NCBI GenBank assembly: GCA_902618195.1
Contig: CACMZO010000003.1
Span: forward strand, 1,176-65,175
Direction: 5' to 3'
Origin: an uncultured SAR116 cluster alpha proteobacterium
Lineage (GTDB): Bacteria > Pseudomonadota > Alphaproteobacteria > Puniceispirillales > Marisalimonadaceae
DNA: 64,000 bases
Shown here: one piece after another, positions 1-64,000 of the stretch
How positions within the stretch are numbered: position 1 is the first letter of the stretch
How the letters are laid out: the number at the start of each line of letters is the position of its first letter
Translations under genes and position numbers: made by a program
The notes under the pieces: model-generated
The model's input: only the letters and a program-made list of their open reading frames with translations
Databases searched by the model: none
Told to the model about the DNA's origin: nothing

Positions 1-2
1 TG

Positions 3-215
3 ATGATGCCCATAATGAATGGTTTTGAATTTCTGAGCGAAATAAAAGATACAAAAATTAAATCTATACCAATTTTAGTTTTAACGGGAGCTGATTTAGA
101 CGATAATGATAAAAGCTTTTTGAAAAATGAAACTGAAAAAGTTATTCACAAAACAGATGATACTGTTTTGAGTATTGCAGAAGAAATTAATAACGTTATT
201 AAAAGGACAGGTTGA
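3..215 (+). CDS. C-terminal part of a receiver (REC) domain protein, either a response regulator or a hybrid histidine kinase. The 5' end lies outside the window.
   Basis: The ORF is open to the window edge. 'MMPIMNGFEF...IPILVLTGADL' is the post-phosphoacceptor half of a CheY-like fold. The stop TGA at 213-215 abuts the next start. Confidence 0.7.
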   Translation: MMPIMNGFEFLSEIKDTKIKSIPILVLTGADLDDNDKSFLKNETEKVIHKTDDTVLSIAEEINNVIKRTG

Positions 216-216
216 T

Positions 217-582
217 ATGACCAAAATTCTGTATGTAGAAGATAACGAAGATAATGTTTATATGTTATCTAGAAGATTAAAACGAAAAGGCTTTGAAATT
301 GTTGTAGCAACTGATGGAGAAATGGGAGTTGAGATGGCTTCCTCAGAAAAACCAGATTTGATTTTAATGGATTTAAGTTTACCAAAAATGGATGGATGGA
401 CAGCAACAAAAACTATTAAAAGTAAAAATGAATTAAATAAAATTCCTATAATTGCTTTATCTGCACATGCTATGGAAGAACATAAAAAAAGAGCCCTTGA
501 TGCTGGTTGTAATGATTATGATACTAAACCAGTCGATATTGAAAGATTATTAAATAAGATTAATAAGCAACTTGGTTTATAA
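217..582 (+). CDS. Single-domain CheY-like response regulator
   Basis: ATG at 217 sits 1 nt after the upstream stop; the 175 start in the ORF track would overlap gene 1. Receiver signature: 'ILYVEDNEDN', 'LILMDLSLPKMDG', 'IIALSAHA', 'KP'. Confidence 0.85.
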   Translation: MTKILYVEDNEDNVYMLSRRLKRKGFEIVVATDGEMGVEMASSEKPDLILMDLSLPKMDGWTATKTIKSKNELNKIPIIALSAHAMEEHKKRALDAGCNDYDTKPVDIERLLNKINKQLGL

Positions 583-584
583 TT

Positions 585-1622
585 ATGAATAAAAAAGAAG
601 CTAAAATTCTAATTGTGGATGATATAGAAGACAACAGATATACACTTGAAAGAAGTTTGAAAAGAGATGGTTTTGAAAATATTTCTTTAGCAGAATGTGG
701 CAAGGAAGCGTTAGATATTGCAAATAAATCTAAATTTGACTTAATTTTATTAGATTTAATGATGCCAGACATAAGTGGTCTTGACGTATTGAAACAATTA
801 AAAGGAAACCCTGTACAAAGAAATATTCCTGTAATAATGGTTACAGCCTCTGATGAAGTAGATACAGCAGCTGAATGCATTAAAAATGGAGCAGATGATT
901 TTGTGACAAAACCATTCAATAGAACATTACTAAGAGCACGAGTTGATGCATCATTAGATAAAAAAGGAATGAGAGATAGAGAAGAAGTTTATCTAGACAA
1001 AGTAGAAACTGATAAGAAAAAATCTCAGCAAATTCTTAAAACAGTAATGCCAAATTCAGTCGTCAGTGAATTACAAACAACAGGATTTGTTAGACCAAGA
1101 AGATATGATGAGGTTTCTATATTAATTTGTGACTTAGTTGGCTTTACTTCATTTTGTGAAAAAAATCAACCTGAGTTAGTAATTGAAACTTTACAAAATA
1201 TCATAAAATTATTTGAAAATACCTTTTTGGAGTTTAAATTAGAAAAAATTAAAACTGTTGGTGATGCTATCGTAGCTGTAAGTGGACTGTCATCTTTTGA
1301 TACTCAATCTGTAAAAAATTGTGTTGATTGTAGTTATAAATTGAAAGAAATAGCATCAAATTTAGAGACGCCTTGGGATTTACATATCGGTATACATTAT
1401 GGATCATTAGTAGCTGGAACAGTTGGTGATAAAACTGTACAATATGATATATTAGGTCAAAATGTTAATATAGCATTTAACATTTGCGATATCTCAGAAC
1501 CAAACCAAATTTTAATATCTAATGATGCTTATATGACAGTCAGAAATGAGGTCAATGTAAAATCCGTTGGAATGAAAAGATTAAAAAGTGGCCAAGAAAC
1601 AGAAATTTTGGAATGTATTTAA
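585..1622 (+). CDS. Response regulator receiver fused to a class III adenylate/guanylate cyclase domain
   Basis: N-terminal REC ('ILIVDDIEDN', 'LILLDLMMPDISG', 'KP'). C-terminal cyclase motifs: 'VSILICDLVGFTSF', 'IKTVGDAIVAV', 'HIGIHYGSLVAGTVG', 'YDILGQNVNIA'. Confidence 0.85.
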   Translation: MNKKEAKILIVDDIEDNRYTLERSLKRDGFENISLAECGKEALDIANKSKFDLILLDLMMPDISGLDVLKQLKGNPVQRNIPVIMVTASDEVDTAAECIKNGADDFVTKPFNRTLLRARVDASLDKKGMRDREEVYLDKVETDKKKSQQILKTVMPNSVVSELQTTGFVRPRRYDEVSILICDLVGFTSFCEKNQPELVIETLQNIIKLFENTFLEFKLEKIKTVGDAIVAVSGLSSFDTQSVKNCVDCSYKLKEIASNLETPWDLHIGIHYGSLVAGTVGDKTVQYDILGQNVNIAFNICDISEPNQILISNDAYMTVRNEVNVKSVGMKRLKSGQETEILECI

Positions 1623-1639
1623 TTATATAAAATATTTAA

Positions 1640-2818
1640 TTATATTGTTTCTTCTAATCCCCATATATTAGTAACTTGGCTAGATAAAACTCCGCCATTA
1701 CCGTGAGCAAGTGAAAGTTTAGGATCTTTTAGCCAGCCACCTTCTTTTCTTTTTCCAACATCATCACCAGCTGAGTTTCTTAGTTGTCTTAGAGCCTCAA
1801 GAGTTACAAACAAGCCATACATGCCGGGATGAACGCAAGACAACCCTCCTCCACTTGTATTAACAGGCAAAGATCCAGAAGGACCGATATTTTTAATCAA
1901 ATCTTTACCCTCACCTTTTTTGCAGAAACCTAAATCTTCAAGAAACAAAATGGGGTTAATTGTAAATGCGTCATAAAGTTGAATAGTATCCATATCTGAA
2001 GGATTATAACCTGACATTTCAAATGCTCTTTGACCACTTTCGAAAGCTGAAGTTCTTGTTAAATCGGGCATTTCTGAAATCATTCTGTGATGATGTTCCA
2101 TAGCTGCACCTAATAAATAAATTGGTGTGCTTTTACAATCTTTAGCTTTGTCAGATCTGGTCATGACAATTGCTGCTGCTCCGTCTGTAACAAGACAACA
2201 ATCTAATTTTCCTAACGGATCTACAATTGGACGAGCACTCATAACATCATTTATAGTCAAAGGCCCTCTGTTATGCATGTACGCTCTTGGATTTAATAAA
2301 GCCCAATCACGTGCTGATACAGCTACTTGTGCTAAATCTTCTTTCTTTGCTCCATATTCATGCAAATATCGTTGTGCAGCAAGGGCATAAGCGCTGACTG
2401 GCATTCTTGGATTATAATCAGCTTCATAGGGCATAGGTTCTGAAATTGTTTTAAAACCACCTGCACTTCTTTGATTAGAGCCATATGCAATAACTGCAGT
2501 ATTTATTAACCCCATTTCTAGTGCTACTGCGGCAGTGATTATATGAGCTAAAAAACTTGACCCACCAATATTTGAACCGTCTGCAAATTTTGGTCTTATA
2601 CCTAAATATTCAGATAGTGACATTGCAGCCATTGAGTGAAATGCTGTTGCTGCAAATAATCCATCAACTTGTGATAAATTTATTCCTGCATCATCAAGCG
2701 CATCATGAACAGCAGTCGCCATCAATTCCATTGCTGACCAACCTGGTGTCACACCACAGCCAGCCTCTGCCAACCCTACAACTGCAGTTTTACCTCTTAT
2801 TTTATTTATTTCATTCAT
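1640..2818 (-). CDS. Thiolase-like protein (SCP-x / lipid-transfer type, acetyl-CoA acetyltransferase superfamily)
   Basis: 392 aa. Thiolase-like N- and C-terminal halves, including 'NTSGGGLSCVHPGMYG' and 'HGNGGVLS'. Paired with a downstream DUF35 gene. Confidence 0.75.
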   Translation of the reverse strand: MNEINKIRGKTAVVGLAEAGCGVTPGWSAMELMATAVHDALDDAGINLSQVDGLFAATAFHSMAAMSLSEYLGIRPKFADGSNIGGSSFLAHIITAAVALEMGLINTAVIAYGSNQRSAGGFKTISEPMPYEADYNPRMPVSAYALAAQRYLHEYGAKKEDLAQVAVSARDWALLNPRAYMHNRGPLTINDVMSARPIVDPLGKLDCCLVTDGAAAIVMTRSDKAKDCKSTPIYLLGAAMEHHHRMISEMPDLTRTSAFESGQRAFEMSGYNPSDMDTIQLYDAFTINPILFLEDLGFCKKGEGKDLIKNIGPSGSLPVNTSGGGLSCVHPGMYGLFVTLEALRQLRNSAGDDVGKRKEGGWLKDPKLSLAHGNGGVLSSQVTNIWGLEETI

Positions 2819-2820
2819 GA

Positions 2821-3222
2821 TTAATCCTTTGCAATATCAAAAACAACTCGTGGTTTTTCACCCGTTTTGTCAATTCTTGCATTAACTTTAGTTCCAATTT
2901 TAACTTGATCTGGCTCAGCACCTAGAACACTTGACATCATACAAGGTCCTTCTTCAAGTTTTACAATTGACAAATTAAAATCACCACCTTTTTTAGGTAA
3001 TCTTCTATTACAACTTGAACTATGGACAATACCTTTACCAGAAATTTCTACCCACTCTAATTCTCTCTCTCCAGTTCCAGGAAATGCAACGCGTGGATGA
3101 AAGAAAAATTCTCCTGTATTTTTATTTCTCTGAATTTTTATTTTACCATCAGATAAAAAATCATAAAATTGTTTTTCTGGACCAACTTGATTAGTTAAAA
3201 TTTCAGGCATAAATATCTCCAA
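2821..3222 (-). CDS. DUF35 family OB-fold protein (thiolase partner)
   Basis: 133 aa. Typical size and position 2 nt upstream of an SCP-x thiolase. OB-fold-like C-terminus ('VKLEEGPCMMSSVLG...VKIGTKV'). The start could be the second Met at 3210. Confidence 0.6.
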   Translation of the reverse strand: MEIFMPEILTNQVGPEKQFYDFLSDGKIKIQRNKNTGEFFFHPRVAFPGTGERELEWVEISGKGIVHSSSCNRRLPKKGGDFNLSIVKLEEGPCMMSSVLGAEPDQVKIGTKVNARIDKTGEKPRVVFDIAKD

Positions 3223-3223
3223 C

Positions 3224-5305
3224 TTAATAATTTATAATTAACGCATCTAATCCAATAACATTTTTTTCATTAACAATTACTGGATTCATTTCGATTTCTT
3301 TTACGTGATCTTTATGAGCATAAATGAAGTTAGATAATTTTACAATTGTATCAACTAAACGATCATAATTTATTTTGATACCTCTATCACCTTCAAATAT
3401 TTTAGAAGATTTTAATCTTTTTATCATTTCAACAACCATCTTTTTATTTGCTGGCGCCTCCACAAAAGCAACATCTTTAATAGCTTCTGCATATATTCCG
3501 CCTAAGCCAAACACTATAAAAGGACCAAACACAGGGTCAATTTTTGCACCTAAAATAACTTCAATGCCTTTTTCAATCATTGGAGCTATCATTATTCCAT
3601 CAATTTTTATATTTGGTTTTTTAGTCAAGATATTTTCAGTAATATCATCAAATGATTTTAGAGCTTCATCTAAAGTTTTTATATTAAGTTTAACGCCACC
3701 TACTTCGGTTTTATGTTCAATTTCGTTTGAAACAACTTTCATGACAAATTTTTTATTTTTTTCATTTTTAAAAATAAATTCTAATTCAGACTTATTTTTA
3801 ATTAAATGACATTTATTCATATTTATTCCATATTCAGACAATAAATTAGTTGCTTCAAATTCATTTAATTTTCTTTTAGGTATATTTAGTTTTTTTATTT
3901 CTAAGCTTTCAACTTTATCTACATTGTTATTAAATACACTCCCAAAATGCATCAATGCTGCCATTGATACAACAGCTCTTGTAGGGTCTTCAATACATAA
4001 AAAACCCTCGTTTTCATATTTTTTATAAATTTCATTTGGAGCTACCATGCAATTAATGAAAATTTTATCTGAATATTCTTTCATAGCTGTTTTTAAAGCA
4101 TCAAGAAGTGGCTGAGTAAACTTTGAAGAACCTGGTACTGATGTCCAAAAACCTATTATTCCATCGTATCCACCTTTAGATAACATTACATCTGTAAATG
4201 TTGGAACTAAGGATAAATCATTAAAAAATTGGGCTGTGACATCTACTGGATTCATTGGAGATGCAAAAGGCACAATTTTTTTTAAATTTTGTTGAGCTTC
4301 TTTAGGCATAGGTTTTACATTTAAACCTTCATCGTAAGCAGCATCTGCCATAAGCACACCTCCACCTCCAGAGATAGTAACAATACCAAGATTTTTTCCA
4401 CTTGGATAAATACGGGGTTTTGTAGCATAAGCCACATCCAGCATTTCTTCAGTACTTCTAACTCTATAAGCTCCATGAGCTCTAATTACTTCACTATAAA
4501 TTGCATCTTCTCCAGCTAGAGAAGCTGTGTGAGAGTTAGCAGCGGCAGCACCAACATCTGATCTACCAACTTTCATTAAAATTACAGGTTTTTTTTCTTG
4601 CCTTGCTGTATCTAATGCTTTTGTAAACATTTTTCCATCTTTGACACTTTCCACATACGCCATAATGGTATGTACTTTTTCATCTTCAGCTAAAAATTGT
4701 ATGGCTTCAGAAACAGATATATCAGCTTCGTTTCCTGTAGTTATCCAATAATTTATTCCTAAACCTCTCTGATGAGAAACCATATAAATGTGACTGCCAT
4801 ATGCACCAGACTGACTTGCGATAGCTATACCTCCAGGAATTGGTGCTGCTCTATCAATAGCTGATGTAAATGTAGGATAAAAATTACTCTCTGCATTAAA
4901 TAATCCTAGACAATTTGGACCAATAATTCTAAGTGATGAGTTTTTACTGATATTTTCAATTTCGTCTTGGTATTCTTTTCCTATTCCTCCCATCTCTGCA
5001 AATCCAGAGGAAAAAATCAATGCAGTTTTTGCTTTCTTTTTTACTGCTTCATTTAAGACATTAGTTACATGAATCGATGGCACTGCTACTAAAACAAAAT
5101 CTAAATCATCTTCAATTTCAGTCAAATTTTTATACGATTTCAATCCCTGAATAGTTTGATGCTTTGGATTTACGGGGAAAATTTTACCAGAATAATTTTG
5201 ATCTAACATATAAGAAAGAGGTTTGCCGCCAATTCTACCCTTATCATCTGAAGCTCCAACAATAGCTACTGATTTTGGTGACATTATATCTTTTAATGCA
5301 GACAT
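3224..5305 (-). CDS. NDP(ADP)-forming acyl-CoA synthetase (CoA-binding + succinyl-CoA-synthetase-like + ATP-grasp domains)
   Basis: 693 aa. 'PKSVAIVGASDDKGRIGG', 'IIGPNCLG', 'SQSGAYG' and 'ANSHTASLAG' (phospho-His loop), plus a C-terminal ATP-grasp. Confidence 0.8.
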   Translation of the reverse strand: MSALKDIMSPKSVAIVGASDDKGRIGGKPLSYMLDQNYSGKIFPVNPKHQTIQGLKSYKNLTEIEDDLDFVLVAVPSIHVTNVLNEAVKKKAKTALIFSSGFAEMGGIGKEYQDEIENISKNSSLRIIGPNCLGLFNAESNFYPTFTSAIDRAAPIPGGIAIASQSGAYGSHIYMVSHQRGLGINYWITTGNEADISVSEAIQFLAEDEKVHTIMAYVESVKDGKMFTKALDTARQEKKPVILMKVGRSDVGAAAANSHTASLAGEDAIYSEVIRAHGAYRVRSTEEMLDVAYATKPRIYPSGKNLGIVTISGGGGVLMADAAYDEGLNVKPMPKEAQQNLKKIVPFASPMNPVDVTAQFFNDLSLVPTFTDVMLSKGGYDGIIGFWTSVPGSSKFTQPLLDALKTAMKEYSDKIFINCMVAPNEIYKKYENEGFLCIEDPTRAVVSMAALMHFGSVFNNNVDKVESLEIKKLNIPKRKLNEFEATNLLSEYGINMNKCHLIKNKSELEFIFKNEKNKKFVMKVVSNEIEHKTEVGGVKLNIKTLDEALKSFDDITENILTKKPNIKIDGIMIAPMIEKGIEVILGAKIDPVFGPFIVFGLGGIYAEAIKDVAFVEAPANKKMVVEMIKRLKSSKIFEGDRGIKINYDRLVDTIVKLSNFIYAHKDHVKEIEMNPVIVNEKNVIGLDALIINY

Positions 5306-5385
5306 GATAAAAACCTTTTTATAGAGTAAATACTATTTACATGTTAAATAAGTTATATAAATTGTTCTATAAAAAATAAAAAATT

Positions 5386-6600
5386 ATGCCATTTATTGTT
5401 TATTTAACTTGTTTTTCTCAAGTCCTTTCAATGGCTGGATTTGCAGCTTGGCCAATTTATCTTATTGATTTACAAAATTTATGGTCTCTTACAAATCTTG
5501 AAGCAGGCTGGATAAGCGGCGCATTTTTTTTTGGGTACATTTTTGCCACCCCTTTTCTAGTTGGGTTAACCGATAGCTACGATTCAAAAAAAGTTTATTT
5601 TATATCATCATTAATTGGTTCAATTGGCCTTATTTTATTTGCTTTATTTGCAAACGGATTTTATTCAGCCCTGCTCATGTGGAGCATAGTAGGAGCTGGT
5701 TTTGCTGGCACATATATGCCAGGTCTCCAAATTTTAAACGAAAGATTAGATGCAAAAGGTAAAGAAAAATATGTATCAGTGTATACTGCTTTTTTTGGTT
5801 TAGGCACTGCAACATCATTTTTCATTCTTGGTATTTTAAAAGAGTATAATTTAGACTGGAGCTATAGTTTTATTCTTGTAGGATTTTTTCAACTATTAAG
5901 TGGTATTCCAATAATCTTATTTTCAGGCCCAAGAATCGAAATAAAGCCATATATTAAATTTAGTGGCATTTTTAAAATATTAAAATCAATTTACAATGTT
6001 TTTAAAAATAAAAAAGCAATGCCATATATTATAGGTTATGGAGGTCATACATATGAACTTTTTGGATATAGATCCTGGACTTTTGCATGTATTGTTTTTT
6101 TAAGCTCTACTTATAATGTTTATTTAAGTAATATTTTTATTGCAAATTTTTTGGCTATTATTGGATTAACTGGCATATTTTCTTCAATAATTGGCGCTCA
6201 ATACTGTATAGGAAAAAATAGACCTTTAATAATTAGCTATATGGGACTTATTTGTTTTTTTGGCTCTATAATCACAGCATTTTCATTTTGGATTAACTTG
6301 TATTTAGCACTTCTTTTTATATTTATTTATAATATATTAATCATAATGGATTCTGGCTCTTTAACAACTGGGACTGTCCTTAATGGTTCATCTCAAGACA
6401 GAGGTTCAAGATTAGCTCTACATTCTATTATAGGATTTTTAGGTGGGGCATTAGGAGGGCCTATTGTAGGGTTAGCTTTAGATAGCTTTGGTGGCGAAAA
6501 TAGTAAATTATCTTGGAGTGTTGGTTTCGTTGCTTTGGGCTTAGGGTCGTTATTATCATCATATGTTTTGAAAAAAAATTCAAAATACAAATTAAAGTAA
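5386..6600 (+). CDS. MFS-type transporter
   Basis: 404 aa and highly hydrophobic, with about 12 predicted TM segments. Divergent from the acyl-CoA synthetase operon. Confidence 0.7.
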   Translation: MPFIVYLTCFSQVLSMAGFAAWPIYLIDLQNLWSLTNLEAGWISGAFFFGYIFATPFLVGLTDSYDSKKVYFISSLIGSIGLILFALFANGFYSALLMWSIVGAGFAGTYMPGLQILNERLDAKGKEKYVSVYTAFFGLGTATSFFILGILKEYNLDWSYSFILVGFFQLLSGIPIILFSGPRIEIKPYIKFSGIFKILKSIYNVFKNKKAMPYIIGYGGHTYELFGYRSWTFACIVFLSSTYNVYLSNIFIANFLAIIGLTGIFSSIIGAQYCIGKNRPLIISYMGLICFFGSIITAFSFWINLYLALLFIFIYNILIIMDSGSLTTGTVLNGSSQDRGSRLALHSIIGFLGGALGGPIVGLALDSFGGENSKLSWSVGFVALGLGSLLSSYVLKKNSKYKLK

Positions 6601-6613
6601 TAAAGGAGTTTAC

Positions 6614-7639
6614 ATGAATAAAAAAGTTATTTTAAAGCAAAGACCAGTTGGAGAACCAAAGTTAGAAGATTTTGAATTATTTAAAGAAGACATTAGAGAC
6701 CCTAAAGATGATGAAGTTTCTTTAAAAACAATTTATATGTCTTTAGACCCTTACATGAGAGGCAGAATGAATGATGCTAAAAGTTATGCAAAGGCTGTGG
6801 AAATTGGAGAGGTAATGGAGGCAGGTGCAGTAAGCCAAGTCATAAAATCAAAATCAAAAAATTTTAAAGAAGGTGATTTTGTTGAAGGAAGAACTGGTTG
6901 GCAAGATAACCCTACAGTTCATGAAAATAAACTTAGATTGATCGATCCATCAATGGCTCCATTATCAACTGCGATTGGTGTTTTAGGAATGCCTGGTACC
7001 ACTGCGTACGTAGGTATGAAAAATTTTGCTAAACCACAAAGTGGCGAAACTTTAGTTGTATCAGCAGCCTCTGGAGCTGTAGGTGGTACTGTTGGTCAAA
7101 TTGGTAAAATTCATGGTTGTAGAGTAGTTGGAATAGCTGGTTCAGACGAAAAATGTCAATTTACAAAGACTGAGTATGGTTTTGATGATTGCCTAAACTA
7201 TAAAGATACAAATTTTAAAGAAAACCTAAAAAATTCTTGTCCAAACGGAGTTGACATTTATTGGGAAAATGTTGGTGGAATTTCCTTTGATGCTGTTATG
7301 CCGTTATTTAACGATTATGCTAGAATACCAGTTTGTGGCTTGATATCATATTACAACTTAAATTCTTTAAAACTCGATGGACCTGATCGTGTGCCATTGT
7401 TATTTAGACAAATGCTTACAAAACGTTTGATGTATAAAGGGTTCATTGTATTTAATCATTATGATCAAAGACAAGAATCCATTGAACAATTATCTTCTTG
7501 GATAAAAGATGGTAAACTCAAATATAAAGAAGATTTTATTGAAGGCTTAGAAAATGCATCAAAAGCTTTTATTGGTTTATTAAATGGCAAAAACTTTGGT
7601 AAATTAGTTGTTAAACTAAATGATGATCCAACTAGCTAA
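6614..7639 (+). CDS. NADP-dependent oxidoreductase, medium-chain dehydrogenase/reductase family (alkenal/one reductase, YncB/CurA-like)
   Basis: 341 aa. 'MSLDPYMRGRM', 'GETLVVSAASGAVGGTVGQIGK' and 'GKLVVKL' are typical of the LTB4-12HD/PTGR subgroup. Confidence 0.75.
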   Translation: MNKKVILKQRPVGEPKLEDFELFKEDIRDPKDDEVSLKTIYMSLDPYMRGRMNDAKSYAKAVEIGEVMEAGAVSQVIKSKSKNFKEGDFVEGRTGWQDNPTVHENKLRLIDPSMAPLSTAIGVLGMPGTTAYVGMKNFAKPQSGETLVVSAASGAVGGTVGQIGKIHGCRVVGIAGSDEKCQFTKTEYGFDDCLNYKDTNFKENLKNSCPNGVDIYWENVGGISFDAVMPLFNDYARIPVCGLISYYNLNSLKLDGPDRVPLLFRQMLTKRLMYKGFIVFNHYDQRQESIEQLSSWIKDGKLKYKEDFIEGLENASKAFIGLLNGKNFGKLVVKLNDDPTS

Positions 7640-9732
7640 TTTAAATCTTTAAATTTTCTTCCTTCATTTACAAGTTGCTCAAGTAACTTTGGGCAACTCC
7701 AAAAACTAGAATTTTCTTTTTCATAACTTTTAATATTATTTAATATTTTATCTAGTCCTATTTTATCTGCATAATTCATAGGGCCACCTCTCCATCTAGG
7801 AAAACCATATCCATTATTATAAACAACATCTATATCGGAAGGTTTAATGGCAATCTTTTCTTCCAAAATTTTCACTCCTTCTAACACAAGTGCTGTGATA
7901 TATCTATCAAGAATTTCTTGGTCTGAAAATTCCTTTAGATTAATTCCAACTCGATCTCTTTCAGATTTGCAGATCTCTTCAATTTCAGGATTAGGAGTTA
8001 AAGGCTTTACGTCTTTTCCATATAAATAATAACCTTTCCCAACTTTTTGGCCAAACCAACCTCTTTCACAAACTCTATCAGGTATTTCTACATATCTATC
8101 ATTTTTACTTCTAAAAGGAGCCTTTCTTTTTCTAGTTGCCCAACCAATATCTCCACCAGCCAAATCAATTACTTGGAATGGTCCCATTGCACATCCAAAC
8201 TCTCGAATAACCCTATCAATATCATAAATACTGGCACCATCCTCTACCATATGATAGGTAGCAACAAGATATTTAGATAAAATTCTATTTCCAATAAAGC
8301 CGTCACAAACACCTGATCTTACTGGTATTTTTTTCATTTTTTTTCCTAAAGAAAATGCCGTTGCAACTGTATTAGCGGAAGTTTTTTCTCCAACAATTAT
8401 CTCTAATAATTTCATAATATTTGCAGGAGAGAAAAAATGCATACCAAGCATTCTTTCAGGGTTATTAATAACTTTTGCAATTTCATTAATATCAAGATAA
8501 CTGGTATTAGAAGCTAAGATTGTGTCAGAAGGACAGATTTTATTTAATTTTGTAAATATTTCTTTTTTTATATCCATTTCTTCAAATACGGCTTCTATAA
8601 TAAGTTCTCTATCAGCTATCTTTTCTAATTCTGTTACGCCAATAAAATTACCTAATAATTTATTTTTTTCTTCTAAACTAATTCGACCTAAGTCAACATT
8701 TCGTTGATAAGTGCTTTCAATTTTTTTAAAAGAATTTTTAATCAACTCTTCATCTCTTTCTACCATGATAACTGAAAGACCTGCATTTAACGCAGCCATA
8801 GAAATTCCAGTACCCATCGTACCACCACCAATAACACCTACTTTTTTAATATCTTTTGATTTGGCTGTCTTAAGTTCAGGGATTTTATTAACCGCTCTTT
8901 CTGAGAAAAAAGTATGGATTAATCCTTCTCTTTGAGGACTATTTAAACAGTCTTCAAATAATTTTCTTTCATTGTTTATCGCTTCATAAAATTCTAGTTT
9001 TAAACCTTGTTGAACACTCTCAATAATAGCATTAGGAGAAAATAAATTTTTATGTTTTGACTTATATTTATTCCTTATTTCATTAATAATTTCAGAGTAG
9101 TCTTCTTCTGGTTTTAATTTGGAGAGATTTTCAGAGGTTCTTTTAATTTTAATATTATTTTGAATTAGTTCTTTAGCATAATTAATTCCATTAGATATTG
9201 TGTCAGTGTGTTCAAAAATTTTATCAATTATACCGTTTTCAATTGCTTCTTGCGATGGAACATGTTTACCGGTTAACATCATTTCTAAACCCATTTCTAT
9301 ACCAGCTAATCGCGGTAATCTTTGTGTTCCCCCTGCTCCAGGCAATATTCCTAGTAAAACTTCAGGAAGACCAACTTTTGTATTTGGTGTTGCAATTCTA
9401 AAATGACAAGCCATAGCAACCTCAAGACCACCTCCTAAAGGCGTACCATGCAATGAAGCAATGACATATTTATTAAGTTTTTCTATTTTATTACAAATTT
9501 CAGATAAAGTAGGACCTCCTAAATTTTTACCAAATTCTCTGATATCAGCGCCAGCTAGAAAAGTTCTTTCTGGAGCACATATAATTACTGCTTTTACCTC
9601 TTCTTTTTTTTCTAACTCATTAACTGCATTTAAGAGACCGTTTCTAACCTCTAAACTAATTGCATTCACTGGAGGATTTGAAATTTTAATAATTGAAATT
9701 TCACCATCATAGATTATTGAAACAGGACTCAT
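7636..9732 (-). CDS. Bifunctional enoyl-CoA hydratase / 3-hydroxyacyl-CoA dehydrogenase (fatty-acid oxidation alpha subunit, FadJ/FadB-like)
   Basis: 698 aa. N-terminal crotonase fold ('FLAGADIREF', 'GGGLEVAMACH'). Central Rossmann 'VGVIGGGTMGTGI'. 3HCDH C-terminal repeats. Confidence 0.85.
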   Translation of the reverse strand: MSPVSIIYDGEISIIKISNPPVNAISLEVRNGLLNAVNELEKKEEVKAVIICAPERTFLAGADIREFGKNLGGPTLSEICNKIEKLNKYVIASLHGTPLGGGLEVAMACHFRIATPNTKVGLPEVLLGILPGAGGTQRLPRLAGIEMGLEMMLTGKHVPSQEAIENGIIDKIFEHTDTISNGINYAKELIQNNIKIKRTSENLSKLKPEEDYSEIINEIRNKYKSKHKNLFSPNAIIESVQQGLKLEFYEAINNERKLFEDCLNSPQREGLIHTFFSERAVNKIPELKTAKSKDIKKVGVIGGGTMGTGISMAALNAGLSVIMVERDEELIKNSFKKIESTYQRNVDLGRISLEEKNKLLGNFIGVTELEKIADRELIIEAVFEEMDIKKEIFTKLNKICPSDTILASNTSYLDINEIAKVINNPERMLGMHFFSPANIMKLLEIIVGEKTSANTVATAFSLGKKMKKIPVRSGVCDGFIGNRILSKYLVATYHMVEDGASIYDIDRVIREFGCAMGPFQVIDLAGGDIGWATRKRKAPFRSKNDRYVEIPDRVCERGWFGQKVGKGYYLYGKDVKPLTPNPEIEEICKSERDRVGINLKEFSDQEILDRYITALVLEGVKILEEKIAIKPSDIDVVYNNGYGFPRWRGGPMNYADKIGLDKILNNIKSYEKENSSFWSCPKLLEQLVNEGRKFKDLN

Positions 9733-9742
9733 TTAATTTCCT

Positions 9743-10720
9743 TTATTTACTTAATTTATTTTTTGCTTCTTTATATTCAGCTTTTATTCTATCGATTAAT
9801 ACTTTTGCTGGAGCAACATTTTTAATTGAAGATATACCTTGCCCTGAACTCCAAATATCTTTCCAAGTTTTGGGCTTAGAGGCACCCCTACTAAAATTCA
9901 TATTTGATGCATCACTTGTTTCTAAATTAGCAGGGTCTAATCCTTGTGCTGTTATTGACGGTTTTAAATAATTTCCATGAACACCAGTAAAAAGATTTGT
10001 ATAAATAATATCTTCAGATGACGATTTAGTTATCATTTCTTTATATTTTATATCAGCATTTGCTTCTTCTGTAGCTATAAAAGCTGAACCTATATAGGCT
10101 AAGTCTGCACCCATCGCTTGAGCAGCCAGAACTGCTCCACCATTTGAGATAGATCCTGATAACAACAAAGGACCTTCAAACCATTCTCTAATTTCTTGAA
10201 TAAGAGCAAAGGGCGATAAAGTTCCAGCATGACCACCCGCACCAGCAGCAACAGCAACTAATCCGTCTGCTCCTTTATCGATAGCTTTTTTTGCAAAAAA
10301 ATTATTAATCACATCATGAAGCACAATTCCATTAACTTGATGAGCCACTTCATTCACTTCTGGCCGAGCACCTAGAGACGTTATCCAAATAGGAACATTC
10401 CATTTAGCACAAATATCAATATCTTTTTCTAGTCTTACATTAGATCTATGAACAATGTGGTTTACTGCAAATGGAGCAGCAGGGTTATCAGGATTTTTTT
10501 GATTATATTTATCTAACCCTTCTGTTATTTTTTTTAACCAAATTTCAAGCATATTTGGTTCACCCTCCTCTTCTCTAGCATTTAAAGCAGGAAAAGAACC
10601 AACAACACCATTTAAACATTGAGCTAGAACTAAATCAGGATTCGAAATAATAAATAAAGGTGAACCTACTATAGGTATCTTTAGTTGATTTAAGGGTTCA
10701 AGAAGTGACATCACAACCAA
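9743..10720 (-). CDS. Nitronate monooxygenase (2-nitropropane dioxygenase, NMO) family FMN enzyme
   Basis: 325 aa. 'GADGLVAVAAGAGGHAG' and 'GADLAYIGSAFIAT'. The track start is TTG at 10720; the first ATG is at 10711. Confidence 0.75.
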   Translation of the reverse strand: MVVMSLLEPLNQLKIPIVGSPLFIISNPDLVLAQCLNGVVGSFPALNAREEEGEPNMLEIWLKKITEGLDKYNQKNPDNPAAPFAVNHIVHRSNVRLEKDIDICAKWNVPIWITSLGARPEVNEVAHQVNGIVLHDVINNFFAKKAIDKGADGLVAVAAGAGGHAGTLSPFALIQEIREWFEGPLLLSGSISNGGAVLAAQAMGADLAYIGSAFIATEEANADIKYKEMITKSSSEDIIYTNLFTGVHGNYLKPSITAQGLDPANLETSDASNMNFSRGASKPKTWKDIWSSGQGISSIKNVAPAKVLIDRIKAEYKEAKNKLSK

Positions 10721-10824
10721 AATATTATCAACATTTAATCTAATGTCACTATAAAAAGTCTAAAGTTTTAAACTTGAAAAATTAAATATTAGTTTGCATA
10801 ATATTATTTATATAGAGGATTATT

Positions 10825-11625
10825 ATGGAACTATCAAAAGAACAAATAAAGCAATTTCATGAAGAAGGATATCTTTTTTTACCTGAAGTTTTTACACCTG
10901 AAGAAGCAAAGCTTTTAAAACAAGAATCAGAAAATGTTTATTCTATGAATAGAAAAGAAGTTTGGAGAGAGAAAACTGGTGTTGCTCGAACTGCTTTTGC
11001 AGCTCATACTTATAATGAAGGCTTTAAAAGACTAGGTGCACATCCAAGATTAGTTAATCCAGTTAAACAGATTTTAGAAGGTGATGTATACATGCATCAA
11101 TTTAAAGTCAATGCAAAAGCAGCATTTGATGGTGATGTCTGGCAATGGCATCAAGATTTTGGAACTTGGAACAGAGATGACCAAATGCCAGAGCCAAGAG
11201 CCATGAATATTTCTGTATTTGTAGATGATGTCACAGCAGCAAACGGTCCCCTACTATTTATACCAAAAAGTCATAAATTTGGAGTTGTTGAAGCTGGACA
11301 TGATTTAGAAACAACTAGCTACCCTTTGTGGACGTTAGATCGGGCAAAGGTGAAAGAACTTGCTGAAAATGGCGGATGTGTTGCACCTACAGGGCCGGCA
11401 GGAAGTATGTTACTTTTTTCATCATTACTTGTTCATGCTAGCCCACCAAACATATCACCTTTTGGAAGAACAATTGTCTATTTATCTTTATGTCATGTTG
11501 AAAATCATATTAGAGCGTTCAAAAGAGATGAATGGATAGCCCATAGAAATTTTGACCCTATTATTCCAATGGACGATAATTGTTTAACTGAACTCACTAT
11601 TAAAAATCAAACCGCAGCTGAATAA
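10825..11625 (+). CDS. Fe(II)/2-oxoglutarate dioxygenase, PhyH family, ectoine-hydroxylase (EctD)-like
   Basis: 'WQWHQDFGTWNRDDQMPEPRAMNISVFVDD' resembles the EctD signature WHSDFETWHxEDGMPxxRxxS. The H-x-D and distal His ('LLVHAS') are present. Confidence 0.65.
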   Translation: MELSKEQIKQFHEEGYLFLPEVFTPEEAKLLKQESENVYSMNRKEVWREKTGVARTAFAAHTYNEGFKRLGAHPRLVNPVKQILEGDVYMHQFKVNAKAAFDGDVWQWHQDFGTWNRDDQMPEPRAMNISVFVDDVTAANGPLLFIPKSHKFGVVEAGHDLETTSYPLWTLDRAKVKELAENGGCVAPTGPAGSMLLFSSLLVHASPPNISPFGRTIVYLSLCHVENHIRAFKRDEWIAHRNFDPIIPMDDNCLTELTIKNQTAAE

Positions 11626-11635
11626 CCCATAATTA

Positions 11636-12382
11636 GTGTTAGTCAAATCTAAAAACACTAGTAATTTTAGGGATTGTTCTATTGGTTCAATGAAAAAAAA
11701 TCAACTCTTTCGTTCTGCTAAATTGAGTAAAATAGAAGATGAAGATTTAGATATTTTAGAAAAAAATAAAATATTTAAAATTATTGATTTAAGAGATCCA
11801 GTTGAAATCGAAAAAGCACCAGATAATTTATCAAGTAATCTTTTAAAAAAATATATTAATTTGCCTATATCTGCCAATACTCTCTCGAGAATGGCAGATG
11901 CATATCACAATTGTAATTACCAAGAAAACGAAACAATTTACGAAAATGTAATGAAAAAAAGTTATGAATTTTATCTTAAAAATCATTCTAAAGTATGGAA
12001 AAAATTTTTCACACTTCTTTTAGAGTCAAATGGAAAACCAGTAATTTATCATTGTTCAGCTGGCAAAGATAGAACAGGAATAGCCAGTTATTTAATACAA
12101 AGTTTATGTTCTCAAAAAGAGGAATTAATATTTGATAATTATTTGTTATCTAATAAATTATTAAATCAAAGAGACGCCACAGCTGAACAAAAATATACCT
12201 TAAAGAGAAATAAAAAAATGACGGATTTAATGCTTAAGGTAATAGGGCAAGTTAAATTAGATTATTTAAAAAATTCAATTACTTTTATTAAAAAAGAATA
12301 TGGATCTGTTGAAAATTATTTTCTAAAAAAACTTGATTTTAGTGAAAAAGATTTAAAAAATTTTAAGCATATATATAGTTAA
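11636..12382 (+). CDS. Protein-tyrosine-phosphatase-like protein (Y_phosphatase3 family)
   Basis: 'NFRD' N-terminal motif, 'IIDLRDPVE', and the CX5R P-loop 'HCSAGKDRTG'. The GTG start at 11636 precedes the NFRD motif. Confidence 0.75.
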   Translation: MLVKSKNTSNFRDCSIGSMKKNQLFRSAKLSKIEDEDLDILEKNKIFKIIDLRDPVEIEKAPDNLSSNLLKKYINLPISANTLSRMADAYHNCNYQENETIYENVMKKSYEFYLKNHSKVWKKFFTLLLESNGKPVIYHCSAGKDRTGIASYLIQSLCSQKEELIFDNYLLSNKLLNQRDATAEQKYTLKRNKKMTDLMLKVIGQVKLDYLKNSITFIKKEYGSVENYFLKKLDFSEKDLKNFKHIYS

Positions 12383-12385
12383 AAA

Positions 12386-13693
12386 ATGTTCCTCGAAAAA
12401 AAAATTAATGAATTAATTGATAATAAAAAAACTATCAATGTAACATTAATTGGTGCAGGAAAATTTGGTTCAATGTTTTTAAGCCAAGCTCCTTATACTA
12501 AAGGTTTAAATGTTTTTACAATATGTGACCTAAACATTGATAAAGCTAAAAAAGCTTGTCGTGAGGTTGGCTGGAGCAAAGATCAAATTAACAATATTAT
12601 ATTTACTGAAGATTTTGAAAAAGCAATTAATGATGATGAAGTAGATGTTGTTGTTGAGGCAACTGGCCATCCTTCATCAGGAATTAAACATGCTAGAACA
12701 TGTTTTAAATATGGCAAGCATGTAATAATGGTAAACGTTGAAGCTGACGTATTAGCTGGACCAAGTTTATCTGCAGAAGCTAACTCTGCAGAAGTAGTGT
12801 TTTCAATGGCATATGGTGATCAACCATCATTAACTTTAGAAATTATTGAATGGGCAAGAGCTTCTGGTTTCAAAGTAACCGCAGCTGGAAAAGGTACAAA
12901 ATATATGCCTGAATATCATTATTCTACTCCAAAAACAGTTTGGGATCATTACGGTCTTACATTAGATGAAGCTGAAAAAGCTGGAATGAATTCAAAAATG
13001 TTTAATTCTTTTCTTGATGGAACGAAATCTTCATTAGAGATGTCTGCAATTGCAAATGCATCTGGACTTAATGTACCAAATAATGGTTTACTTTTTCCTC
13101 CTTGCGGTATGGATGATCTGGCAAGTCTTTTAAAAGAAAAAAACAAAGGTGGTATCTTAGAAAAAAATCAACAAGTTGAAGTTGTTTCATCTTTAGAACG
13201 AGATGGTAGACCTGTATTTAAAGACCTGAGGTGGGGTGTTTACGCTGTTTTACAAGCACCTAATGATTATGCGGCTTCATGCTTTAAACAATATGGAATG
13301 AATACTGATCAATCTGGTGAATTTTCAGCTATGTATAAACCTTTTCACTTAATAGGAATGGAATTAAATACTTCAATTTTTTCAGCTGCATTATTGAAAC
13401 TTCCAACAGGACAAACAAAATATTTCAAAGGCGATGTTGTATCGGTATCAAAAAGAAATCTGAAAAAGGGTGAAAAGCTAGATGGTGAAGGTGGTTTTAC
13501 GGTATGGGGAAAATTAATACCTGCAAGTACATCTCTAAACTTACAAGCTTTACCAATAGGGCTTGCAAACGATATGTATTTAAAAAATGATATAGATAAG
13601 GATAAGATTTTAACATGGAATGATGTTGAATTTGATACAAATAATGAAATTATAAGATACAGACATCAAATGGAAAATAAATTTAGAAATTAA
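12386..13693 (+). CDS. NAD(P)-binding oxidoreductase with a C-terminal SAF domain (COG4091, 'predicted homoserine dehydrogenase'-like)
   Basis: 435 aa. Rossmann 'VTLIGAGKFGSMF', 'VVVEATGHP', and a C-terminal 'KRNLKKGEKLDGEGG' SAF-like segment. Confidence 0.55.
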   Translation: MFLEKKINELIDNKKTINVTLIGAGKFGSMFLSQAPYTKGLNVFTICDLNIDKAKKACREVGWSKDQINNIIFTEDFEKAINDDEVDVVVEATGHPSSGIKHARTCFKYGKHVIMVNVEADVLAGPSLSAEANSAEVVFSMAYGDQPSLTLEIIEWARASGFKVTAAGKGTKYMPEYHYSTPKTVWDHYGLTLDEAEKAGMNSKMFNSFLDGTKSSLEMSAIANASGLNVPNNGLLFPPCGMDDLASLLKEKNKGGILEKNQQVEVVSSLERDGRPVFKDLRWGVYAVLQAPNDYAASCFKQYGMNTDQSGEFSAMYKPFHLIGMELNTSIFSAALLKLPTGQTKYFKGDVVSVSKRNLKKGEKLDGEGGFTVWGKLIPASTSLNLQALPIGLANDMYLKNDIDKDKILTWNDVEFDTNNEIIRYRHQMENKFRN

Positions 13694-14495
13694 TTTTTTT
13701 TATAGGTCCTTTATCTAACCTCCAAACAAAATCAAATTGATTATACCTTGGAAAATATTTTGTAATTAATGGGTCATGTCCTGGAATAATTAATTCTTGG
13801 GATGAGGCTAATGTTTTAATTATTTTAAAACCATTTAACATTTCTTCTAGATCTACAACTATTGGGAATGGTTTATTCTTAATAAAATTTTCATAAAAAT
13901 GAGTAGCATCTGATGCTAAACATAAATAACCATTTTCAGTTTTAACTTTTACTGCCTGGAGACCTCTAGAATGTCCTCCAATCATATGAGTTGAAATACC
14001 AGGTAAAATTTGACCTGTGCCATTATAAAAAATTACTCTTCCCGAAAAAACATTTTCAACCATTTGAGAAATGTGTTTTCCAGTAAATGGCATCTTAATT
14101 GTTTCATGACACATGCAAGGACCTGTTGCATAAGACATTTCCATTTCTTGTAAATGAAATTTAGCATTTGGAAATTCATTTAATCCTCCTGCATGGTCAT
14201 AATGAAGATGAGTAATTATAACATCTGAAATTTTTTCTGGATTAATACCAAAATCTCTAATTGCTTTTGAAGGAGATCTAATAATTGGTCTATTTCTTCT
14301 ATTTGCTTCTTCTTGATCGTAACCAGTATCAACTAAAACAATTTGATCATTATTTTTTAGAACCCAAATAAAATAATCTATTGAGTGCTGTTCATGTGCA
14401 TGATCATCAAAAATAAAACTATCATTTCTTGTTCTATCATTTCTCTCAGCATATTTAATTGCATAAACTTCCCATTTTTTTTTAAGCGAATCCAT
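13683..14495 (-). CDS. MBL-fold metallo-hydrolase (N-acyl-homoserine-lactonase-like)
   Basis: 'ITHLHYDHAGG' (HxHxDH motif), 'GGHSRG' and 'PGHDP'. Confidence 0.75.
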   Translation of the reverse strand: MDSLKKKWEVYAIKYAERNDRTRNDSFIFDDHAHEQHSIDYFIWVLKNNDQIVLVDTGYDQEEANRRNRPIIRSPSKAIRDFGINPEKISDVIITHLHYDHAGGLNEFPNAKFHLQEMEMSYATGPCMCHETIKMPFTGKHISQMVENVFSGRVIFYNGTGQILPGISTHMIGGHSRGLQAVKVKTENGYLCLASDATHFYENFIKNKPFPIVVDLEEMLNGFKIIKTLASSQELIIPGHDPLITKYFPRYNQFDFVWRLDKGPIKKINF

Positions 14496-14497
14496 AT

Positions 14498-15460
14498 TTA
14501 ACTCTCAACATCTTCTAATCTATCTGTTGCTGGTGGTGGTGTTCTAGTAATTTTATTAATAGATTCATAAATTTCTTTTGTAATACTAATCTTCATTGAA
14601 TCTAAAGAAGGTATTAACTGCTTTAAATTTCTAGCAGAGATTATTGGTGACAAAATATCTTGATTATATATTACCCAAGCTACCGCTAAAGAAATTGGAT
14701 TATAATTTAATTCTTTAGATAATTTTATAAAATCTTTTACAACTTTATTCATCCAATTCTGGCCATACCTTTTTTGATATTTTTGATTATGATCTAATCT
14801 TCCAATTTCATTTTTGTGTATCTCTCTAAAATCTTGATCATATTTACCTGTTAACAATCCACCACCAAGCGGACTATAACTAATTACATTTAAATTTTCA
14901 GAATGTGCCATAGGCAAAATTTCAACTTCAACTTGTCTCTTAACAAGATTATACATAGGTTGTAAAAACTCAATTAAAGGAAAATGGTTAATTTTTGAAA
15001 TAGATTGTGCTTTCATTATCTGCCATGCAGCAAAATTTGAAACGCCCAAATGAAAAAATTTTTTTTCATCTTTTAATTTTTTTAATGCGTTTAAACTTTC
15101 TTCTAAAGGAGTATTGTCATCCCAGTGATGTATAAAAAAAATATCAACATAATCTTGATCCAGTCTTTTTAAACTTTCTTCTAGTTGATTTCTTAAATTT
15201 TCGGGATCTGCACCACCTTGAGAACCAGCTTTTGTTACTATTAATAACTTCTCTCTCTCTTCTTTGATTAATTTTCCTAAAATTTTTTCAGATAATCCTT
15301 TTGTATATACATAAGCTGTATCAAAAAAATTCACTTCATTTTCTCTACATTTTAGGTACATTTCTTCCGAATCTTTTGCAGAAGCCCCATCACCAAACTG
15401 CATAGTACCAAAACATAATTTAGATGGAGTTAAATTATTTGGCCCAAAAGTTTTTATCAT
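14498..15460 (-). CDS. Aldo/keto reductase
   Basis: 320 aa. 'FFDTAYVYTKGLSEKILGK', 'HHWD', 'LGVSNF' and 'ISYSPLGGGLLTGKY'. Confidence 0.85.
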   Translation of the reverse strand: MIKTFGPNNLTPSKLCFGTMQFGDGASAKDSEEMYLKCRENEVNFFDTAYVYTKGLSEKILGKLIKEEREKLLIVTKAGSQGGADPENLRNQLEESLKRLDQDYVDIFFIHHWDDNTPLEESLNALKKLKDEKKFFHLGVSNFAAWQIMKAQSISKINHFPLIEFLQPMYNLVKRQVEVEILPMAHSENLNVISYSPLGGGLLTGKYDQDFREIHKNEIGRLDHNQKYQKRYGQNWMNKVVKDFIKLSKELNYNPISLAVAWVIYNQDILSPIISARNLKQLIPSLDSMKISITKEIYESINKITRTPPPATDRLEDVES

Positions 15461-15463
15461 ATG

Positions 15464-16240
15464 TTATTTATCCTCTCTATTAATTTCTTTCATCCATGAA
15501 AGGCCTTCATCAGTATTTGTTAAAGGATTATATTCGGCTCCAACATAACCTTGATACCCAAATTTATAAATTTCTGATAAAATATTACTATAATTTAACT
15601 CTCCAAAAATTGGTTCATTTCTTTCTGGGACTGATGCCATTTGAACATGGCCTATAAAATTGAAGTTATTTTTAAATCTAGTTAAAACATTTCCTTGGCT
15701 TATTTGAACATGATAAAAATCAAACATTATTTTTACATTGTTATTACCAACTAACTGACAAATCTCTTTTGCCTGTTCAACATTTGTTAAAAAATATCCA
15801 GGAAAATCTTTCTGGTTTTTAGGTTCAATTACTAATCCTATATTTGTGTCGTTTAGTTGAGATACAGCATATTGTAAATTTTCAACAAGTGTTTTTAAAG
15901 AGTTATGATTTTGTTCAGTAATGCCACACATAAAGTGGATATTTTTAGAACCTATTACCTTAGCATATTCGATTGCCTGATCTATCGCTACTCTTGCCTC
16001 TTGTACTTTAGAGGGAATAGCATTTAAACCGTTATCACCCTTACTTACATCACCTTTTATAGTATTAATTCCTATAATTGGAAGATTAATTTTATCAATA
16101 GCTTTTTTTAATTTATTTGCGTCAACTTCATATGGAAATTGAAATTCAATTGCATCAAAATTTTTTTCTTTAGCCTTATAAACTCTATCTAAAAGAGGTA
16201 ATTCAGACCATAAAAGACCAAGATTAGCAGAAAGTTTCAT
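15464..16240 (-). CDS. Hydroxypyruvate isomerase family protein (Hyi / 2-oxo-tetronate isomerase OtnI-like TIM barrel)
   Basis: 258 aa, collinear with E. coli Hyi: 'MKLSANLGLLW...', 'VIEPKN', 'FDFYHVQ', 'GHVQMASVPERNEP', 'GELNY', 'GAEYNP'. Confidence 0.8.
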   Translation of the reverse strand: MKLSANLGLLWSELPLLDRVYKAKEKNFDAIEFQFPYEVDANKLKKAIDKINLPIIGINTIKGDVSKGDNGLNAIPSKVQEARVAIDQAIEYAKVIGSKNIHFMCGITEQNHNSLKTLVENLQYAVSQLNDTNIGLVIEPKNQKDFPGYFLTNVEQAKEICQLVGNNNVKIMFDFYHVQISQGNVLTRFKNNFNFIGHVQMASVPERNEPIFGELNYSNILSEIYKFGYQGYVGAEYNPLTNTDEGLSWMKEINREDK

Positions 16241-16902
16241 TATTCATCCCAATTAACATTAAATTTATTTATAATTTCTTTTATTTGATTTTCGTTTAAC
16301 AAATTTGGTTTGAAACCTCTTGTGATCAACGAAAGTTTAGCAGTATTTTCAAGCTCTTCAATGGCATTAGTAGCACTTTCAAGACTCTTTCCAGAAACTA
16401 CTGGCCCATGATTTGCGAGTAAAACTGCTGATCTTTTTGAAGCGACTCCTCTTATAGCATCGCCTAACTTAGGATCACCAGGCAAATAAAAAGGCAAAAG
16501 TTTAACTTTACCTAATAGCATAATCGAATAAGGTGTGAGTGGCTGAAAAATATTATCAACATCTAAATTTGGTAACATGGAATAAGCAACTGAATAAGTT
16601 GAATGCAAATGAACTACAGCTCCAACTCTATTAGAATTTTTTTCATAAAAGGCTTTATGTAAAAACAGTTCTTTAGTTGGCTTCATTGTACCAATAACTT
16701 CATTTTTAGAAGTTATTTTACATACATGATCTGGTTGCAATCTTCCCAAAGAACAACCAGTAGGAGTGATTAAAAGATCTCCATCTTCAGTAATAGCTGA
16801 AATATTGCCAGTTGATCCATGAGTTAATCCCCTATCAAATAAAGATTTACCAATGATACAAATTTGATCTCTTAAAAAATTTTCGGAAAAATTATTTGAC
16901 AC
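16240..16902 (-). CDS. Class II aldolase/adducin family protein (OtnC / fuculose-phosphate-aldolase-like)
   Basis: 'GSTGNISA', 'AVVHLHSTY' and 'LLANHGPVVSG'. I place the start at GTG 16902, overlapping by 1 nt the TAG of the upstream gene. The track start at 16962 would overlap that gene by 61 nt. Confidence 0.75.
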   Translation of the reverse strand: MSNNFSENFLRDQICIIGKSLFDRGLTHGSTGNISAITEDGDLLITPTGCSLGRLQPDHVCKITSKNEVIGTMKPTKELFLHKAFYEKNSNRVGAVVHLHSTYSVAYSMLPNLDVDNIFQPLTPYSIMLLGKVKLLPFYLPGDPKLGDAIRGVASKRSAVLLANHGPVVSGKSLESATNAIEELENTAKLSLITRGFKPNLLNENQIKEIINKFNVNWDE

Positions 16903-17378
16903 TAATACTCCATTAACGAAAAGCCAATTGCTAAAAACAAACCTACAACAACATGACTGCATGTTGATAATACTTTAGTTAATTTGGGGTTTGGTGTTTT
17001 ATTTCCCATTAATCCTTTTCCAGTTGCAGGTAAAAAAAAGAACCAGGGTACTACAACAGATATTAGTCCAAAAAGAAATCCTGATAGAAGTGACGTATTA
17101 AAAAAATCAAAAAAAGTTAAGCAAATCCAGTATGCAAATCCATATCCAATACCAACTATATAATGAAATATCCATCCAATAGGAAGTTCATACTTTATAG
17201 GTTTTTCATTTTCTAAATTAATATTAAATATAATTCCTTTATTTATTAACATTAGCAGCCATCTTCCAGTAGGAGCCCAATTAGTAGGAGGTATTTTATA
17301 CAAAACAAATAGAAGTCTTTGCCACAAATCCATAGCAATACAACATAATATTCCAGCAAAAATAATGTCTACAACCAC
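16902..17378 (-). CDS. Small integral membrane protein (about 4-5 TM; possibly DUF2938-like)
   Basis: 158 aa and strongly hydrophobic. First gene of the minus-strand operon. The family assignment comes from memory only. Confidence 0.45.
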   Translation of the reverse strand: MVVDIIFAGILCCIAMDLWQRLLFVLYKIPPTNWAPTGRWLLMLINKGIIFNINLENEKPIKYELPIGWIFHYIVGIGYGFAYWICLTFFDFFNTSLLSGFLFGLISVVVPWFFFLPATGKGLMGNKTPNPKLTKVLSTCSHVVVGLFLAIGFSLMEY

Positions 17379-17477
17379 AATTTTACCTCGAAATTTTTAA
17401 TCTTTCGTTATTGACTATTATTAGTTAACAATAATAATAGGTTAAATTCTATAAGATTATAAAATATTGAGGATAAA

Positions 17478-18212
17478 ATGAGTGAATTCGATGGACAGGT
17501 TGCAGTCATTACTGGTGCAGCCCAAGGTATAGGTTATGCAACTGCAGAAAAACTTAAACAAGATGGTGCCAAAATCGTTATTTGGGATATGGATAAAAAC
17601 TTAGGAGAAACTGCAGCTCAAAAGTTAAATTGTGATTTTCTTCAAATGGATATGACAGACGATAAAATTGTAGAACAATGTACATCTGAAACATTAGGTT
17701 TACATGGTAAAATTGATATACTTGTCTGTAGTGCAGGTATTGCAGGCCCCACCATGCCAACATGGGATTATCCAGTTAATGAGTGGTTAAAAGTAATGAA
17801 TGTGAACGTTAATGGTGTATATTATTGCAACAGACATGTAATTAAAACAATGCGTGAAAAAGGATATGGTAGAATTGTAAACATAGCTTCAATTGCTGGA
17901 AAAGAAGGTAATCCAAATGCAGCAGCATATTCTGCGTCAAAAGCGGCTGTAATTGCATTAACAAAGTCTCTTGGAAAAGAAACTGCTGATCAAGATATAG
18001 CTGTAAATTGTATTACTCCTGCGGCTGCAAAAACAAGAATTTTTGATCAAATTAGTCAAGAACATATAGATTACATGTTGTCTAAAATACCTAGAAATAG
18101 ATTTGTTAAGGTAGAAGAAATTGCATCTTTGATAAAGTTTCTAGTAAGTAAAGAAAATAGTTTTACTACAGCTGGTGTATTTGATATTTCTGGCGGAAGG
18201 GCTACTTATTAG
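17478..18212 (+). CDS. SDR family oxidoreductase
   Basis: 'VAVITGAAQGIG', 'NIASIAG' and 'YSASKAAV' (YxxxK). Confidence 0.85.
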   Translation: MSEFDGQVAVITGAAQGIGYATAEKLKQDGAKIVIWDMDKNLGETAAQKLNCDFLQMDMTDDKIVEQCTSETLGLHGKIDILVCSAGIAGPTMPTWDYPVNEWLKVMNVNVNGVYYCNRHVIKTMREKGYGRIVNIASIAGKEGNPNAAAYSASKAAVIALTKSLGKETADQDIAVNCITPAAAKTRIFDQISQEHIDYMLSKIPRNRFVKVEEIASLIKFLVSKENSFTTAGVFDISGGRATY

Positions 18213-18222
18213 ATATTTTAAA

Positions 18223-18822
18223 TTATTCTTTATTTTTTTCATTCAATTGCTTTTGAAGTGTAGCAATTTGTTCTTTCATTAAATCGATATCAGATTTGTA
18301 ATTTTCTTGTTTAGGCTCTTCTTCTGGTGCTTTTTCTGATTTTTTTGTTTCACTTGAGTTTTCAGTATTAGAATTATCATACCATGGATACATAATATTT
18401 GACATCATTTGAGATTGAAAATCTTGCCAATTTTTCAAGGTTTCAGTGCTTTTTTCATTATTAGAATTAACATCAAAATTAGAATTAAAGCTCTTTAAAA
18501 ACTTTTCTTGATTTTCTTTCATAAAATTAAACGTTTGTGACAAAATCTCAGGCATGAAACTTTTAGATGCATCACTATAGCTCTTAATTATTTCTGTTAA
18601 AATATCTTTAGGAATTGATGCGCCTTTTTTAATTTCGTAATCTGATATTATTTGAAGAAGATATTGATTTGTGACATCTTCATTTGTTTCTTTGTCGATA
18701 ATCTGGACTTCTTTACTATCTCTAATGAACTCAGCTATTTGATCAAGTGTTACATATTCACTTGTTTGAGTATTATAAAGTCTTCTACTTGAATATTTTG
18801 TTATTATTATTTTATCAGTCAT
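18223..18822 (-). CDS. phaR: Polyhydroxyalkanoate synthesis repressor PhaR
   Basis: N-terminal 'IITKYSSRRLYNTQTSEYVTLDQIAEFI' matches the PhaR (PHB_acc_N) signature IKKYxNRRLYxT. It lies next to phaP and phaC. Confidence 0.85.
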   Translation of the reverse strand: MTDKIIITKYSSRRLYNTQTSEYVTLDQIAEFIRDSKEVQIIDKETNEDVTNQYLLQIISDYEIKKGASIPKDILTEIIKSYSDASKSFMPEILSQTFNFMKENQEKFLKSFNSNFDVNSNNEKSTETLKNWQDFQSQMMSNIMYPWYDNSNTENSSETKKSEKAPEEEPKQENYKSDIDLMKEQIATLQKQLNEKNKE

Positions 18823-18862
18823 TAATTTAGATTAAATAATAAATAATTAATCTTCAACTGAT

Positions 18863-18890
18863 AAAAAGGCGGTAAATTAACCGCCTTTTT
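18863..18890 (-). terminator. Rho-independent (bidirectional-type) terminator downstream of phaP
   Basis: Perfect 11-bp stem, aaaaaggcggt / accgccttttt, with the 6-nt loop aaatta. The flanking A and T runs give a U-tract in either orientation. It is one of the few GC-rich hairpins in the window. Confidence 0.8.
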
Positions 18891-18903
18891 ACTTTATAAT
18901 AAC

Positions 18904-19341
18904 TTATTCAGAGACTTCTGTTTCAGCAGTAGGGTTTTGTTTAGGTGTAGTTGCTTTTTTTGAAGCCTTGTTCATTTCATCCTTAGCTTCTTTTCCAGCT
19001 TGCATAAATAATTCAATTGTATCTAATTGAGTCTTTTTTGCTATTTCAGCAAATTCAGACATAAATTTTGGTGAAGTTTGAGCTTGTTCACTCACAAAAT
19101 CAGTAGCTACTTTTACGTAATCTTCTGGTTTTGATTGCGGCTTAACAAGTTTATCCATACCAACAATTGTTTCTTTAGTCCAAGCTTGTGATACTTCAAC
19201 ATTTTTTTTGAACGTATCAAACGCTATCTTTGAAAACTTAGAATTATATTCATTAGCACTCTTGTAAAAATCTTCTAGGTTAATTGGACTTTTAGAAAAC
19301 ATTTCTTCAAAGTTCTTTTTATAATCATCAAAACTAAACAT
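18904..19341 (-). CDS. phaP: Phasin (PHA granule-associated protein)
   Basis: Small, helical, Ala/Lys/Glu-rich protein ('FDTFKKNVEVSQAWTKE', 'AQTSPKFMSEFAEIAKK') located between phaR and phaC. I use ATG 19341, which has GGAG 8 nt upstream, rather than the track start at 19416. Confidence 0.7.
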   Translation of the reverse strand: MFSFDDYKKNFEEMFSKSPINLEDFYKSANEYNSKFSKIAFDTFKKNVEVSQAWTKETIVGMDKLVKPQSKPEDYVKVATDFVSEQAQTSPKFMSEFAEIAKKTQLDTIELFMQAGKEAKDEMNKASKKATTPKQNPTAETEVSE

Positions 19342-19359
19342 ATGCACACTCCTTTTTTT

Positions 19360-19391
19360 CTGCACTGCAATATATATATACTGCAATGCAG
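19360..19391. promoter_or_regulatory. Putative PhaR operator: two TGC-rich boxes, CTGCACTGCAA and CTGCAATGCAG, 21 bp apart in the phaP upstream region
   Basis: 19381-19391 reads CTGC-AAT-GCAG, an exact CTGC-N3-GCAG palindrome. 19360-19370 is a near copy. The whole 19357-19394 stretch is an imperfect inverted repeat (tttctgca...tgcagaaa) around an (AT)n core. Confidence 0.55.
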
Positions 19392-19424
19392 AAATGTCAA
19401 GTATATTTTTCTGCAAACGCGAAA

Positions 19425-21194
19425 TTATTTAAATTTCTTTTTTACATAAGACCCTGGAGCATTTTCAATTACCAGAAATTCGTTATTATGATTAAAATTC
19501 ATTTCATCTAAAGAACCACTCTTCTTTCGTATCCAAGATGCCCATTCGCCCCACCAAGACCCTTCATTTTTCTTTGCTTTGTAAAACCATTCATTAATAT
19601 CTTCCATTTTTGTCTCATTGGTCCAATATCCATATTTAACAGAGTTTTCTGGATTTATTATACCTGCTATATGACCACTTCCTGCTAAAATAAATTTTTT
19701 TTCTCCAGTTGTTTTATTCAAACCAAAAAAGGAAGATTTCCATGGAGCAATATGATCAGTATGTGTTGCAACAGCAAAAATTGGTAGTTTAATATCTTCT
19801 AATGATACAATTTCATCAAAAACATTTAATTTTCCTTTTGAAAGCATATTTTTTTGATAAAAATTTTCTAAATATTCTAAAGCCATAACTCCAGGTAAAT
19901 TAGTGGAGTCACTATTCCAGTATAATAGATCAAATGGTGGTGGTTTTTTTCCCATAAGGTATGATTTTATGGCGGGACCATAAACTAGATCATTTGATCT
20001 TAAAAAACTAAAAGTTTTTGCAAGGAAACTTCCTTCCATATAACCATACTTTTCAATTTGTTTATTTATTGATGATAGATATTCATCTGTTACAAATATA
20101 GATAAATCTCCTGGATCTTCAAAATCTGTAAGTGTTGTAAAAAATGTACTTGATTTAATAAATTTAATATTTTTCTTACTTAGATATGCTAATGTTGAAG
20201 CTAGCAATGTGCCTCCAATACAATAACCAATAGTATTAATTTGATCTTGCTTACAATAACGTTTAACAACATCGGAAGCTTTTAACAATCCGTTATCGAT
20301 GTAATCTTCAAATGATACATTCTTATGTTCAGTTCCAGGATTTACCCAAGAAATTACAAACACTGATAAATTTTTCTTTAAACAAAATTGAATGAAACTA
20401 TTTTCACGCTTTAAATCTAAAATATAAAATTTATTAATCCATGGAGGTATAATTAGCAACGGTACCGAATAACATTTTTTTGATAAAGGTTCATAATGAA
20501 TAAGTTGAAATAATTCATTTTGAAATATTACTGATCCTTTTGATTGAGCAATATTTTTCCCAACTTCAAATGCATCATCATCAGTTAAGCTTACGTTTAA
20601 CTCACCATCATTTTTTTCTAAGTCATTGACTAAATTCTCAAGACCATCAACAAGCGACTTACCTTTAGTATCGATTGCTTCTTTAATAGCTTCTGGGTTA
20701 GTTCCTAAGAAATTAGTTGGAGAAAAAAAATCTACCATTTGTTTAGTAAAAAAACTTATTTGTTTCTTATCGGGTTTTGATAGACCCTCTATACTATTGA
20801 CAGTTTCTTCAATAATATTAGACGAGGTGATGTATTGATTTTTAATCATTTTGAAATACGGGTTATTCTCCCAAGTGCTTTCTTTGAATCTTCTGTCTGA
20901 CACATCAGCTTTATTTTCTGTTTGATTTAAAAAATCTTTTTGAGCATCTGACCATATTTGAAGAGTAGATTTGTAAAATTTAACTTGATTTTCTATTAAT
21001 CTTGATGGGTTTGAAAGCATCTCAGAAAAATATTTAGACGCTGCTTTATAATATAATTCTTGGTTTGGTTTTGCATAATCTGAATCATTATTTTTATTAG
21101 CTAGTGATAAAACAAGTCTTTTAGTCAACAAATCAATCCTATTTAGATTTTCTTGTAATTCATCAAATTCACTTGTTTTATTATTATTATTCAT
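19425..21194 (-). CDS. phaC: Class I poly(3-hydroxyalkanoate) synthase
   Basis: 589 aa. Lipase-box-like 'IGYCIGGTL' (G-x-C-x-G-G), 'PLLIIPPWINKFYILDL' and 'SGHIAGIINP'. Confidence 0.9.
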   Translation of the reverse strand: MNNNNKTSEFDELQENLNRIDLLTKRLVLSLANKNNDSDYAKPNQELYYKAASKYFSEMLSNPSRLIENQVKFYKSTLQIWSDAQKDFLNQTENKADVSDRRFKESTWENNPYFKMIKNQYITSSNIIEETVNSIEGLSKPDKKQISFFTKQMVDFFSPTNFLGTNPEAIKEAIDTKGKSLVDGLENLVNDLEKNDGELNVSLTDDDAFEVGKNIAQSKGSVIFQNELFQLIHYEPLSKKCYSVPLLIIPPWINKFYILDLKRENSFIQFCLKKNLSVFVISWVNPGTEHKNVSFEDYIDNGLLKASDVVKRYCKQDQINTIGYCIGGTLLASTLAYLSKKNIKFIKSSTFFTTLTDFEDPGDLSIFVTDEYLSSINKQIEKYGYMEGSFLAKTFSFLRSNDLVYGPAIKSYLMGKKPPPFDLLYWNSDSTNLPGVMALEYLENFYQKNMLSKGKLNVFDEIVSLEDIKLPIFAVATHTDHIAPWKSSFFGLNKTTGEKKFILAGSGHIAGIINPENSVKYGYWTNETKMEDINEWFYKAKKNEGSWWGEWASWIRKKSGSLDEMNFNHNNEFLVIENAPGSYVKKKFK

Positions 21195-21239
21195 TTTTTG
21201 TTTCCCGATTAGTAAATTATATAATAGAATTTTAGTTAA

Positions 21240-22475
21240 TTGCTAGGAATGTATATGCAAATATCAACTTATGATTTTTTTGAAACTTCAAGACAATATA
21301 ATGAATGGATTAGTTCTTCTCTGAAAACTTTTTGGGGAAACCCTATTTTTGGTCTTAATCCTAGTCCAATTCCTCAAGTAATGTTTACTTATGGAAAATT
21401 GACTGAGCATTATCTGTTAAGAGTAACTTCAAAACCAGATTGGGGAATAAATTCTTTTGTAGCTAATGGAAATGAATATAGCGTCTCAAAAAAAGTAATC
21501 TTAAAAAAACCTTTTTGTGAGTTGATTAAATTTGAAACTAATAGAAAAAAAGCAAATATTAAAAAAGTTCTCATTATTGCTCCCATGTCAGGACATTACG
21601 CAACTCTGACAAGAAACACAGTTTTATCTTTATTACCAAATTGTGAAGTTTTTGTGACAGATTGGTTGAATGCACGAGACGTATCTCTATCGAAAGGTAA
21701 ATTTGATATTGAAGACTTCACTAAATATTTAATTGAATTTTATAAGTTTCTTTCGCCAGATTTAAATGTAATGGCAATATGTCAACCTGCACCATTAGCT
21801 CTAGCGGCTTTATCATTTATTTCTAAAAATTATTATAAAAAGAAACCAAGTACTTTAACATTAATTGGAGGCCCAATTGATCCAGAAGCAAACCCTACAT
21901 CTGTAACTGACTTTGGAAACAAACTGAGCCTAGATTATTTAAAAAACACCATGACAATGCCAGTTGGTGTAAATTACAAAGGAGTAGGTAGATCTGTATA
22001 TCCTGGGATAATTCAATTATCGTCCTTCATATCAATGAACTTTAAAACGCATCTTAACTCTTTTTTTGATCAAGTTTTTAGAGAAATTGAAGGTATTGCC
22101 TCTGAAAATGATCGTCATAATAAATTTTACAATGAATATTTAGCCGTGATGGACATGACTGCAGAATTTTATCTTACAACAGTAAATAGAATTTTTAAAA
22201 AAAGAGAAATTGCAAAAAATATATTTTCTTTGGAAAATGAAGCTTTAGATCTAAATGATATCAAAGATATCCCGATTTTTATAATCGAAGGTAAAAACGA
22301 TGATATTTCAGCCCCTGGTCAATGTCTTGCAGCTTTAGAGATCTTAAAAAAGATTCCTGATAACCTTAAATTTAGTTATTTACATGAAAATGCTGGACAT
22401 TATGGAATTTTTAGTGGAAAGGCTTGGAGAGAAGATATCCGTCCCGAGTTCATAAATTTCATTAATAAATTTTAG
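21240..22475 (+). CDS. phaZ: Intracellular PHB/PHA depolymerase (PhaZ, PHB_depo_C family)
   Basis: 'IAPMSGHYATLTRNTVLSLLPNCEVFVTDWLNARDV' matches the conserved PhaZ core. The true start is probably ATG 21249 or 21255; the track uses TTG 21240. Confidence 0.8.
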   Translation: MLGMYMQISTYDFFETSRQYNEWISSSLKTFWGNPIFGLNPSPIPQVMFTYGKLTEHYLLRVTSKPDWGINSFVANGNEYSVSKKVILKKPFCELIKFETNRKKANIKKVLIIAPMSGHYATLTRNTVLSLLPNCEVFVTDWLNARDVSLSKGKFDIEDFTKYLIEFYKFLSPDLNVMAICQPAPLALAALSFISKNYYKKKPSTLTLIGGPIDPEANPTSVTDFGNKLSLDYLKNTMTMPVGVNYKGVGRSVYPGIIQLSSFISMNFKTHLNSFFDQVFREIEGIASENDRHNKFYNEYLAVMDMTAEFYLTTVNRIFKKREIAKNIFSLENEALDLNDIKDIPIFIIEGKNDDISAPGQCLAALEILKKIPDNLKFSYLHENAGHYGIFSGKAWREDIRPEFINFINKF

Positions 22476-22604
22476 TTTATTATTGATTATTTTTTGATCA
22501 ATTATCCAAATATTCATCATTTTTAAATTAGAAATAATCTTTTTTTAAATTAACTGTTGATAAATAATTCTTTAAAACCTATTTACACATAAATAGGAGA
22601 TCAA

Positions 22605-23387
22605 ATGGACGATATTAAACTTTCTAATTTTAATTCAAAAAGTAAAGACGAGGTTGTTTTTACAGAAGACAGGATAGCACTTGTATCTGGTGGAACAAGA
22701 GGTATTGGTAGAGGTATTTGTGAAATTTTAAAAAGAGCTGGTGCTACAGTTATTGCTGGATACGCTTCAGATGATGAGCAAGCAAAAAAATTTACAAGAG
22801 AAACCAATATTAAATCAATTAAATGGGATGTTTCTAATTTTCAGGAATGCAACAATGTTGTTAAAGAAATTATTTCAGAGTACGGAACACTATCAATACT
22901 AGTCAATAACGCTGGCATAACCAGAGATAGTACAATCAAAAAAATGTCAATTGATCAGTGGCAAGACGTTATAAACGTTAATCTCAATTCTGTTTTTAAT
23001 ATGACTAAAGTTTGTTGGGATGAAATGACATCTAAACATTTTGGTAGAATAATCAATATTTCTTCTGTTAATGGACAGGCAGGCCAATACGGACAGGTGA
23101 ATTACTGCGCTGCTAAAGCAGGTATAATTGGAATGACAAAAGCAATAGCTCAAGAAGGTGCTCGCTATAATATTACAGCTAATACCGTTGCTCCAGGTTA
23201 TGTTGACACAGAAATGGTTGCAGCAGTTCCACAAAATGTTTTAGATAAAATAATTAGTACAATTCCTGTTGGGAGATTAGGTCATCCACAAGAAATTGCT
23301 AGAGCAGTTGCTTTTTTGGCAAGAGAAGATTCTCAATTTGTTACTGGATCTACCATCTCTATAAATGGTGGACACCATATGTATTAG
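22605..23387 (+). CDS. phaB: Acetoacetyl-CoA reductase-type SDR
   Basis: 'RIALVSGGTRGIGRGI', 'NNAGITRD', 'NISSVNGQAGQYGQVNYCAAKAG' and 'TISINGGHHM'. Located in the pha locus. Confidence 0.75.
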   Translation: MDDIKLSNFNSKSKDEVVFTEDRIALVSGGTRGIGRGICEILKRAGATVIAGYASDDEQAKKFTRETNIKSIKWDVSNFQECNNVVKEIISEYGTLSILVNNAGITRDSTIKKMSIDQWQDVINVNLNSVFNMTKVCWDEMTSKHFGRIINISSVNGQAGQYGQVNYCAAKAGIIGMTKAIAQEGARYNITANTVAPGYVDTEMVAAVPQNVLDKIISTIPVGRLGHPQEIARAVAFLAREDSQFVTGSTISINGGHHMY

Positions 23388-23428
23388 AATAGTTTATAAT
23401 AATTATTAGATTTGAATATTGGGTCAAA

Positions 23429-24019
23429 TCAAAATTCACTAAGACCTGCCAACAATATCACTATAAACAAGCAAAAAGCCATACTCTTATTAACTGCTGA
23501 TTGTCTTCCTTTACTTAAGCCCCATTGTCTTAGCTTTACGCCAAGCCATAACCAAATAAAATGAACTGGAACCCAGACAAAATTTATTATTAACGTTTTT
23601 ATTAAAATTTCTTGCTGCAAATTAAAACCTTCCAATGGAAACCCAGTAAATAAAATACCATTTACCAAATAAGCTTTTGGATTGATTACCTGTAAGAATA
23701 TTGCCTCAAAGAAGGTAGGTTTTTTTTTTGATTGTTTAAATTTTATTTCGTTTCCTGCAGTGGCTATCCTCCAAGCTATCCAAGTCAAATATGATAAAGA
23801 TATTATTAAAAACACAGGTTCAACCCATGGGATTTCAAATAAGAAACCTTTAAAACCTGTTACGACAAGAACTAAAACTGTATTTGTTCCAATAAATAAC
23901 CCAGCTAAATATAATGTACCGGTTTTCCATCCAAAACCTGATCCTGTTGCTGCTAAAGACAAAACCCCAGGCCCAGGCGTTATTATCATTAAAAAGATTG
24001 CAATTGTAAAAGCTAACAT
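23429..24019 (-). CDS. LysE/RhtB family amino-acid exporter
   Basis: 196 aa, 6 TM. N-terminal 'MIITPGPGVL' is typical of the LysE family. Confidence 0.75.
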   Translation of the reverse strand: MLAFTIAIFLMIITPGPGVLSLAATGSGFGWKTGTLYLAGLFIGTNTVLVLVVTGFKGFLFEIPWVEPVFLIISLSYLTWIAWRIATAGNEIKFKQSKKKPTFFEAIFLQVINPKAYLVNGILFTGFPLEGFNLQQEILIKTLIINFVWVPVHFIWLWLGVKLRQWGLSKGRQSAVNKSMAFCLFIVILLAGLSEF

Positions 24020-24033
24020 TTTTTTTGATTATT

Positions 24034-25446
24034 TTAGATAAACAGTTTTCCAGGATTCATAATCAAATTTGGATCAAAAGATTTTTTAATTGCCTCCATG
24101 ACATCAACTGAATTACCTAATTCATTATACATATATTTTCTTTTACCTTGCCCAATTCCATGTTCTCCTGTACAAGTTCCATCCATTTTAATGGCTCTAT
24201 CAGATAACCTGTCTAAGAAAGGTCCTAATTTAGAAACTTCATTTTCGTTATTTGTATCTAGCATTACAGCAACATGAAAATTTCCATCACCAGCATGACT
24301 TGCTATGGGACCAATTAAATCATTATCATTTAAGTCTTTTACTGTTTCAACAATGCATTCTGATAGTCTAGATATTGGTACACAAACATCAGTAGAATAC
24401 ATTTCTTTACCAGGCATATAAGATCTTGCAGCCCAATATGCATCATGTCTAGCTTTCCATAATTTATTTCTTTCCTCATTATTTGAAGTCCATTCATAAT
24501 TATTGCCTCCAAACTCAAGTGCAATTTCACCAAAAAGCTCTGACTGTTCATCAACAGATTTTTTGCTTCCATGAAATTCCAAAAGTAGCAATGGTTCTTC
24601 TGGCAAACTTAATTTTGAATACAAATTACAAGCTTTAACCTGTATCGCATCTAAAAGTTCAATTCTTGCTACAGGAATACCAGATTGAATTGTAGTTATA
24701 ACTGTATCTGCTGCATCTTTTATAGATGTAAATGATACCCGGCCGCCAGCTATAACTTCTGGTATGCCATAAAGCTTTAATGTAATTTCTGTAATTATGC
24801 CCAAAGTTCCTTCAGAACCAACTAAAAGTCTAGTTAAATCATAACCAGCAGAACTTTTTTTTGCTTTATTTGAAGTTTTAATTATTTCTCCATTTGGCAT
24901 TACTGCCTCTATCGAAACAACATTATCCTTCATTGTTCCATATCTAACCGCATTTGTTCCAGATGCTCTCGTTGAAGACATGCCTCCAATTGATGCATTT
25001 GCACCAGGATCAATTGGAAAAAATAGACCCGTATCTCTGAGATGAGTATTAAGTTGTTCCCTTGTAACTCCTGGTTGAACCGTAACCAATAAATCATCCT
25101 GATATACATTAAGTATTTCATTCATATTATTCAAATCAATAGATAAACCACCAAATGGAGCATTAACATGCCCTTCAAAAGAGGACCCGACACCAAAAGG
25201 AATAATAGGACATCTGAAATCATTACAAATTTTTACTGCATCTGATACGTCATTTTTATTTGATGCAAATAAAACTCCATCTGGTAATTCAGATTCGTGA
25301 ATAGTCATTGTATGTGAATGTTGTTCTCTAATACTTTTAGAGTCGGAAAATTGCTGGCCAAATTTATCTTTTATTATAGAAATACATTCTTGAATATTTT
25401 TTTTATTATATGTTTTTCCTAACCATTGGCTTTCATTATCTGACAT
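24034..25446 (-). CDS. FAD-linked oxidase (D-lactate dehydrogenase (cytochrome) / GlcD-like), copy 1
   Basis: 470 aa. FAD_binding_4 motifs 'IIPFGVGSSFEGH' and 'VGSEGTLGIITE'. C-terminal 'GTCTGEHGIGQGK' and 'MNPGK'. Confidence 0.85.
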   Translation of the reverse strand: MSDNESQWLGKTYNKKNIQECISIIKDKFGQQFSDSKSIREQHSHTMTIHESELPDGVLFASNKNDVSDAVKICNDFRCPIIPFGVGSSFEGHVNAPFGGLSIDLNNMNEILNVYQDDLLVTVQPGVTREQLNTHLRDTGLFFPIDPGANASIGGMSSTRASGTNAVRYGTMKDNVVSIEAVMPNGEIIKTSNKAKKSSAGYDLTRLLVGSEGTLGIITEITLKLYGIPEVIAGGRVSFTSIKDAADTVITTIQSGIPVARIELLDAIQVKACNLYSKLSLPEEPLLLLEFHGSKKSVDEQSELFGEIALEFGGNNYEWTSNNEERNKLWKARHDAYWAARSYMPGKEMYSTDVCVPISRLSECIVETVKDLNDNDLIGPIASHAGDGNFHVAVMLDTNNENEVSKLGPFLDRLSDRAIKMDGTCTGEHGIGQGKRKYMYNELGNSVDVMEAIKKSFDPNLIMNPGKLFI

Positions 25447-25454
25447 AATAAGCC

Positions 25455-26867
25455 TTAAAATATTTTTCCTGGATTCATAATATTAAATGGGTCTAAAACT
25501 TTTTTAATATTTTTCATAAAATCAACTGAACTACCTAATTCTTCTACTAGATACTGTTTTTTTCCTTGTCCTATTCCATGTTCACCGGTGCATGTTCCAT
25601 CAAGTAAGATTGCTCTTTTTGACAAATCGTCAAGAAATTTATTTAAGTTATTAATTTCAATGTCATTTTTAGGATCTACCATTAATTGAACATGAAAATT
25701 CCCGTCCCCAACATGTCCAACAATATGACCAAATAAATCATATTTTGTTAAATCGTTTTGTGTTTTTTCAATGCATTCTGACAACTTTGAAATTGGCACA
25801 CAAACATCTGTTGCAATATATTCATGATCAGGCTTACAAGATTTGGTCGCATAATAGGCGTCATGTCTTGCTTTCCAAAGTTTATTTCTTTCTTCATTAT
25901 TGGAAGTTGATTCAAAATTGTTACCTCCAAAATCTGCTACAATTTCTGAAAATAACTCAGATTGCTCCTTTACAGACGATTCACTTCCGTGAAATTCAAG
26001 AAGTAATAGTGGTTCTTCTGGCAAATTTAGTTTAGAGTAGTTATTACAAGCCTTCACCTGTTCTTGATCTAATAATTCAATTCTTGCGACAGGAATACCA
26101 GCCTGAATTACCATAATTACTGCTTCAGTAGCGTCCTTTATTGAAGGAAAAGTTACTCTACCTCCTGCTATAACTTCAGGAATACCATATAATTTAATTG
26201 TAATTTCTGTAATAATACCAAGGGTGCCCTCAGATCCAACAATTAGTCTTGTTAAATCATAACCAGCTGAACTTTTTTTTGCTCTATTGGATGTTTTAAC
26301 TGTTTCACCATTTGGCATTACACATTTTAAAGAAATAACATTATCTTTCATTGTTCCATATCGTACTGCATTAGTGCCAGAAGCATTTGTGCTTGCCATA
26401 CCACCTAGAGATGCATTTGCACCTGGATCAATTGGGAAAAAAAGTCCTGTATCTCTTAGGTACACATTCAACTGCTCTCTTGTAACACCTGGTTGCACTA
26501 CTGCATAACCATCTTCGGGGGATACATGTAAAATTTTATTCATGTTATTAAGATCAATTGATATGCCTCCATATAAAGCATTAACATGCCCTTCTAGCGA
26601 CGATCCAACTCCAAAAGGAATTATAGGACATTTGTATTTTTGACAAATTTCAACTGTTTTTTTTACATCTATTTCGTTTTCTGCAAAAACAACTCCGTCA
26701 GGTAACTTTGAGGTATGTATTGTAGTCGTGTCAGTGTGTTGTTCCCTTACACTTTTAGATATAGAAAATTGCTGGCCAAATTCTTTTATCAATTCTATAA
26801 CAGCATCTTTTTTATTAAAATCAAAATTTAAATCAGATACTTCAAGTTCTTTTTCTAATACACTCAC
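25455..26867 (-). CDS. FAD-linked oxidase (D-lactate dehydrogenase (cytochrome) / GlcD-like), copy 2 (tandem paralogue)
   Basis: 470 aa, collinear with copy 1 over the full length. It carries the same motifs. Confidence 0.85.
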   Translation of the reverse strand: MSVLEKELEVSDLNFDFNKKDAVIELIKEFGQQFSISKSVREQHTDTTTIHTSKLPDGVVFAENEIDVKKTVEICQKYKCPIIPFGVGSSLEGHVNALYGGISIDLNNMNKILHVSPEDGYAVVQPGVTREQLNVYLRDTGLFFPIDPGANASLGGMASTNASGTNAVRYGTMKDNVISLKCVMPNGETVKTSNRAKKSSAGYDLTRLIVGSEGTLGIITEITIKLYGIPEVIAGGRVTFPSIKDATEAVIMVIQAGIPVARIELLDQEQVKACNNYSKLNLPEEPLLLLEFHGSESSVKEQSELFSEIVADFGGNNFESTSNNEERNKLWKARHDAYYATKSCKPDHEYIATDVCVPISKLSECIEKTQNDLTKYDLFGHIVGHVGDGNFHVQLMVDPKNDIEINNLNKFLDDLSKRAILLDGTCTGEHGIGQGKKQYLVEELGSSVDFMKNIKKVLDPFNIMNPGKIF

Positions 26868-26929
26868 TTTTGATCCCTATTAAAATTAATGTACTTATGA
26901 TATTACTACATTAAATATAATAATTTTAA

Positions 26930-27862
26930 ATGAAAAAAAATATTAAAAATTCAATTTTTGCTGGTGAATGCATGATCGAAGTCAGTGGTAATACTGATAA
27001 TTTAGATAAAAAGCAAATTAAAATGAATTTAAATTTTGGCGGTGATACGTTTAATGCAGCTGTATATTTTTCTAGATTGACAAATAAACTATTTAACACT
27101 TTTTATTTTACTGGGTTGGGTAAAGATCATTTATCTGAAATGATGATAAAAAGATTTAAATATGAAAATTTAAAAACTGACCTTATACAAAGAATTAAGG
27201 GAAAGTATCCTGGACTTTATTCTATTCAAACAGATAAAAAAGGGAATAGAAGTTTTTCATATTGGAGAAATGAATCAGCCGCAAAAGAAATGATAAAAAA
27301 TTGTAATTTAGATAATTTAGAAAAATTCATTGGTAATACTGAATTATTTTATTACACAGGCATTTCTCTTGGGATTTTAAAGCCTAAGGATCAAAATAAA
27401 TTAATTGAATTATCAAAAAAATCTAAACTTACAGCTTTTGATTTTAATTATCGTAATAGTTTCCATGGTAACAAAATTAAATCTCAAAGTTTATTTAAAA
27501 AAAGTAATCTTTTTTCTAAAATAAATTTCATATCATTTGATGATATAATTGAAATATTTGGAAAGTCTGATCCATTTCAATTTTTAAATACTTTTAAAAG
27601 AAAAGATAACATAATTATTTTAAAGCATTTTGAAAAAATATTTTATTCTGAATTCAATAAAATTGGTTCAATAAATATACCAATTATTAAAGCAATTGAT
27701 ACAACTGCTGCAGGAGATTCTTTTAATGGCTCTTTTTTGGCATATCATCTAAAAAATAAACATTTATCAATTGAAGAAAAAATTTTAAGCTCTCATGTCA
27801 TAACAAAAAATGTACTCAAATATAGAGGCGCAATCATTCCAAAGACAAAAATTAAAATATAA
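26930..27862 (+). CDS. kdgK: PfkB-family sugar kinase, 2-dehydro-3-deoxygluconokinase-like
   Basis: 'FAGECMIEVSG' N-terminus and 'DTTAAGDSFNGSFLA' (PfkB signature 2). Confidence 0.6.
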   Translation: MKKNIKNSIFAGECMIEVSGNTDNLDKKQIKMNLNFGGDTFNAAVYFSRLTNKLFNTFYFTGLGKDHLSEMMIKRFKYENLKTDLIQRIKGKYPGLYSIQTDKKGNRSFSYWRNESAAKEMIKNCNLDNLEKFIGNTELFYYTGISLGILKPKDQNKLIELSKKSKLTAFDFNYRNSFHGNKIKSQSLFKKSNLFSKINFISFDDIIEIFGKSDPFQFLNTFKRKDNIIILKHFEKIFYSEFNKIGSINIPIIKAIDTTAAGDSFNGSFLAYHLKNKHLSIEEKILSSHVITKNVLKYRGAIIPKTKIKI

Positions 27863-27874
27863 TCAGAGGTATAA

Positions 27875-28816
27875 ATGAAAATTGAAAAAAATGTATTAAT
27901 CATGTCATCATTTCCAAATAAAATTACTAAACTTTTTGATGAAACGTTTAATACGTTTAAATCATATGAACAGGAAAATGTAGAAAAATTCATTGAAAGC
28001 TTAAGTGATAAAATTGAAGCCATAGCAGTTATGGGAGGAACTACTGTTTCAAGCGAACTCATAAAAAAACTACCTAAATTAAAAATAATTGCGAATTATG
28101 GTGTGGGTTACGATGCTGTTGATGTCAAACAAGCAACTTTATCTAACGTTAAAGTAACAAATACCCCTGATGTACTAAATGACGAAGTTGCAGATACAGC
28201 AATTGCCTTAACATTATGTGTATATAAAAACATTGCTTTAGCAAATCAATTTTTATTAGAGAAAAAATGGCTTAAATCTGAATACCCATTATCAAAAAAG
28301 TTTTCAGGAACTAAGTTTGGAATCTTAGGCATGGGAAGAATTGGAAAAACAATTGCAAAAAGAATTGAATCTTTTAATTGTGAAATTTGTTACCACTCAA
28401 GAAATCAAAAAGATGTTAAATACAAATATTTTTCAAAATTGGAAGATTTAGCTGAATACGTTGATACATTATGTGTAATTACTCCAGGAGGTGAAGAAAC
28501 AAAGCATTTAGTTAATGCCAATGTTCTTAAAAAACTTGGTAAAAATGGATTTTTAATTAACATTGCAAGAGGTACAGTTATTGATCAAAAGGCACTTATT
28601 TATGCTCTGCAAAATAATATCATTCGTGGTGCTGGTTTAGATGTTTTTGAAAACGAACCAAATGTACCTGACGATTTAATTAATTTAAATAATGTTATTC
28701 TAACTCCTCACATTGGATCAGCAACTGTTGAAACTAGATACGATATGGGGAAACTTGTTTATGATAACATTGTACAAATGTTGACAACAAATACCACACT
28801 CAGTCCAGTCAATTAA
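27875..28816 (+). CDS. D-isomer-specific 2-hydroxyacid dehydrogenase (glyoxylate/hydroxypyruvate reductase-like)
   Basis: '[16 protein letters not shown]', '[15 protein letters not shown]', '[10 protein letters not shown]' and 'LTPHIGSAT'. Confidence 0.85.
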
Positions 28817-30591
28817 TGGTTATCTCTTGGTAAAGATTTTTTAACTTTTTGATAACTAACAGCATTTTCTAAAATTCCTCCATCTGCCATATGCCCAACA
28901 TGATTTCTGTAAATCTCTTGCCACGGTGTTTGATGACAAGGAAATTTTGGTGGACCACTTTTTTTTCTTTCTTGTATCTCATCATCATCAACCAACATAT
29001 TAGCTGTGAATTTATTTAAATCAATTTGTACCGTATCACCAGTTCTTAGCCAAGCTAATCCACCGCCAACTGCGCTTTCAGGAGATGCATTTAAAATTGA
29101 AGGACTCCCTGAAGTTCCTGATTGTCTTCCATCACCAATGCATGGTAGTTCTGTGATGCCCTGTTTAATTAATTTATCTGACGGTTGCATATTTACTACT
29201 TCAGCTGAACCAGGCCAACCTATTGGGCCAGCTCCTCTAATTACAAGAATGCAATTCTCATCCATATTTAGTGAATCATCATTTACACGATCATGATAAT
29301 CTTCAGATCCATCAAAAACTATAGCTCTGCCTTCTAAAATTCCCTCTTTGCCTGGTTTAGATAAAAACTTTTTTCGAAACTCATCAGAGATAACAGAAGT
29401 TTTCATTATTGCTGATTCAAATAAATTTCCTTTTAAAACAATAAAACCTGCTCTTGTTTTTAATGGATTTTTAAACTCTGAAATTACATCTTTATCTTTA
29501 ATTTTAAGTCCATTAAGACACTCAAAGATTTTTTTTCCTGAAACTGTAATTACGTCTCCATGTATTTTATTGTTTGATAAAAGCTCACTCATAACAGCAG
29601 CAGTTCCACCAGCTCTATGATAACTCTCACAAAGATATTTTCCTGCAGGTTGTACATTAACCATCAATGGAATATCATATCCGACATTCTGCCAAGCATC
29701 TGTTTCTAAATCAATACCAACATGTCTTGCTATCGCAGTTATATGAATTTGAGCATTAGTTGATCCTCCGATAGCAGAATTAACAACTATAGCATTTTCG
29801 AATGCTTTTCGTGTCATAATTTTAGAGGGAGTTAAGTCTTCATTAACCATTTCAACAATCCTCAAACCTGTTCTATAAGCCATTTGACCTCTTTCTCTAT
29901 AAGGTGCTGGAATATTAGCGTTACCTGTCAAACTCATACCTAGAGCCTCAGCTAAAGAATTCATTGTGGATGCTGTTCCCATTGTATTACAATGTCCATC
30001 GGATGGTGCAGAGGATGTAACTATATCCATAAATTCATCATAATTAATTCGTCCAGCAGATAACTCAACTCGACTGTCCCATACAGCCATACCAGATCCA
30101 GCTAATTTTCCATCATGCCATCCATCAAGCATAGGTCCACCAGATAATACTATTGCTGGAATATCAACTGTGCCAGCCGCCATTAAACATGCTGGTGTAG
30201 TTTTATCACAACCAGTTGTTAAAACAACGCCGTCAATTGGATATCCATGTAAAATTTCAACCAACCCTAAATAAGCAAGATTTCTATCTAATGATGCAGT
30301 AGGTCTTTTTAATGTTTCTTGTATTGGATGCACTGGGAATTCAAGAGCAATTCCTCCTGCACTTCTTATTCCCTCTCTTACTCTTTCTGCTAATTTTACA
30401 TGAATTCTATTGCAAGGAGAAATATCAGAGCCAGTCTGAGCAATTCCTATAATAGGTTTCCCAGAACGTAACTCTTCAGGTGTTAGCCCAAAATTCAAAG
30501 ACCTTTCAATATATAAAGCGGTCATACCTGGGTTTTCGGGATTGTCAAACCATTGTTGACTTCTTAGTTTTGAATTAAATTTTTTTGACAT
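28813..30591 (-). CDS. IlvD/Edd-family dehydratase, sugar-acid (arabinonate/xylonate-type) dehydratase-like
   Basis: 592 aa. '[14 protein letters not shown]', '[13 protein letters not shown]' and 'ITDGR'-like '[12 protein letters not shown]'. The N-terminus '[22 protein letters not shown]' is typical of the aldonate-dehydratase branch rather than of IlvD. Confidence 0.75.
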
Positions 30592-30615
30592 ATCTTCTCC
30601 TTAAACTTTTTATCA

Positions 30616-31497
30616 TCAAATTTCTATAGGTAAGCTATCATCAGTTGCCCATTCACTCATAGAATTATCATAAATTTCAATATCATCATAACCCAATTGA
30701 AGTAAAACAAATGCATCTAATGATGCTGCTATACCACCACCACAATAGTTTAAAACACGTGAATTAATAGAAACACCTTTTTTTTTAAATACTTCTAAAC
30801 ATTCACTTGGAGTTTTTAAACATCCTTTTTTTATATCAGTTAACTCATGAAAAGGAATATTTAAACTTCCTGGAATTCTTCCAGGTCTACCATACCTTGG
30901 ATTTTCTCCATTATGTAAATCTTCTGTTAATGAGTTTAAGATCACGCAATGCTTTTTATTCATAGATTCTAACACTCTATTTTTATCAACAAAAATTGTA
31001 TCATCAATTTCTTTCTTAAAATGAGATTTTTCAAATTTGTTTATTTTACTTTCGGTAGGAAAATTATTTTTTTCCCATTCATAAAAACTACCATTCAAAA
31101 TGCTTAAATTTTTAAATCCTAAAACATATAACATCCACCAAATTCTAGTGGCCCATTGAAGTCCATTCCTTGAATATAATACTATGTGGAATTTATCACC
31201 TATGCCTAAATCTGAAAATTTTTCTGCGAGAGTGAAATAATCAGGAAGTGTAAACCTATACTTACTCGAATTATCTGACAAATCATTATGAAGATCTAAA
31301 TAAGCAGAATTTTTTATATGCGAAATTTGATATTGTTTAAACCCACTTTCTACAATGTAAGGTAATGAAGGGTTCTGATCTTGATAGTGTAAGTATGTAG
31401 TACAATCATAAATTCTAACTTTATCATCATCCAAGTTATTTTTTAACCATTCAAAAGATGATATATATTCTGGAAACTTCCAATATATTTCGTTCAT
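30616..31497 (-). CDS. Two-domain rhodanese sulfurtransferase (thiosulfate/3-mercaptopyruvate sulfurtransferase-like)
   Basis: 293 aa with tandem rhodanese halves. Active-site loop 'YCGGGIAAS'. 'RIPGSLNIPF'. Confidence 0.75.
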   Translation of the reverse strand: MNEIYWKFPEYISSFEWLKNNLDDDKVRIYDCTTYLHYQDQNPSLPYIVESGFKQYQISHIKNSAYLDLHNDLSDNSSKYRFTLPDYFTLAEKFSDLGIGDKFHIVLYSRNGLQWATRIWWMLYVLGFKNLSILNGSFYEWEKNNFPTESKINKFEKSHFKKEIDDTIFVDKNRVLESMNKKHCVILNSLTEDLHNGENPRYGRPGRIPGSLNIPFHELTDIKKGCLKTPSECLEVFKKKGVSINSRVLNYCGGGIAASLDAFVLLQLGYDDIEIYDNSMSEWATDDSLPIEI

Positions 31498-31520
31498 ACT
31501 TAAATATTATTTAAAATCAA

Positions 31521-32495
31521 TTAAGGTTTCAAATATAAACTTCCTCCACCCTTTCTTGACTCTAAAATATCATGTGCTTGAGAAACATTTTTAAGATCAA
31601 AACACATTTTATCTTCGAGTGAATAAACGTTATTTTTAAATTGATCAAATACTGACCTACTCATATTTTCAAACAAGCTTCTTTGATTTGTGTAGTGAAA
31701 TAATATAGGTCGAGAAATAGATAAAGATTTTTGAGCAAGTTTTGACATTTCTATGGGTAGAATTGGACCTGATGATTGACCAAAGTTGATCAAATAACCA
31801 CAATTAGAAGCTAAATCAAAAGATTGTTCAAAAGTATCAAAACCTACTGAATCATAAACTAGATCAAATCCATTACCTTTAGTTATTTCTTTAGAATATT
31901 CAATTAAATTATCATCATTGTAAACAAATGCATTTTTACATCCGTATGATTTTGCCAATTTTATTTTTTCTTGAGAACCAACTGTCCCTATTACAATTTT
32001 ACCAATAGAATTTAAATACTGACAAAGTAATCTTCCAACACCACCTGCAGCTGCTGTAACTAAAATTATTTTTTTATCCTTTAAACTGAAAACTTGCTCA
32101 GTTAACATATTAACCGTAAGAGCTCTTGAAAAATTTGTAGCCATAGTTGCATCATCAAGTTCATCGGGTATCTTGGCCACAATTTTGTGATTAATTACTC
32201 TATGGGAAGAGTAGGCCCCATAAGATCCCGTAATATATACAACTCTATCACCAACTCTTAAATTATTTACACTTTTTCCTAATTTTTCAATAATTCCAGA
32301 AGCTTCAACTCCTGGTATTCCAGGTAAATTTAATGTTTTATATAGTCCTGTTCTTACATAAATATCGTGAAAATGAATTCCAATTGCAGTTTGTTTTATT
32401 AAAATTTCATCATCAGCTGGATCATTTACAGTAATTTTTTCAATATTTAATACATCTGATTGACCATACATCCTTTGTACTATAGCTTCAGGCAT
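31521..32495 (-). CDS. Quinone oxidoreductase-like MDR (zeta-crystallin/Qor family)
   Basis: 324 aa. 'PGIPGVEASGII', 'VTAAAGGVGRLLCQ' and 'GGSLYLKP'. Confidence 0.8.
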   Translation of the reverse strand: MPEAIVQRMYGQSDVLNIEKITVNDPADDEILIKQTAIGIHFHDIYVRTGLYKTLNLPGIPGVEASGIIEKLGKSVNNLRVGDRVVYITGSYGAYSSHRVINHKIVAKIPDELDDATMATNFSRALTVNMLTEQVFSLKDKKIILVTAAAGGVGRLLCQYLNSIGKIVIGTVGSQEKIKLAKSYGCKNAFVYNDDNLIEYSKEITKGNGFDLVYDSVGFDTFEQSFDLASNCGYLINFGQSSGPILPIEMSKLAQKSLSISRPILFHYTNQRSLFENMSRSVFDQFKNNVYSLEDKMCFDLKNVSQAHDILESRKGGGSLYLKP

Positions 32496-32525
32496 AATTT
32501 ATTCTTTCATTATCTATTTTCATAT

Positions 32526-32948
32526 CTAATTAAAGTAATCTTTTATAGCAACACAACATTCTTCTAATGAGAAATGAACTTCAGTTGCATAAAATTCCAA
32601 GAAAGGATGCAATGTGTCTCCTTTTCCTCTCCATACAATTATAATTTTGTTTTTTGTATGTGCATGTGCAACTTCAGCCATGCTTCCCCAACGTTTACCT
32701 GGTTGATTTTCTCTCATGTCGCATAATAAAACTGTGCTATTAGAAATATCCTGTAAATCCATTTTTACTATTCGATTAACATTATTTTTATTGTTATAAT
32801 CACAGTGTTGTTCCCATCTTCTTGTTGGGTCAAGTGTTCTTATACCTTCTTTGGAAAGTAAATTAGTAGCTTGCTCTCTCCACTTCATCATTTCATTTTC
32901 TTTGTAACCTTCCATGCCACCACATAAATAAACGTAATTTTTATCCAT
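32526..32948 (-). CDS. Nucleoside 2-deoxyribosyltransferase-like protein (NDT/DNPH1-like Rossmannoid fold)
   Basis: 140 aa. 'VYLCGGMEG...WREQ', 'DLQDISNSTVLLCDM' and 'GSMAEVAHAHTKNKIIIV' fit the NDT-like pattern, with a Glu in the G-x-x-x-E-x-G/A-x-A segment. Confidence 0.5.
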   Translation of the reverse strand: MDKNYVYLCGGMEGYKENEMMKWREQATNLLSKEGIRTLDPTRRWEQHCDYNNKNNVNRIVKMDLQDISNSTVLLCDMRENQPGKRWGSMAEVAHAHTKNKIIIVWRGKGDTLHPFLEFYATEVHFSLEECCVAIKDYFN

Positions 32949-32966
32949 TATAAACCTATAAATTTA

Positions 32967-33608
32967 TTATAATTTCTTTCGATAATAGTGAATTTTTAAA
33001 TCTTCTTCACTTATTGGAGTTTGTAATAATCTCACAAAACTTTCTTGTTCACCAATTATTAAATATTTATCATCAACAGCTTCAATATACCTTCTAAGCC
33101 CTTCAGCTAGTTGAGCCTTTGCAGATCTAGGTAATTCATCTAATTCATTCATAAATCTTCTAACGCCATTAGCCACATAATTCGCAGGTGTATTTTTAGA
33201 TTCATGTAAACCTGGTGATAAAACAAATTCAGGTTTATCAACCTTATAAACTTCCTTTATTGCTTTTAAATATTTTTTTTCTGAAAAATCATTACCAAAA
33301 TAATGTTTAGCAACATCTTTTGTTAATTGAAGCCAATACGGCCATCTTAAAAATTTATAGCCAATATTTGTAAAATATTCAGCTCTTTCTTCATCTCTTT
33401 TTAATTTCCAAACGTTTTCATAATGATCGGGGCCTTCGTACTCCCAAATAATTTTCATTTTATCTGAGAAGCAATCAACCATATAATATTTTCTTTTATT
33501 ATTTGGATCATAGGCAAATCTTTTCTGACTACCCCATTCTCCATTAGGCCAAAAAATTTTAGCAGTAATTAAAAGATTTTTTTCTGTCATCTCACCTTTA
33601 GGTATCAA
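32967..33608 (-). CDS. Hypothetical protein with a Vsr/DUF559-like PD-(D/E)xK endonuclease-type core
   Basis: 'YYMVDCFSDKMKIIWEYEGPDHYE...KLKRDEERAEYFTNIGYKFLRWPY' resembles the D...E-x-D/E-G-x-x-H...RD..R...L...G...LR pattern of DUF559/Vsr-like nucleases. The C-terminal half is helical and unassigned. Confidence 0.4.
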   Translation of the reverse strand: MIPKGEMTEKNLLITAKIFWPNGEWGSQKRFAYDPNNKRKYYMVDCFSDKMKIIWEYEGPDHYENVWKLKRDEERAEYFTNIGYKFLRWPYWLQLTKDVAKHYFGNDFSEKKYLKAIKEVYKVDKPEFVLSPGLHESKNTPANYVANGVRRFMNELDELPRSAKAQLAEGLRRYIEAVDDKYLIIGEQESFVRLLQTPISEEDLKIHYYRKKL

Positions 33609-33610
33609 TT

Positions 33611-33904
33611 TTAGTTTCCTACACCATTTTTGTAATCAGGAACTAAATACATTAATGCTAATTTAGAATATTCTTCTAAATTGTTGTCAACAGAAATACC
33701 TTTTGCTTTTAATTTTTTTGGTCCATTTTCTATTTTTAATCTATTTTCCCATTCTCCTTGAATGCCAATCGTTATGAGTGTGGTAGTATCAGCAACATAC
33801 TTTATTAATGCTTTTGAGTGAATATTAATATCTAAGTTATCTGAGTTGCCTGGCCTAACAGGTTCATCCACAATTCCAATCAGTTTTGTCATAACATTTT
33901 CCAA
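33611..33904 (-). CDS. Hypothetical 97-aa protein. It resembles the N-terminus of a KAP-family P-loop NTPase with a degenerate Walker A, so it may be a gene remnant.
   Basis: 'DNLDINIHSKALIKYVADTTTLITIGIQGEWENRLK' parallels the KAP pattern D-x-L-x...A-x-x-L-x-x-[YI]...I-G-I-x-G-x-W-G-S-G-K-[ST]. The GSGK[ST] is replaced by ENRLK and the rest of the NTPase is absent. Confidence 0.3.
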   Translation of the reverse strand: MENVMTKLIGIVDEPVRPGNSDNLDINIHSKALIKYVADTTTLITIGIQGEWENRLKIENGPKKLKAKGISVDNNLEEYSKLALMYLVPDYKNGVGN

Positions 33905-33968
33905 ATTTGTTGAATTATTTTTTTATTTTTTTTATCATTAGTCAAGATTATTTATTTAGGAGAAGTCT

Positions 33969-34211
33969 ATGGGTATTCTAGATTGGATGGCTGCTGGATA
34001 TTTAGCTAAACGAGGAAGTAATAAATTAAACCCTCCACAGGTTACGGTACCTAATGGCTTTGAAATGAGAGCTTTAAAAGCAAAAGGCATGAATGAATAT
34101 ACTATTGTGTATTCTAAAAAAGGAAGTGGTTCAACTTCACAATTTACCATAAGTAGAAATACAAGATCAATGACTGGTGGTTGGAAATTTCATTGGCCTG
34201 AAAATTATTAG
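33969..34211 (+). CDS. Hypothetical small protein (80 aa), the only plus-strand gene in the island
   Basis: Strong SD AGGAGA (33958-33963) lies 5 nt upstream of ATG 33969. I recognise no motif. Confidence 0.5.
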   Translation: MGILDWMAAGYLAKRGSNKLNPPQVTVPNGFEMRALKAKGMNEYTIVYSKKGSGSTSQFTISRNTRSMTGGWKFHWPENY

Positions 34212-34214
34212 AAA

Positions 34215-34652
34215 TTATAACAGATAATTTAACACATCCTTCCAGGTTTTAAATTTTTCACTTCCAAATTGTATTAATTCACCTTTAAAATCTCCAGCTC
34301 CATTAGCCAACCTATCATCAATGAGGTAATCCCCAAAATTCAAGTTTTTGTTATGACTAAGAATTAATCGTTTGTATGCATACTTACCGAGATATCTCTT
34401 TACCCATAATAACTTGTCTGACCAAGCCGTTGGATTGTTCCATGGTGCAGTTGAAAGAATGTAAGTATCATATGTTTTAGACAATTTTTGATAAGATTCA
34501 ATAGCATTAGGCATAGGATTCATTAATGAAAAAATTCTTGGAACCTCATCGTAATTTTTAAGATATTTATTTTTATCCTTTTCTGACAAGTTGTTAATAC
34601 CAGATTTGAAGTCAACCAAAACATTGTCCATATCTACAAATAAAATTTTCAT
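34215..34652 (-). CDS. 5'(3')-deoxyribonucleotidase (NT5C-type HAD phosphatase)
   Basis: 'MKILFVDMDNVLVDF' carries the DxDxV/T HAD motif I typical of NT5C. 'YILSTAPW' and 'DYLIDDR' are motifs II and III. ATG 34652 sits 2 nt after the upstream TAG; the track start is TTG 34664. Confidence 0.7.
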   Translation of the reverse strand: MKILFVDMDNVLVDFKSGINNLSEKDKNKYLKNYDEVPRIFSLMNPMPNAIESYQKLSKTYDTYILSTAPWNNPTAWSDKLLWVKRYLGKYAYKRLILSHNKNLNFGDYLIDDRLANGAGDFKGELIQFGSEKFKTWKDVLNYLL

Positions 34653-34654
34653 CT

Positions 34655-35368
34655 CTAATTGCAATTATAATAAAATAAGGGTCCTCTTACCTCATGCGCA
34701 GGAAAATTTAATAACGAATAACCTCTAAATTTTTGCATTTTTTCTTCTTTGTATCCATTAAACTTATATCTTTTATTTTTAGTTGAAGATCTTGCTGTTT
34801 CCCAATTACATATTCTATAAATACCCTTTATTATACCGTTATAAACACCTATGCCATATTCTGCTTTTTTAGCTCTATTAATATTTAATACCCAATTACC
34901 TCTTATTTTGTTATATAGCATCTCTTCATCCATATCCTTGTTCCAAGCTTTATTAATTTTAAAACATACTGCAGAAATATTTTCTTTAAACTCTTCTCCT
35001 TTATAAATTTCATCAATTAAATTAATATCCATTATTCCAAATTTATCAGAATTTATTCCTTTAACTTTATTTGTTATTTGATCAACACCAAAAACATCTA
35101 TTAAGGTTGCTTCCAATAAAAAAGCCTCATCTTGATTTAAACCATGCCTAATAATTTCAACCTTAGGACCTCCACTTTTTTTTAATGAGTTAATAATATC
35201 AAATTTTGGATCTTTAATATCTAATTTAGATTTTTGGAAAAGATGAGAAAAAACTCTATTTCCTTTCCCCTTACCTATATAAAAGTAATTTTGGTTTTCT
35301 CCAGGGTACTTCAACCCGTATACATAATATTTTAATGCATTTATAGTTTTTGGTGAAAATTTTCTCAT
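34655..35368 (-). CDS. GIY-YIG nuclease-domain protein (COG3680-like) with an unassigned C-terminal domain
   Basis: 'YYVYGLKYPGENQNYFYIGKGKGNRVFSHL' is GIY-(x10)-YIG followed by the conserved Arg. Its ATG overlaps the upstream TGA (ATGA at 35365-35368). Confidence 0.65.
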   Translation of the reverse strand: MRKFSPKTINALKYYVYGLKYPGENQNYFYIGKGKGNRVFSHLFQKSKLDIKDPKFDIINSLKKSGGPKVEIIRHGLNQDEAFLLEATLIDVFGVDQITNKVKGINSDKFGIMDINLIDEIYKGEEFKENISAVCFKINKAWNKDMDEEMLYNKIRGNWVLNINRAKKAEYGIGVYNGIIKGIYRICNWETARSSTKNKRYKFNGYKEEKMQKFRGYSLLNFPAHEVRGPLFYYNCN

Positions 35369-36669
35369 ATATTTTTGGTTTTTGAAAAATTAATACCTGA
35401 TTTATTAAATAAATTAACAATTTCTACATACAAGTCAGTATTAGCCATAGTTACAAGTTCAAACAAATTCTCATTTGGGTTATCGGCAAATAAAGATTTT
35501 TTGTTTAAATAATATTCAAAAAATAAATTGTGAGAATAATCATGCATATCTCCAAATCTAATAGAATAATCTTCATCTATATGCTTGTAATCAATTGCAA
35601 TTTTATTAACTATTTGGATTGCTTCTTTTAATTTATTTGAGTGTAAATTAATATCTAATTTTAACTTTATACTCTCTTTTGAAAAATCTGATACTGCAAC
35701 ATTTTCAATGGGTTGTGATATAAACATTTTGTTTGGCAAGGCAGTTATGTTTCCGCTCAAGTCTTCAAGAAGTATAGACCTCAATCCTAATTTTTTTACA
35801 TTTCCCTCATGTCCTCCAATTTTAATTTTCTGACCAATTTCAAAAGGTCTTTGTAAATAAAGTAAAATACCTCCTATCAGATTTCCAATAAAATCTTGTG
35901 CTGCCAAAGCAACTGCCATCCCTCCAAGTCCAACTCCTGCTAAAATAGAAGTAGAATTGTATCCAGCGCTCTCCAAACTTAATGAAAGACCTATTGCCCA
36001 AATCAAAATTTGAAAAATTGTGCTTACAGCAGCTTCAACTGCCTCATTAACACTTGTGTCATCTCTTTGTAAATAAGGAATTATAATTAGTTCGTGTGAC
36101 ATTCTATAAAAAGTAGAGAGGAACCATGTTATAAATAAAATTATAACCGCCGGATAATAATTGTAATAATAGTCAATCCAGTTCCCTGACAATTCTAATG
36201 TATTTATTATGATATTTGAAGCAACTGTAATGAGAATAAGATAAACTGGTAATTGAAATTTTTTAAAATTTTCACCATATTGTACGTATCTAACTATTCT
36301 TGATAATCTTAAAAATCTTGCGAGCCTTAATAATCGTGTTAACCTAAATAATGGCGCCCAACCAAAATTTTCACTTAAATTTTCAACAAAAGGTTCTATA
36401 AGAATTGGAATACTGGCCAATACTATTACAAGATCAAATTTATTCCAATTGTCTTTTAAATACAACTTTATGCCTAAATTCCATACTTTAATAATTAACT
36501 CTATCAGAAAAAAAACAACACACCCATAATCAACCCAATTAATCCAATTTCCAGTTTTTTGTGTTAAATTTGGATCTAAGTCCAAAGCAATAAAAATAGA
36601 AGCATTAATTAATACAACTAGCATTACTAGTTTTTCATTAATTAAATAAGTTAAAATTGATTTGGTCAT
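35365..36669 (-). CDS. Voltage-sensor-like (S1-S4, Ion_trans-type) domain fused to an MscS-family mechanosensitive channel domain
   Basis: S3-like 'DNWNKFDLVIVLASIPIL'. S4 'LFRLTRLLRLARFLRLSRIVR' has Arg at every third position seven times. MscS core: 'GVGLGGMAVALAAQDFIGNLIGGILLYLQRPFEIGQKIKIGGHEGNVKKLGLRSILLEDLSGNITALPN'. Confidence 0.75.
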   Translation of the reverse strand: MTKSILTYLINEKLVMLVVLINASIFIALDLDPNLTQKTGNWINWVDYGCVVFFLIELIIKVWNLGIKLYLKDNWNKFDLVIVLASIPILIEPFVENLSENFGWAPLFRLTRLLRLARFLRLSRIVRYVQYGENFKKFQLPVYLILITVASNIIINTLELSGNWIDYYYNYYPAVIILFITWFLSTFYRMSHELIIIPYLQRDDTSVNEAVEAAVSTIFQILIWAIGLSLSLESAGYNSTSILAGVGLGGMAVALAAQDFIGNLIGGILLYLQRPFEIGQKIKIGGHEGNVKKLGLRSILLEDLSGNITALPNKMFISQPIENVAVSDFSKESIKLKLDINLHSNKLKEAIQIVNKIAIDYKHIDEDYSIRFGDMHDYSHNLFFEYYLNKKSLFADNPNENLFELVTMANTDLYVEIVNLFNKSGINFSKTKNI

Positions 36670-36671
36670 TT

Positions 36672-37304
36672 TTATTTTTTATGAGATTTAAAATTTGCTG
36701 AAATTATTCCTGCCGGCATTGCTATGATTCCAATCCCACATATGCCCACAATACCTGCAAAAACTTTTCCTAAAACTGTAATTGGATAGACATCTCCATA
36801 ACCTACAGTTGTTAATGTTGAAATTGCCCACCACATGGAACGTGGAATACTTCCAAATGCTTCAGGTTGAATGTTTCCTTCAAGTAGATAAATAAAAATT
36901 GAACTAGCAAATAGAATTAATAATGTAATTGCAAAACAAGCATAAAGTTGAAATTTTGAAGCAATTAATGCCTGAGAAAATAATCTCAATGACGGATTAT
37001 TCTGAATTAATTTTAACAATCGAAGCATCCTTAATAATCTAACTATCCGAAGAAGTAAAAAGTCTGATGAAAATGCAGTCATTAATGAAGGAATAATTGC
37101 TAATAAATCAATAATTGACATCGGACTAAAAATAAATTTTATTCTGCCCATAAATCCACTATATTTCTTAATTCTGCCAGCAACAATAATTCTCAAAAAG
37201 TACTCTAAAGTAAAAATTATTAAAAAAATTGTCTCAAAAATATTTAATGCATATTCATATTTATTTTTAAAAACATCTTCGGTCTCAAGAACGACCGAAA
37301 TCAA
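36672..37304 (-). CDS. Voltage-gated (Kv/KvAP-like) potassium channel. The N-terminus is unresolved (see finding).
   Basis: Selectivity filter 'TLTTVGYGDV', S4 'LLLRIVRLLRMLRLLKL' and S3 'SIIDLLAIIPSL'. The track start is a TTG inside the predicted S1 helix. The reading frame stays open upstream to 37412. Confidence 0.8.
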   Translation of the reverse strand: MISVVLETEDVFKNKYEYALNIFETIFLIIFTLEYFLRIIVAGRIKKYSGFMGRIKFIFSPMSIIDLLAIIPSLMTAFSSDFLLLRIVRLLRMLRLLKLIQNNPSLRLFSQALIASKFQLYACFAITLLILFASSIFIYLLEGNIQPEAFGSIPRSMWWAISTLTTVGYGDVYPITVLGKVFAGIVGICGIGIIAMPAGIISANFKSHKK

Positions 37305-37465
37305 AGATAAAATAATTACTGTGGTTATAAACTTATTAAGAAATGTACTTTTTTCATCATCATGAAATGATTTAAAAAGATATGAGAGAATTTTTTTAAT
37401 TTTTCTAAACCTCTAATTACAAAATATTAAAAATTTTTAATTTAAATCGAATTCCATAATATATT

Positions 37466-38932
37466 TCAAACATATGTTTGTAAAACTTTTAATAATTTAT
37501 ACATTGCTAATGTATCTAACTCACAATATTTAAGCGCATTATTAAAAAATATGGTCTCATTTTCTTTTTTTAATTCTCCCAGAAAATATTTTTCAAAATT
37601 AATTGATACTTCCATTCCACCTTGGATCTCCAGGTCATCATAACTTTCATTAGTAAACGTAGGTAATACTGCTTTGATCGACGCAGACCCATTTTGTTTT
37701 GGTGAATATAAATGTCTTGATCTAAAGGGTCTTAAAAGGTCAATCATTCTCTCATTAATCTTCAATAAATCATGTTTTATTGCAGGAAAAATATCTGATA
37801 GGGAAGAAATTACATTTTTTTCAAAACTTTGATTGTATACAATTACTGACCCAGTTTTTTTTATACTTTTCAACAATGTTTCTGCAAATTCTAATCTAAA
37901 ATCTTTTTTGTCTTTACTAATATATTCAACATGTTTTATCTCACTATTTTCATTTTCTTGAATATGCAATGAAAACTGAAATGGAATATTTTCATAAGGT
38001 TTTGAGTTTTTAAAAATTGGTATTGCTGGTCCAAAAGTTTCAAAATCTAAAAAATAATATGGAAAGATTAAAGTATCTAAAAACTTTTTAATTTCTCTCT
38101 TATTAACAAATATATCACCAGATAAATATGAGTTGACATCCACTAATTTATTACCTTTGGGATAGTCTTTTATATCAAGTTCTTTTATATCAATTGAATT
38201 ATTATTTCTATGAACTTCTTCTGCTTTTTTTGCAGAAAAAACATTAAAAATATTATATTTTGGAAGACCTTTCCAACAGTATTCTTTAAACTGACATTCC
38301 TTACAATGTGAACCAATATCTACAATCGGTTCATTTTTAACTGACAAAGATTCAATTAATTCTGAAATTTGTAAACTTATTATATTCCCTTTATGCAAAA
38401 CTTTTTTAGTAACATCAGATTTTAGAAATAATTTATTTACATCAATTTGATCACCTCTTTGATAATTTTTGTTAAGGTGAAGAACTGATAATTTTGTTAC
38501 ATTTAAACCTAATGATTTAAATACATGGTTTTGAAAACTTAAGTCTTCAACATGATAATCTTTGACACCTGTGGAACTTTTAACTTCTATTAACTCCCAA
38601 CTATCATTATCTTTTATCAAAATATCTGCTAATGCAAAAATACCTTCAGCTTTGTTAAAACCTACACCCTCATAAATTAATTTTCCACCATCATTAATAT
38701 ATTCAAAAGTTTCTTTAAAGGCATTTTCAACTTCATAGTAAGGAGATTTTGGTTGAAAACCTTTACCAAAATATTCTCTAGCTAATAAACCAACTTTATT
38801 ACCTATTTCAAATCTGTAATCTTTAAAATCATCACCTTTACAAAGTTCAGTTTTATGTAATGACAACCACAAAGACTTTTTGCAATTTAAACCATCTAAA
38901 TAATTTGACTTTGATAAAGAATTTTTCATCAT
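37466..38932 (-). CDS. DUF2779-type protein: N-terminal Cas4/RecB-like PD-(D/E)xK nuclease with a Cys cluster, plus a C-terminal DEDD/RNase-H-like exonuclease-like domain
   Basis: 'SKSNYLDGLNCKKSLWL'. 'LADILIKDNDSWELIEVKSS' is D...E-x-K. 'HCKECQFKEYC' is CX2CX5C, with an N-terminal Cys as in Cas4. C-terminal motifs: 'YFLDFETF', 'VYNQSFEKNV' and 'YCELDTLAMYKL'. Confidence 0.6.
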   Translation of the reverse strand: MMKNSLSKSNYLDGLNCKKSLWLSLHKTELCKGDDFKDYRFEIGNKVGLLAREYFGKGFQPKSPYYEVENAFKETFEYINDGGKLIYEGVGFNKAEGIFALADILIKDNDSWELIEVKSSTGVKDYHVEDLSFQNHVFKSLGLNVTKLSVLHLNKNYQRGDQIDVNKLFLKSDVTKKVLHKGNIISLQISELIESLSVKNEPIVDIGSHCKECQFKEYCWKGLPKYNIFNVFSAKKAEEVHRNNNSIDIKELDIKDYPKGNKLVDVNSYLSGDIFVNKREIKKFLDTLIFPYYFLDFETFGPAIPIFKNSKPYENIPFQFSLHIQENENSEIKHVEYISKDKKDFRLEFAETLLKSIKKTGSVIVYNQSFEKNVISSLSDIFPAIKHDLLKINERMIDLLRPFRSRHLYSPKQNGSASIKAVLPTFTNESYDDLEIQGGMEVSINFEKYFLGELKKENETIFFNNALKYCELDTLAMYKLLKVLQTYV

Positions 38933-39015
38933 ATATTTGTATTACATAAAAATTTAAGAGTTATTAATATAAGATTGAAGCAGTAACTGATGCTTATCAA
39001 ATCATTTTCAATAAA

Positions 39016-39423
39016 TTAATCTTCATTAAACCTTTGATTATTTAAATGTTTTTGAAATACAAGAGGTTCATCAATATATTTTAAAATTATTTTGCCTGAT
39101 CCTGTGCCACTAAGGTCAACGGTTCCAAAGCCAAATATACGACCTAAAAGGCTTTGCGTAAGATTAACCTCTTCAATTCTATCAAGAGAAATCTCTTCAG
39201 TATCTCTTCTTATCCATCCTATTTTTTGAATATATCTTTCATTAGTTAAAACTCTTTCAGTTGTCCATTTGTTAATCATCATTTTTAAAAATATAAAAAT
39301 TCCAATTAAAACAATTCCTAATACTAATAGATATAAAAAAGCAATTAAACTATATGTCCAATGAAATTCAACTCTATAAATTATAGTTTCATTTTTTCCA
39401 ATGGTTTTTTCTACATAACTCAT
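39016..39423 (-). CDS. Membrane protein with a bacterial PH domain (bPH_2 / YdbS-YdbT-like)
   Basis: 135 aa. A two-TM hairpin ('YSLIAFLYLLVLGIVLIGIFIFL') is followed by 'TERVLTNERYIQKIGWIRRDTEEISLDRIEEVNLTQSLLGRIFGFGTVDL', typical of bPH_2. Confidence 0.65.
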   Translation of the reverse strand: MSYVEKTIGKNETIIYRVEFHWTYSLIAFLYLLVLGIVLIGIFIFLKMMINKWTTERVLTNERYIQKIGWIRRDTEEISLDRIEEVNLTQSLLGRIFGFGTVDLSGTGSGKIILKYIDEPLVFQKHLNNQRFNED

Positions 39424-39449
39424 AAATTTTATTTACTTACTTATAGAAA

Positions 39450-39767
39450 TTATCTTCCAAAAAACCACCACACTAAGGCTGTTGTAGGGCCTAAACTTGA
39501 AGTTCCTACAGCTTTTGCAGCGTCCTTAAGATCAATTAATTTTTTACCTCCGGATGAAGACCCTTCTCTAATACTTCTGCCATCTCTTATGTTACACAAA
39601 CACTTGCCTCCCGACGAAGAACCTTCTCTAATTTCATTACTTCTCTTAATGTTGCCAAGACATTTTCCTCCAGAACTGCTGCCTTCTCTTAACTCATCAC
39701 TTCGGTTCAAATTTCCAACCGTTGTGGACCCTCTTTTAATTAAATTGCCATCAAATTTTATCGACAT
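39450..39767 (-). CDS. Small repeat protein with four ~20-aa units ('4-fold beta-flower'-like) and a short hydrophobic C-terminal tail
   Basis: Strong SD AAGGAG 6 nt upstream of ATG 39767. Units: FDGNLIKRGSTTVGNL / NRSDELREGSSSGGKCLGNI / KRSNEIREGSSSGGKCLCNI / RDGRSIREGSSSGGKKLIDL. Tail: 'GPTTALVWWFFGR'. Confidence 0.6.
   Translation of the reverse strand: MSIKFDGNLIKRGSTTVGNLNRSDELREGSSSGGKCLGNIKRSNEIREGSSSGGKCLCNIRDGRSIREGSSSGGKKLIDLKDAAKAVGTSSLGPTTALVWWFFGR
39528..39755 (-). repeat. Intragenic tandem repeat, about 60-bp period, 3 full units plus 1 shorter unit (a coding repeat)
   Basis: Units are conserved at the protein level with synonymous divergence. The Ser-Ser-Ser triplet is encoded as tct tca tcc, tct tcg tcg and agc agt tct. 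Confidence 0.8.
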
Positions 39768-39864
39768 ATTTACTCCTTTAATTCTAAATTGATTATTGTA
39801 TCAGTATAAAATATTATGAAAAAATAATAAATTAATTTGATATAGATTTTAAGGAACTATTATA

Positions 39865-41388
39865 ATGAATGTTGATGATGTACTTACTATAAAACTTAAT
39901 TCTAATGATAATGTTGCAACAGCGTTTAAAAATATTTCAAAGGGAGAAACTACCCAAAACATTAAAGCTGAAAATAATATACCAAAAGGTCATAAAATAG
40001 CTTTATCTAAGATCTTGAAAGGTGAAAAAATTATTAAATATGATCAAATTATTGGTCTAGCAAGAAATGATATAAATATAGGCGAACATGTTCATATAGA
40101 AAATACTGAGTTCAAATCAACAGAACATGATTATGAGTTTTCAACATCAATAAGGTTGCCAAATTTTGTTCCAGAAAGTAAAAGACCTTCTTTTAACGGT
40201 TTTAAAAGACCTAATGGTCAAGTAGGAACAAGAAATTATATTGGCATTTTAACTTCCGTCAATTGTTCTGCAACTGCAGCTAGGAATATTGCAAATGCTT
40301 TTGATGATAATATACTCTCACAATACCCTAACGTTGATGGAGTTGTATCTTTTACACATGGTACAGGTTGTGGAATGGCAGACTCTGGAGATGGCTTTGA
40401 AGCTTTACAAAGAGTTTTATTAGGCTATATCCAACATCCTAACTTAGCTGGGGTTCTTTTGATAGGATTAGGTTGTGAAGCCAACCAAATTAAGTTTTTA
40501 CTTGACGCTTATAACTTAAATGAAAATCCTTTTTTTCAAACAATGACTATACAAGAAATGGGAGGGTTAAGAAAAACAATTGAAGAAGGTATTAAGCGAA
40601 TACATTCAATGTTACCAGAAATCAATCAATTAAAAAGATCTCCTCAATCAGTTGAACATCTCTCACTAGCACTTCAGTGTGGTGGTTCAGACGCATGGTC
40701 AGGCATTACTTCAAATCCTGCCCTTGGTCATGCGGCAGATCTTTTAGTAAAAAATGGAGGTACTGCAGTTTTAGCAGAAACGCCTGAAATTTATGGAGCT
40801 GAACACTTGCTAACTAGGAGAGCAATAAACAAAACTGTTGGTGATAAATTAGTAGATAGAATTCTTTGGTGGGAAGATTATGTCAGTAGAAATAAAGGAA
40901 GTCTTAACAATAATCCTTCTCCTGGAAATAAGGCAGGTGGGCTTACAACTATATTAGAAAAATCTTTAGGTGCTGCTGCAAAAGGAGGAACTACGCCATT
41001 AAATGATGTACTTCTTTATGCCGAAAAAGCAAAATCTAAAGGTTTTTTATTCATGGATAGTCCTGGCTACGATCCAGCATCAGTTACTGGGCAAATAGCT
41101 ACAGGCTGTAATCTTGTAAGTTTCACAACTGGAAGAGGTTCTGCTTTTGGTTCAAAACCATCACCATCTATAAAAATAGCTACTAATACTGAAATGTATG
41201 AACATATGAAAGAAGATATGGACGTTAATGCAGGAAAAGTTGTTACAAATAATGAAAGTATTGAAACAGTTGGAAGTGAAATATTTGACCTGTTAGTTAG
41301 GGTAGCTTCTGGGGAAAAATCAAAGTCTGAAAAACAAGGTCTAGGTGATTTAGAATTTGTACCATGGCAAATTGGAGCAACGATGTAG
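39865..41388 (+). CDS. UxaA-family sugar-acid dehydratase (altronate / galactarate dehydratase-like)
   Basis: 507 aa. N-terminal SAF domain ('DNVATAFKNISKGE', 'IPKGHKIAL'). C-terminal UxaA motifs 'VNCSATAA', 'HGTGCG', 'GCEANQ' and 'TTGRGS'. Confidence 0.8.
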   Translation: MNVDDVLTIKLNSNDNVATAFKNISKGETTQNIKAENNIPKGHKIALSKILKGEKIIKYDQIIGLARNDINIGEHVHIENTEFKSTEHDYEFSTSIRLPNFVPESKRPSFNGFKRPNGQVGTRNYIGILTSVNCSATAARNIANAFDDNILSQYPNVDGVVSFTHGTGCGMADSGDGFEALQRVLLGYIQHPNLAGVLLIGLGCEANQIKFLLDAYNLNENPFFQTMTIQEMGGLRKTIEEGIKRIHSMLPEINQLKRSPQSVEHLSLALQCGGSDAWSGITSNPALGHAADLLVKNGGTAVLAETPEIYGAEHLLTRRAINKTVGDKLVDRILWWEDYVSRNKGSLNNNPSPGNKAGGLTTILEKSLGAAAKGGTTPLNDVLLYAEKAKSKGFLFMDSPGYDPASVTGQIATGCNLVSFTTGRGSAFGSKPSPSIKIATNTEMYEHMKEDMDVNAGKVVTNNESIETVGSEIFDLLVRVASGEKSKSEKQGLGDLEFVPWQIGATM

Positions 41389-41431
41389 TTAAATAAATTC
41401 AAAATAATTAAATTAAAATTAGGAGATTAAA

Positions 41432-42274
41432 ATGAAGTTACTAAGATTTGGAAACGCTGGAGAGGAAAAACCTGGATTAATTGACCAAAGTGGGAAAATA
41501 AGAGATTTATCAAGCGTAATTAATGATATAAATGGTGATACTATAGCACCAAAAAGTTTAGATAAATTAAAAAAGTTAGATACTTCTTCTTTGCCGGAAG
41601 TTAACGGTAATCCAAGAATTGGTCCTTGTGTAAACAATGTTGGTAAATTTTTATGTATTGGGCTTAACTTTTCTGATCATGCTGCTGAAACTGGAGCAGA
41701 ACCTCCTGAAGAACCAATTTTATTTTCAAAAGCGACCTCTGCGATAATTGGCCCTAATGATAATGTCGAAATACCAAGAACTTCTACTGCAACAGATTGG
41801 GAAGTCGAACTTGGAATAATAATTGGCAAAAAAACAAAGTATATTTCTGAATCTGAAGCTAAAAATCACATTGCTGGATATTGTGTTGTCAATGATGTTT
41901 CTGAGAGAGATTTCCAAATTAAAAGATCAGGGCAATGGACTAAAGGTAAATCATGTGACACATTTGGACCAATTGGCCCATATCTCGTTACAACTGATGA
42001 GATTGATAATGTGCAAAATCTTTCTATGTTTTTAGATGTAAATGGTCAAAGAATGCAAGATGGCTCTACAAAAACAATGATTTTTTCAGGAGATCATATT
42101 GTCCATTATTTATCTCAATTTATGACTTTATTTCCCGGTGATGTAATTGCAACTGGGACTCCTCCTGGGGTTGGTCTTGGTATGAAACCTCCGGTTTTTT
42201 TGAAGCCTGGGGATGTCATGAAGCTTGGGATTGAAGGGTTGGGTGAACAAAAACAAACATGTGTTGCTGGATAA
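41432..42274 (+). CDS. Fumarylacetoacetate hydrolase (FAH) family protein
   Basis: 280 aa. 'KFLCIGLNFSDHAAE', 'DWEVELGIIIGK', 'VVNDVSERDFQ' and 'PGDVIATGTPPGVG'. Confidence 0.85.
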   Translation: MKLLRFGNAGEEKPGLIDQSGKIRDLSSVINDINGDTIAPKSLDKLKKLDTSSLPEVNGNPRIGPCVNNVGKFLCIGLNFSDHAAETGAEPPEEPILFSKATSAIIGPNDNVEIPRTSTATDWEVELGIIIGKKTKYISESEAKNHIAGYCVVNDVSERDFQIKRSGQWTKGKSCDTFGPIGPYLVTTDEIDNVQNLSMFLDVNGQRMQDGSTKTMIFSGDHIVHYLSQFMTLFPGDVIATGTPPGVGLGMKPPVFLKPGDVMKLGIEGLGEQKQTCVAG

Positions 42275-42277
42275 TTC

Positions 42278-43273
42278 ATGACTAAAGGTGCTGTTATATA
42301 TGAAAAAGGCAAGCCCGATGTATTTAAATGGGAAGATATTGATGTTCCAGATCCACGAAATAATGAAGTATTAATTAAAAACACAGCTGTAGGTGTCAAT
42401 TATATAGATACCTATCATAGAAGAGGAATGCCACATCCTTGGCCAGTACCAGATCTACCTGTAGTTCTTGGAATAGAAGGTGTAGGAATTGTTGAAGATA
42501 TTGGAACAGATATTAGTGATTTTAAAAAAGGTGATCGAGTAGCTTATGCCCTTCCACCCCATGGAGCATATAGTCAAAAAAGAGTTTACCCTGCTAAAAA
42601 ATTAATAAAAGTGCCTAATGATCTAACAAATTTATCTGATAATGATTTAGCAGCTCTAATGCTTAAAGGTCTGACGGCACAATTTTTACTAAAAAGAACA
42701 TATGAGGTAAAAAAAGGTGATGTGATTTTAGTACATGCAGCTGCTGGTGGTATGGGATTAATTTTATGTCAATGGGCTAAGCACTTAGGTGCAATAATAA
42801 TAGGAACAGTAAGCTCAGAAGAAAAAGCTCAAAAAGCCAAAGATGCTGGTGCTGATTATATAGTTATTCATTCAAAAGGTGATTTTGTAAAAAAAGTTCA
42901 AGAGGTAACTGAAGGAAAAGGATGCCCAATTGTTTATGAATCAATAGGCAAAGACACTTTTAAACGATCAATGGATTGTTTGAGACCTATGGGAATTCTT
43001 GCATCATATGGACATGCATCTGGAGCACCAGAGCCAGTCGATGTAATTGAACTAGGTACAAGAGGATCTCTTTTTCTAACTAGACCAGCAATAATGCATT
43101 ATATGGAAAAAAGAGAGGATTTGGTAAAAAGCGCTAATGATTTGTTTGAAACTCTTAAAACTGGAAAAATTAAATCAAACGTTAATCATATTTATCCTCT
43201 ATCAGAAGTTAGCGAGGCACATAGAGCAATTGAAGCGAGAGAAACTATGGGGGCTACAGTTTTAGTGCCCTAA
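42278..43273 (+). CDS. NADPH:quinone oxidoreductase (Qor / zeta-crystallin family)
   Basis: 331 aa. 'VNYIDTYHRRG', 'LVHAAAGGMGLILCQWAK' and 'GKIKSNVNHIYPLSEVSEAHRAIEARETMGATVLVP'. Confidence 0.85.
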   Translation: MTKGAVIYEKGKPDVFKWEDIDVPDPRNNEVLIKNTAVGVNYIDTYHRRGMPHPWPVPDLPVVLGIEGVGIVEDIGTDISDFKKGDRVAYALPPHGAYSQKRVYPAKKLIKVPNDLTNLSDNDLAALMLKGLTAQFLLKRTYEVKKGDVILVHAAAGGMGLILCQWAKHLGAIIIGTVSSEEKAQKAKDAGADYIVIHSKGDFVKKVQEVTEGKGCPIVYESIGKDTFKRSMDCLRPMGILASYGHASGAPEPVDVIELGTRGSLFLTRPAIMHYMEKREDLVKSANDLFETLKTGKIKSNVNHIYPLSEVSEAHRAIEARETMGATVLVP

Positions 43274-44421
43274 ATATATTTATTACTTTTCATAAAAATA
43301 TTTAGTTTTTCTAAACCTCTTATAATGTCTTCGGTGCTTCTTGCATAAGAAAATCTAATCGTAGAATTGCCACGCTTTGAATCAAAATCTAATCCAGGAG
43401 TTATAGCTACTTTAGCTTCTTTTAAAACTTTATTAGCAAACTCTAAACTATCATTACAAAATTTACTTACATCCGCATATATATAAAAAGCTCCATCAGG
43501 CGAGGATATTTTAGAGAAACCTGAATCTTTCAAACCTTTTATCATTAACTTTCTATTTTCTTTATAAATATCTAAATTATTTTTTAATTCATCTTCACAA
43601 TCTAATGCATGAAGTGCCGCTATTTGACTTGCATGAGGTGCGCAAATAAACATATTTTGAGCTAATCTTTCAACTTGTCTTATATGATCTTCTGGAACAA
43701 CCATCCAACCAACTCTCCACCCTGTCATGGAGAAATATTTAGAAAATGAATTAATTACATAGCATTGATTAGTTATTTGAAGTGCTGTTATTGCTTTTTT
43801 TTCATACTCTATTCCATGATATATTTCATCGCTAATAAAAGAAATATTTTGCTCTAATGAACTTTTAATTAAACTTTCCAATTGATTATGATTTAGCATA
43901 GACCCAGTTGGATTTGCTGGAGAGGCAATTAAAACTCCAGAAAGATTTAAGCCTTTTAAATCTGAAGCAAAAGGCTGAAAATTATTTTCAAATTTTGTCT
44001 CTATTAATGCAGGCTCTAAATCTTGTGCTTTTAAAATTTGTCTATAACTTGGATAACCTGGAGAACAAATTCCAACTCTGTCTTTAGCATCAAATAATGA
44101 TGAAAAAGATAAAATAAAACCAGCTGATGATCCAGAGGTAATAATAATTCTGTTAGGGTTTAAATCCAGATTATACCAATCACCATATAATTGAGAAATT
44201 CTTTGTCTTAATTCAGGTATTCCTAATGCAACAGTATAGCCCATACTGTCATTCTTCATTATTTTTATTAGTTCTTTTTGTGCATGCATTGGGGCTGCTG
44301 TACCAGGTTGACCAACTTCCATATGGACAATATCTTCACCTCTTTCTTCAGCTTTCCTTGCATTTTCCATAACGTCCATTACAATAAATGGATCAACATT
44401 TCCTCTTTTAGATTTTCTCAT
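43270..44421 (-). CDS. Class I/II pyridoxal-phosphate aminotransferase (aspartate/aromatic-type)
   Basis: 'MEVGQP', 'ASPANPTG', 'SDEIYHGIEY' and 'NSFSKYFSMTGWRVGW' (PLP-Lys). I use ATG 44421; the track start is TTG 44430. Confidence 0.85.
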   Translation of the reverse strand: MRKSKRGNVDPFIVMDVMENARKAEERGEDIVHMEVGQPGTAAPMHAQKELIKIMKNDSMGYTVALGIPELRQRISQLYGDWYNLDLNPNRIIITSGSSAGFILSFSSLFDAKDRVGICSPGYPSYRQILKAQDLEPALIETKFENNFQPFASDLKGLNLSGVLIASPANPTGSMLNHNQLESLIKSSLEQNISFISDEIYHGIEYEKKAITALQITNQCYVINSFSKYFSMTGWRVGWMVVPEDHIRQVERLAQNMFICAPHASQIAALHALDCEDELKNNLDIYKENRKLMIKGLKDSGFSKISSPDGAFYIYADVSKFCNDSLEFANKVLKEAKVAITPGLDFDSKRGNSTIRFSYARSTEDIIRGLEKLNIFMKSNKYI

Positions 44422-44432
44422 AATACACAATA

Positions 44433-45134
44433 TTAAAACATTGATTCTAATCTACTATTTACAAGTATTTCTGCAACTGCAGCACTATTTGGTAAAGTCA
44501 ATGCATAAGATATAGTTTCTGCTATAGCTTCAGGTTCCATTTTGAATTCTCCGTCAGGAACTGTCACTTCATCTGTCATTCTTGTTCTAACCATTCCAGG
44601 ACAAACTGATGTTGCTCTAACACCATCGTCCCATCCTGAAATTCTTATCGCATTAGTTAAAGACATTGCAGCAAATTTAGATGCTGAATAACCTAATATT
44701 TTTGGATTTCTTGGTCTTTTACCAGCAAGAGATACAACGTTAATTATTCTACCTGACCCTGTTTTTCTTAACTCAGGCAGAGCTTCTCTGACAAGTCTTA
44801 ATGGCCCCTTGAAATTAACTTCAAACATTTCATCAAATTCTTCTTCACTATCACCTTCTAAATCACCTCCAAGTTCAACACCAGCATTCATAACCAAGCC
44901 ATCAATTTTCCCAAAATGTGAAATAGTTTCAAACACCCAATAATTAGATAGTTTTTTTTCTTTTGCATCCCACATGCATTTAAAAACATTATTTCCACCT
45001 ACTTTAATTTCGCCTGGATTTCTTGCAGCTAAACTTAAAATACAGCCTTTTTCTTTAAGAAGTTTAGCAGTTGCATAACCAATTCCCCTATTCGCACCTG
45101 ATATCATTATAACTTTATTTTTTAAATCTATCAT
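44433..45134 (-). CDS. SDR family oxidoreductase
   Basis: 'VIMISGANRGIGYATA', 'NAGV' and 'YSASKFAA'. Confidence 0.85.
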   Translation of the reverse strand: MIDLKNKVIMISGANRGIGYATAKLLKEKGCILSLAARNPGEIKVGGNNVFKCMWDAKEKKLSNYWVFETISHFGKIDGLVMNAGVELGGDLEGDSEEEFDEMFEVNFKGPLRLVREALPELRKTGSGRIINVVSLAGKRPRNPKILGYSASKFAAMSLTNAIRISGWDDGVRATSVCPGMVRTRMTDEVTVPDGEFKMEPEAIAETISYALTLPNSAAVAEILVNSRLESMF

Positions 45135-45144
45135 CAGAACCTCA

Positions 45145-45750
45145 TTAATTTTTTAAAACCTCTAAGGCTCTTTTCTTAATTTTATCATAATTATCGTCAT
45201 TTTTTGGTGCTATCCAACTTCCACCAACACACAAAACATTTTTTTGAGATAACCATGAGAAATAATTATCGCTATTAATTCCTCCTGTAGGACAAAATGA
45301 AACATCAGGAAATGGACCACTTAAAGAATTCAAATATGATATACCACCAAGTGGCTCAGCAGGAAAAAGTTTTAGAAATTTACAATCAAATTTTAGACAA
45401 GATATGATTTCTGATGCAGTTGAAACACCTGGAATATATGAAAAATTATTCTCTTTTGCATATTTAATAATTTCAGTTTCGAAACCAGGACTTATTCCAA
45501 AATCTGCCCCTATATCTATAGTACGTTTAAGTTGATCAACGTTAACAATAGTACCAACACCAAGAATCAAATCGGGAAATTTTTTCCGAATAAATTTTAT
45601 ATTATCAAAAGCCTTATCATTTCTAAGTGTAATTTCTACTGTATTTATTTTCCCATCAATTAAAGCATTTATAAGTTTTTCTGGATCAACATTTTTTTCT
45701 ATATTTAAAATTGGTAAAACATTTATATTTTCAAAGTTTAAATTTTTCAT
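45145..45750 (-). CDS. eda: 2-dehydro-3-deoxy-phosphogluconate / 4-hydroxy-2-oxoglutarate aldolase
   Basis: 201 aa. 'VEITLRN', 'LGVGTIV', 'ISPG', 'IPGVSTASE', 'KLFPA' and 'FCPTGGI'. Confidence 0.75.
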   Translation of the reverse strand: MKNLNFENINVLPILNIEKNVDPEKLINALIDGKINTVEITLRNDKAFDNIKFIRKKFPDLILGVGTIVNVDQLKRTIDIGADFGISPGFETEIIKYAKENNFSYIPGVSTASEIISCLKFDCKFLKLFPAEPLGGISYLNSLSGPFPDVSFCPTGGINSDNYFSWLSQKNVLCVGGSWIAPKNDDNYDKIKKRALEVLKN

Positions 45751-45834
45751 TTTTTTATTTTTAAATTATCTTTTATTCAAAGTTGAATTATGCTTTTTAT
45801 TACATATTATTCAATATTTAATTAAGGAGAAATA

Positions 45835-46806
45835 ATGGAAGTTTTAATTTTAGGCGCTGCTGGAATGGTAGGGCAAAAACTTTTAAATAAATTAATTATA
45901 AAAAAATCAATAAATGGTAGAGAAATTAAAAAATTTAAACTTTTTGATATAGTTAAGGCTCCATTTCCAAATGACGTAAATTTTGAAGTTGAAATAATCA
46001 CAGGAGATATTTCTAAAAAAAAAATAAGTGAAAAATTAGTTTCTTCTAAACCAGAAATTATTTTTCATCTAGCAGCCATAGTTTCAGGACAAGCGGAAGA
46101 AGAGTTTGATTTAGGTTGGAATATTAATACCAAAGGAAGTTGGGGATTATTTGAAGCAATAAGAGAGTTAGGTGATGATTATAAACCAAGATTAGTTTTT
46201 ACAAGCTCAATAGCTGTCTTTGGTGCGCCTTTCCCTGAAAAAATTCCTGATGATTTTTTTACAACTCCATTAACATCTTACGGAGCACAAAAAGCAATTT
46301 CAGAATTGCTTCTAGCAGATTACTCTAGAAAAGGTATGGTTGACGGTATTTCAATTAGATTACCCACGATTTGCGTTAGACCAGGGAAACCAAATTTGGC
46401 TGCTTCTGGATTTTTTTCTGGAATTATCAGAGAACCTTTAAACGGAATAGAAGCGAGATTGCCTGTTAGTACAAGTGTAAGACATTGGCATGCTTCTCCA
46501 AGATCTGCAGCCGGCTTTCTTTTGCATGCCGCTGAAATTGATACAAAGAAATTAAATAATAGAATAAATTTAAGTATGCCAGGTTTGTCAGCAACTGTTG
46601 AAGAACAAATTGAAGCACTAAGAAAAGTCGCTGGTGAGGATACAGTTAAGTTAATAAAACATGAAATTGATCCTAAAATAGATAATATTGTTCAAGGATG
46701 GGCAAGAGATTTAGACACTACAAGTGCAATAAATTTAGGCTTTAAAGCTGAAAATAACTTTGAAGAAATAATTAAAGTCTATATCGAAGATGATTTAAAT
46801 AAATAA
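45835..46806 (+). CDS. NAD-dependent epimerase/dehydratase-family (extended SDR) protein, D-erythronate-dehydrogenase (DenD)-like
   Basis: 'VLILGAAGMVGQKL', 'IFHLAAIVSG' and 'YGAQKA' (YxxxK). The DenD-like call comes from memory and is tentative. Confidence 0.65.
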   Translation: MEVLILGAAGMVGQKLLNKLIIKKSINGREIKKFKLFDIVKAPFPNDVNFEVEIITGDISKKKISEKLVSSKPEIIFHLAAIVSGQAEEEFDLGWNINTKGSWGLFEAIRELGDDYKPRLVFTSSIAVFGAPFPEKIPDDFFTTPLTSYGAQKAISELLLADYSRKGMVDGISIRLPTICVRPGKPNLAASGFFSGIIREPLNGIEARLPVSTSVRHWHASPRSAAGFLLHAAEIDTKKLNNRINLSMPGLSATVEEQIEALRKVAGEDTVKLIKHEIDPKIDNIVQGWARDLDTTSAINLGFKAENNFEEIIKVYIEDDLNK

Positions 46807-46813
46807 TCCTTAT

Positions 46814-48043
46814 TTAAAAAAAAGCTTGGATTCCTGTTTGAGCTCTACCTAAAATTAGCGCATGAACGTCATGTGTGCCTTCATAAGTATTAACAGTTTC
46901 TAGATTCATTAAATGTCTCATCACTTGATACTCAGCGTGTATGCCGTTACCTCCATGCATATCTCTTGACAATCTTGCTATGTCAAGTGCCTTTCCACAA
47001 TTATTTCTTTTTACAATTGAAATTGCTTCTGGAGCTAGTTTTCCTTCATCAAAAAGTCTTCCAACTCTCAGTGATGCATGAAGACCTAGGGTTATTTCAG
47101 TTTGCATGTCAGCAAGTTTTTTTTGAATAAGTTGTGTGGAAGCCAATGGTTTACCAAACTGTTTTCTATCCAATGTATACTGCAAGGCTCTATGCCAGCA
47201 ATCTTCAGCGGCACCCATAACACCCCAAGAAATTCCATACCTTGCTCTATTTAAACAACTAAAAGGTCCTTTTAAACCTTCAACGTTTGGCAACATATTT
47301 TCTTCAGGAACAAAAACTTTATCCATTACAATTTCTCCTGTAATAGATGCACGTAATGAAAGCTTTTTATTTATTTTTGGGGCACTTAAGCCTTTCATAC
47401 CTTTTTCAAGAATAAACCCTTTTATCTTTTTTTCATGTTTATCTGACTTTGCCCACACTATAAAAACATCAGCAATTGGCGAGTTGGAAATCCACATTTT
47501 TGATCCAGATAATTCATACCCACCATCAACTTTTGTAGCTGTAGTTTTCATTCCACCAGGATCAGATCCTGCATCTGGCTCAGTTAATCCAAAACAACCT
47601 ATAAAATTACCACTAGCAAGTTTTGGTAAAAATTTTTGCTTTTGTTCTTCACTTCCAAAAGCATTTATTGGATGCATAACCAAAGATGATTGAACAGACA
47701 TCATTGATCTATATCCACTGTCTATTCTTTCAACTTCTCTAGCAACTAAACCATAAGAAACATAAGATGCACCTGCACAACCATATTTCTCAGATATGGT
47801 TACACCCAAAAGACCAAGTTCTCCCATCTCTTTAAAAATTTTTACATCTGTATTCTCTTCTAAAAAAGCTTCTTCAACTCTTGGCAACAGACTACCTTGA
47901 GCATAATCATAAGCTGTGTCTCTAATAAGTTTTTCTTCTTCAGACAACTGACCATTTAAATCTAAAGGATCTTTCCAATCAAATTCATTTTTTTCAGACT
48001 TAACTACATTTAAATTTGTAACTGTTTTTTTAATATCATCCAT
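46814..48043 (-). CDS. gcdH: Glutaryl-CoA dehydrogenase
   Basis: '[17 protein letters not shown]', '[26 protein letters not shown]', '[17 protein letters not shown]' and '[17 protein letters not shown]' closely follow the GCDH consensus. Confidence 0.85.
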
Positions 48044-48092
48044 AGTGTTTTCTCTTTTTGAAATTTACTCTATTAATTATAAAAAATAAAAT

Positions 48093-48695
48093 CTACTTAT
48101 TTTTCCTTTTAATATATCTTTCTAAAAAATCTAATCTATCCTGACCCCAATAAATTTGGTCATCTATTATATAGGTAGGCGCACCAAAAACAGCAAGGTC
48201 TATTGCCTCTTTAGTATATTCATTCATTTCTTTTTCAACTTGTTTACTTTCAGAAAAGTCAATAACTTCATCAGCAGTTTTAATAAATCTTGTTAATATT
48301 TTCTTTAAATTTTTTGGATCATCTATATTCATTTCTTTAATCCACAGACCTTCCATAATTGCATAGGCTATATCATTAACATTTTCAAAATTTAATATCT
48401 TAACAGAAATAATAACTTTGGATGGCAAAATAGACCTTGAAGGAAAATATTTTGGCTCAGAATTAAGCTTAATCTTTAAAAATTCTGACCATCTTTGTAA
48501 TTCTTGCAATCTATATTTTTGTCTTTGTAATGGCCTTTTATGAACTGGAAGTCCTCCAGATACTGGAAAAATCTCTCCATAATTAACGGGCATTATATCC
48601 AATTCACAATTATTTTTTTTTGAAATTTCATTTACTTTTTTGTGTCCAAGAAAAGTCCAAGGACTTCCATGACTCATAAAATATTTAATTTTCAT
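48093..48695 (-). CDS. 2-hydroxychromene-2-carboxylate isomerase family protein (DsbA-like thioredoxin fold)
   Basis: 200 aa. 'SHGSPWTFLG' and C-terminal 'FGAPTYIIDDQIYWGQDRLDFLERY'. Confidence 0.7.
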   Translation of the reverse strand: MKIKYFMSHGSPWTFLGHKKVNEISKKNNCELDIMPVNYGEIFPVSGGLPVHKRPLQRQKYRLQELQRWSEFLKIKLNSEPKYFPSRSILPSKVIISVKILNFENVNDIAYAIMEGLWIKEMNIDDPKNLKKILTRFIKTADEVIDFSESKQVEKEMNEYTKEAIDLAVFGAPTYIIDDQIYWGQDRLDFLERYIKRKNK

Positions 48696-48709
48696 TTAGT
48701 TTTCCTAAT

Positions 48710-49078
48710 TTAAACTCCGAACCCAGATCCAGATTTTTTATACTGATCTCTAGGAGGACTAAATATATCCATAACTTTTGCTCCATTTTTGCCAGCTTCT
48801 ATACCATGTTCAACATTACCAGGTGTTAACCAAAAATCACCTTTTTTGATTTCTATTCTTTCGCCACCTTGAATTCTTATACCAGATCCTTCCAACATTA
48901 CACCCCATTGTTCCTCAGTATGTGAGTGAATTTGTCCAACACAATTTGGTTCAATTGTGACTACCGAAATCATTGCTTGATCCCCACAAAATATACTTGT
49001 TTCTAGACCTTCACCAAGCTTTCTTTTTATACCCCCATCCAAATTATTTATATTGTAAAAATTATTTTTCTGACTCAT
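48710..49078 (-). CDS. Cupin domain protein
   Basis: 122 aa. 'GQIHSHTEEQWGVMLEG' and 'PGNVEHG' are the two cupin His-containing motifs. Confidence 0.75.
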   Translation of the reverse strand: MSQKNNFYNINNLDGGIKRKLGEGLETSIFCGDQAMISVVTIEPNCVGQIHSHTEEQWGVMLEGSGIRIQGGERIEIKKGDFWLTPGNVEHGIEAGKNGAKVMDIFSPPRDQYKKSGSGFGV

Positions 49079-49090
49079 AATATCTCCCTA

Positions 49091-49939
49091 TTAAAATGGT
49101 TTGTCGCCTTGAAAAGTAATTCGATGCATTAATCTTCTATATCCATGATAATCATTAACTGGATAATGCATTGTGCATCTGTTATCCCAAATTGCAACAG
49201 AGCCCTTTTCCCATTTAAACCGACAAGTAAATTCTGACTTGATTTGATGTTTATATAAATATTCTAAAATTGGTGTACTTTCTTCAACACTCATTCCTAC
49301 AAAATGAGTTGTATGAGCTTCATTAACATATAATGATTTTCTTTTTGTTTCAGGATGTGTTCTTACAACAGGATGTATCGCTTCTAACTCATCACCTTTT
49401 AAACCAACTGAGGAATGTTTCATTATATCAGATCTTGTTTTGGCAACTCTACCTTTGCCTGATATATTTACAGCTTTTTGATTATTTAAAAAATTTTTCA
49501 TCCCTTCAGATAAAGTATCATAAGCTAGGTATTGATTTGAAAACTCAGTATCACCACCAAAATCAGGCACCTCTAAAGCGTATAACATAGTCCCTTTTGG
49601 CGGTTCATCTTGATAAGTAGTATCACTATGCCAGATACCACCAAAATTATTGGTATCTGTTTCCTTTTTAAGAATTGGTGTAATTTCAGGAAAATTTTCT
49701 AAACCTTTCACAAAAGGATATATTATTGGCGTTCCAATTTTATTTGCAAAAGACTTTTGACTTTCGGGAGAAAATTTTTGATCTCTAAAAAAAATAACTT
49801 GATACATCAAAAAAGCATCGTAAATCTCATCGAATACTTCTTCATTCAAATCATTATTCAATTCTACATTTTCAATGACTGCTCCAATTGAACCAGATAC
49901 TTTTTTAATTTTTATAAATTTATATTCTTTTTTATTCAT
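49091..49939 (-). CDS. TauD/TfdA-family Fe(II)/2-oxoglutarate dioxygenase (taurine dioxygenase-like)
   Basis: 'GGIWHSDTTYQDEPPKGTMLYALEVPDFGGDTEFSN', 'IWDNRCTMH' and 'RLMHRITF'. Confidence 0.8.
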   Translation of the reverse strand: MNKKEYKFIKIKKVSGSIGAVIENVELNNDLNEEVFDEIYDAFLMYQVIFFRDQKFSPESQKSFANKIGTPIIYPFVKGLENFPEITPILKKETDTNNFGGIWHSDTTYQDEPPKGTMLYALEVPDFGGDTEFSNQYLAYDTLSEGMKNFLNNQKAVNISGKGRVAKTRSDIMKHSSVGLKGDELEAIHPVVRTHPETKRKSLYVNEAHTTHFVGMSVEESTPILEYLYKHQIKSEFTCRFKWEKGSVAIWDNRCTMHYPVNDYHGYRRLMHRITFQGDKPF

Positions 49940-49991
49940 ACTAACCTAATTAGAAATTTTGTTTTTTGTTTATAATGTATATTATTATCAA

Positions 49992-51029
49992 ATGAATATA
50001 AAAAATCCATATTTACCTATTAATATAGAATGGCTAGATGTCCATAAAGAAGTAGCATTACTTCCTGATTTAGAAATTATAGATCCGCATCATCATCTTT
50101 GGGATTTAGAGTTTGGAAAATATTTAAATGATGATTTTATACAGGACATCAATAAATCTGGACATAATATTAAAGCTAGTGTCTATATCATGTCATCAGC
50201 AAATACAAAAATTTATGATCAAAATTCTAATGAATTTTCAACTCTCCCAGAAATAAAATTTGCATACGAACAATATTTAGATTCTAAAAATAATAAATTA
50301 AATCAATGTTCAATAAATAACTCAATTGTTGGTGCATTAGATTTAAGATACGGAAAAAAATTAACACCAGTTATAGAAAAAGGACTTGAAATTAGTAATG
50401 GAAAGTTGAAAGGAATACGTATGCTTTTAGCGGCACATAACGACGAAAGAATTAGTTCCGGTGCAGTAAAAACAAAAACGGGTATTATGCTAGACCCCAA
50501 CTTTATTGAGGGTGCAAAAATTTTAGAAAAAAATAAATTATCTTTGGATTTTTGGATTTATCACACTCAACTAAATGAGTTAGAATTTGTTGCAAAAACT
50601 TTACCTGATTTATCTATAATATTAAATCATATTGGAGGCCCTATACAAGTTGGACCTTATGAAGGAAAACAAGGAATTACTCATCGTGAATGGAGACGTT
50701 CAATGATGAGACTTGCAGTTTTTCCAAACATAAAAGTTAAGTTAGGTGGTCTTGGAATGAAAGTATGTGGTTCTAAATTTAATCTAAATCCAAAGCCACC
50801 TTCATCAGATCAATTGTCAGAACTATGGAAATCATGGTTTTTTGAAACTATTGATTTGTTTGGAACTGACAGATGTATGTTCGAAAGCAACTTTCCGGTT
50901 GATAAAGGTAGTTGTAGTTACGGAGTTTTATGGAACGCTTTTAAAAAAATTTGCGCTAATTTTTCAAATGATGAAAAGAATAAACTTTTTTACCAAAATG
51001 CAAAAGAAACATATAATATCAGGATATAA
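49992..51029 (+). CDS. Amidohydrolase_2 (metal-dependent TIM-barrel hydrolase/decarboxylase) family protein
   Basis: 'IIDPHHHLWD', 'ILNHIGGP' and 'MFESNFPVDK'. I use ATG 49992; the track start at 49959 adds an implausible leader. Confidence 0.8.
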   Translation: MNIKNPYLPINIEWLDVHKEVALLPDLEIIDPHHHLWDLEFGKYLNDDFIQDINKSGHNIKASVYIMSSANTKIYDQNSNEFSTLPEIKFAYEQYLDSKNNKLNQCSINNSIVGALDLRYGKKLTPVIEKGLEISNGKLKGIRMLLAAHNDERISSGAVKTKTGIMLDPNFIEGAKILEKNKLSLDFWIYHTQLNELEFVAKTLPDLSIILNHIGGPIQVGPYEGKQGITHREWRRSMMRLAVFPNIKVKLGGLGMKVCGSKFNLNPKPPSSDQLSELWKSWFFETIDLFGTDRCMFESNFPVDKGSCSYGVLWNAFKKICANFSNDEKNKLFYQNAKETYNIRI

Positions 51030-51032
51030 TTT

Positions 51033-52031
51033 ATGAAGCTTTCAATTTTAGATCAATCTGTAGCAATAGCCAATAAATGTCAGGACCAGGTTATAAACGA
51101 TACTTTAAATTTAAGTAAAATTGCAGAAGAATTAGGATATTTCAGATTTTGGATATCTGAACATCACAATCATCCAACAATAATTGGTACCGCACCAGAA
51201 ATTTTAATGGCAGCGATAGCAGCAAAAACTAATAAAATTAGGATTGGTAGCGCTGGCATAATGCTTCCCCATTATTCTTCATTCAAAGTAGCCGAACAAT
51301 TTAGAGTACTTAACTCACTTGCACCAAATAGAATAGATCTTGGACTAGGAAGAGCTCCTGGTTCTGACGGACGAACTGCTTTGGCTTTAAATTCAAATAA
51401 CAGAGAATTTTCAGAGAACTTTCCCTCACATGTAAGAGATTTAATTGCATGGGTAACAAATAGTGATTTGTTAGAAGATCATCCATTTAAAAGATTAAAA
51501 GCACAACCAATAAGTGATACCTCACCAGAAATATGGATGTTAGGAACATCAAATTACGGAGCACAATTAGCAGCTTATCTTGGAATACCTTATTGTTATG
51601 CATATTTCATAACTGAAGGCCATAGTATGAGTAAATCAATAAAAAATTATAAAGAAAATTTTAAACCTAGTAAGTTTTTAAACAAACCAAAAGTGAATGT
51701 ATGTTTATGGGCTTTAGCATCAGATGATGACGAAAAAGCAGAGTATTTATTTTCTTCAAGAGCATACTGGAAAATAGCAAGAAATTATGGCGAACTTGAT
51801 ACTTTAAAATCACCTAAAGATGCATTATCTAAATTAAATGAAAATAATTGGATGTTAGAATTTAAAAATATGATAAGTAGTTCAATCGTTGGATCATCTG
51901 AAACTGTTAAAAACAAAATTAATTCTATAAAAGATGATAATGATTTTGATGAATTAACTATATTAACTTGGTGTCATGATGAAAAAGAGAGAATCAATTC
52001 TTACAAAATATTTTCTGAATTAATTAATTAA
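51033..52031 (+). CDS. Luciferase-like (LLM class) flavin-dependent oxidoreductase
   Basis: 332 aa. 'MKLSILDQS', 'FWISEHHN', 'IRIGSAGIMLPHYS' and 'RIDLGLGRAPG'. Confidence 0.85.
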   Translation: MKLSILDQSVAIANKCQDQVINDTLNLSKIAEELGYFRFWISEHHNHPTIIGTAPEILMAAIAAKTNKIRIGSAGIMLPHYSSFKVAEQFRVLNSLAPNRIDLGLGRAPGSDGRTALALNSNNREFSENFPSHVRDLIAWVTNSDLLEDHPFKRLKAQPISDTSPEIWMLGTSNYGAQLAAYLGIPYCYAYFITEGHSMSKSIKNYKENFKPSKFLNKPKVNVCLWALASDDDEKAEYLFSSRAYWKIARNYGELDTLKSPKDALSKLNENNWMLEFKNMISSSIVGSSETVKNKINSIKDDNDFDELTILTWCHDEKERINSYKIFSELIN

Positions 52032-52048
52032 TTATAACGAGATTATGT

Positions 52049-52645
52049 ATGTTTATTTATTTAAAAAGTATCAAGTTTTTATTAATTCCTTTAATTATAA
52101 CACTATTAAATGGTTGTTCGAGTACTAATATGAAAGATTTTGAGAATAAAACTCCAAAGCTTAATCTTTTTGAATTTTTCAAAGGTGAAACAGTGGCTTA
52201 TGGAATTTTTGAAGATAGGTTTGGAAAACTTAGAAGACAGTTCAGAGTTAAAATTAAAGGAAGTGTTGAAGAAAACATCCTTACGCTTGATGAAAAATTT
52301 ATTTACGACGATGGAGAAAAAGCAACAAGGATTTGGAAAATTAAAAAATTAAATGAAAACAAAAACTTAATAAAATATGAGGGTAGTGCTGATGATGTTG
52401 AAGGATTAGCAACTGGTTCTTCAATTGGAAACGCGCTTAATTGGACTTACGATATATATTTAAATATAAAGGGTTCAAATCTTAAGGTTAAATTTAACGA
52501 TTGGATTTATAAACAAGATAGCAATGTTGCTATTAATAGAGCTTATGTAAGCAAATTTGGAATAAATTTTGGCTCTGTCACATTGGTTTTTTTAAGAGGA
52601 CAAACAGCCAAAACAGTTAGTCCATTAAATATGAATTCTTGGTAG
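52049..52645 (+). CDS. DUF3833-family lipoprotein
   Basis: Lipobox 'LLNGCSS'. 'LFEFFKGETVAYGIFEDRFGKLRRQFRVKIKG...YDDGEKATRIW' matches my recollection of DUF3833. Confidence 0.55.
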   Translation: MFIYLKSIKFLLIPLIITLLNGCSSTNMKDFENKTPKLNLFEFFKGETVAYGIFEDRFGKLRRQFRVKIKGSVEENILTLDEKFIYDDGEKATRIWKIKKLNENKNLIKYEGSADDVEGLATGSSIGNALNWTYDIYLNIKGSNLKVKFNDWIYKQDSNVAINRAYVSKFGINFGSVTLVFLRGQTAKTVSPLNMNSW

Positions 52646-52650
52646 TATAA

Positions 52651-53184
52651 TTGTTAAGAATTTTACTTATTAGTGTATTTTTAATTTTTTCAAACTTAGC
52701 TTTTGGAAAATATATTTCTTTTTTAGACCCTAAGAGTGAATTTATAATTTCAAAATATCTTGGTAAAAAATTTTTAATTGGTAGTGCAAATTACTCATTT
52801 TTATTCTGGGATATCTATGATGCTGAATTGTATTCTACCTCAAAAAAATATAATTCTAATGAATTAGCAATTATCCTTAAATACAACCGATCAATTGATA
52901 AAGAGACTTTAATTAGAGAGACAATCAATGATATTAAGGAACAGAAAAATATTTCAAATCAACAAGAAGAAAAGTGGAAAAGTCTACTTGAATCAATTTA
53001 TATTGATACAAAAACAAATAAAAAATTTATAGCTATTAAAATGAATAATAAATCTATTTTTTACTATAATAATAAAAAATTACATGAAAGTTTTGATGAA
53101 GAATTCAATCAACTTTTTTTCAATATTTGGCTCAGAAGTAATAGTAAAAACCCAAATTTTACAAAAACTCTTCTAGGACAATAA
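52651..53184 (+). CDS. Secreted chalcone-isomerase-like family protein (tentative)
   Basis: Signal peptide 'MLRILLISVFLIFSNLAFG' (TTG start). 'FLFWDIYDAELYS' resembles the Chalcone_3-type motif. Such proteins commonly neighbour DUF3833. Confidence 0.4.
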   Translation: MLRILLISVFLIFSNLAFGKYISFLDPKSEFIISKYLGKKFLIGSANYSFLFWDIYDAELYSTSKKYNSNELAIILKYNRSIDKETLIRETINDIKEQKNISNQQEEKWKSLLESIYIDTKTNKKFIAIKMNNKSIFYYNNKKLHESFDEEFNQLFFNIWLRSNSKNPNFTKTLLGQ

Positions 53185-53187
53185 ACC

Positions 53188-53727
53188 ATGAAATTAAAGG
53201 CATTCTTTTTTGAAATTTTACCTATAACAACTTTTTTCATTATAGCACAATATCAATCAATTATAATAGCAGCATTAATTTCTTCTTTATTTAGTTTAAT
53301 GGTTTTAATAACTTTTTATTTTGTTGAAAAAAGAATTGCTAAGTTTCAAATTTTTTCGATCACCTTATCTGGATTACTTTCAGTTCTAGCATTTATATAT
53401 AATGAAGAAATTTTTGTTAAGATTAAGCCATCCATATATAACGGCCTATTTTCTGCAGTTTTATTAGGTGGTTTACTCTACAAAAAACCAATGATGAAAC
53501 AATTTTTTGGATCACAATTTTTCTTAACTGAACAAACTTGGTTTTTATTAAGCTTGAGATGGGGATTATTTTTTGGATTTTTAACAATAGCAAATGAAAT
53601 TATTTGGAGAAATTATTCAACTGAAGAATGGGTTTTTGTAAAAGTTTTTATTTTATTTCCACTTGTAGGCATTTTTATGCTTGCTCAACTTCCTTTAACG
53701 CTTAGAGGCAGAATTAAAAGCGATTAA
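53188..53727 (+). CDS. Inner-membrane protein, intracellular septation protein A (YciB/IspZ)-like
   Basis: 179 aa, the same length as YciB. 5 TM pattern and a basic C-terminus. Confidence 0.5.
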   Translation: MKLKAFFFEILPITTFFIIAQYQSIIIAALISSLFSLMVLITFYFVEKRIAKFQIFSITLSGLLSVLAFIYNEEIFVKIKPSIYNGLFSAVLLGGLLYKKPMMKQFFGSQFFLTEQTWFLLSLRWGLFFGFLTIANEIIWRNYSTEEWVFVKVFILFPLVGIFMLAQLPLTLRGRIKSD

Positions 53728-53774
53728 TTTCCAATTAAGTTGTTGTAAATAAAAAATTATAATACTTTATAATT

Positions 53775-54929
53775 ATGAGTATTAAAATCACATCCTTAAA
53801 AATTCATGTAATTCAGTCTCATTTAGAAACACCTTTTTCTTTTTCTCAAGGTTGGGTAAACAAAAGATCTGCAACTCTTGTTGAAATAAATACAAACGAC
53901 GGCATTACTGGTTGGGGAGAAGCATTTTGTCAAGGATTAGAACCACCAGAAATTTCTGCTGCAGTTATAGAAAATTCATTAAAAGAATTAATAATAAATG
54001 AAAATCCACTCGATATAGAGAAGATTTGGTTCAAAATGTATAATCAAACAAGAGATTTTGGACGAAAAGGTTCAGTAATTTCAGGCATTAGTGCAATTGA
54101 TACAGCGTTATGGGATATTGCAGGAAAGTATTATAAAAAACCTATTTACCAATTGCTTGGAGGTGCATTTCGAAAAAAAATAAAACCTTATGCAACAGGT
54201 TTTTATAGAATAAATGGTAAAAATGAAGCTGTAAGATTATCAGATGAAGCATTAATGCATTATGAAAATGGCTTTGACCACATGAAAATTAAGTTAGGCT
54301 TTGGAGTACAAGACGATATCAATGTAATGAAATCAATCCATAAAGTATTAAATAATAAAAATTGTACTTTTATGGTTGATACCAATCATGCCTATGGAGT
54401 TACAGAAGCTTTAGAACTTGGTTATGCTTTAGAAGAATTTAATTTAAGATGGTACGAAGAGCCAGTTGTTCCAGAAAATCTAGAGGGATATGCTTATTTA
54501 AGGAAAAAATTAAAAATACCTATTGCTGGTGGAGAAAATGAACACACACTATATGGTTTTAAAGATCTTTTAAAATTGGGATGTATTGATATAGCTCAAC
54601 CTGATATTGGGTCATGTGGGGGAATAACCGGAGCAAAACATATATCAATTTTAGCCCAAAGTTTTGGGATTGAGGTAAACCCACATGTATGGGGATCTGC
54701 AGTTGCACAATCAGCATCAATCCATTTCATAGCCTCACTCCCTGAAACAAACCATTCTTTGTTCGCACGACAGCCCATTTTAGAATATGATCAATCTGAT
54801 CATCCTTTTAGAAAAGAACTTTTAAAAACCCCTATTAAAATAACAAATGGATACGTTCCTGTTCAAACTAGTCCTGGTTTAGGGATTGAAGTGAATAATG
54901 AAATTATAAAAAAATATAAAATCAATTAA
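53775..54929 (+). CDS. Enolase-superfamily enzyme (mandelate racemase / muconate-lactonizing / acid-sugar dehydratase family)
   Basis: 'GWGEA', 'ALWDIAGK', 'MKIKLG', 'MVDTNHAY', 'WYEEP', 'IAGGEN' and 'DIAQPD' carry the metal-ligand D/E/E pattern. Confidence 0.85.
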   Translation: MSIKITSLKIHVIQSHLETPFSFSQGWVNKRSATLVEINTNDGITGWGEAFCQGLEPPEISAAVIENSLKELIINENPLDIEKIWFKMYNQTRDFGRKGSVISGISAIDTALWDIAGKYYKKPIYQLLGGAFRKKIKPYATGFYRINGKNEAVRLSDEALMHYENGFDHMKIKLGFGVQDDINVMKSIHKVLNNKNCTFMVDTNHAYGVTEALELGYALEEFNLRWYEEPVVPENLEGYAYLRKKLKIPIAGGENEHTLYGFKDLLKLGCIDIAQPDIGSCGGITGAKHISILAQSFGIEVNPHVWGSAVAQSASIHFIASLPETNHSLFARQPILEYDQSDHPFRKELLKTPIKITNGYVPVQTSPGLGIEVNNEIIKKYKIN

Positions 54930-54932
54930 TAG

Positions 54933-56036
54933 ATGCTCCACTTACTTGATAAAAATATTAAATCAAATTTTGTTGATATTGGAACAGGATTAAAAGTTCA
55001 CTATTTAGAATGTAATTACACAAACAAAAAAGATGCGCCCATAGCATTATTACTTCACGGATTTCCTGAAATAAGCTTTAGTTGGAGAAAAATTTTACCA
55101 CTACTTTCTAAAAAAGGATTTAGAGTAATTGCAATTGATCAAAGAGGATATGGGAAAACTATAGGTGGATCAAAAAACTATGAAGATGACATTAGAGAAT
55201 ATAATTTAATTAATTTAGTTTCTGACTTAGTGTCTTTTCTAAAAGTCATGAATATTAATAATATAGATCTTTTAGTTGGTCATGATGCTGGCTCTATAGT
55301 GGCAGGCGCAGCAACCTTAATTAGACCAGATCTTTTTAAATCTTTAGTTATGATGAGTGCTCCATTCACAGGTCCTTTAAAATCTGAATTAAATAAAAAT
55401 AAATTTGATATACATAACCAGTTAAAAGAACTAGATCCACCAAGAAAACATTATCAATGGTATTACTCAACAAAAAAAGCGAATGATGATATGCATTTGT
55501 CAAGCAAAGAAAAATTAGCGTATTTTTTAAGATCTTATTTTTATGTAAAAAGTGCTGACTGGGAATATAATAATCCATTTGAACTATCTTCTTGGTCAGG
55601 AAAAGAATTAGAAAAGCTTCCAGAATATTACATAATGAAACTAGAAGATACAATGGTTGACAGCGTCACAAAATTTTTTCCAAAAAACACAAATTGTAAT
55701 TGGCTTAATGATGATGAGTTGAACGTATATACAAATACATTTTTTAAAAATGGTTTTCAATCAGCCTTAAATTGGTATAGATGCATGACATCTGATAATC
55801 AAAATAAAGAATTAAATGTTTTTCAAGGTAAGTTAATTAATAATTTTGCATTATACATTAGTGGAGAAAAAGACTGGGGTATGTACCAAAAACCTGGTGC
55901 ATTAAATGAAATGAAAAATTTATGCAAAAACTTCAAAGGTATTAAAATAATTAAAAATGCTGGTCATTGGGTTCAACAAGAAAAACCAGAAGATGTAGCC
56001 AGAGCAATTTTAAATTTTTATTATTCATTTGCTTAA
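54933..56036 (+). CDS. Alpha/beta hydrolase, epoxide-hydrolase-like
   Basis: 'LLLHGFPEISFSWRKILP' (compare HGFPExWYSWR), nucleophile elbow 'VGHDAGS' and C-terminal 'AGHWVQQEKPEDV'. Confidence 0.8.
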   Translation: MLHLLDKNIKSNFVDIGTGLKVHYLECNYTNKKDAPIALLLHGFPEISFSWRKILPLLSKKGFRVIAIDQRGYGKTIGGSKNYEDDIREYNLINLVSDLVSFLKVMNINNIDLLVGHDAGSIVAGAATLIRPDLFKSLVMMSAPFTGPLKSELNKNKFDIHNQLKELDPPRKHYQWYYSTKKANDDMHLSSKEKLAYFLRSYFYVKSADWEYNNPFELSSWSGKELEKLPEYYIMKLEDTMVDSVTKFFPKNTNCNWLNDDELNVYTNTFFKNGFQSALNWYRCMTSDNQNKELNVFQGKLINNFALYISGEKDWGMYQKPGALNEMKNLCKNFKGIKIIKNAGHWVQQEKPEDVARAILNFYYSFA

Positions 56037-56918
56037 ATGAAATTTAAATCTGAGAATACAAAAGGTATTTTAATTGCTTTTTTAGGAGCATTACTTTTAA
56101 CACCTGATACATTATTCATGAGACTCTCTGAAATGGATGTCTGGACAATGCTATTTTGGAGAGGCTTTCAAATGGGTGCCATTTTAATTTTAATGACACT
56201 TAGTATTAAAGAGTATAGAGAAAATTTCTTTTTAATATTTAAAAAAACAGGTGCTTTGATTGTATTAATTCAAGCATCTGGCTCTGTATTTTTTACACTT
56301 GGTATTGTTAACTCGTCTGTTGCATTAATTTTATTTTGTATCGCCACTGGACCATTATTTGCCGCATTTTTTTCTCTAATTATTTTAAAAGAAAAATTAA
56401 AAAAGCCTACTATATATGCCTCTATTTTTTCTCTTGTTGGAATAATTGTTGTTGTTACTGATCCAAGTGAGGTTTTAAATGCACCAGACGGAAGTGTTGT
56501 GTTTGGAACAATTTGTGGATTATTAACTGCAATATCACTTGGCTTATATTTTGTTCTCTTGAGAGCAAATCCAAAAATTCCAGCTTTTGGCACAACTGGC
56601 TTTGGATCACTTATTACTGGTTTTGTTGGTCTTTTATTCATTGATTTAGGACAAATTTTTGCAGGAAACTTTCTTGCAATATCAATCTCTGGTTTAATTA
56701 TTCTTCCACTTTCTTTTGCAGCTTTGGCTTATGCTACTAGATATACGTACGCATCAAACATAAGTTTGTTAATGTTGTTAGAAACTATATTTGGGCCTCT
56801 ATGGGTATGGGTGTTTTTAAAAGAAACACCTAATATTCAAATGCTATTTGGTGGTATAATTGTAATAATTACATTAACTATCTACTTTATAGTTTTAAGA
56901 GCTGGAGAAAAAAATTAG
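56037..56918 (+). CDS. DMT-superfamily (EamA-like) transporter
   Basis: 293 aa, 10 TM, two EamA-like halves. Its ATG abuts the upstream TAA. Confidence 0.75.
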   Translation: MKFKSENTKGILIAFLGALLLTPDTLFMRLSEMDVWTMLFWRGFQMGAILILMTLSIKEYRENFFLIFKKTGALIVLIQASGSVFFTLGIVNSSVALILFCIATGPLFAAFFSLIILKEKLKKPTIYASIFSLVGIIVVVTDPSEVLNAPDGSVVFGTICGLLTAISLGLYFVLLRANPKIPAFGTTGFGSLITGFVGLLFIDLGQIFAGNFLAISISGLIILPLSFAALAYATRYTYASNISLLMLLETIFGPLWVWVFLKETPNIQMLFGGIIVIITLTIYFIVLRAGEKN

Positions 56919-57198
56919 AACCAAAATACTTATAAAAAGTTATGTAAACATAATTATAGTTTTTTTTGCTATTCTTTTATCTGAATTTATTTCATCCAAA
57001 AGTTTTAGTTTTGAAGGCAACCAAAAAATTGAGACCTTTTATCAGTCAAAAATAATTTTAAGAGATATCTTTCAAAATAATCAATATACTTTTTATTGTA
57101 GTTGCTCATATGAACACAAAAAACCAATCTTCAAAGCATGCGGTTATAAACCTTATAAAAATTTTAAAAGAGCAAATCGTATTGAATGGGAACATGTA

Positions 57199-57687
57199 GT
57201 GCCAGCATCAAGATTTGGAAAAAAATTTGAAACTTGGAAAAATGGAAATTTAAAGTGTATTAAAAATGGAAAAAAATTTAAAGGAAGAAAATGTACTCGT
57301 AAAATTAATAGAAAATTTAGATTAATGGAAGCAGACTTATATAACTTGCAACCAACTATTGGTGAAATTAATCAACAAAGACAAAATTTTAAGATGTCAA
57401 TAATACCTGGAGAAAAAAGAAATTTTGGTAAATGTGATTTTGAAGTTCAAAATAAATTTGTTGAACCTTCACCAAATATAAGAGGTGATATAGCTAGGAC
57501 ATATTTTTACATGGCTGATACTTATTCTAATTATATTAAATTAACAAAAAGTGAATTATCTCTATTTTTAATGTGGAATGAAGCTGATCCAATCGATGAG
57601 TGGGAGTGCAAAAAATCTAAATTAATTGAAAATTCTCAGAAAAATTTAAATAAATTTATAGTTCAAGGCTGCAAATCGTCACATTAA
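57199..57687 (+). CDS. endA: Endonuclease I (EndA/Vvn family periplasmic/extracellular DNase). The homologous reading frame extends upstream to about 56899 (see finding).
   Basis: 'IEWEHVVPASRFG', 'EADLYNLQPTIGEINQQRQN', 'FEPSPNIRGDIARTYFYM' and 'MWNEADPIDEWE'. The upstream in-frame segment encodes a signal peptide and the 'FYCSCSY...ACGY' Cys motifs. Confidence 0.75.
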   Translation: MPASRFGKKFETWKNGNLKCIKNGKKFKGRKCTRKINRKFRLMEADLYNLQPTIGEINQQRQNFKMSIIPGEKRNFGKCDFEVQNKFVEPSPNIRGDIARTYFYMADTYSNYIKLTKSELSLFLMWNEADPIDEWECKKSKLIENSQKNLNKFIVQGCKSSH

Positions 57688-57745
57688 TAATAGAAAAATT
57701 CTTAGAAACCTTGATTTTATTTATTCTTTTTATCACAATAATTTA

Positions 57746-58978
57746 ATGGAAAGCAATATCTCTATAAATATTGACAGAATGTGGTCAACACTAATGGACA
57801 TGGCTAAAATTGGACCAGGTATTGCTGGTGGCAATAATAGACAAACATTAACTCATGAAGATGGAGAAGCCCGACAATTATTTCAAAAATGGTGTAATAA
57901 CGCCAACTTAGAAATGAATGTTGATGAACTTGGTTCAATGTTTTTTTTAAGAAAAGGTATAGATAACCAACTAAAACCAGTAGTAATTGGAAGTCACCTT
58001 GACACCCAACCGACTGGTGGAAAATATGACGGTGTTTTAGGAGTATTAGCAGGTCTTGAAATAATCAGAACCTTAAATGATCTTGATATCAAAACAAAAA
58101 GACCAATTATGATAGTAAATTGGACTAATGAAGAAGGTTGTAGATTTGCTCCTGCACTAATGGCGTCATCTGGTTTTGTAGGAACAGTGGACGTTGATAA
58201 AATTTTAAATACAAAAGATTTAGATGGTAAAGTGTTTAAAGAAGAATTAGAAAAAATTGGCTGGAATGGTAAAGAAAAAGTAGGTTCTCAAAAAATGCAT
58301 TGTTATTTTGAACTACATATTGAACAAGGTCCTATTCTAGAAAAAGAAAATATAGATATTGGAGTTGTAACTCATGGTCAAGGATTAAGGTGGCTTGAAG
58401 TGGAATTAATGGGGGTTGAACAACATACTGGTACAACACCAATGAATGTTCGTAAGGATGCTGGATTAGTTATGGCAAAAATAATATCTGAAGTAAATAA
58501 TCTAGCTAATAATAATCAACCTAATCTAGTTATTAGCGTTGGACATATTGAAGTTTACCCAAATTCTAGAAATGTCATTCCAGGAAAAACTATTTTCACG
58601 ATTGATTTTAGATCACACATTGATGAAAAACTGAAAAATATTGAAGCTAAAATTAGATCTATTGTTATCAAATCTAGTCAAGATCATAATGTAAAGTTTA
58701 AAATAAAAGAAGTAGCTAACTTTGATCCAATAACCTTTGACAAAAACTGTGTAAACTTTATTAGAAATGCCGCAAAAAAATATAATTATACATATAAAGA
58801 CATTGTATCTGGAGCAGGACATGATGCATGTGCAATTAACACAAAAATTCCTGCAGCAATGATTATGTGCCCTTGTGTAGATGGTATTAGTCACAATGAG
58901 GCAGAAGAGATAAAAAAAGAATGGGCATTAACAAGTACTAATGTATTAATGCATGCAGCGCTTGAGGCGGCCCAATAA
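57746..58978 (+). CDS. M20-family Zn amidohydrolase (N-carbamoyl-L-amino-acid / allantoate / beta-ureidopropionase type)
   Basis: 'IGSHLDTQPTGGKYDGVLGVLAGLEIIRTL', 'NEEGCRF', 'ELHIEQGPILE' and 'SGAGHDA'. Confidence 0.85.
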   Translation: MESNISINIDRMWSTLMDMAKIGPGIAGGNNRQTLTHEDGEARQLFQKWCNNANLEMNVDELGSMFFLRKGIDNQLKPVVIGSHLDTQPTGGKYDGVLGVLAGLEIIRTLNDLDIKTKRPIMIVNWTNEEGCRFAPALMASSGFVGTVDVDKILNTKDLDGKVFKEELEKIGWNGKEKVGSQKMHCYFELHIEQGPILEKENIDIGVVTHGQGLRWLEVELMGVEQHTGTTPMNVRKDAGLVMAKIISEVNNLANNNQPNLVISVGHIEVYPNSRNVIPGKTIFTIDFRSHIDEKLKNIEAKIRSIVIKSSQDHNVKFKIKEVANFDPITFDKNCVNFIRNAAKKYNYTYKDIVSGAGHDACAINTKIPAAMIMCPCVDGISHNEAEEIKKEWALTSTNVLMHAALEAAQ

Positions 58979-58993
58979 TTATGAGGTAAATCG

Positions 58994-59902
58994 ATGATGG
59001 ATAAAAAAATTAGTTTCATTGGATTAGGAGCTATGGGTGGTCCTATGGCAACAAATATTATTAAAAAAGGGATAAAATTGTTTGTTTACGACATAGATGA
59101 AAACAAAAAAAATAAAGTTGTTAAAGAAGGTGGATTAGTTACAAATGATATTTTAGATATATCTAAGGATTCAGATATTGTAGTGACAATGTTACCAGCT
59201 ACAGAACAGGTAAAAACTGTATTACTTGGAGAAAATGGTATAATAAATAATTTAAAAAAAAATAGTCTCATTTTAGACATGAGTACAATTTCGCCAAAAG
59301 GAACAGATGAAATTGCAAAAAAATGTAAAGAAAATGAACTAAGATTTATTGATGCTCCAGTTGGGCGTTTGGTAAGTCATGCTATTGCTGGTGAATCTTT
59401 ATTTATGGTTGGATGTGATGATGAAAAAGATTTTGAACGTGTAAAACCCCTTCTTGATGCAATGGGCACAAGTATTATTCGATGCGGAAAAGTTGGAACA
59501 GGCATTAGAGCAAAAGTAGTTAATAATTTCCAAATTTTATCTATTGCTCAAATTACTGCTGAAGCTCTAACCTTAGCTCAAAAACTTGATTTAGAATTAG
59601 ATGTTTTTAAGGAAGTTAATGCTGGAACGACAGCAAATAATGGACAGTTTCATATAAATTTTATGTCAAAAGTTTTAAAAAATGACGTTGAACCAGGTTT
59701 TACGATTGATCTAGCACATAAGGATATAGGGCTAGCTATTGAAGCAGGAAATGACTTTAGAGTAGGTCTTCCTGTAGGGTCATCTGTACATGCTGTGTAT
59801 GGTCAAGCAAGGTCATCTGAATTTGCAAAAAAAGACTTTAGCGCTCTATTGGATTATGCGTGTAAAGTTGCCGACATAAAACCACCAAGAATAAGAGATT
59901 AA
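58994..59902 (+). CDS. Beta-hydroxyacid dehydrogenase family (3-hydroxyisobutyrate / tartronate-semialdehyde / L-threonate dehydrogenase-like)
   Basis: 'ISFIGLGAMGGPMA', 'DAPVGR' and 'GTGIRAKVVNN' (catalytic Lys region). Confidence 0.8.
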   Translation: MMDKKISFIGLGAMGGPMATNIIKKGIKLFVYDIDENKKNKVVKEGGLVTNDILDISKDSDIVVTMLPATEQVKTVLLGENGIINNLKKNSLILDMSTISPKGTDEIAKKCKENELRFIDAPVGRLVSHAIAGESLFMVGCDDEKDFERVKPLLDAMGTSIIRCGKVGTGIRAKVVNNFQILSIAQITAEALTLAQKLDLELDVFKEVNAGTTANNGQFHINFMSKVLKNDVEPGFTIDLAHKDIGLAIEAGNDFRVGLPVGSSVHAVYGQARSSEFAKKDFSALLDYACKVADIKPPRIRD

Positions 59903-60672
59903 ACTACTGGACAAAGTCCACCATCAACATTGATTGCTGTTCCTGTGATATAAGCACTTCTATCAGAGGATAGAAAGGCAACTAAATTAGCATAATCGAT
60001 TTCTTCACCTACTTTACCCATAGGAACTCTTTTTGACATTTCCTCATATAATTGACTAACATCTGAATTTCCTGCTCGCCTTTCCCATTGAGCACTCTTG
60101 ATCAAGCCAATACAAATTGCGTTTACACGAATGTTAAATGGAGCAAATTCATTGGATAATGATTTAGTCAAATTAATGCCAGCTGCTCTTGTTACAGATG
60201 TTGGAAGACTTCCAGCATTAGGAGCTTTACCACCACCTATAGCTGCATTAATTATAGAGCCAGATTTTTTTTCTTTCATGATTGGCAAAACAAGTCTACA
60301 CAATCTAACTGCTGCCATTAATTTTAAATTAATATCATCTTCCCAATTTTGATCAGTTACATTCTCGAAACCTGAGGCAGCAGATGTTCCTGCATTATTA
60401 ACAAGAACATCTATTGCTTTAAAATGTGATATAGTATGTTCTACTAATTTTTTACATTGATCAGCATTAGTTACATCACATTGTATATCTAAGACATCAT
60501 TTTTTGTTTCTTCTCTTATAATATCTGCTTTTTCTTTTAAGTAATCACCTCTTCTACCACATAATGCAATTTTTGCTCCTTGCTCTGAAAGTAATTTTGC
60601 AGATGAAAAACCTAGACCATCACTTCCACCTGTTATAAGGATAACTTTATCTCTTAAATTTAAATCAAACAT
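59899..60672 (-). CDS. SDR family oxidoreductase
   Basis: 'VILITGGSDGLG' and 'NNAGT'. The classical YxxxK is not obvious, so it may be a divergent SDR. Confidence 0.75.
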   Translation of the reverse strand: MFDLNLRDKVILITGGSDGLGFSSAKLLSEQGAKIALCGRRGDYLKEKADIIREETKNDVLDIQCDVTNADQCKKLVEHTISHFKAIDVLVNNAGTSAASGFENVTDQNWEDDINLKLMAAVRLCRLVLPIMKEKKSGSIINAAIGGGKAPNAGSLPTSVTRAAGINLTKSLSNEFAPFNIRVNAICIGLIKSAQWERRAGNSDVSQLYEEMSKRVPMGKVGEEIDYANLVAFLSSDRSAYITGTAINVDGGLCPVV

Positions 60673-60687
60673 ATTCGCAACCTTCTT

Positions 60688-61251
60688 TTACATTGTATCC
60701 TTGAATCTATTAATTGCAGTTACACCATCAAAAGAATGTGGAAAAATTAATGGAGTATTTTCTGCCTTACATTTAACCACAATTAATGAAGGTCCATCTT
60801 CTTCATATATTGTTTTCAACACTTTATAATCATCTGTTCTTTCATAAATTGTATAAGTATTTTCAATACCTGATCCTTTAGCAATTAGTTCTAAATTAGT
60901 TTTTCCTGCCGTAGCAGTTGGCTGACTACCTGTTTCTACATAAGACTCATTATCTAAAACAATTACTGTTAAGTTACTTACAGGATGATTAGCTATTGTA
61001 GCCAATGATCCTAAACTCATTAAAGTATCTCCATCACCAGTGATTAATAAAATTTTTTTATCTGGTTGAGCAATTGAAAGACCTAATGCAAATGGTAATG
61101 CTTGCCCCATAGCACCAATAAAACCAAAATTATTTTTTTCGTCTCCAGTTGACATTAAATCCCAAGTTGAAGTTCCAATGCCACTCACGACTCTTAAATT
61201 ATCTTTTCTATCTTCTAATAATCTATTAACAAAATCTCTTCTAATTATCAT
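60688..61251 (-). CDS. Thiamine-diphosphate enzyme, beta (PP-binding) subunit: sulfopyruvate decarboxylase ComE-like / phosphonopyruvate decarboxylase-like
   Basis: 187 aa. 'GAMGQALPFALGLS' and 'ITGDGDTLMSLGSLATI...VLDNESY' form the GDG-x24-27-N ThDP motif. Confidence 0.65.
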   Translation of the reverse strand: MIIRRDFVNRLLEDRKDNLRVVSGIGTSTWDLMSTGDEKNNFGFIGAMGQALPFALGLSIAQPDKKILLITGDGDTLMSLGSLATIANHPVSNLTVIVLDNESYVETGSQPTATAGKTNLELIAKGSGIENTYTIYERTDDYKVLKTIYEEDGPSLIVVKCKAENTPLIFPHSFDGVTAINRFKDTM

Positions 61252-61254
61252 ATT

Positions 61255-61818
61255 TTATCCATTTTTAAATTGTTTGGCTCCAATCATTTTTTGAGACAAT
61301 AAAACAGCTGCTGATTTTCTTGTATTAAATGCAAAATTGGCCGCAGCATTTACAGTTTCTCCAACCTCATCTTTATAATCAACTCTAAAAATTTTTACAT
61401 CCATTGCTTCTAAAACTTTAGGAGTTCCTAATCCCATTGGGACTTGCCAAGGTATGAATTCACCCCATTCACCTCTCATAGAAACTATTGTAAGAAAAGG
61501 TATTCTACAAATATTTGGTAATGCTAAAGCATTAATACAATTTCCAACTCCACTTGATTGCATAAGCAAAGCACTTTTTTTTCCTCCAGCCCAAGCACCA
61601 CAAGATAATCCTACCCCTTCTTCTTCTGTAGTTAAAGTTACCACATCGATGTTATTATCCTTTTCACATAAATTTATTAAAGGAGTATGTCCAGCATCAG
61701 GAATGTGTGAGACTAAAGAGATGCCAATATCTTTGAAAACATCATAAATATCATTTCTCCAATCTTTTGAAATTTTTTCCATATTATAAACCTTGTTATA
61801 TGAATTTATTTTATTCAT
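61255..61818 (-). CDS. Thiamine-diphosphate enzyme, alpha (pyrimidine-binding) subunit: sulfopyruvate decarboxylase ComD-like
   Basis: About 175-187 aa. 'TEEEGVGLSCGAWAGGKKSALLMQSSGVGNCINAL' is a TPP_enzyme_N motif with the catalytic Glu. The start may be the Met at 61782. Confidence 0.65.
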   Translation of the reverse strand: MNKINSYNKVYNMEKISKDWRNDIYDVFKDIGISLVSHIPDAGHTPLINLCEKDNNIDVVTLTTEEEGVGLSCGAWAGGKKSALLMQSSGVGNCINALALPNICRIPFLTIVSMRGEWGEFIPWQVPMGLGTPKVLEAMDVKIFRVDYKDEVGETVNAAANFAFNTRKSAAVLLSQKMIGAKQFKNG

Positions 61819-61863
61819 ATTAATATAAAATAAAAACGTTTTTTTAAAAATTAAGGATAAATA

Positions 61864-62610
61864 ATGAATAGGAATTTTAAAAAAGTTGCAATTGTAACAG
61901 GTGGAGCAAAAAATATTGGAAGAGCAACATGTGTAGAGTTAGCAAAACTTAATTTCAATATTTTAATTCATGCAAACACTGACAAGACAGGTGCTCAAGA
62001 AACAAAGTCTCTTGTAGATGATCACAAAGTTAATTCTAGAGTTGTTATTGGAGATTTAACAGATCAAAACTTTGTTAATGACTTAGTTAATGAAGCCTCT
62101 AAACTTGGTGATCTATCTGTATTAGTAAACAATGCTTCTCAAAGAAATTTTTTTAAATTTGAAGATATGACATACGAAAATTGGAGGCATATATTAAATA
62201 TTAATTTAGATGCTGTATTCTTAACTTGTAAGAAAGCGATGCCATTAATGAAAGATAATTCTTGGGGCAGAATTATAAATCTAGGCGGTCTTTCGGCTCA
62301 TATTGGGGCTATTGGAAGATCACACGTTGTGACTTCTAAACTCGCTGTAGTTGGTTTTACTCGCGCTCTAGCAACAGAATATGCTGGGACAGGTATTACA
62401 GTAAATTGTGTTGTACCAGGATTAATTGATACTATAAGAGGTAAATCTGCAGGACAAGGGTTAGTCCACCCAACTCATTCAGATCCACCAATAGGAAGAA
62501 AAGGTAAACCCATTGAAGTTGCAAAAATGATAAAGAATTTATGCGACGAAAATTCAGATTTCATTAATGGGCAAACTATTCATGTGAATGGTGGAAGTTT
62601 TTTCTGCTAA
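61864..62610 (+). CDS. SDR family oxidoreductase
   Basis: 'VAIVTGGAKNIGRAT', 'NNAS' and 'VTSKLAVVG' (variant). C-terminal 'GQTIHVNGG'. Confidence 0.8.
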   Translation: MNRNFKKVAIVTGGAKNIGRATCVELAKLNFNILIHANTDKTGAQETKSLVDDHKVNSRVVIGDLTDQNFVNDLVNEASKLGDLSVLVNNASQRNFFKFEDMTYENWRHILNINLDAVFLTCKKAMPLMKDNSWGRIINLGGLSAHIGAIGRSHVVTSKLAVVGFTRALATEYAGTGITVNCVVPGLIDTIRGKSAGQGLVHPTHSDPPIGRKGKPIEVAKMIKNLCDENSDFINGQTIHVNGGSFFC

Positions 62611-63555
62611 TTATTTACTAGCTCTAATAGCTGCTTCGGATTTGTGATCACCATGTTCATCCCAGTATGGAACTGAACCATAAGTTTTTACCAAAAAGTC
62701 TAGAAATGCTCTTACTTTAGGTGAAAGATGTTTACCACTTGGATATACAGCATAAATAGGAATATCTTCTTGAAGAAAGTTTTCTAATAAAGAAATTAAT
62801 GTTCCAGCCGCTATATGTCTGCCAACAACAAATCTAGACAACATACATATACCACCATTGTTAATACATGATCTCAAAATTGCGTCACCATGATTTAATT
62901 GCAACATCCCTTTAGCTGTAAAAATTTTAGGCTTATTATCTACTAAAAAATGCCATTCATTGTAAGGACTACCAAGTTGAAAAGAAATAATATCATGTTT
63001 GACTAAATCATCAGGATGTATAGGCTTACCTTTTTTTTTCAGATAATCAGGCGAAGCTACCATTGCTCTTGGATTAGAAGCAAGTTTTCTAGATATGAGA
63101 GAAGAGTCTCTCATCAAAGCAATTCTTATGGCAAGATCAATATTATTCTCAACAAGATTTAACTCATTATCAGAAATAATCATTTCAACTTCTACATCTG
63201 GATACATTTCTCTAAAAATAGGCAAATGAGGCGATATATGCCTATATGAAAAAGTGCTTGGTGCAGTTATCCTCAAATGTCCTCTTGGCGCATTTGTAAC
63301 ACTAGAAACTGCTGCCTCTGCTTCTTCTACATCACCTATAATTCTTCTAGCTCGATCAAGATAAGCATGCCCAACTTCTGTTAAAGAAACAGATCTAGTT
63401 GTACGAGTTAATAATCTTGCACCCAGTCTATCTTCAAGAGCAGACAAGTTTTTTGACATGACAGATGGTGATAAATTTAAATCTCTACCAGCACTTGCCA
63501 TAGAGCCTTTGTCAGCTACTGTAACAAAAACTCTCATCATTGAAATTAAATCCAT
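62611..63555 (-). CDS. LysR-family transcriptional regulator
   Basis: N-terminal wHTH 'MRVFVTVADKGSMASAGRDLNLSPSVMSKNLSALEDRLGARLLTRTTRSVSLTEVG', plus a LysR substrate-binding domain. Confidence 0.9.
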   Translation of the reverse strand: MDLISMMRVFVTVADKGSMASAGRDLNLSPSVMSKNLSALEDRLGARLLTRTTRSVSLTEVGHAYLDRARRIIGDVEEAEAAVSSVTNAPRGHLRITAPSTFSYRHISPHLPIFREMYPDVEVEMIISDNELNLVENNIDLAIRIALMRDSSLISRKLASNPRAMVASPDYLKKKGKPIHPDDLVKHDIISFQLGSPYNEWHFLVDNKPKIFTAKGMLQLNHGDAILRSCINNGGICMLSRFVVGRHIAAGTLISLLENFLQEDIPIYAVYPSGKHLSPKVRAFLDFLVKTYGSVPYWDEHGDHKSEAAIRASK

Positions 63556-63677
63556 AAGATCTCAATATTATATAATTAAAACTATATATTACTTTAGATA
63601 AAACTTGAAATTCTTAAATTAATTGCGTATCAAAAAGATGCATACGGCGTGTAAATTTTAATCATTTACCACAATGC

Positions 63678-63769
63678 GGAGGGGTGGCCGAGTGGCTGAA
63701 GGCGCCGGTTTGCTAAATCGTTAGGGGAAGAAATTCCTCTCGGGGGTTCGAATCCCCCTCCCTCCGCCA
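63678..63769 (+). tRNA. tRNA-Ser(GCU): tRNA-Ser (anticodon GCU), CCA encoded
   Basis: Hand-folded. Acceptor GGAGGGG/TCCCTCC (one G-U pair). T-arm GGGGG-TTCGAAT-CCCCC. Anticodon loop TTGCTAA. Long variable arm (class II). Discriminator G followed by CCA at 63767-63769. Confidence 0.85.
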
Positions 63770-63911
63770 ATAAGATAACTACCTTAAGTCATACTGTGTC
63801 ATAAACCTAAGGTGAGTCTCAATTTTGTTGACGAAAGCTCTTCAAGCTATTTCATTATAAATCATCTTTAATCAACCAAACTTGTAGACCGAGTTGTAGA
63901 CTGGAGATGAC

Positions 63912-64000
63912 ATGAAAAGATTAAATGCAAAACAAATATTAGTATTACCAATAGGCAAATACCCTGATGGAGATGGACTTTATCTTTCAATTTATAAACC
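63912..64000 (+). CDS. 5' end of a tyrosine-recombinase (phage/P4-type integrase)-like gene, truncated by the window edge
   Basis: GGAG lies 5 nt upstream of ATG 63912. 'MKRLNAKQILVLPIGKYPDGDGLYLSIYKP' resembles the integrase N-terminal arm-binding (DUF4102-like) motif '...K.Y.DG.GLYL.V.P'. It lies 142 nt downstream of a tRNA gene. Confidence 0.5.
   Translation, partial: MKRLNAKQILVLPIGKYPDGDGLYLSIYK

What the first reader, a model, noticed from the sequence alone, without database searches (positions are those of the whole stretch)
32526..39767. Accessory 'conflict-type' island: three nuclease folds, two nucleotide-directed enzymes, a KAP-like remnant and membrane/voltage-sensor proteins
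Eleven genes, ten of them on the minus strand, have no link to the surrounding catabolic genes. In order they are:
- an NDT/DNPH1-like protein;
- a DUF559/Vsr-like nuclease-fold protein;
- a KAP-NTPase-like fragment;
- an orphan small ORF;
- an NT5C deoxyribonucleotidase;
- a GIY-YIG nuclease;
- a VSD-MscS fusion;
- a Kv channel;
- a Cas4-like+DEDD DUF2779 protein;
- a bPH2 membrane protein;
- a 4x repeat protein.

This mixture of nucleases, P-loop NTPase remnants, nucleotide-depleting enzymes and membrane proteins is what defence islands typically look like. No canonical system (RM, CBASS, Thoeris, Gabija, Zorya, CRISPR and so on) is recognisable by eye. There is no integrase, transposase, or capsid/terminase gene, so it is not an obvious prophage.
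Basis: partly seen in the sequence, partly recalled or inferred. Interest (0 to 1): 0.7.

Follow-up and report, generated by a model that had tools for sequence, protein, structure and literature searches.

The report
Strain-variable anti-phage island with ion channels
This 7.3-kb block is a strain-variable island in a low-GC SAR116 ocean bacterium, built around a nuclease that cuts phage DNA carrying modified cytosine; it is an ordinary kind of defence island, but it carries several uncharacterised partner genes and an unusual voltage-sensor/MscS channel fusion.

Summary

- **Accessory status.** Sister genome L001 has an empty site, so the island is 32496-39776. L007 and L111 carry different versions at the same place. 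The block has the lowest GC and the most deviant tetranucleotide usage in the window.
- **Old alleles.** Synonymous divergence from L007 is about 3-17 times that of most flank genes, yet dN/dS stays at 0.03-0.23. These are old, functional alleles swapped in by recombination.
- **One correction.** A canonical system is present. g6 belongs to the PD-T4-3/CMoRE family (PADLOC 1.5e-34, PDB 9u75 3e-22), a type IV nuclease that cuts 5hmC/glucosyl-5hmC DNA.
- **g3.** It is an in-frame internal-deletion remnant of a ~670-aa PifA/QatA-like KAP NTPase.
- **Recurring cluster.** g2 (Vsr-like) and g6 co-occur in 11 of 11 distinct locus groups from several marine lineages. DUF2779, the 80-aa g4, full-length KAP and PvuRts1I-type enzymes often accompany them.
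- **Ion channels.** Kv, VSD-MscS, pLGIC-like or Castor/RCK channels repeatedly travel with this cluster.

Verdict: a real defence-type flexible island and a new member of a known kind. Whether it works as one integrated system is unproven.

The parts
32496..39776 (.). Flexible genomic island (whole insert relative to the empty site)
   Evidence: blastn/tblastn against L001: homology stops at 32495 (QOR1 start codon) and resumes at 39777, and in L001 only 115 bp separate the two flank genes. Lowest GC and highest tetranucleotide deviation in the window.
32526..32948 (-). g1: stand-alone NDT/DNPH1-like protein (140 aa)
   Evidence: PF15891 3.5e-8, above the gathering score. Weak match to solved NDTs, with the catalytic Glu column aligned. 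84-89% identical copies in L081, L083, L096, L111 and L166.
32967..33608 (-). g2: Vsr/DUF559-like endonuclease-fold protein with a helical C-terminal domain (213 aa)
   Evidence: PF04480 26.8 bits, above GA 20.6. Invariant D45...E56-x-E58-G-P-x-H62 in 32 homologues. AF2 pLDDT 92; Foldseek top hits are R2 RLE, Vsr 1vsr, I-Bth0305I and PvuRts1I, all with weak E-values. Found together with a g6 homologue in 11/11 distinct locus groups.
33611..33904 (-). g3: in-frame internal-deletion remnant of a ~670-aa KAP (PifA/QatA-like) NTPase (97 aa, or 93 aa from the ATG)
   Evidence: Relatives P0057, P0059 and P0060 read ...GIQGEWGSGKTS (intact Walker A, PF07693), while g3 reads ...GIQGEW|ENRLK. Its N-terminal half matches the N-terminus of the 670-aa KAP gene of L173 and its C-terminal half matches the C-terminus of that gene. 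The L173 gene scores PADLOC PifA 2e-34 and QatA 4e-28.
33969..34211 (+). g4: 80-aa orphan protein, the only plus-strand gene
   Evidence: The plus-strand frame is conserved full-length down to 42-46% identity. dN/dS 0.066 against L007. No Pfam, PHROG or NCBIfam hit. Only 22 representative clusters in 1.84e9 proteins, all ~43-123 aa. Lies directly upstream of VSD-MscS in L101, L104, L112, L125 and L127.
34215..34664 (-). g5: NT5C-type 5'(3')-deoxyribonucleotidase (149 aa, or 145 aa from ATG 34652)
   Evidence: PF06941 5.5e-14. PDB 4l57 1.6e-9, with HAD motif I (DMDNV) aligned to DMDGV. phrog_420 7e-21.
34655..35368 (-). g6: CMoRE/PD-T4-3-family GIY-YIG modification-dependent restriction endonuclease (237 aa)
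   Evidence: PADLOC PD-T4-3 1.5e-34 over profile positions 4-213/256. PDB 9u75/9u7u 3e-22 over residues 4-191. GIYxY-YIG tyrosines Y15, Y17 and Y30 are conserved, as are R38 and E86, which align with the conserved Arg and Glu of the CMoRE active-site motifs.
35365..36669 (-). g7: voltage-sensor domain fused to an MscS-type channel (434 aa)
   Evidence: Ion_trans S1-S4 1.1e-16 plus MS_channel 1.1e-15. S4 arginines R109, R118, R121 and R124 invariant, and R112 in at least 90% of 18 homologues. F54-x-x-E57 and D79 are also invariant. Foldseek MscS 5aji 1.2e-15 for the C-terminal ~270 aa. Its stop overlaps the g6 start by 4 bp.
36672..37304 (-). g8: voltage-gated K+ channel (210 aa)
   Evidence: Ion_trans 1e-36 and Ion_trans_2 6e-15. 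TTVGYGD selectivity filter and an R/K-every-third S4 visible in the translation. Lies 2 bp upstream of g7. The Kv-then-VSD-MscS pair recurs in L081, L083 and L096-L100 (GC 28-45%).
37466..38932 (-). g9: DUF2779 protein, Cas4-like PD-(D/E)xK nuclease plus DEDD-type 3'-5' exonuclease (488 aa)
   Evidence: PF11074 1.2e-43, Cas_Cas4 4.7e-5, RNase_H_2 5e-6. PADLOC Cas4 3.9e-10. The translation shows C17 plus the C-x2-C-x5-C cysteines and an FLDFET DxE motif. No solved relative by sequence.
39016..39423 (-). g10: bPH_2 membrane-flanked PH-domain protein (135 aa)
   Evidence: PF03703 8.4e-14. phrog_3707 4.7e-27. Absent from the L001 empty site. Homologues sit next to island versions in L081, L091 and L175.
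39450..39767 (-). g11: 105-aa protein with 20-aa REGSSSGGK repeats and a hydrophobic C-terminus
   Evidence: TRF period 60 x 2.2. Bflower_3 24.5 bits, below GA. A related 112-aa protein in L081 and L166 scores 37 bits, above GA. 99% identical in L007, dN/dS 0.03.
31521..32495 (-). Left flank: NADPH:quinone reductase-like gene (QOR1)
   Evidence: NF008024 1.9e-77. 89% identical in L001, directly abutting the empty site. It is itself variable together with SseA: both are absent in L002-L006 and L111.
39865..41388 (+). Right flank: UxaA/galactarate-dehydratase-like gene
   Evidence: TIGR03248 2.3e-114. 95-99% identical in L001 and L007.

Best explanation
Positions 32496-39776 are a flexible (strain-variable) genomic island at a recombination hotspot between sugar-acid catabolism genes. 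The host is a low-GC SAR116 marine bacterium.

**Backbone: an anti-phage nuclease cluster.** Marine lineages exchange this cluster and reshuffle its order.
- g6 is a CMoRE/PD-T4-3-type GIY-YIG type IV restriction endonuclease. By homology it should cut DNA containing 5-hydroxymethyl- or glucosyl-hydroxymethyl-cytosine, that is, the DNA of hypermodified phages.
- g2, a Vsr-like endonuclease-fold protein, accompanies g6 in every locus seen.
- The 80-aa g4 and the Cas4-DEDD nuclease g9 usually accompany them. Both are probably further DNA-processing or defence components.
- g3 is the dead remnant of a PifA/QatA-like KAP NTPase that is intact in other versions.

**Nucleotide enzymes.** g5 (dNMP 5'-nucleotidase) and g1 (NDT/DNPH1-like) most likely destroy deoxynucleoside monophosphates, possibly the modified ones released from degraded phage DNA. 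That would keep them from being reused by the phage or misincorporated by the host.

**Ion channels.** The Kv plus VSD-MscS pair was inserted immediately upstream of g6-g5, giving a tight same-strand array g8-g7-g6-g5. The channels are co-travelling cargo whose link to defence is not established.

**Shown:** accessory status, family assignments, the KAP deletion, recurrent co-localisation, old alleles under purifying selection.

**Inferred:** substrate specificity of g6, the roles of g1, g2, g4, g5 and g9, and co-transcription.
For: **Accessory status**
- Empty site in L001; variant islands in L007 and L111; identical architecture in L168 at 99.86% nucleotide identity.
- The island is the compositional outlier of the window.

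**Old alleles under purifying selection**
- dS for g2, g5, g6 and g10 is 1.2-2.1, and 0.84 for g9. Four of the five flank genes have dS 0.12-0.33; QOR2 is 0.73.
- dN/dS is 0.03-0.23 for all genes compared.

**Family assignments**
- g6: PADLOC PD-T4-3 1.5e-34 and PDB 9u75 3e-22. The GIYxY-YIG tyrosines are conserved, as are the Arg and Glu that align with the CMoRE active-site motifs.
- g3 is an internally deleted KAP. Full-length relatives score PifA 2e-34 and QatA 4e-28.
- PvuRts1I-type enzymes (mREase_II, 1e-86 to 1e-88) sit in the L087 and L171 versions.

**Recurrence of the cluster**
- g2 and a g6 homologue co-occur in 11/11 distinct locus groups, including four g2-anchored groups. The loci span GC 28-47%.
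- DUF2779 is present in 8 of those 11 and g4 in 8 of 11.

**Active sites**
- The active-site motifs of g5, g9 and g2 are intact.
Against: - Only g6 belongs to an experimentally validated defence family.
- g6 lacks the acidic autoinhibitory loop that most CMoRE proteins have. Its C-terminal 45 residues are not aligned to the solved protein.
- CMoRE systems were reported as single-component, so the partners may be mere neighbours.
- PADLOC finds nothing for g1, g2, g5, g7, g8, g10 or g11.
- 12 of 20 VSD-MscS neighbourhoods of at least 4 kb contain no nuclease-cluster gene.
- Recurrent co-localisation could reflect block transfer rather than cooperation.
- No phage with hmC DNA is known for this host.
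- The nucleotide-sanitation role of g1 and g5 is pure inference.
Confidence: 0.62

Rival explanations
1. Mixed-cargo flexible island. Only g6 is a defence gene. The other genes are unrelated niche-adaptive or selfish cargo: ion channels and transporters for ionic or osmotic homeostasis, nucleotide salvage enzymes, stray nucleases. They accumulate at the same recombination hotspot and hitch-hike together.
For: - Island versions differ mainly in membrane transport cargo: Kv/VSD-MscS here, pLGIC-like pair and CitMHS in L007, Castor/RCK and CitMHS in L166.
- 12 of 20 VSD-MscS loci lack any nuclease partner.
- PADLOC is silent for nine genes.
- Flexible islands carrying transporters are well known in streamlined marine Alphaproteobacteria (PMC10734472).
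Against: - The same rare families stay within a few kb of each other across loci of GC 28-47% and 43-89% identity, in at least three different flanking contexts. These families are g2, g4 (22 clusters in 1.84e9), the g6 subfamily and DUF2779.
- Other versions add further known defence genes rather than metabolic ones.
Confidence: 0.22
2. One integrated membrane-to-nuclease system. The Kv and VSD-MscS channels (with g4) sense the membrane depolarisation or ion flux caused by phage genome injection. They then trigger or potentiate the nucleases and dNMP-degrading enzymes, or cause abortive ion leakage.
For: - The g8-g7-g6-g5 array is tight: a 2-bp gap, a 4-bp overlap, then a 2-bp gap or 10-bp overlap. 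It recurs in L111 at 96-99% identity.
- Channels of four different families repeatedly lie next to the nuclease cluster: VSD-MscS in L087, L091, L100, L104 and L115; pLGIC-like in L007 and L170; Castor/RCK in L166 and L091.
- g4 lies directly upstream of VSD-MscS in five loci.
- The voltage sensor looks functional.
Against: - L007 has g2, g4, g5, g6 and g9 without any VSD-MscS or Kv.
- Many VSD-MscS genes stand alone.
- Gene order and strand relations are not conserved.
- No known defence system uses a voltage sensor, and there is no experimental support of any kind.
Confidence: 0.1
3. Decayed cargo region of a phage satellite or prophage (PICI-like element) that lost its mobility genes.
For: - In the 'Rickettsiales' MAG loci L170-L172 and L176 the same cluster (g2, DUF2779, CMoRE-like, PvuRts1I-like, KAP) lies between Phage_AlpA and Terminase_2 genes.
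- L175 has a phage integrase 5 kb from g2.
- g5, g6, g8 and g10 hit PHROG families.
- Jumbo phages carry g6-like 'homing nucleases' at 30-36% identity.
Against: - No integrase, AlpA, terminase or capsid gene lies in or next to the island.
- No flanking direct repeats and no adjacent tRNA.
- No VSD-MscS relative and no close g6 relative in IMG/VR contigs.
- Boundaries coincide exactly with gene ends of the flanks, as expected for homologous-recombination replacement.
Confidence: 0.08
4. Housekeeping DNA-repair and nucleotide-metabolism genes (Vsr-type repair, nucleotide pool control) plus ordinary ion channels.
For: The Vsr, NT5C and NDT folds also serve housekeeping roles in other organisms.
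Against: - The block is absent from close relatives that keep both flanks.
- Composition is deviant.
- Allele divergence far exceeds the flanks.
Confidence: 0.02

Closest known systems
CMoRE / PD-T4-3 (single-gene type IV restriction; PMC12923530; PDB 9U75, 9U7U)
   Same: g6 matches the PADLOC PD-T4-3 profile over 210 of 256 positions and the solved proteins over residues 4-191. It keeps the GIYxY-YIG tyrosines, the catalytic Arg/Glu equivalents, and the region of the C-terminal sensing domain.
   Different: - About 30% identity only.
- It lacks the run of acidic residues that forms the autoinhibitory loop.
- Its last ~45 residues are unaligned.
- It is never alone: a Vsr-like g2 homologue is present in 11/11 loci, usually with g4 and DUF2779, whereas CMoRE systems were described as single-component.
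Defence islands / flexible genomic islands of streamlined marine bacteria (e.g. HIMB59 fGIs, PMC10734472)
   Same: Same chromosomal position in related strains with different gene content. Deviant composition, divergent alleles, and defence genes among the cargo.
   Different: - Small: 7.3 kb.
- No tRNA, integrase or repeats at the borders.
- Cargo combines nucleases with ion channels.
- This particular island and cluster were not found in the searchable literature.
PifA / QatA KAP-family NTPases
   Same: Full-length relatives of g3 (L171, L173) score PifA 7e-31 to 2e-34 and QatA 4e-28 to 4e-30. g3 keeps their N- and C-termini.
   Different: In the window the whole NTPase body, including the Walker A lysine, is deleted, so the gene cannot be a working NTPase. 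No qatBCD genes are present.
PvuRts1I/AbaSI family 5hmC-dependent restriction enzymes
   Same: Present in sister versions of the cluster (L087, L171; mREase_II 1e-86 to 1e-88). This points to the same target class as CMoRE.
   Different: Absent from the window. g2 shares only the general nuclease fold with them.
MscS-family channels with extra N-terminal modules (YnaI, MscK, bCNG) and VSD-only or VSD-coupled proteins (Hv1, VSP)
   Same: g7 has the MscS TM3, beta and alpha-beta domains (Foldseek 1e-15). It also has a canonical S1-S4 sensor with a charge-transfer centre.
   Different: A voltage sensor fused to an MscS pore was not found in the literature searched. The family is small and known only from mostly marine metagenomes and metagenome-derived assemblies: about 42 clusters at 90% identity.
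DUF2779 (PF11074) Cas4-DEDD fusion proteins
   Same: g9 is a typical member (1.2e-43) with Cas4-like cysteines and a DEDD DxE motif.
   Different: The family is uncharacterised. An immunity role has only been suggested (PMC13621843). Here it shows neighbourhood linkage to a type IV restriction enzyme.

Membership tests
CMoRE / PD-T4-3 (g6) | Significant match to the family profile and to the solved protein | tested here: met
   PADLOC PDLC04031 1.5e-34, profile positions 4-213/256. PDB 9u75 3e-22 and 9u7u 4.9e-22.
CMoRE / PD-T4-3 (g6) | GIYxY-YIG motif with three tyrosines plus catalytic Arg and Glu | tested here: met
   Y15, Y17 and Y30 align to Y17, Y19 and Y31 of CMoRE. R38 and E86 align to the conserved Arg and Glu (alignment; residues defined).
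CMoRE / PD-T4-3 (g6) | Negatively charged autoinhibitory loop (present in most, not all, members) | tested here: not met
   CMoRE has ...AAADDDDLLSNK. g6 has a shorter SKLDIKDPKFD with no acidic run.
CMoRE / PD-T4-3 (g6) | C-terminal modification-sensing domain | tested here: inconclusive
   The alignment continues through g6 residues 100-191 (chain 110-197 of 262). The last 45 residues are unaligned, and the 5hmC contact is a main-chain atom, so it cannot be checked by sequence.
CMoRE / PD-T4-3 (g6) | Cleaves 5hmC/5ghmC DNA and protects against T-even-type phages | not testable with these tools
   Needs biochemistry and a phage challenge.
CMoRE / PD-T4-3 (g6) | Single-component system | tested here: inconclusive
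   A g2 homologue accompanies a g6 homologue in 11/11 locus groups. Co-localisation does not prove dependence.
Flexible genomic island | Same chromosomal position in related genomes with presence/absence or different content | tested here: met
   Empty in L001; variant in L007 and L111; identical in L168.
Defence island | Two or more recognised defence systems clustered | tested here: inconclusive
   In the window there is one intact system (g6) and one dead remnant (g3). Sister versions have three: CMoRE-like, PvuRts1I-like and PifA/QatA-like KAP.
KAP P-loop NTPase (g3) | Walker A GxxGxGK[ST] and the NTPase core | tested here: not met
   g3 reads GIQGEWENRLK where relatives read GIQGEWGSGKTS. 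About 575 internal residues are missing. No PF07693 hit.
KAP P-loop NTPase (g3) | Homology to the termini of full-length family members | tested here: met
   62% identity over 52 aa with the N-terminus and 32% over 44 aa with the C-terminus of the 670-aa L173 KAP gene.
Vsr/DUF559 endonuclease fold (g2) | Profile match, conserved D...ExDGxxH-like motif and nuclease fold | tested here: met
   PF04480 above GA. D45, E56, E58, G59 and H62 invariant or nearly so. Foldseek 1vsr prob 0.92, although E = 0.05 and no hit reaches E <= 0.001.
MscS family (g7) | TM3 pore helix plus beta and alpha-beta cytoplasmic domains | tested here: met
   PF21088 and PF00924. Foldseek 5aji 1.2e-15.
Voltage-sensor domain (g7, g8) | S1-S4 with periodic S4 arginines and the F/E/D charge-transfer centre | tested here: met
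   Ion_trans 1.1e-16. R109, R118, R121, R124, F54, E57 and D79 are invariant, and R112 is in at least 90% of 18 sequences. Voltage gating itself is not testable here.
Retron with NDT-like effector (considered for g1) | Reverse transcriptase and msr/msd ncRNA next to the NDT-like gene | tested here: not met
   No RT domain in any island protein. No Rfam hit other than a distant tRNA.
PICI / prophage | Integrase, AlpA, replication or terminase genes, and att repeats | tested here: not met
   None in the window island. AlpA and Terminase_2 flank the cluster only in L170-L172 and L176.

The most novel reading that the evidence does not exclude
The ion channels are not passengers. A voltage-sensor-bearing channel pair (Kv plus the undescribed VSD-MscS fusion, with the orphan g4) would form the sensing or effector arm of a multi-gene anti-phage system. 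It would couple phage-induced membrane depolarisation to a CMoRE-type nuclease, Vsr-like and Cas4-DEDD nucleases and dNMP-destroying enzymes. In other versions pLGIC-like or Castor/RCK channels would fill the same slot. That would be the first immune system gated by membrane voltage.
Probability: 0.1. Interest if true: 0.9.

Novelty: new member of a known kind. Interest (0 to 1): 0.5.

Why it matters
- **Uncultured host.** It documents how a streamlined ocean bacterium known only from single cells arms itself against phages. The arsenal is a small, recombination-swapped island whose characterised parts all target hydroxymethylated or glucosylated cytosine DNA. This hints that such hypermodified phages matter in this habitat.
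- **Test candidates.** It supplies a short list of tightly linked but uncharacterised families (g2, g4, DUF2779, NT5C/NDT) as candidates for defence-system testing. It also suggests that the marine branch of CMoRE may not be single-component.
- **New channel design.** It exposes a voltage sensor fused to an MscS pore, which is of independent interest to ion-channel biophysics.

Tried and rejected
- **Border repeats.** Direct and inverted repeats at the island borders gave only chance-level AT-rich matches.
- **tRNA or ncRNA.** Only tRNA-Ser at 63678, about 24 kb away, was found.
- **Promoter and terminator scan.** There were fewer hits than in shuffles, so it was not used to define operons.
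- **Viral contig scans.** A1 (VSD-MscS) and g6 against IMG/VR returned nothing.
- **Phage GenBank tblastn.** g8 has only five weak hits. g6 hits jumbo-phage 'homing nucleases' at 30-36% identity. This is too distant to call the island phage-derived.
- **NCBIfam.** It gave no names for g1-g6 or g11.
- **PDB sequence search.** g9 returned nothing.
- **HIMB59/AEGEAN-169 assignment.** I first suspected the host was HIMB59/AEGEAN-169. Record titles and PMC8547437 instead place its relatives (AAA536-G10) in the low-GC SAR116 subclade.
- **Positive selection.** Rejected as the cause of island divergence. dS is raised, not dN/dS.
- **pLGIC identity of the L007 proteins.** It rests on a marginal GLIC match (E ~0.004) and no Pfam hit, so it is only labelled 'pLGIC-like'.
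- **L176.** The extra 2 kb showed no integrase.

Full report
**1. What is there**

The window is a ~30% GC, tightly packed genome segment. Its closest public relatives are single-cell genomes titled 'SAR116 cluster', plus SCGC AAA536-G10. These form the low-GC, SAG-only SAR116 subclade described in PMC8547437.

The eleven ORFs are present as described. Pfam reproduces nearly every domain call:
- g1: NDT-like.
- g2: DUF559.
- g5: NT5C.
- g6: GIY-YIG.
- g7: Ion_trans (S1-S4) plus MscS.
- g8: Kv channel.
- g9: DUF2779, Cas4-like and RNase H-like.
- g10: bPH_2.

The flanks are sugar-acid catabolism genes. On the left lie KDG kinase, 2-hydroxyacid dehydrogenase, an IlvD/Edd-type dehydratase, a sulfurtransferase and a quinone reductase. 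On the right lie a UxaA/galactarate-dehydratase-like gene, an FAH hydrolase, a second quinone reductase, an aminotransferase and an SDR.

**2. It is an accessory, hypervariable island**

I anchored on the right-flank dehydratase in 185,579 species genomes and mapped the window's proteins onto the closest loci.

| Locus | Flank identity | What sits at the site |
|---|---|---|
| L001 (AH-287-A08) | 81-95% aa | Empty site; QOR1 and the dehydratase are 115 bp apart |
| L007 (AG-426-A06) | 91-99% aa | CitMHS/TrkA_C transporter, g2, g4, g5, g6, g9, two paralogous 680/673-aa membrane proteins, g10, g11; no g1, g3, g7 or g8 |
| L111 (Tara contig) | IlvD-like 92% aa | g7-g6-g5-g4, a g2 stub, then g1 abutting the IlvD-like gene directly |
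| L002-L006 | 81% aa | IlvD-like gene next to the dehydratase; SseA and QOR1 also missing |
| L168 (another SAG) | 99.86% nt over 20.3 kb | The window's exact architecture |

- By blastn, homology to L001 stops at 32495 and resumes at 39777.
- The island has the lowest GC (0.276) and the largest tetranucleotide distance in the 64 kb.
- No repeats, tRNA or mobility genes mark its borders.

**3. Old alleles, not fast evolution**

I compared the window with L007.
- g2, g5, g6 and g10 have dS 1.2-2.1, and g9 has 0.84.
- Four of the five flank genes have dS 0.12-0.33; QOR2 is 0.73.
- dN/dS is 0.03-0.23 for all twelve genes compared.

The island genes compared, including the orphan g4 (0.066) and the repeat protein g11 (0.033), are therefore functional genes under purifying selection. 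The island versions are anciently diverged alleles brought in by recombination. g4 (dS 0.32) and g11 (dS 0.12) share the flanks' recent history, so the island is itself a mosaic.

**4. One canonical defence gene after all**

- PADLOC assigns g6 to PD-T4-3 at 1.5e-34.
- That system has since been characterised as CMoRE. It is a GIY-YIG type IV restriction endonuclease specific for 5hmC/5ghmC DNA, with a C-terminal sensing domain (PMC12923530).
- g6 aligns to the solved proteins at 3e-22 over residues 4-191.
- It keeps the diagnostic GIYxY-YIG tyrosines (Y15, Y17, Y30). It also keeps R38 and E86, which align with the conserved Arg and Glu of the CMoRE motifs.
- It lacks the acidic autoinhibitory loop.

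**5. The KAP remnant is real**

g3 has no Pfam hit. Its close relatives, however, read ...TPITIGIQGEWGSGKTSLLNS... and carry PF07693, whereas g3 reads ...ITIGIQGEW|ENRLKIENG....

In L173 a 670-aa KAP gene matches g3's first half with its N-terminus and g3's second half with its C-terminus. So g3 is an in-frame deletion of about 575 residues that removes the whole NTPase. The intact genes score as PifA (2e-34) and QatA (4e-28) in PADLOC.

**6. The gene set recurs elsewhere, shuffled**

I anchored on g7 and independently on g2. After removing near-duplicates this gave 32 distinct locus groups with GC from 28% to 65%.

- g2 and a g6 homologue co-occur in 11 of 11 groups (GC 28-47%), including all four g2-anchored ones.
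- DUF2779 is present in 8 of those 11, and g4 in 8 of 11.
- Full-length or remnant KAP is present in 4 groups.
- A PvuRts1I-type modification-dependent enzyme (mREase_II, 1e-86 to 1e-88) is present in 2 groups.
- Order and strand vary, and so do the flanks: guanylate cyclases in L173, Phage_AlpA and Terminase_2 in L170-L172 and L176, an integrase in L175.
- The g4 family is tiny, with 22 clusters among 1.84e9 representatives. Repeated proximity therefore cannot be chance, although it may reflect block transfer.

**7. Nucleotide enzymes**

- g5 has the HAD DxDxV motif and matches cytosolic and mitochondrial 5'(3')-deoxyribonucleotidases.
- g1 is an NDT/DNPH1-like fold with the catalytic Glu column conserved.
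- NDT-like proteins are mentioned in the retron defence literature (papers listed; their role as retron effectors is from my own knowledge). There is no RT or ncRNA here.

My inference is that these two enzymes destroy dNMPs, plausibly the modified ones released when hmC DNA is degraded. That would deny them to the phage and keep them out of host DNA, which would otherwise become a target for g6. This step is untested.

**8. Channels**

- g8 is a canonical Kv channel with a TVGYGD filter.
- g7 joins a complete voltage sensor to an MscS core. Four S4 arginines are invariant and a fifth (R112) is nearly so. The F54-x-x-E57/D79 charge-transfer centre is also invariant. The C-terminal core matches MscS in Foldseek at 1e-15.
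- About 42 clusters share this architecture, all from metagenomes or metagenome-derived assemblies, mostly marine. None are in IMG/VR.
- Two literature searches found no description of such a fusion.
- In the window g8, g7, g6 and g5 are packed with a 2-bp gap or short overlaps.
- Other island versions carry other channel types in comparable positions:
  - pLGIC-like proteins in L007 and L170 (marginal GLIC match; 43% identical to each other);
  - Castor/RCK proteins in L166 and L091.
- Against a functional link, 12 of 20 VSD-MscS neighbourhoods of at least 4 kb have no nuclease partner, and L007 has the nucleases without g7/g8.

**9. Verdict**

The thing is a defence-type flexible genomic island, which is a known kind. 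Its core is a CMoRE-family type IV restriction gene with conserved, uncharacterised partners and a dead KAP NTPase.

The claim that all eleven genes form one system is not supported. The channel link is the most intriguing open point.

Interest is moderate. The island supplies concrete candidates for defence-gene testing and an undescribed channel architecture, but nothing that overturns current concepts.

Noticed in passing
window 35365-36669 (g7); alignment A1; loci L081-L127: A voltage-sensor domain (S1-S4, with invariant S4 arginines and a charge-transfer centre) fused to a full MscS channel core. It is a small family known only from metagenomes and metagenome-derived assemblies, mostly marine (~42 clusters). 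No description was found in two literature searches. It is often preceded by a Kv channel or by the 80-aa g4 gene.
   Followed up: partly
L007 4897-6939 (-) and 7134-9155 (+); L170 5774-7840: Paralogous ~680-aa membrane proteins with a large N-terminal domain. The C-terminal part matches the pentameric channel GLIC only marginally (E ~0.004), and there is no Pfam hit. A 43%-identical homologue sits beside the same nuclease cluster in a 'Rickettsiales' MAG.
   Followed up: partly
L166 1850-3733: Another island version carries a Castor/Pollux-type protein and a Slo-like RCK protein where the window has Kv/VSD-MscS. Homologues also lie next to VSD-MscS and DUF2779 in L091.
   Followed up: partly
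window 30616-32495: The left-flank genes SseA-like sulfurtransferase and QOR1 are themselves variable. They are absent in L002-L006 and L111, where the IlvD-like gene directly abuts the hotspot. The recombination hotspot may therefore start at 30592.
   Followed up: partly
window 51000-59000: Second compositional outlier of the window (tetranucleotide distance up to 14, GC ~0.28). It holds mixed metabolic genes plus an EamA transporter (56037-56918) and an N-terminally short Endonuclease I ORF (57199-57687). EamA and Endonuclease_1 genes also lie beside island versions in L166 and L175.
   Followed up: partly
L093 791-6837: Upstream of a stand-alone VSD-MscS gene lie two DUF4407 proteins, an OmpA/MotB-like protein with LysM and SH3 domains (weak ZorB hits) and a 593-aa unknown. 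This may be another membrane-associated system.
   Followed up: no
L175 8523-9024: The CMoRE-like gene next to a g2 homologue is broken into three frame-shifted pieces (a pseudogene). It lies about 5 kb from a phage integrase and a bPH_2 gene.
   Followed up: no
window 39450-39767 (g11); L081 9047-9385; L166 1491-1829: Small 'beta-flower' repeat proteins (PF21786) recur in island versions, next to NT5C in L081 and L166. Their function is unknown.
   Followed up: partly
window 24034-25446 and 25455-26867: Two tandem paralogous FAD-binding oxidase genes, ~73% nucleotide identity to each other, seen as secondary blastn hits.
   Followed up: no
window 33969-34211 (g4) vs neighbours: Mosaic history inside the island. 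Against L007, g4 has dS 0.32 while the adjacent g2 and g5 have dS 1.4-2.1. This implies recombination breakpoints within a few hundred bases.
   Followed up: partly

What the first reader, a model, noticed from the sequence alone, without database searches (positions are those of the whole stretch)
34215..37363. Candidate undescribed system: translationally coupled operon Kv channel -> voltage-sensor/MscS fusion -> GIY-YIG nuclease -> deoxyribonucleotidase
Seen directly, the four minus-strand genes are joined by coupling-type junctions:
- TAA-aa-ATG at 36674-36667;
- an ATGA overlap at 35368-35365;
- TAG-ag-ATG at 34657-34650.

Two of the genes encode proteins with classical S4 voltage sensors (Arg every third residue). 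One of these has a K+ selectivity filter (TVGYGD) and the other an MscS pore. The other two genes encode DNA- and dNMP-directed enzymes: a GIY-YIG nuclease with an unassigned C-terminal domain, and an NT5C-type HAD 5'(3')-deoxyribonucleotidase, a family common in phage genomes.

No metabolic logic links ion channels to these enzymes. Known precedents separately link an ion-channel/motor module to nuclease effectors (Zorya) and link nucleotide depletion to anti-phage defence (dCTP deaminase / dGTPase systems).

Hypothesis: membrane-potential perturbation during phage entry or lysis is sensed or amplified by the channel pair and coupled to DNA cleavage and dNMP degradation. Alternatively, the channels are abortive-infection effectors. 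The null explanation is a chance juxtaposition of housekeeping channel genes with a phage-derived nuclease/nucleotidase cassette in a very compact genome.
Basis: partly seen in the sequence, partly recalled or inferred. Interest (0 to 1): 0.8.

Follow-up and report, generated by a model that had tools for sequence, protein, structure and literature searches.

The report
Channel genes beside a restriction nuclease
The four tightly packed genes are real, but they are two separately mobile modules joined in one lineage: a two-gene ion-channel cassette and a known type of anti-phage restriction nuclease with nucleotide-processing neighbours, all inside a 7.3-kb accessory island, so this is not a new channel-coupled defence system.

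Summary
One exception: the ATG given as the Kv start (37363) is out of frame.

The GIY-YIG protein belongs to the CMoRE/PD-T4-3 family. This is a characterised single-gene type IV restriction endonuclease that cuts 5hmC/glucosyl-5hmC phage DNA. Its "unassigned" C-terminal domain is the modified-cytosine sensor.

All four genes lie in an 11-gene, ~7.3-kb accessory island (about 32496-39864). The island is absent from 10 of 10 contigs of close relatives, where the flanking genes directly abut.

Related islands keep a backbone of CMoRE-like nuclease, small protein, KAP NTPase or its remnant, DUF559, NDT-like and NT5C, with or without the channels. Two orthologous loci differ exactly by presence or absence of the Kv + VSD-MscS pair. 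There the pair sits at the other end of the backbone and points towards it.

VSD-MscS also occurs alone. Distant homologues in Vibrio and other genera have no nuclease neighbours. Junctions of 5 nt or less are ordinary here (16 of 46 same-strand pairs).

Verdict: a lineage-specific juxtaposition inside a decaying defence/flexible island. Two things remain open: the uncharacterised VSD-MscS fusion family, and its recurrent proximity to DUF2779 and CMoRE-like nucleases.

The parts
32496..39864 (.). Accessory genomic island of 11 genes (~7.3 kb), inserted in the 114-bp spacer between the quinone-oxidoreductase-like gene (31521-32495, -) and the altronate/galactonate dehydratase gene (39865-41388, +).
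   Evidence: in 10/10 contigs of close relatives (L260-L269) the two flanking genes are directly adjacent; alignment of the empty site against both junctions; the 90% clusters of flanking genes hold 436-828 members, those of island genes 1-25.
36672..37412 (-). Voltage-gated K+ channel (6TM, TVGYGD filter). The first canonical start is TTG 37304. In-frame coding homology extends to ~37403, so the start codon is unresolved (possibly ATT at 37400 or 37391, after AGAGG at 37415-37411).
   Evidence: Ion_trans 9.8e-37; phrog_7872 1.6e-42. (frame analysis against L083/L084 homologues; same sequence in L001 and L002).
35365..36669 (-). Fusion of a voltage-sensor domain (S1-S4, residues ~12-131) with a complete MscS channel (TM1-3, beta and alpha/beta domains, residues ~164-423).
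   Evidence: profile against PDB gives CaV/NaV VSDs at 1.9e-30 for residues 15-133, and E. coli MscS 14-248 for residues 169-402. AF2 model pLDDT 79; Foldseek MscS 2.6e-14; family of ~44 clusters.
34655..35368 (-). Member of the CMoRE / PD-T4-3 family: a type IV, modification-dependent GIY-YIG restriction endonuclease. N-terminal GIYxY-YIG nuclease plus C-terminal modified-cytosine-sensing domain.
   Evidence: PADLOC PD-T4-3 1.5e-34, residues 2-213 on profile 4-213/256. PDB 9u75/9u7u 3e-22, residues 4-191. Liu et al. 2026; invariant Y15, Y17, Y30, R38, E86.
34215..34652 (-). NT5C-type HAD 5'(3')-deoxyribonucleotidase (motif I D7-x-D9).
   Evidence: PF06941 5.5e-14; phrog_2643. PDB 5'(3')-deoxyribonucleotidases at ~2e-9.
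33969..34211 (+). sm80: a conserved 76-81-aa protein of unknown function, with no Pfam, PADLOC or PHROG hit tested. It recurs next to the CMoRE-like gene or directly upstream of VSD-MscS.
   Evidence: codon-position differences of 274/234/435 show it is coding on the + strand; no PADLOC hit.
33611..33904 (-). Internally deleted remnant of a KAP-family (PifA/QatA-like) defence NTPase. Walker A is lost.
   Evidence: residues 5-52 match residues 1-48 (88%) and residues 49-95 match residues 624-670 (72%) of the 672-aa KAP NTPase of L173; that protein hits PifA at 2e-34.
32967..33608 (-). DUF559 / Vsr-like PD-(D/E)XK endonuclease-like protein. It accompanies the marine CMoRE-like gene in almost every context.
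   Evidence: PF04480 4.9e-6; present in all distinct GIY contexts with enough flank; reduced to 33 aa in L117.
32526..32948 (-). Nucleoside 2-deoxyribosyltransferase-like protein (PF15891/PF05014).
37466..38932 (-). DUF2779 protein: a solo-Cas4-like PD-(D/E)XK nuclease fused to an RNase-H-like 3'-5' exonuclease domain. It is the most frequent neighbour of VSD-MscS (8 of 20 locus groups).
   Evidence: Literature.
39016..39423 (-). Membrane protein with a bacterial PH domain (bPH_2).
   Evidence: PF03703 8.4e-14; phrog_3707 4.7e-27.
39450..39767 (-). Small repeat protein with a sub-threshold Bflower_3 match. Its homologue sits next to the CMoRE-like gene in L083, L173 and L270.

Best explanation
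The four genes are part of an 11-gene, ~7.3-kb flexible island acquired by a low-GC marine bacterium, probably an alphaproteobacterium. The island is a mosaic of independently functioning, independently mobile modules, packed without spacers as everywhere in this streamlined genome.

Module 1 is a CMoRE/PD-T4-3-type restriction endonuclease. By homology, it recognises hypermodified cytosine in phage DNA with its C-terminal domain and cuts with its GIYxY-YIG domain, without needing partners. In this marine clade it travels on a backbone with a small protein (sm80), a KAP NTPase (here reduced to a 97-aa remnant), a DUF559 nuclease-like protein, an NDT-like enzyme and an NT5C deoxyribonucleotidase. 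An inferred, untested role for NT5C and the NDT-like enzyme is to dispose of the modified dNMPs released from restricted phage DNA.

Module 2 is a two-gene channel cassette: a Kv channel translationally coupled to a VSD-MscS fusion. It inserts as a unit at different places. Its function is inferred to be accessory ion/osmotic or membrane-potential homeostasis.

In the window's lineage a rearrangement placed the cassette directly upstream of the nuclease. All four genes are therefore probably co-transcribed here, but that coupling is recent and lineage-specific, not the signature of a four-component machine.

Shown here: domain identities, island status, separability of the modules, and non-conservation of order and strand. 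Inferred: substrate specificity, co-transcription, the nucleotide-disposal role, and the physiological role of the channels.
For: (1) CMoRE membership. PADLOC PD-T4-3 1.5e-34 over nearly the full length. PDB 9u75/9u7u at 3e-22 across both domains. The family is single-component and cuts 5hmC/5ghmC DNA.

(2) Island status. The empty site is seen in 10/10 relatives (junctions). Island genes are 20-800 times rarer in 90% clusters than the flanking genes.

(3) The backbone occurs without channels:
- L173 and L270, GIY 71%: Bflower< GIY> sm80< KAP> DUF559> .. NDT> CitMHS<.
- L172: with DUF559, sm80 and KAP.
- L175-179: GIY> DUF559>.

(4) The channel pair is a discrete indel. L083 reads CitMHS> Kv> VSD-MscS> NDT<. 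In the orthologous L173, CitMHS and NDT are 4 nt apart, and the two CitMHS proteins are 87% identical.

(5) Orientation is not conserved. GIY is on the same strand as the channels only in the window lineage. It is on the opposite strand in L083-87 and L102, and convergent in L088-91 and L121.

(6) VSD-MscS occurs with none of these neighbours: L098-100 (67% identical), L111, L113-115, L119. The same holds for all relatives at 26-34% identity from Vibrio, Magnetococcales and betaproteobacteria.

(7) Tight junctions are the norm in this genome.

(8) The island is decaying: KAP remnant, DUF559 nearly deleted in L117, Kv without a canonical start.

(9) Neither channel protein matches any PADLOC defence model.
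Against: The co-localisation is not random. Among 20 dereplicated VSD-MscS locus groups (44-100% identical, GC 0.28-0.49), the neighbours within 6 kb were:
- DUF2779 in 8 groups.
- sm80 in about 7, often immediately upstream on the same strand.
- The CMoRE-like gene with DUF559 in 5.
- NT5C in 3, including a contig with Bacteroidota-type neighbours.

The DUF2779 copies are only 22-36% identical to each other, while the VSD-MscS copies are 50-67% identical. The proximity has therefore survived gene replacement, which common descent alone explains poorly.

Another K+ channel (Castor/RCK type) occupies the island in L173. Some selective or mechanistic link between these channels and nuclease-rich islands therefore cannot be excluded.

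No transcript, phage-challenge or electrophysiological data exist.
Confidence: 0.68

Rival explanations
1. Kv, VSD-MscS, GIY-YIG and NT5C form one four-component anti-phage system, in which a membrane-potential change sensed or amplified by the channels is coupled to DNA cleavage and dNMP degradation.
For: The four genes are contiguous with junctions of 5 nt or less. They are bounded by a 161-nt gap upstream and a convergent gene downstream, so they are probably one transcript in this lineage. All four families also co-occur in L083/L101, and three of the four in L084-86 and L102.
Against: - Order and strand are not conserved.
- GIY and NT5C are separated from the channels and on other strands in L083.
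- The backbone exists without channels (L172, L173, L175-179, L270).
- VSD-MscS exists without the backbone (L098-100 and others).
- Kv is missing from 16 of 20 VSD-MscS groups.
- CMoRE is experimentally sufficient alone (PMC12923530).
- The Kv gene in the window has no canonical start.
- Neither channel has a PADLOC hit.
Confidence: 0.05
2. The VSD-MscS fusion, with sm80 and/or the DUF2779 solo-Cas4-exonuclease, is itself a new membrane-linked defence or abortive-infection module. It would be a voltage-gated large-conductance channel that collapses the membrane potential or senses phage-induced depolarisation. Its linkage to CMoRE would reflect the clustering of defence systems.
For: - DUF2779 lies within 6 kb in 8 of 20 groups, in at least four arrangements, including same-strand tight packing in L110 (sm80> VSD-MscS> 92aa> DUF2779>) and in L106.
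- sm80 sits directly upstream in several groups.
- Neighbours include a STAND NTPase (L100), a PvuRts1I-like enzyme (L088) and a primase-bearing mobile element (L113).
Against: - Distant VSD-MscS relatives in Vibrio, Magnetococcales and betaproteobacteria lack all these neighbours.
- Several marine members sit among housekeeping genes (L099, L111, L115).
- DUF2779 is widespread and quasi-essential in a minimal mycoplasma, so it need not be a defence gene.
- There is no PADLOC match.
- Accessory transporters commonly share flexible islands with defence genes.
Confidence: 0.12
3. A functional sub-unit exists, but it is nuclease plus nucleotide enzymes, not channels. The CMoRE-like nuclease fragments modified phage DNA, and NT5C and the NDT-like enzyme dephosphorylate or deglycosylate the released modified deoxynucleotides. 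These therefore cannot be re-incorporated into host DNA, where they would make it a target. DUF559 and KAP would be further partners.
For: GIY, DUF559, NDT-like and NT5C stay together through rearrangements in the window, L083, L173 and L270. DUF559 accompanies GIY in all 8 distinct marine contexts with enough flank, across GC 0.27-0.50. The enzymatic logic follows from the known activities of the NT5C and NDT/DNPH1-type families (general knowledge).
Against: - NT5C and NDT are absent from L088, L121, L172 and L175-179.
- DUF559 is almost deleted in L117, although GIY is intact.
- 0 of 80 distant CMoRE loci in viral/prophage contigs have any of these neighbours.
- The published family is single-component.
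Confidence: 0.15

Closest known systems
CMoRE / PD-T4-3 (E. coli; Vassallo et al. 2022 screen; Liu et al., Nat Commun 2026, PDB 9U75/9U7U)
   Same: Two-domain architecture. GIYxY-YIG motif (Y15, Y17, Y30). Catalytic Arg38 and Glu86. C-terminal sensing domain alignable to residue ~191-213. Size of 237 aa against ~257 aa.
   Different: Only ~30-35% identical. It lacks the run of four acidic residues that forms the autoinhibitory loop. In this marine clade it is nearly always accompanied by a DUF559 protein and a small 80-aa protein, whereas published CMoRE systems are described as single-component. Substrate is untested.
Defence islands / flexible genomic islands of streamlined marine bacteria
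   Same: Strain-variable block between conserved core genes. It holds restriction-type nucleases, a KAP (PifA-like) NTPase remnant and accessory transport proteins. No integrase is present. The gene content is mosaic and decaying.
   Different: Small (7.3 kb). It carries an unusual pair of voltage-sensor-containing channels.
Zorya (ZorAB proton-channel motor + ZorC/ZorD nuclease)
   Same: Only the general idea of membrane ion-conducting proteins encoded near nucleases.
   Different: No MotAB/ZorAB homology and no ZorC/D (no PADLOC hit). The channels here are Kv and MscS types. The gene linkage is not conserved.
MscS-family channels with extra N-terminal membrane domains (YnaI, MscK, YbiO, plant MSL)
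   Same: Conserved MscS TM3 pore helix and the beta and alpha/beta cytoplasmic domains. Additional N-terminal helices.
   Different: The extra domain is a canonical S1-S4 voltage sensor with Arg at every third position in S4. No solved structure combines the two, and I found no paper describing the fusion.

Membership tests
CMoRE / PD-T4-3 type IV restriction endonuclease | GIYxY-YIG motif with a third tyrosine | tested here: met
   K-Y14-Y15-V-Y17 ... F-Y30-I-G aligns with E. coli W-Y-V-Y ... F-Y-V-G. Y15, Y17 and Y30 are invariant in 24 homologues.
CMoRE / PD-T4-3 type IV restriction endonuclease | Catalytic Arg and Glu of the GIY-YIG fold | tested here: met
   R38 (GNRVF) and E86 (LLEATLID) align with the CMoRE residues and are invariant.
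CMoRE / PD-T4-3 type IV restriction endonuclease | C-terminal modification-sensing domain | tested here: met
   The alignment to 9u75/9u7u continues through residues 100-191. The PADLOC profile is covered at positions 4-213 of 256. This is sequence level only.
CMoRE / PD-T4-3 type IV restriction endonuclease | Autoinhibitory loop of four consecutive acidic residues (present in 'most' members) | tested here: not met
   The corresponding segment is QKSKLDIKDPKFD, with no acidic run. The paper does not treat this loop as universal.
CMoRE / PD-T4-3 type IV restriction endonuclease | Single-component system | tested here: inconclusive
   DUF559 is adjacent in all 8 distinct marine contexts, but is nearly deleted in L117 where GIY is intact. 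It is absent from 80 distant loci.
CMoRE / PD-T4-3 type IV restriction endonuclease | Cleavage restricted to 5hmC/5ghmC DNA; protection against phages with such DNA | not testable with these tools
   Needs biochemistry and phage assays.
Voltage-gated K+ channel (6TM Kv) | S1-S4 voltage sensor with an Arg repeat in S4, and a TVGYG selectivity filter | tested here: met
   Pfam Ion_trans residues 4-208. LRIVRLLRMLRLLK and TTVGYGD read directly.
Voltage-gated K+ channel (6TM Kv) | Intact ORF with a start codon that preserves S1 | tested here: inconclusive
   No ATG, GTG or TTG lies in the homologous N-terminal region. The frame is open for 36 codons upstream of the TTG and is conserved with L083/L084. 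An ATT start is possible.
MscS family | TM3 pore helix plus beta-domain and cytoplasmic vestibule | tested here: met
   PF21088 and PF00924. The profile aligns to E. coli MscS residues 14-248. Foldseek gives 2.6e-14 to MscS.
NT5C 5'(3')-deoxyribonucleotidase (HAD) | HAD motif I DxDxV and the NT5C core/cap | tested here: met
   MKILFVD7MD9NVL read directly. PF06941 scores 52.9 bits against a cut-off of 24.8. PDB cdN/mdN homologues hit at ~2e-9.
Zorya | ZorA/ZorB MotAB-like stator proteins plus ZorC/D or ZorE | tested here: not met
   No PADLOC hit for either channel protein or for the neighbours.
Multi-gene defence system (operon-level unit Kv/VSD-MscS/GIY/NT5C) | Gene set and order/strand conserved across divergent genomes | tested here: not met
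   The arrangement is restricted to relatives whose VSD-MscS and GIY are ~99-100% identical. Elsewhere the genes are rearranged, on opposite strands, or missing.

The most novel reading that the evidence does not exclude
The VSD-MscS fusion, alone or with its translationally coupled Kv partner, the small sm80 protein and/or the DUF2779 Cas4-exonuclease, is a previously unrecognised membrane-potential-gated component of bacterial immunity. It would act as a sensor or an abortive-infection effector. This would explain why it repeatedly lands beside CMoRE-like, DUF2779, STAND and PvuRts1I-like genes in marine bacteria.
Probability: 0.1. Interest if true: 0.8.

Novelty: new variant of a known kind. 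Interest (0 to 1): 0.33.

Why it matters
The proposed channel-coupled nuclease system is best read as an artefact of genome compaction. This shows how start/stop overlaps in streamlined genomes can mimic functional operons.

What remains useful:
(i) CMoRE-type modification-dependent restriction is present in abundant low-GC marine plankton. There it rides on a conserved backbone (sm80, KAP NTPase, DUF559, NDT-like, NT5C) that differs from the single-gene systems described in enterobacteria. This hints that marine phages with hypermodified cytosines are a relevant selective pressure.
(ii) A family of about 44 sequence clusters fuses a canonical voltage sensor to a complete MscS channel. The fusion is sometimes paired with a Kv channel as a mobile two-gene cassette. 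The architecture has no solved structure and no physiology on record, and would interest channel biophysicists whatever its link to defence.

Tried and rejected
- Prophage or viral origin of the island. IMG/VR holds no VSD-MscS relative and only CMoRE homologues at 36% identity or less. GenBank phages hold only distant Kv and GIY homologues. Rejected.
- Site-specific integration. No integrase, tRNA or clear direct repeat was seen at the junctions.
- Promoter/terminator scan. There were fewer promoter-like sites than in shuffles, and the single terminator-like hairpin lies inside Kv. Uninformative in 27% GC DNA.
- Programmed -1 slippage on the A6 run joining ATGATGATG to the Kv frame. Considered, but in-frame homology continues upstream of that ATG and the run is short. 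Not supported.
- Host taxonomy. Two cluster look-ups gave only one 'Flavobacteriaceae MAG' label. A FadB search gave one 'Alphaproteobacteria bacterium' label at 67% identity. No rRNA is present in the window. The taxon stays tentative.
- Literature searches for VSD-MscS fusions, or for mechanosensitive channels in phage defence, found nothing relevant.

Full report
OBSERVATION

- TAA-aa-ATG at 36674-36667.
- An ATGA overlap at 35368-35365.
- TAG-ag-ATG at 34657-34650.

Pfam confirms the domains:
- Kv: Ion_trans 9.8e-37 plus Ion_trans_2. The TVGYGD filter and the S4 sequence LRIVRLLRMLRLLK are present.
- Second protein: Ion_trans (residues 13-156), then MscS TM2/3 and beta-domain (217-324).
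- Third protein: LEM-3-type GIY-YIG domain.
- Fourth protein: NT5C, with HAD motif DMDNV at residues 7-11.

The same arrangement is found in GCA_902560885.1, a Tara Oceans contig and a further metagenome contig (L001, L002, L117). It is therefore not an assembly artefact.

Two corrections are needed. The Kv frame is open for 36 codons upstream of the first canonical start (TTG 37304). It is conserved at the protein level with the N-termini of Kv homologues in L083 and L084, but holds no ATG, GTG or TTG there. TTG 37304 would remove most of S1. The start is unresolved: it may be an ATT after AGAGG, or the gene may be decaying.

Second, the junctions are not special. The window is 94% coding and the median gap between same-strand neighbours is 13 nt. 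Sixteen of 46 such pairs are 5 nt or less apart, and other runs of three such junctions join metabolically unrelated genes.

WHAT THE GIY-YIG PROTEIN IS

The protein matches the PADLOC model of PD-T4-3 at 1.5e-34 over almost its full length. It matches the crystal structures 9U75/9U7U at 3e-22 over residues 4-191.

PD-T4-3 was characterised as CMoRE. It is a single-component type IV restriction endonuclease that degrades 5hmC- or glucosyl-5hmC-containing phage DNA. [quoted passage not shown]

The window protein has the third tyrosine (Y15-V-Y17 ... Y30-I-G), the catalytic R38 and E86, and the C-terminal domain. These residues are invariant in 24 homologues. It lacks the acidic autoinhibitory loop that most, but not all, members carry.

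THE GENES LIE IN AN ACCESSORY ISLAND

A 90%-identical copy of the flanking dehydratase occurs on several hundred contigs. In all 10 long contigs examined, the oxidoreductase gene (window 31521-32495) lies 114 bp from the dehydratase gene (window 39865-41388). The window carries 7.3 kb with 11 genes in that spacer.

Flanking genes have 436-828 members in their 90% clusters. The island genes have 1-25.

Read in the direction of transcription, the island holds:
- a Bflower-like protein;
- a bPH_2 membrane protein;
- a DUF2779 solo-Cas4/exonuclease fusion;
- Kv, VSD-MscS, the CMoRE-like gene and NT5C;
- a small conserved protein on the other strand (sm80; coding status confirmed by codon-position bias);
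- a 97-aa ORF;
- a DUF559 nuclease-like protein;
- an NDT-like protein.

The 97-aa ORF is the fused N- and C-terminal ends of a 672-aa KAP NTPase that is intact in a related island and matches PifA/QatA defence models.

Nothing in IMG/VR or GenBank phages resembles the island closely.

IS THE FOUR-GENE UNIT CONSERVED?

VSD-MscS defines a family of about 44 clusters. I collected its contexts from metagenomes and genomes. I dereplicated them into 20 locus groups and scored neighbours by tblastn and by HMMs built here.

Kv is immediately upstream in 4 groups and absent in the other 16. The CMoRE-like gene lies within 6 kb in 5 groups, but on the same strand only in the window's own group.

In L083 and L084-87 (VSD-MscS 66-67% identical) the order is CitMHS> Kv> VSD-MscS> NDT< DUF559< sm80> GIY< Bflower> NT5C>. 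In L088-91 and L121 it is VSD-MscS> GIY< , convergent and without Kv.

Contexts found starting from the nuclease show the same backbone without any Kv or VSD-MscS:
- L173 and L270: Bflower< GIY> sm80< KAP> DUF559> ... NDT> CitMHS<.
- L172: with DUF559, sm80 and KAP.
- L175-179: GIY> DUF559>.

L083 and L173 are orthologous loci; their CitMHS proteins are 87% identical. In L173, NDT and CitMHS are 4 nt apart. In L083, the 2.1-kb Kv + VSD-MscS pair sits exactly between them. The pair is thus a discrete two-gene cassette. In that lineage it is at the opposite end of the backbone from the nuclease.

Conversely, VSD-MscS at 67% identity (L098-100) and several more distant members have none of these neighbours. 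The relatives at 26-34% identity in Vibrio, Magnetococcales and betaproteobacteria have no nuclease or nucleotidase neighbours at all.

The modules are separable in both directions. The operon seen in the window is a lineage-specific rearrangement.

MOST LIKELY MECHANISM

The CMoRE-like protein is expected to act as its E. coli relatives do. It would sense hypermodified cytosine through the C-terminal domain and cut through the GIYxY-YIG domain, independently of the channels. This rests on homology and is untested.

NT5C and the NDT-like enzyme may dispose of modified deoxynucleotides released from restricted DNA. This rests only on the known activities of the families and their repeated linkage in four arrangements. 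They are missing from other CMoRE-like loci.

The channel cassette most plausibly provides accessory ion or osmotic/membrane-potential control. A profile search and an AF2 model (pLDDT 79) show a canonical S1-S4 sensor, one extra helix and a complete MscS. No solved structure or paper I could find describes that fusion.

In the window the four genes are probably co-transcribed. There is a 161-nt gap with a promoter-like site upstream and a convergent gene downstream (weak evidence). That reflects packing, not a shared mechanism.

WHAT REMAINS UNEXPLAINED

VSD-MscS sits near nuclease or defence-type genes more often than chance placement would give:
- DUF2779 in 8 of 20 groups, although those DUF2779 copies are only 22-36% identical.
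- sm80 directly upstream in several groups.
- A STAND NTPase, a PvuRts1I-like enzyme and a primase-bearing element in others.

L173 carries a different K+ channel in the island.

This fits accessory membrane proteins and defence genes sharing flexible islands. It does not exclude a real role of the fusion channel in immunity. I give that reading about 10%.

VERDICT

The interpretation as a new four-component channel-nuclease system is not supported.

The locus is a small, decaying defence/flexible island. It holds a new marine member, with variant gene company, of the known CMoRE/PD-T4-3 family, and next to it a mobile cassette encoding an uncharacterised voltage-sensor-MscS fusion.

Noticed in passing
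window 33611-33904 (-): The 97-aa 'hypothetical' ORF is an in-frame internal-deletion remnant of a 672-aa KAP-family (PifA/QatA-like) defence NTPase. Residues 5-52 and 49-95 match the first 48 and the last 47 residues of the intact gene in L173. The Walker A motif is lost.
   Followed up: yes
window 33969-34211 (+): A conserved 76-81-aa protein (MGLLDxLAAGYLAKRxHNKLNPP...SGGWxFHW) with no PADLOC hit. It always lies next to the CMoRE-like gene or immediately upstream of VSD-MscS. An antisense 64-aa ORF overlaps it, and a gene caller preferred that ORF in L088.
   Followed up: partly
window 37304-37415 (-): The Kv gene lacks a canonical start codon where its homologues begin. The frame is open and conserved upstream of TTG 37304. 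An out-of-frame ATGATGATG followed by an A6 run lies inside this stretch. The sequence is identical in three assemblies.
   Followed up: partly
L117:1997-2246: In a relative whose VSD-MscS and GIY are 99% identical, the KAP remnant and nearly all of DUF559 are deleted (33 aa left), while GIY, NT5C, sm80 and NDT stay intact. The island is eroding.
   Followed up: partly
L173:726-2609: A 627-aa Castor/Pollux-type channel with an RCK domain lies between NT5C and Bflower, in an island that lacks Kv/VSD-MscS. This is a second, unrelated K+ channel type in the same backbone.
   Followed up: no
L088:2432-3373: A PvuRts1I-like/SRA modification-dependent restriction enzyme (PADLOC mREase_II 1.6e-88) lies 3 kb from the VSD-MscS/CMoRE-like pair. 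This is a second enzyme class aimed at modified cytosine in the same neighbourhood.
   Followed up: partly
L113:1-6417: Here VSD-MscS lies in what looks like a mobile element (AAA_25/Toprim primase-helicase), next to a UDG-superfamily protein.
   Followed up: no
L110:525-4320: sm80, VSD-MscS, a 92-aa ORF and a 660-aa DUF2779 protein lie on one strand with touching or overlapping junctions. This is a different tight 'operon' involving the same channel.
   Followed up: partly
window 19425-22475: A class I PHA synthase and a PHA depolymerase sit in a 30% GC, 94%-coding genome. A FadB homologue at 67% identity is labelled 'Alphaproteobacteria bacterium'. The host taxon was not settled.
   Followed up: partly

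Follow-up and report, generated by a model that had tools for sequence, protein, structure and literature searches.

We found that a single gene in the window (the whole stretch of 64,000 nucleotides of DNA that was analysed) encoded an intact S1-S4 voltage sensor, one linker helix and a complete MscS core in one polypeptide, here called P0001. The combination was rare, recurred in conserved form in several phyla and seems not to have been studied. Our best reading was that the protein would form a heptameric MscS-type channel with its gating set by membrane voltage. This reading was inferred, without functional data, and we held it with moderate confidence. The gene was a single uninterrupted ORF of 434 aa with an ATG start, and the coordinates below include its stop codon:

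35365..36669, minus strand: voltage-sensor/MscS fusion gene (P0001), identified from the ORF list and translation, the Pfam matches to Ion_trans, MS_channel_1st and MS_channel_2nd, and AF2

The Pfam scores far exceeded what chance would give. Ion_trans matched residues 13-156 with an E-value of 1.1e-16 (61.3 bits against a cut-off of 25). The match covered profile positions 6-147 of 241, namely the sensor half only, and in the family members from Vibrio, Magnetococcales and Comamonadaceae it was likewise significant and confined to S1-S4. MS_channel_1st (PF21088) was found at residues 217-258 (26.4 bits, cut-off 23.1), and MS_channel_2nd (PF00924) had an E-value of 1.1e-15 (57.9 bits, cut-off 20.2). 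PF21082 matched weakly (E 0.024), under its curated cut-off. The Pfam scan of P0001 gave no Ion_trans_2 or pore match, and a P-loop or selectivity filter was absent. We considered whether P0001 was a voltage-gated P-loop cation channel such as Kv or BacNaV (full-length PF00520 together with PF07885), but this was rejected because the Ion_trans match ended at position 147 of 241 and came without Ion_trans_2. P0001 had only the sensor in common with such channels.

The full-length AF2 model had a mean pLDDT of 81.7 and contained 8 TM helices as well as beta and alpha/beta domains; its confidence was lower (pLDDT 52-67) over residues 91-110, where the S3-S4 loop leads into S4. A Foldseek search with the whole model returned MscS-family chains only (MscS, YnaI and MSL1), over 265-350 columns and with E-values from 1e-14 to 1e-12. 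P0001 met the HMM, pore-helix and vestibule-fold criteria of the MscS family (Pfam PF00924/PF21088; TC 1.A.23), while heptamer formation and gating by tension were inferred.

The N-terminal domain was a NaV/CaV-type S1-S4 sensor in both its fold and its key residues. That it would move charge in response to voltage was inferred. The helices were S1 (residues 12-31), S2 (42-65), S3 (74-91) and S4 (about 106-131), and the following features were assigned on the genome:

36277..36636, minus strand: S1-S4 voltage-sensor domain, residues 12-131, identified from the Ion_trans HMM, the CaV3.2 repeat IV profile match, the sensor-only AF2 fold and the invariant residues
36277..36354, minus strand: S4 helix with the Arg ladder R109-R127 followed by a conserved 'RYVQ' end, identified from the sequence, the CaV3.2 IVS4 register and family conservation

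In a profile search, the best PDB sequence matches of this domain were the CaV3 repeat IV and NaV sensors, with an E-value of 5e-13 for the CaV3.2 repeat IV domain. The S3 motif, WNKFDLVIVLASIPIL, occupied residues 75-90, and S4 carried seven Arg at every third position (109, 112, 115, 118, 121, 124 and 127). In the profile alignment, the S2 F-x-x-E and S3 N-x-x-D motifs were aligned with those of CaV3.2, and the S4 charges were in register with the R/K ladder of CaV3.2 IVS4. More generally, the S2 F-x-x-E-x-x-x-K/R, S3 'W-N-x-x-D' and S4 R-x-x-R patterns of the NaV/CaV/BacNaV sensors (CaV3.2 repeat IV, PDB 9AYG; NavAb; Nav1.7 VSD4) were in register with P0001. Since the whole model had returned MscS-family chains alone, a separate sensor-only AF2 model (pLDDT 76.9) was used for the sensor fold. 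All of the top 50 PDB matches of this model were voltage sensors (TMq 0.5-0.71), including Nav1.7-VSD4/NavAb, TPC2, Cav2.2, KCNQ and Ci-VSP (TMq 0.56-0.71). The Foldseek E-values for the sensor alone were modest (0.01-0.3), though every match was a voltage sensor. A sensor-only word-index search returned family members alone.

Conservation of the sensor extended from Flavobacteriales to Vibrio, Magnetococcales and Comamonadaceae. N22, D47, F54, E57, K61, N76, D79, R118 and R121 were invariant across phyla, which included the S2 motif F54-x-x-E57-x-x-x-K61, and 90% or more of the wider family kept R115 and R124. The charge-transfer centre was thus present and invariant in all clades, with F54 and E57 in S2 and D79 in S3. 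The number of S4 charges differed by clade: Flavobacteriales had seven, Proteobacteria four or five.

The remainder of the protein consisted of a linker helix and the MscS half:

36199..36270, minus strand: linker helix TM5, residues 134-157, placed by AF2 secondary structure and by the start of the YnaI and non-fusion MscS match to the family profile
35968..36180, minus strand: TM6 and TM7, residues 164-234, equivalent to the MscS TM1-TM2 paddle (AF2, EcMscS profile alignment and PF21088)
35851..35952, minus strand: pore-lining helix TM8, residues 240-273, equivalent to MscS TM3a/TM3b (conservation and MSL1 alignment)
35695..35850, minus strand: MscS beta-domain, residues 274-325 (PF00924 and AF2 strands)
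35368..35694, minus strand: C-terminal alpha/beta vestibule domain, residues 326-434 (weak PF21082 match, and Foldseek to EcMscS and YnaI)

S4 and TM5 were linked by only 2-3 residues, in contrast to the S4-S5 linker helix of NaV/CaV channels, which is known to span about 15 residues. P141 and Y143 were conserved in TM5, and it was at this helix that YnaI and the non-fusion MscS relatives of about 360 aa started to match the family profile. The origin of TM5 was ambiguous, as the Ion_trans profile also ran weakly across it as though it were S5. AF2 placed the TM6 and TM7 helices at residues 164-202 and 209-234. TM8 was the most conserved segment of the protein, with a mean column identity of 85% and an invariant Gly/Ala-rich face that included M251, L255, Q258, D259, N263 and G267. 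The invariant columns of the pore region were G245, G247, G249, G250, M251, A252, A254, A256, Q258, D259, N263, G267 and F276, and residues 240-276 aligned with the pore helix of Arabidopsis MSL1. The hydrophobic gate residues of TM8 would be equivalent to L105/L109 of EcMscS, and an R-P-F turn led from the helix into the beta-domain. Mean pairwise identity was 57% in the sensor, 61% in the MscS core and 42-44% in the linker helices and the C-terminus. The sensor was conserved about as strongly as the pore core.

The four loops predicted to be cytoplasmic carried 2.5-3.2 K+R on average and the four predicted to be periplasmic 0.0-0.8, and we therefore assigned an N-in, 8-TM, C-in topology. As predicted from these loop charges, the N-in/C-in arrangement fitted both halves, with S4 oriented as is canonical for voltage sensors and the vestibule on the cytoplasmic side.

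An earlier note, made on the sequence alone, had proposed an Ion_trans-type sensor fused to an MscS core, and this held given the one ORF, the Pfam matches in both halves and the AF2 folds. Its more specific claims held as well. Namely, these were an S3 close to the NaV/CaV consensus (supported by the CaV3 repeat IV and NaV matches), Arg at every third position of S4 seven times (R109-R127), the lack of a P-loop or selectivity filter (Pfam), extra TM helices after the sensor (the TM5 linker and then TM6/TM7), and a canonical MscS TM3/beta stretch (residues 245-313). Dissimilarity of the N-terminus by HMM had been named as a refutation; the N-terminus was significantly similar by HMM, PDB profile and fold.

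The fusion architecture was common to about 40 protein clusters with 43-67% identity. Proteins of 427-480 aa with the same one-ORF architecture came from NCBI, JGI, ENA and Logan assemblies, and relatives at 30-32% identity in cultured Vibrio, Magnetococcales and Comamonadaceae carried it too. The isolate genomes with the fusion were those of Vibrio chagasii, V. lentus, V. azureus and V. sagamiensis, and the Vibrio orthologues included WP_105024112.1, WP_017105660.1 and WP_021709817.1. The family was rare, and its full-length representatives numbered about 9 among 1.84 billion. When a tree was built from the MscS half of 29 fusion proteins and from the 45 nearest non-fusion MscS proteins, 28 of the 29 fusion proteins formed one clan (support 100/98) apart from the non-fusion MscS. 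The nearest non-fusion relatives were 5-TM proteins of about 360 aa. The database names for family members were only "mechanosensitive ion channel", and a Protein Atlas look-up gave generic MscS clusters only (score 0.85).

These data also bore on the possibility of an artefact in which a frameshift, a sequencing error or a chimeric assembly had fused two genes. In favour of an artefact, the source MAG was 61% complete and in 64 contigs, and the adjoining Kv gene had a start-codon anomaly. On the other hand, the same architecture recurred in independent assemblies and in isolate genomes, and the junction (S4, TM5 and TM6) was aligned gap-free across the family. The artefact reading was therefore refuted for all practical purposes, and the joining of genes by frameshift or misassembly, which the earlier note had listed as a second refutation, was excluded by the conservation of the fusion in about 40 clusters and in several phyla. 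The same note knew of no characterised voltage-sensor-MscS chimera. Consistent with this, no such protein was described in the literature searched (which did not cover the Malcolm & Maurer 2012 review of 15 MscS subfamilies), and no characterised example was present in the PDB. Its suggestion of voltage modulation of an MscS pore remained an inference from conserved residues and topology, without measurement.

The MscS half of P0001 aligned with residues 44-298 of YnaI, the 5-TM paralogue of E. coli (PDB 6URT, 6ZYD and 5Y4O; E about 6e-25), including one extra helix before TM1. Arabidopsis MSL1 (PDB 6VXM and 6LYP) aligned with it at an E-value of 1.4e-18. With both proteins, P0001 had the pore helix, the beta-domain and the fold of the vestibule in common. 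However, both YnaI and MSL1 had one plain outer helix where P0001 had a four-helix sensor, and lacked the S4 Arg ladder and the charge-transfer centre. Moreover, P0001 was N-in with 8 TM helices versus the 5 of YnaI, which by the topology of MscS is N-out. E. coli MscS (PDB 2OAU, 6RLD and others) aligned through its residues 27-247 with family profile positions 178-400 (E about 1e-24), and Foldseek (E about 1e-14) showed the same TM1-TM3, beta and alpha/beta core fold. It differed in having only 3 TM helices and no dedicated sensor, with weak voltage effects from scattered charges compared with the canonical sensor of P0001. The TM3 kink position was occupied by Asp (D259) in P0001 versus Gly113 in EcMscS; Asp is reported to be the commoner residue at this position (PMC6833973, citing Balleza 2009).

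In the proposed scheme, P0001 belongs to a rare and ancient family where the outermost N-terminal helix of a YnaI-like 5-TM MscS ancestor would have been swapped for a complete NaV/CaV-type S1-S4 sensor. P0001 would most likely be a heptamer, like every solved MscS homologue (7 chains per PDB entry), with TM8 (240-273) lining the central pore, the vestibule in the cytoplasm and seven sensors on the lipid-facing rim. There was no known structural precedent for seven sensors on a heptamer, and the coupling path was conjectural. The MscS TM1-TM2 paddle is known to convey membrane tension to the gate. S4 would be bound through its short link to TM5, which would lead directly into this paddle. Voltage-driven movement of S4 would then alter the paddle position and thereby either move the threshold for tension or directly cause the pore to open or inactivate. 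The outcome would be an osmolyte and ion release valve that is conditional on membrane potential. The data supported the domain architecture and its conservation as well as the folds and topology, while the heptamer, the electromechanical coupling, the voltage polarity and the physiological role were all inferred.

A less likely possibility was that the sensor fold served only as a structural anchor or an enlarged lipid-sensing 'paddle' of a purely tension-gated channel like YnaI or MscK, with the S4 Arg used for lipid-headgroup contacts or folding. Other MscS paralogues have extra N-terminal helices without a known voltage role, the MscS half was nearest to the 5-TM YnaI and MSL1 types, and the S4 charge number varied between clades. 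However, invariance across phyla, at 30% overall identity, was seen for F54, E57 and D79, for the acidic residue D47 on the outer side and for the Arg in the core of S4, and the sensor was as conserved as the pore core. This pattern is expected of a working sensor, not of a generic anchor. Another alternative, which we considered very unlikely, was that the sensor itself conducts by an Hv1-like proton path or an omega pore, with the MscS part being an oligomerisation scaffold or a non-conducting sensor. Hv1 is known to conduct through its sensor without a separate pore, and P0001 likewise had no P-loop. Against this, the MscS pore helix was the best conserved part of the protein, and the S4 Arg ladder, which normally seals the sensor, was unbroken. 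In addition, the conserved residue in the middle of S1 was Asn (N22) instead of the Asp known to give Hv1 its proton selectivity, although this comparison was made without an alignment to Hv1.

The voltage-set MscS-type channel remained the preferred reading. The outputs known for voltage sensors are tetrameric P-loop pores, a phosphatase, one transporter and the proton path of the sensor itself. Compared with NaV/CaV channels, P0001 was without S5-P-loop-S6 or a filter, and its sensor would sit on a heptameric pore (inferred) rather than a tetrameric one. In this respect it was similar to Ci-VSP, Hv1 and SLC9C1 (sNHE), where the sensor is coupled to something besides a P-loop pore, and the Ci-VSP sensor was among its fold matches (TMq 0.68-0.69). 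The outputs of those proteins are a cytosolic enzyme, the sensor itself and a transporter, respectively, whereas the P0001 family was bacterial and its output would be a mechanosensitive heptameric channel. If this is true, voltage sensors would gain a new kind of output in the MscS-type heptameric pore, which would also be a natural experiment in coupling S4 to an unrelated gate. The original description of EcMscS was of a channel modulated by voltage (Bass et al. 2002, cited in PMC4560390; discussion in PMC6833973), and the old question whether MscS channels are modulated by voltage would return with a protein that bears an unmistakable sensor. For bacterial physiology, it would suggest that osmolyte release can be conditional on membrane energisation. 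Since culturable Vibrio orthologues exist and patch-clamp of MscS in E. coli spheroplasts is routine, the hypothesis is directly testable.

In the window, the fusion gene sat inside a low-GC island (32.5-39.4 kb) that contained a GIY-YIG protein, a DUF2779/Cas4-like nuclease, DUF559, NT5C and a nucleoside deoxyribosyltransferase-like gene. The GIY-YIG protein matched PADLOC PD-T4-3 (E 1.5e-34), and its start overlapped the stop of the fusion gene (ATGA). DUF2779, GIY-YIG, NT5C or a PvuRts1I/SRA enzyme was found near flavobacterial homologues of 47-67% identity, and a Zot-like inovirus gene adjoined a Vibrio member. These neighbours would support an anti-phage or conflict system where depolarisation by phage entry or lysis proteins is sensed and a large non-selective pore is opened, leading to abortive infection together with the adjacent nucleases. 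We considered this unlikely. The nuclease genes were arranged differently from locus to locus, in both order and strand (the GIY-YIG gene was convergent in L002, L080 and L082), no nuclease neighbours were present at the proteobacterial loci examined, and the magnetococcal and betaproteobacterial members had ion transporters, ion channels or housekeeping genes instead. PADLOC gave no match for P0001 or the adjoining Kv protein (P0002), and the co-occurrence in flavobacteria may reflect inherited synteny among related genomes. A tblastn search of 50,697 phage records returned partial MscS-domain matches only and did not find the family; a phage-borne gene was rejected on the same result. A conserved four-gene operon (Kv, fusion, GIY-YIG and NT5C) was likewise not supported, since Kv was confined to the closest clade and the nucleases changed strand and order and were absent from the proteobacterial loci. 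Thus, the nuclease neighbours were an accessory island and not a conserved operon.

Upstream of the fusion gene was a second channel gene:

36672..37412, minus strand: 6-TM voltage-gated K+ channel gene (P0002) with a TVGYGD filter, identified from Pfam Ion_trans (E 8e-37) and Ion_trans_2, and from sequence and frame

The listed start of this ORF was a TTG at 37304, while the homologous open frame including S1 reached a TAG at 37413-37415. This frame of 246 aa covered Ion_trans profile positions 3-238, and its stop was 2 nt ahead of the fusion gene ATG. The Kv neighbour was found only in the closest clade (the window, L002, L080 and L081), and in the last three it overlapped the start of the fusion gene. 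A bolder reading was that P0001 is a truly voltage-gated large-pore heptamer with S4 driving the MscS tension paddle, and that voltage sensors thus have a further class of effector with no relation to P-loop pores; the Kv pair might then form a minimal bacterial electrical module. Here the fusion gene would be co-transcribed with Kv in the closest, flavobacterial clade, K+ efflux would set the potential, and the potential would license or block bulk solute release. We leaned against this version.

We also considered the sensor as a local duplicate of the adjacent Kv gene. In BLASTP it had no detectable similarity to the orthologue of this Kv channel (E = 11), versus 32% identity and an E-value of 2e-9 to a BacNaV-like channel encoded beside a betaproteobacterial family member, and local duplication was rejected. 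The neighbours of the fusion gene in different phyla were often ion channels or transporters. Apart from Kv, these included a BacNaV-like 6-TM channel (L016), a Bestrophin-like protein (L017/L018) and CDF transporters (L019).

The S1-S4 voltage sensor and the MscS channel were encoded by a single unbroken ORF that began with ATG and comprised 434 codons. The fusion gene and its surroundings in the window were as follows.

35365..36669, minus strand: fusion gene, voltage-sensor domain (VSD) plus MscS channel
36672..37304 and beyond, minus strand: 6-TM K+ channel (Kv) gene with a TVGYGD filter, directly upstream, its stop codon 2 nt upstream of the fusion ATG
34655-35368, minus strand: GIY-YIG protein (Pfam LEM-3_GIY-YIG), its ATG overlapping the fusion gene stop codon (ATGA)
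32526-39423: accessory island of low GC content (25-29%), containing the Kv and fusion pair

All motifs quoted in the earlier note were found in the translated ORF. The claimed S3 string corresponded to residues 75-90, the S4 arginines to positions 109, 112, 115, 118, 121, 124 and 127, and the MscS TM3/beta stretch to residues 245-313. Pfam Ion_trans matched with E 1.1e-16 (61 bits vs a cut-off of 25), the alignment being confined to the sensor half of the profile (positions 6-147 of 241), and no pore-loop family had a Pfam match in the protein. The Pfam domains MS_channel_1st (26.4 bits) and MS_channel_2nd (E 1.1e-15) were also present, and NCBIfam gave only MscS-type models, at residues 174-424.

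The fusion was not an artefact, since it recurred in many clusters and in distant full-length relatives with a gapless junction. Namely, ~42 clusters (427-480 aa, 43-67% identity), all with both PF00520 and PF00924, came from a word-indexed search across 5.8 billion proteins. Scanning a single genome from each species added full-length relatives at 30-32% identity from cultured Vibrio (V. chagasii, V. sagamiensis, Vibrio sp. HI00D65 and SWAT-3) and from Magnetococcales, betaproteobacterial and Comamonadaceae MAGs, which had the identical two-part architecture by Pfam. The S4-TM5-TM6 junction was gapless in the family alignment.

Both domain families were well known, and public protein databases already contained their combination without remark, NCBI/UniProt labelling the relatives only as 'mechanosensitive ion channel domain-containing protein', 'MscS' or 'uncharacterized'. 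No description of such a protein was found in the full-text literature searched or in the PDB, where a profile search returned no chain with both halves. The architecture was also rare: when 1.84 billion representatives (clustered at 50% identity) were searched exhaustively with a profile, only ~9 full-length representatives and a few fragments were recovered. The next matches (E about 1e-60) were MscS proteins of 350-375 aa that covered profile positions 141-435 only; these had a single helix ahead of the TM5 equivalent and were therefore 5-TM, YnaI-like proteins. Separately, a Flavobacteriales MAG (isolate L_MB10, L020:4076-4690) encoded only the C-terminal 204 aa, from the TM7 end onward, without a sensor upstream, and thus carried a 5'-truncated remnant.

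A maximum-likelihood tree built from the MscS half placed 28 of the 29 fusion proteins in a single clan (support 100/98), separate from the 45 nearest non-fusion proteins included. The exception was P0071, a divergent sensor-bearing MscS of 436 aa from the profile search, which fell outside the main clade. Since its placement was unresolved, a single ancient fusion was not excluded; P0071 could have branched off early or arisen by a separate fusion.

The following sensor residues were invariant in both all-clade alignments (A2, 24 sequences; A3, 27 sequences).

S1: N22
S2: D47, C50, F54, E57, K61
S3: N76, D79
S4: R118, R121

Additionally, R115 and R124 of S4 were present in at least 90% of sequences, and R109 and R112 were additional arginines of the flavobacterial clade. 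In canonical sensors, the S2 F-x-x-E and the S3 Asp form the charge-transfer centre. These residues and the S4 ladder aligned in register with CaV3.2 repeat IV (family profile, domain E 5e-13). For a sensor-only AlphaFold model (pLDDT 76.9), the top 50 PDB fold matches were exclusively voltage sensors (TMq 0.56-0.71), including Nav1.7-VSD4/NavAb, TPC2, Cav2.2, KCNQ and Ci-VSP; the Foldseek E-values were modest (0.01-0.3). Mean pairwise identity was 57% in the sensor and 61% in the MscS core, with 43-44% in the linker helices and 42% in the C-terminal domain. Judging from the conserved residues and predicted fold, the sensor was likely to be functional. It belonged to the NaV/CaV lineage. An origin by copying from the adjacent Kv gene was rejected, since BLASTP gave E = 11 against the Kv neighbour's orthologue vs 2e-9 against a BacNaV-like channel.

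The MscS half was complete in the predicted full-length model (pLDDT 81.7), which matched EcMscS (E. coli MscS), YnaI and MSL1 by fold (E 1e-14 to 1e-12). Helices were predicted at residues 12-31, 42-65, 74-91, about 98-131, 134-157, 164-202, 209-234 and 240-273, the last being followed by beta and then alpha/beta domains. The pore helix was the most conserved part of the protein (85% column identity) and aligned to that of MSL1. EcMscS has Gly113 where the fusion protein has Asp, the commoner superfamily residue at this position (PMC6833973).

Mean K+R counts were 2.5-3.2 in the N-tail and the S2-S3, S4-TM5 and TM6-TM7 loops, and 0.0-0.8 in the S1-S2, S3-S4, TM5-TM6 and TM7-TM8 loops. From these counts, we inferred an N-in topology with eight TM helices and the C-terminus inside. 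This would place S4 in its canonical orientation and the vestibule in the cytoplasm, making the two halves mutually compatible. MscS and YnaI are N-out; by analogy with this topology, S4 would occupy the out-to-in slot of YnaI's outermost helix. Because solved MscS homologues are heptamers, we expect a heptamer with a TM8-lined pore and seven sensors around it. In MscS, the TM1-TM2 paddle couples tension to the gate. In the full-length model, S4 was linked to TM5 by 2-3 residues; TM5 would continue into the paddle, and through this connection S4 displacement should bias the paddle, giving voltage-dependent gating. It was also conceivable that the sensor was merely a passive anchor or paddle, but the invariant charge-transfer centre made this improbable. 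Thus, a voltage-modulated MscS-type channel was the best reading, held with moderate confidence, with its mechanism, polarity and role all inferred or undetermined. Such a fusion is of real interest for channel biophysics, and voltage gating can be tested directly in culturable Vibrio and E. coli spheroplasts.

Among 40 genomes related to that of the window at genus, family or order level, none carried the fusion; they had separate ~285-aa MscS and ~270-aa 6-TM channels instead, and the gene was therefore accessory in this lineage. In the 61%-complete MAG containing the window, it was the sole PF00924 match, unlike in nearly all relatives, where the ordinary ~285-aa MscS was found. This MAG also had a second 6-TM Ion_trans gene (contig C6:23538-24221).

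The island was bounded by housekeeping genes, with ADH and rhodanese at one end and altronate dehydratase at the other. Besides the two channel genes, it held nucleoside deoxyribosyltransferase-like, DUF559, NT5C, GIY-YIG, DUF2779 (with a Cas4-like N-terminus) and bPH_2 genes. A defence role was considered, the GIY-YIG protein matching the PADLOC single-gene defence model PD-T4-3 (E 1.5e-34). Similar gene sets surrounded four flavobacterial homologues (L002, L080, L082 and L084), shuffled in order and strand; these genes were therefore read as island neighbours rather than one system, and a defence role was highly improbable.

The Kv and fusion genes were also paired, and overlapped, at the loci of the closest homologues (L002, L080 and L081); among the loci examined, the pairing was absent from more distant flavobacterial members and from Proteobacteria. 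The S1 helix of the window's Kv gene lacked a canonical start (37304-37415, minus strand): homology to a 264-aa orthologue (L002:4694-5488) extended upstream beyond the TTG at 37304 as far as a TAG (37413-37415), and the interval contained no ATG, GTG or TTG. This could reflect a truncated S1 in a decaying gene, an unusual start such as ATT, or a MAG base error.

Other relatives had different neighbours. In Vibrio (L013:2299-3704, L015:2407-3486), the fusion gene adjoined a divergent Zot-like gene (inovirus assembly ATPase) and may travel with a filamentous prophage; no full-length copy was found in the phage collection by tblastn. These two Vibrio lineages differed in their downstream flanks. 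In other proteobacterial members, the adjoining genes were likewise concerned with ion handling. A BacNaV-like 6-TM channel (5396-6280) lay 88 nt downstream in the betaproteobacterial MAG locus L016, and a Bestrophin-like protein was encoded 9-12 nt upstream in Comamonadaceae (L017:1113-1925, L018:1367-2182). In Magnetococcales (L019), two CDF cation-efflux genes (2359-3771 and 5359-6384) flanked the fusion copy on either side.
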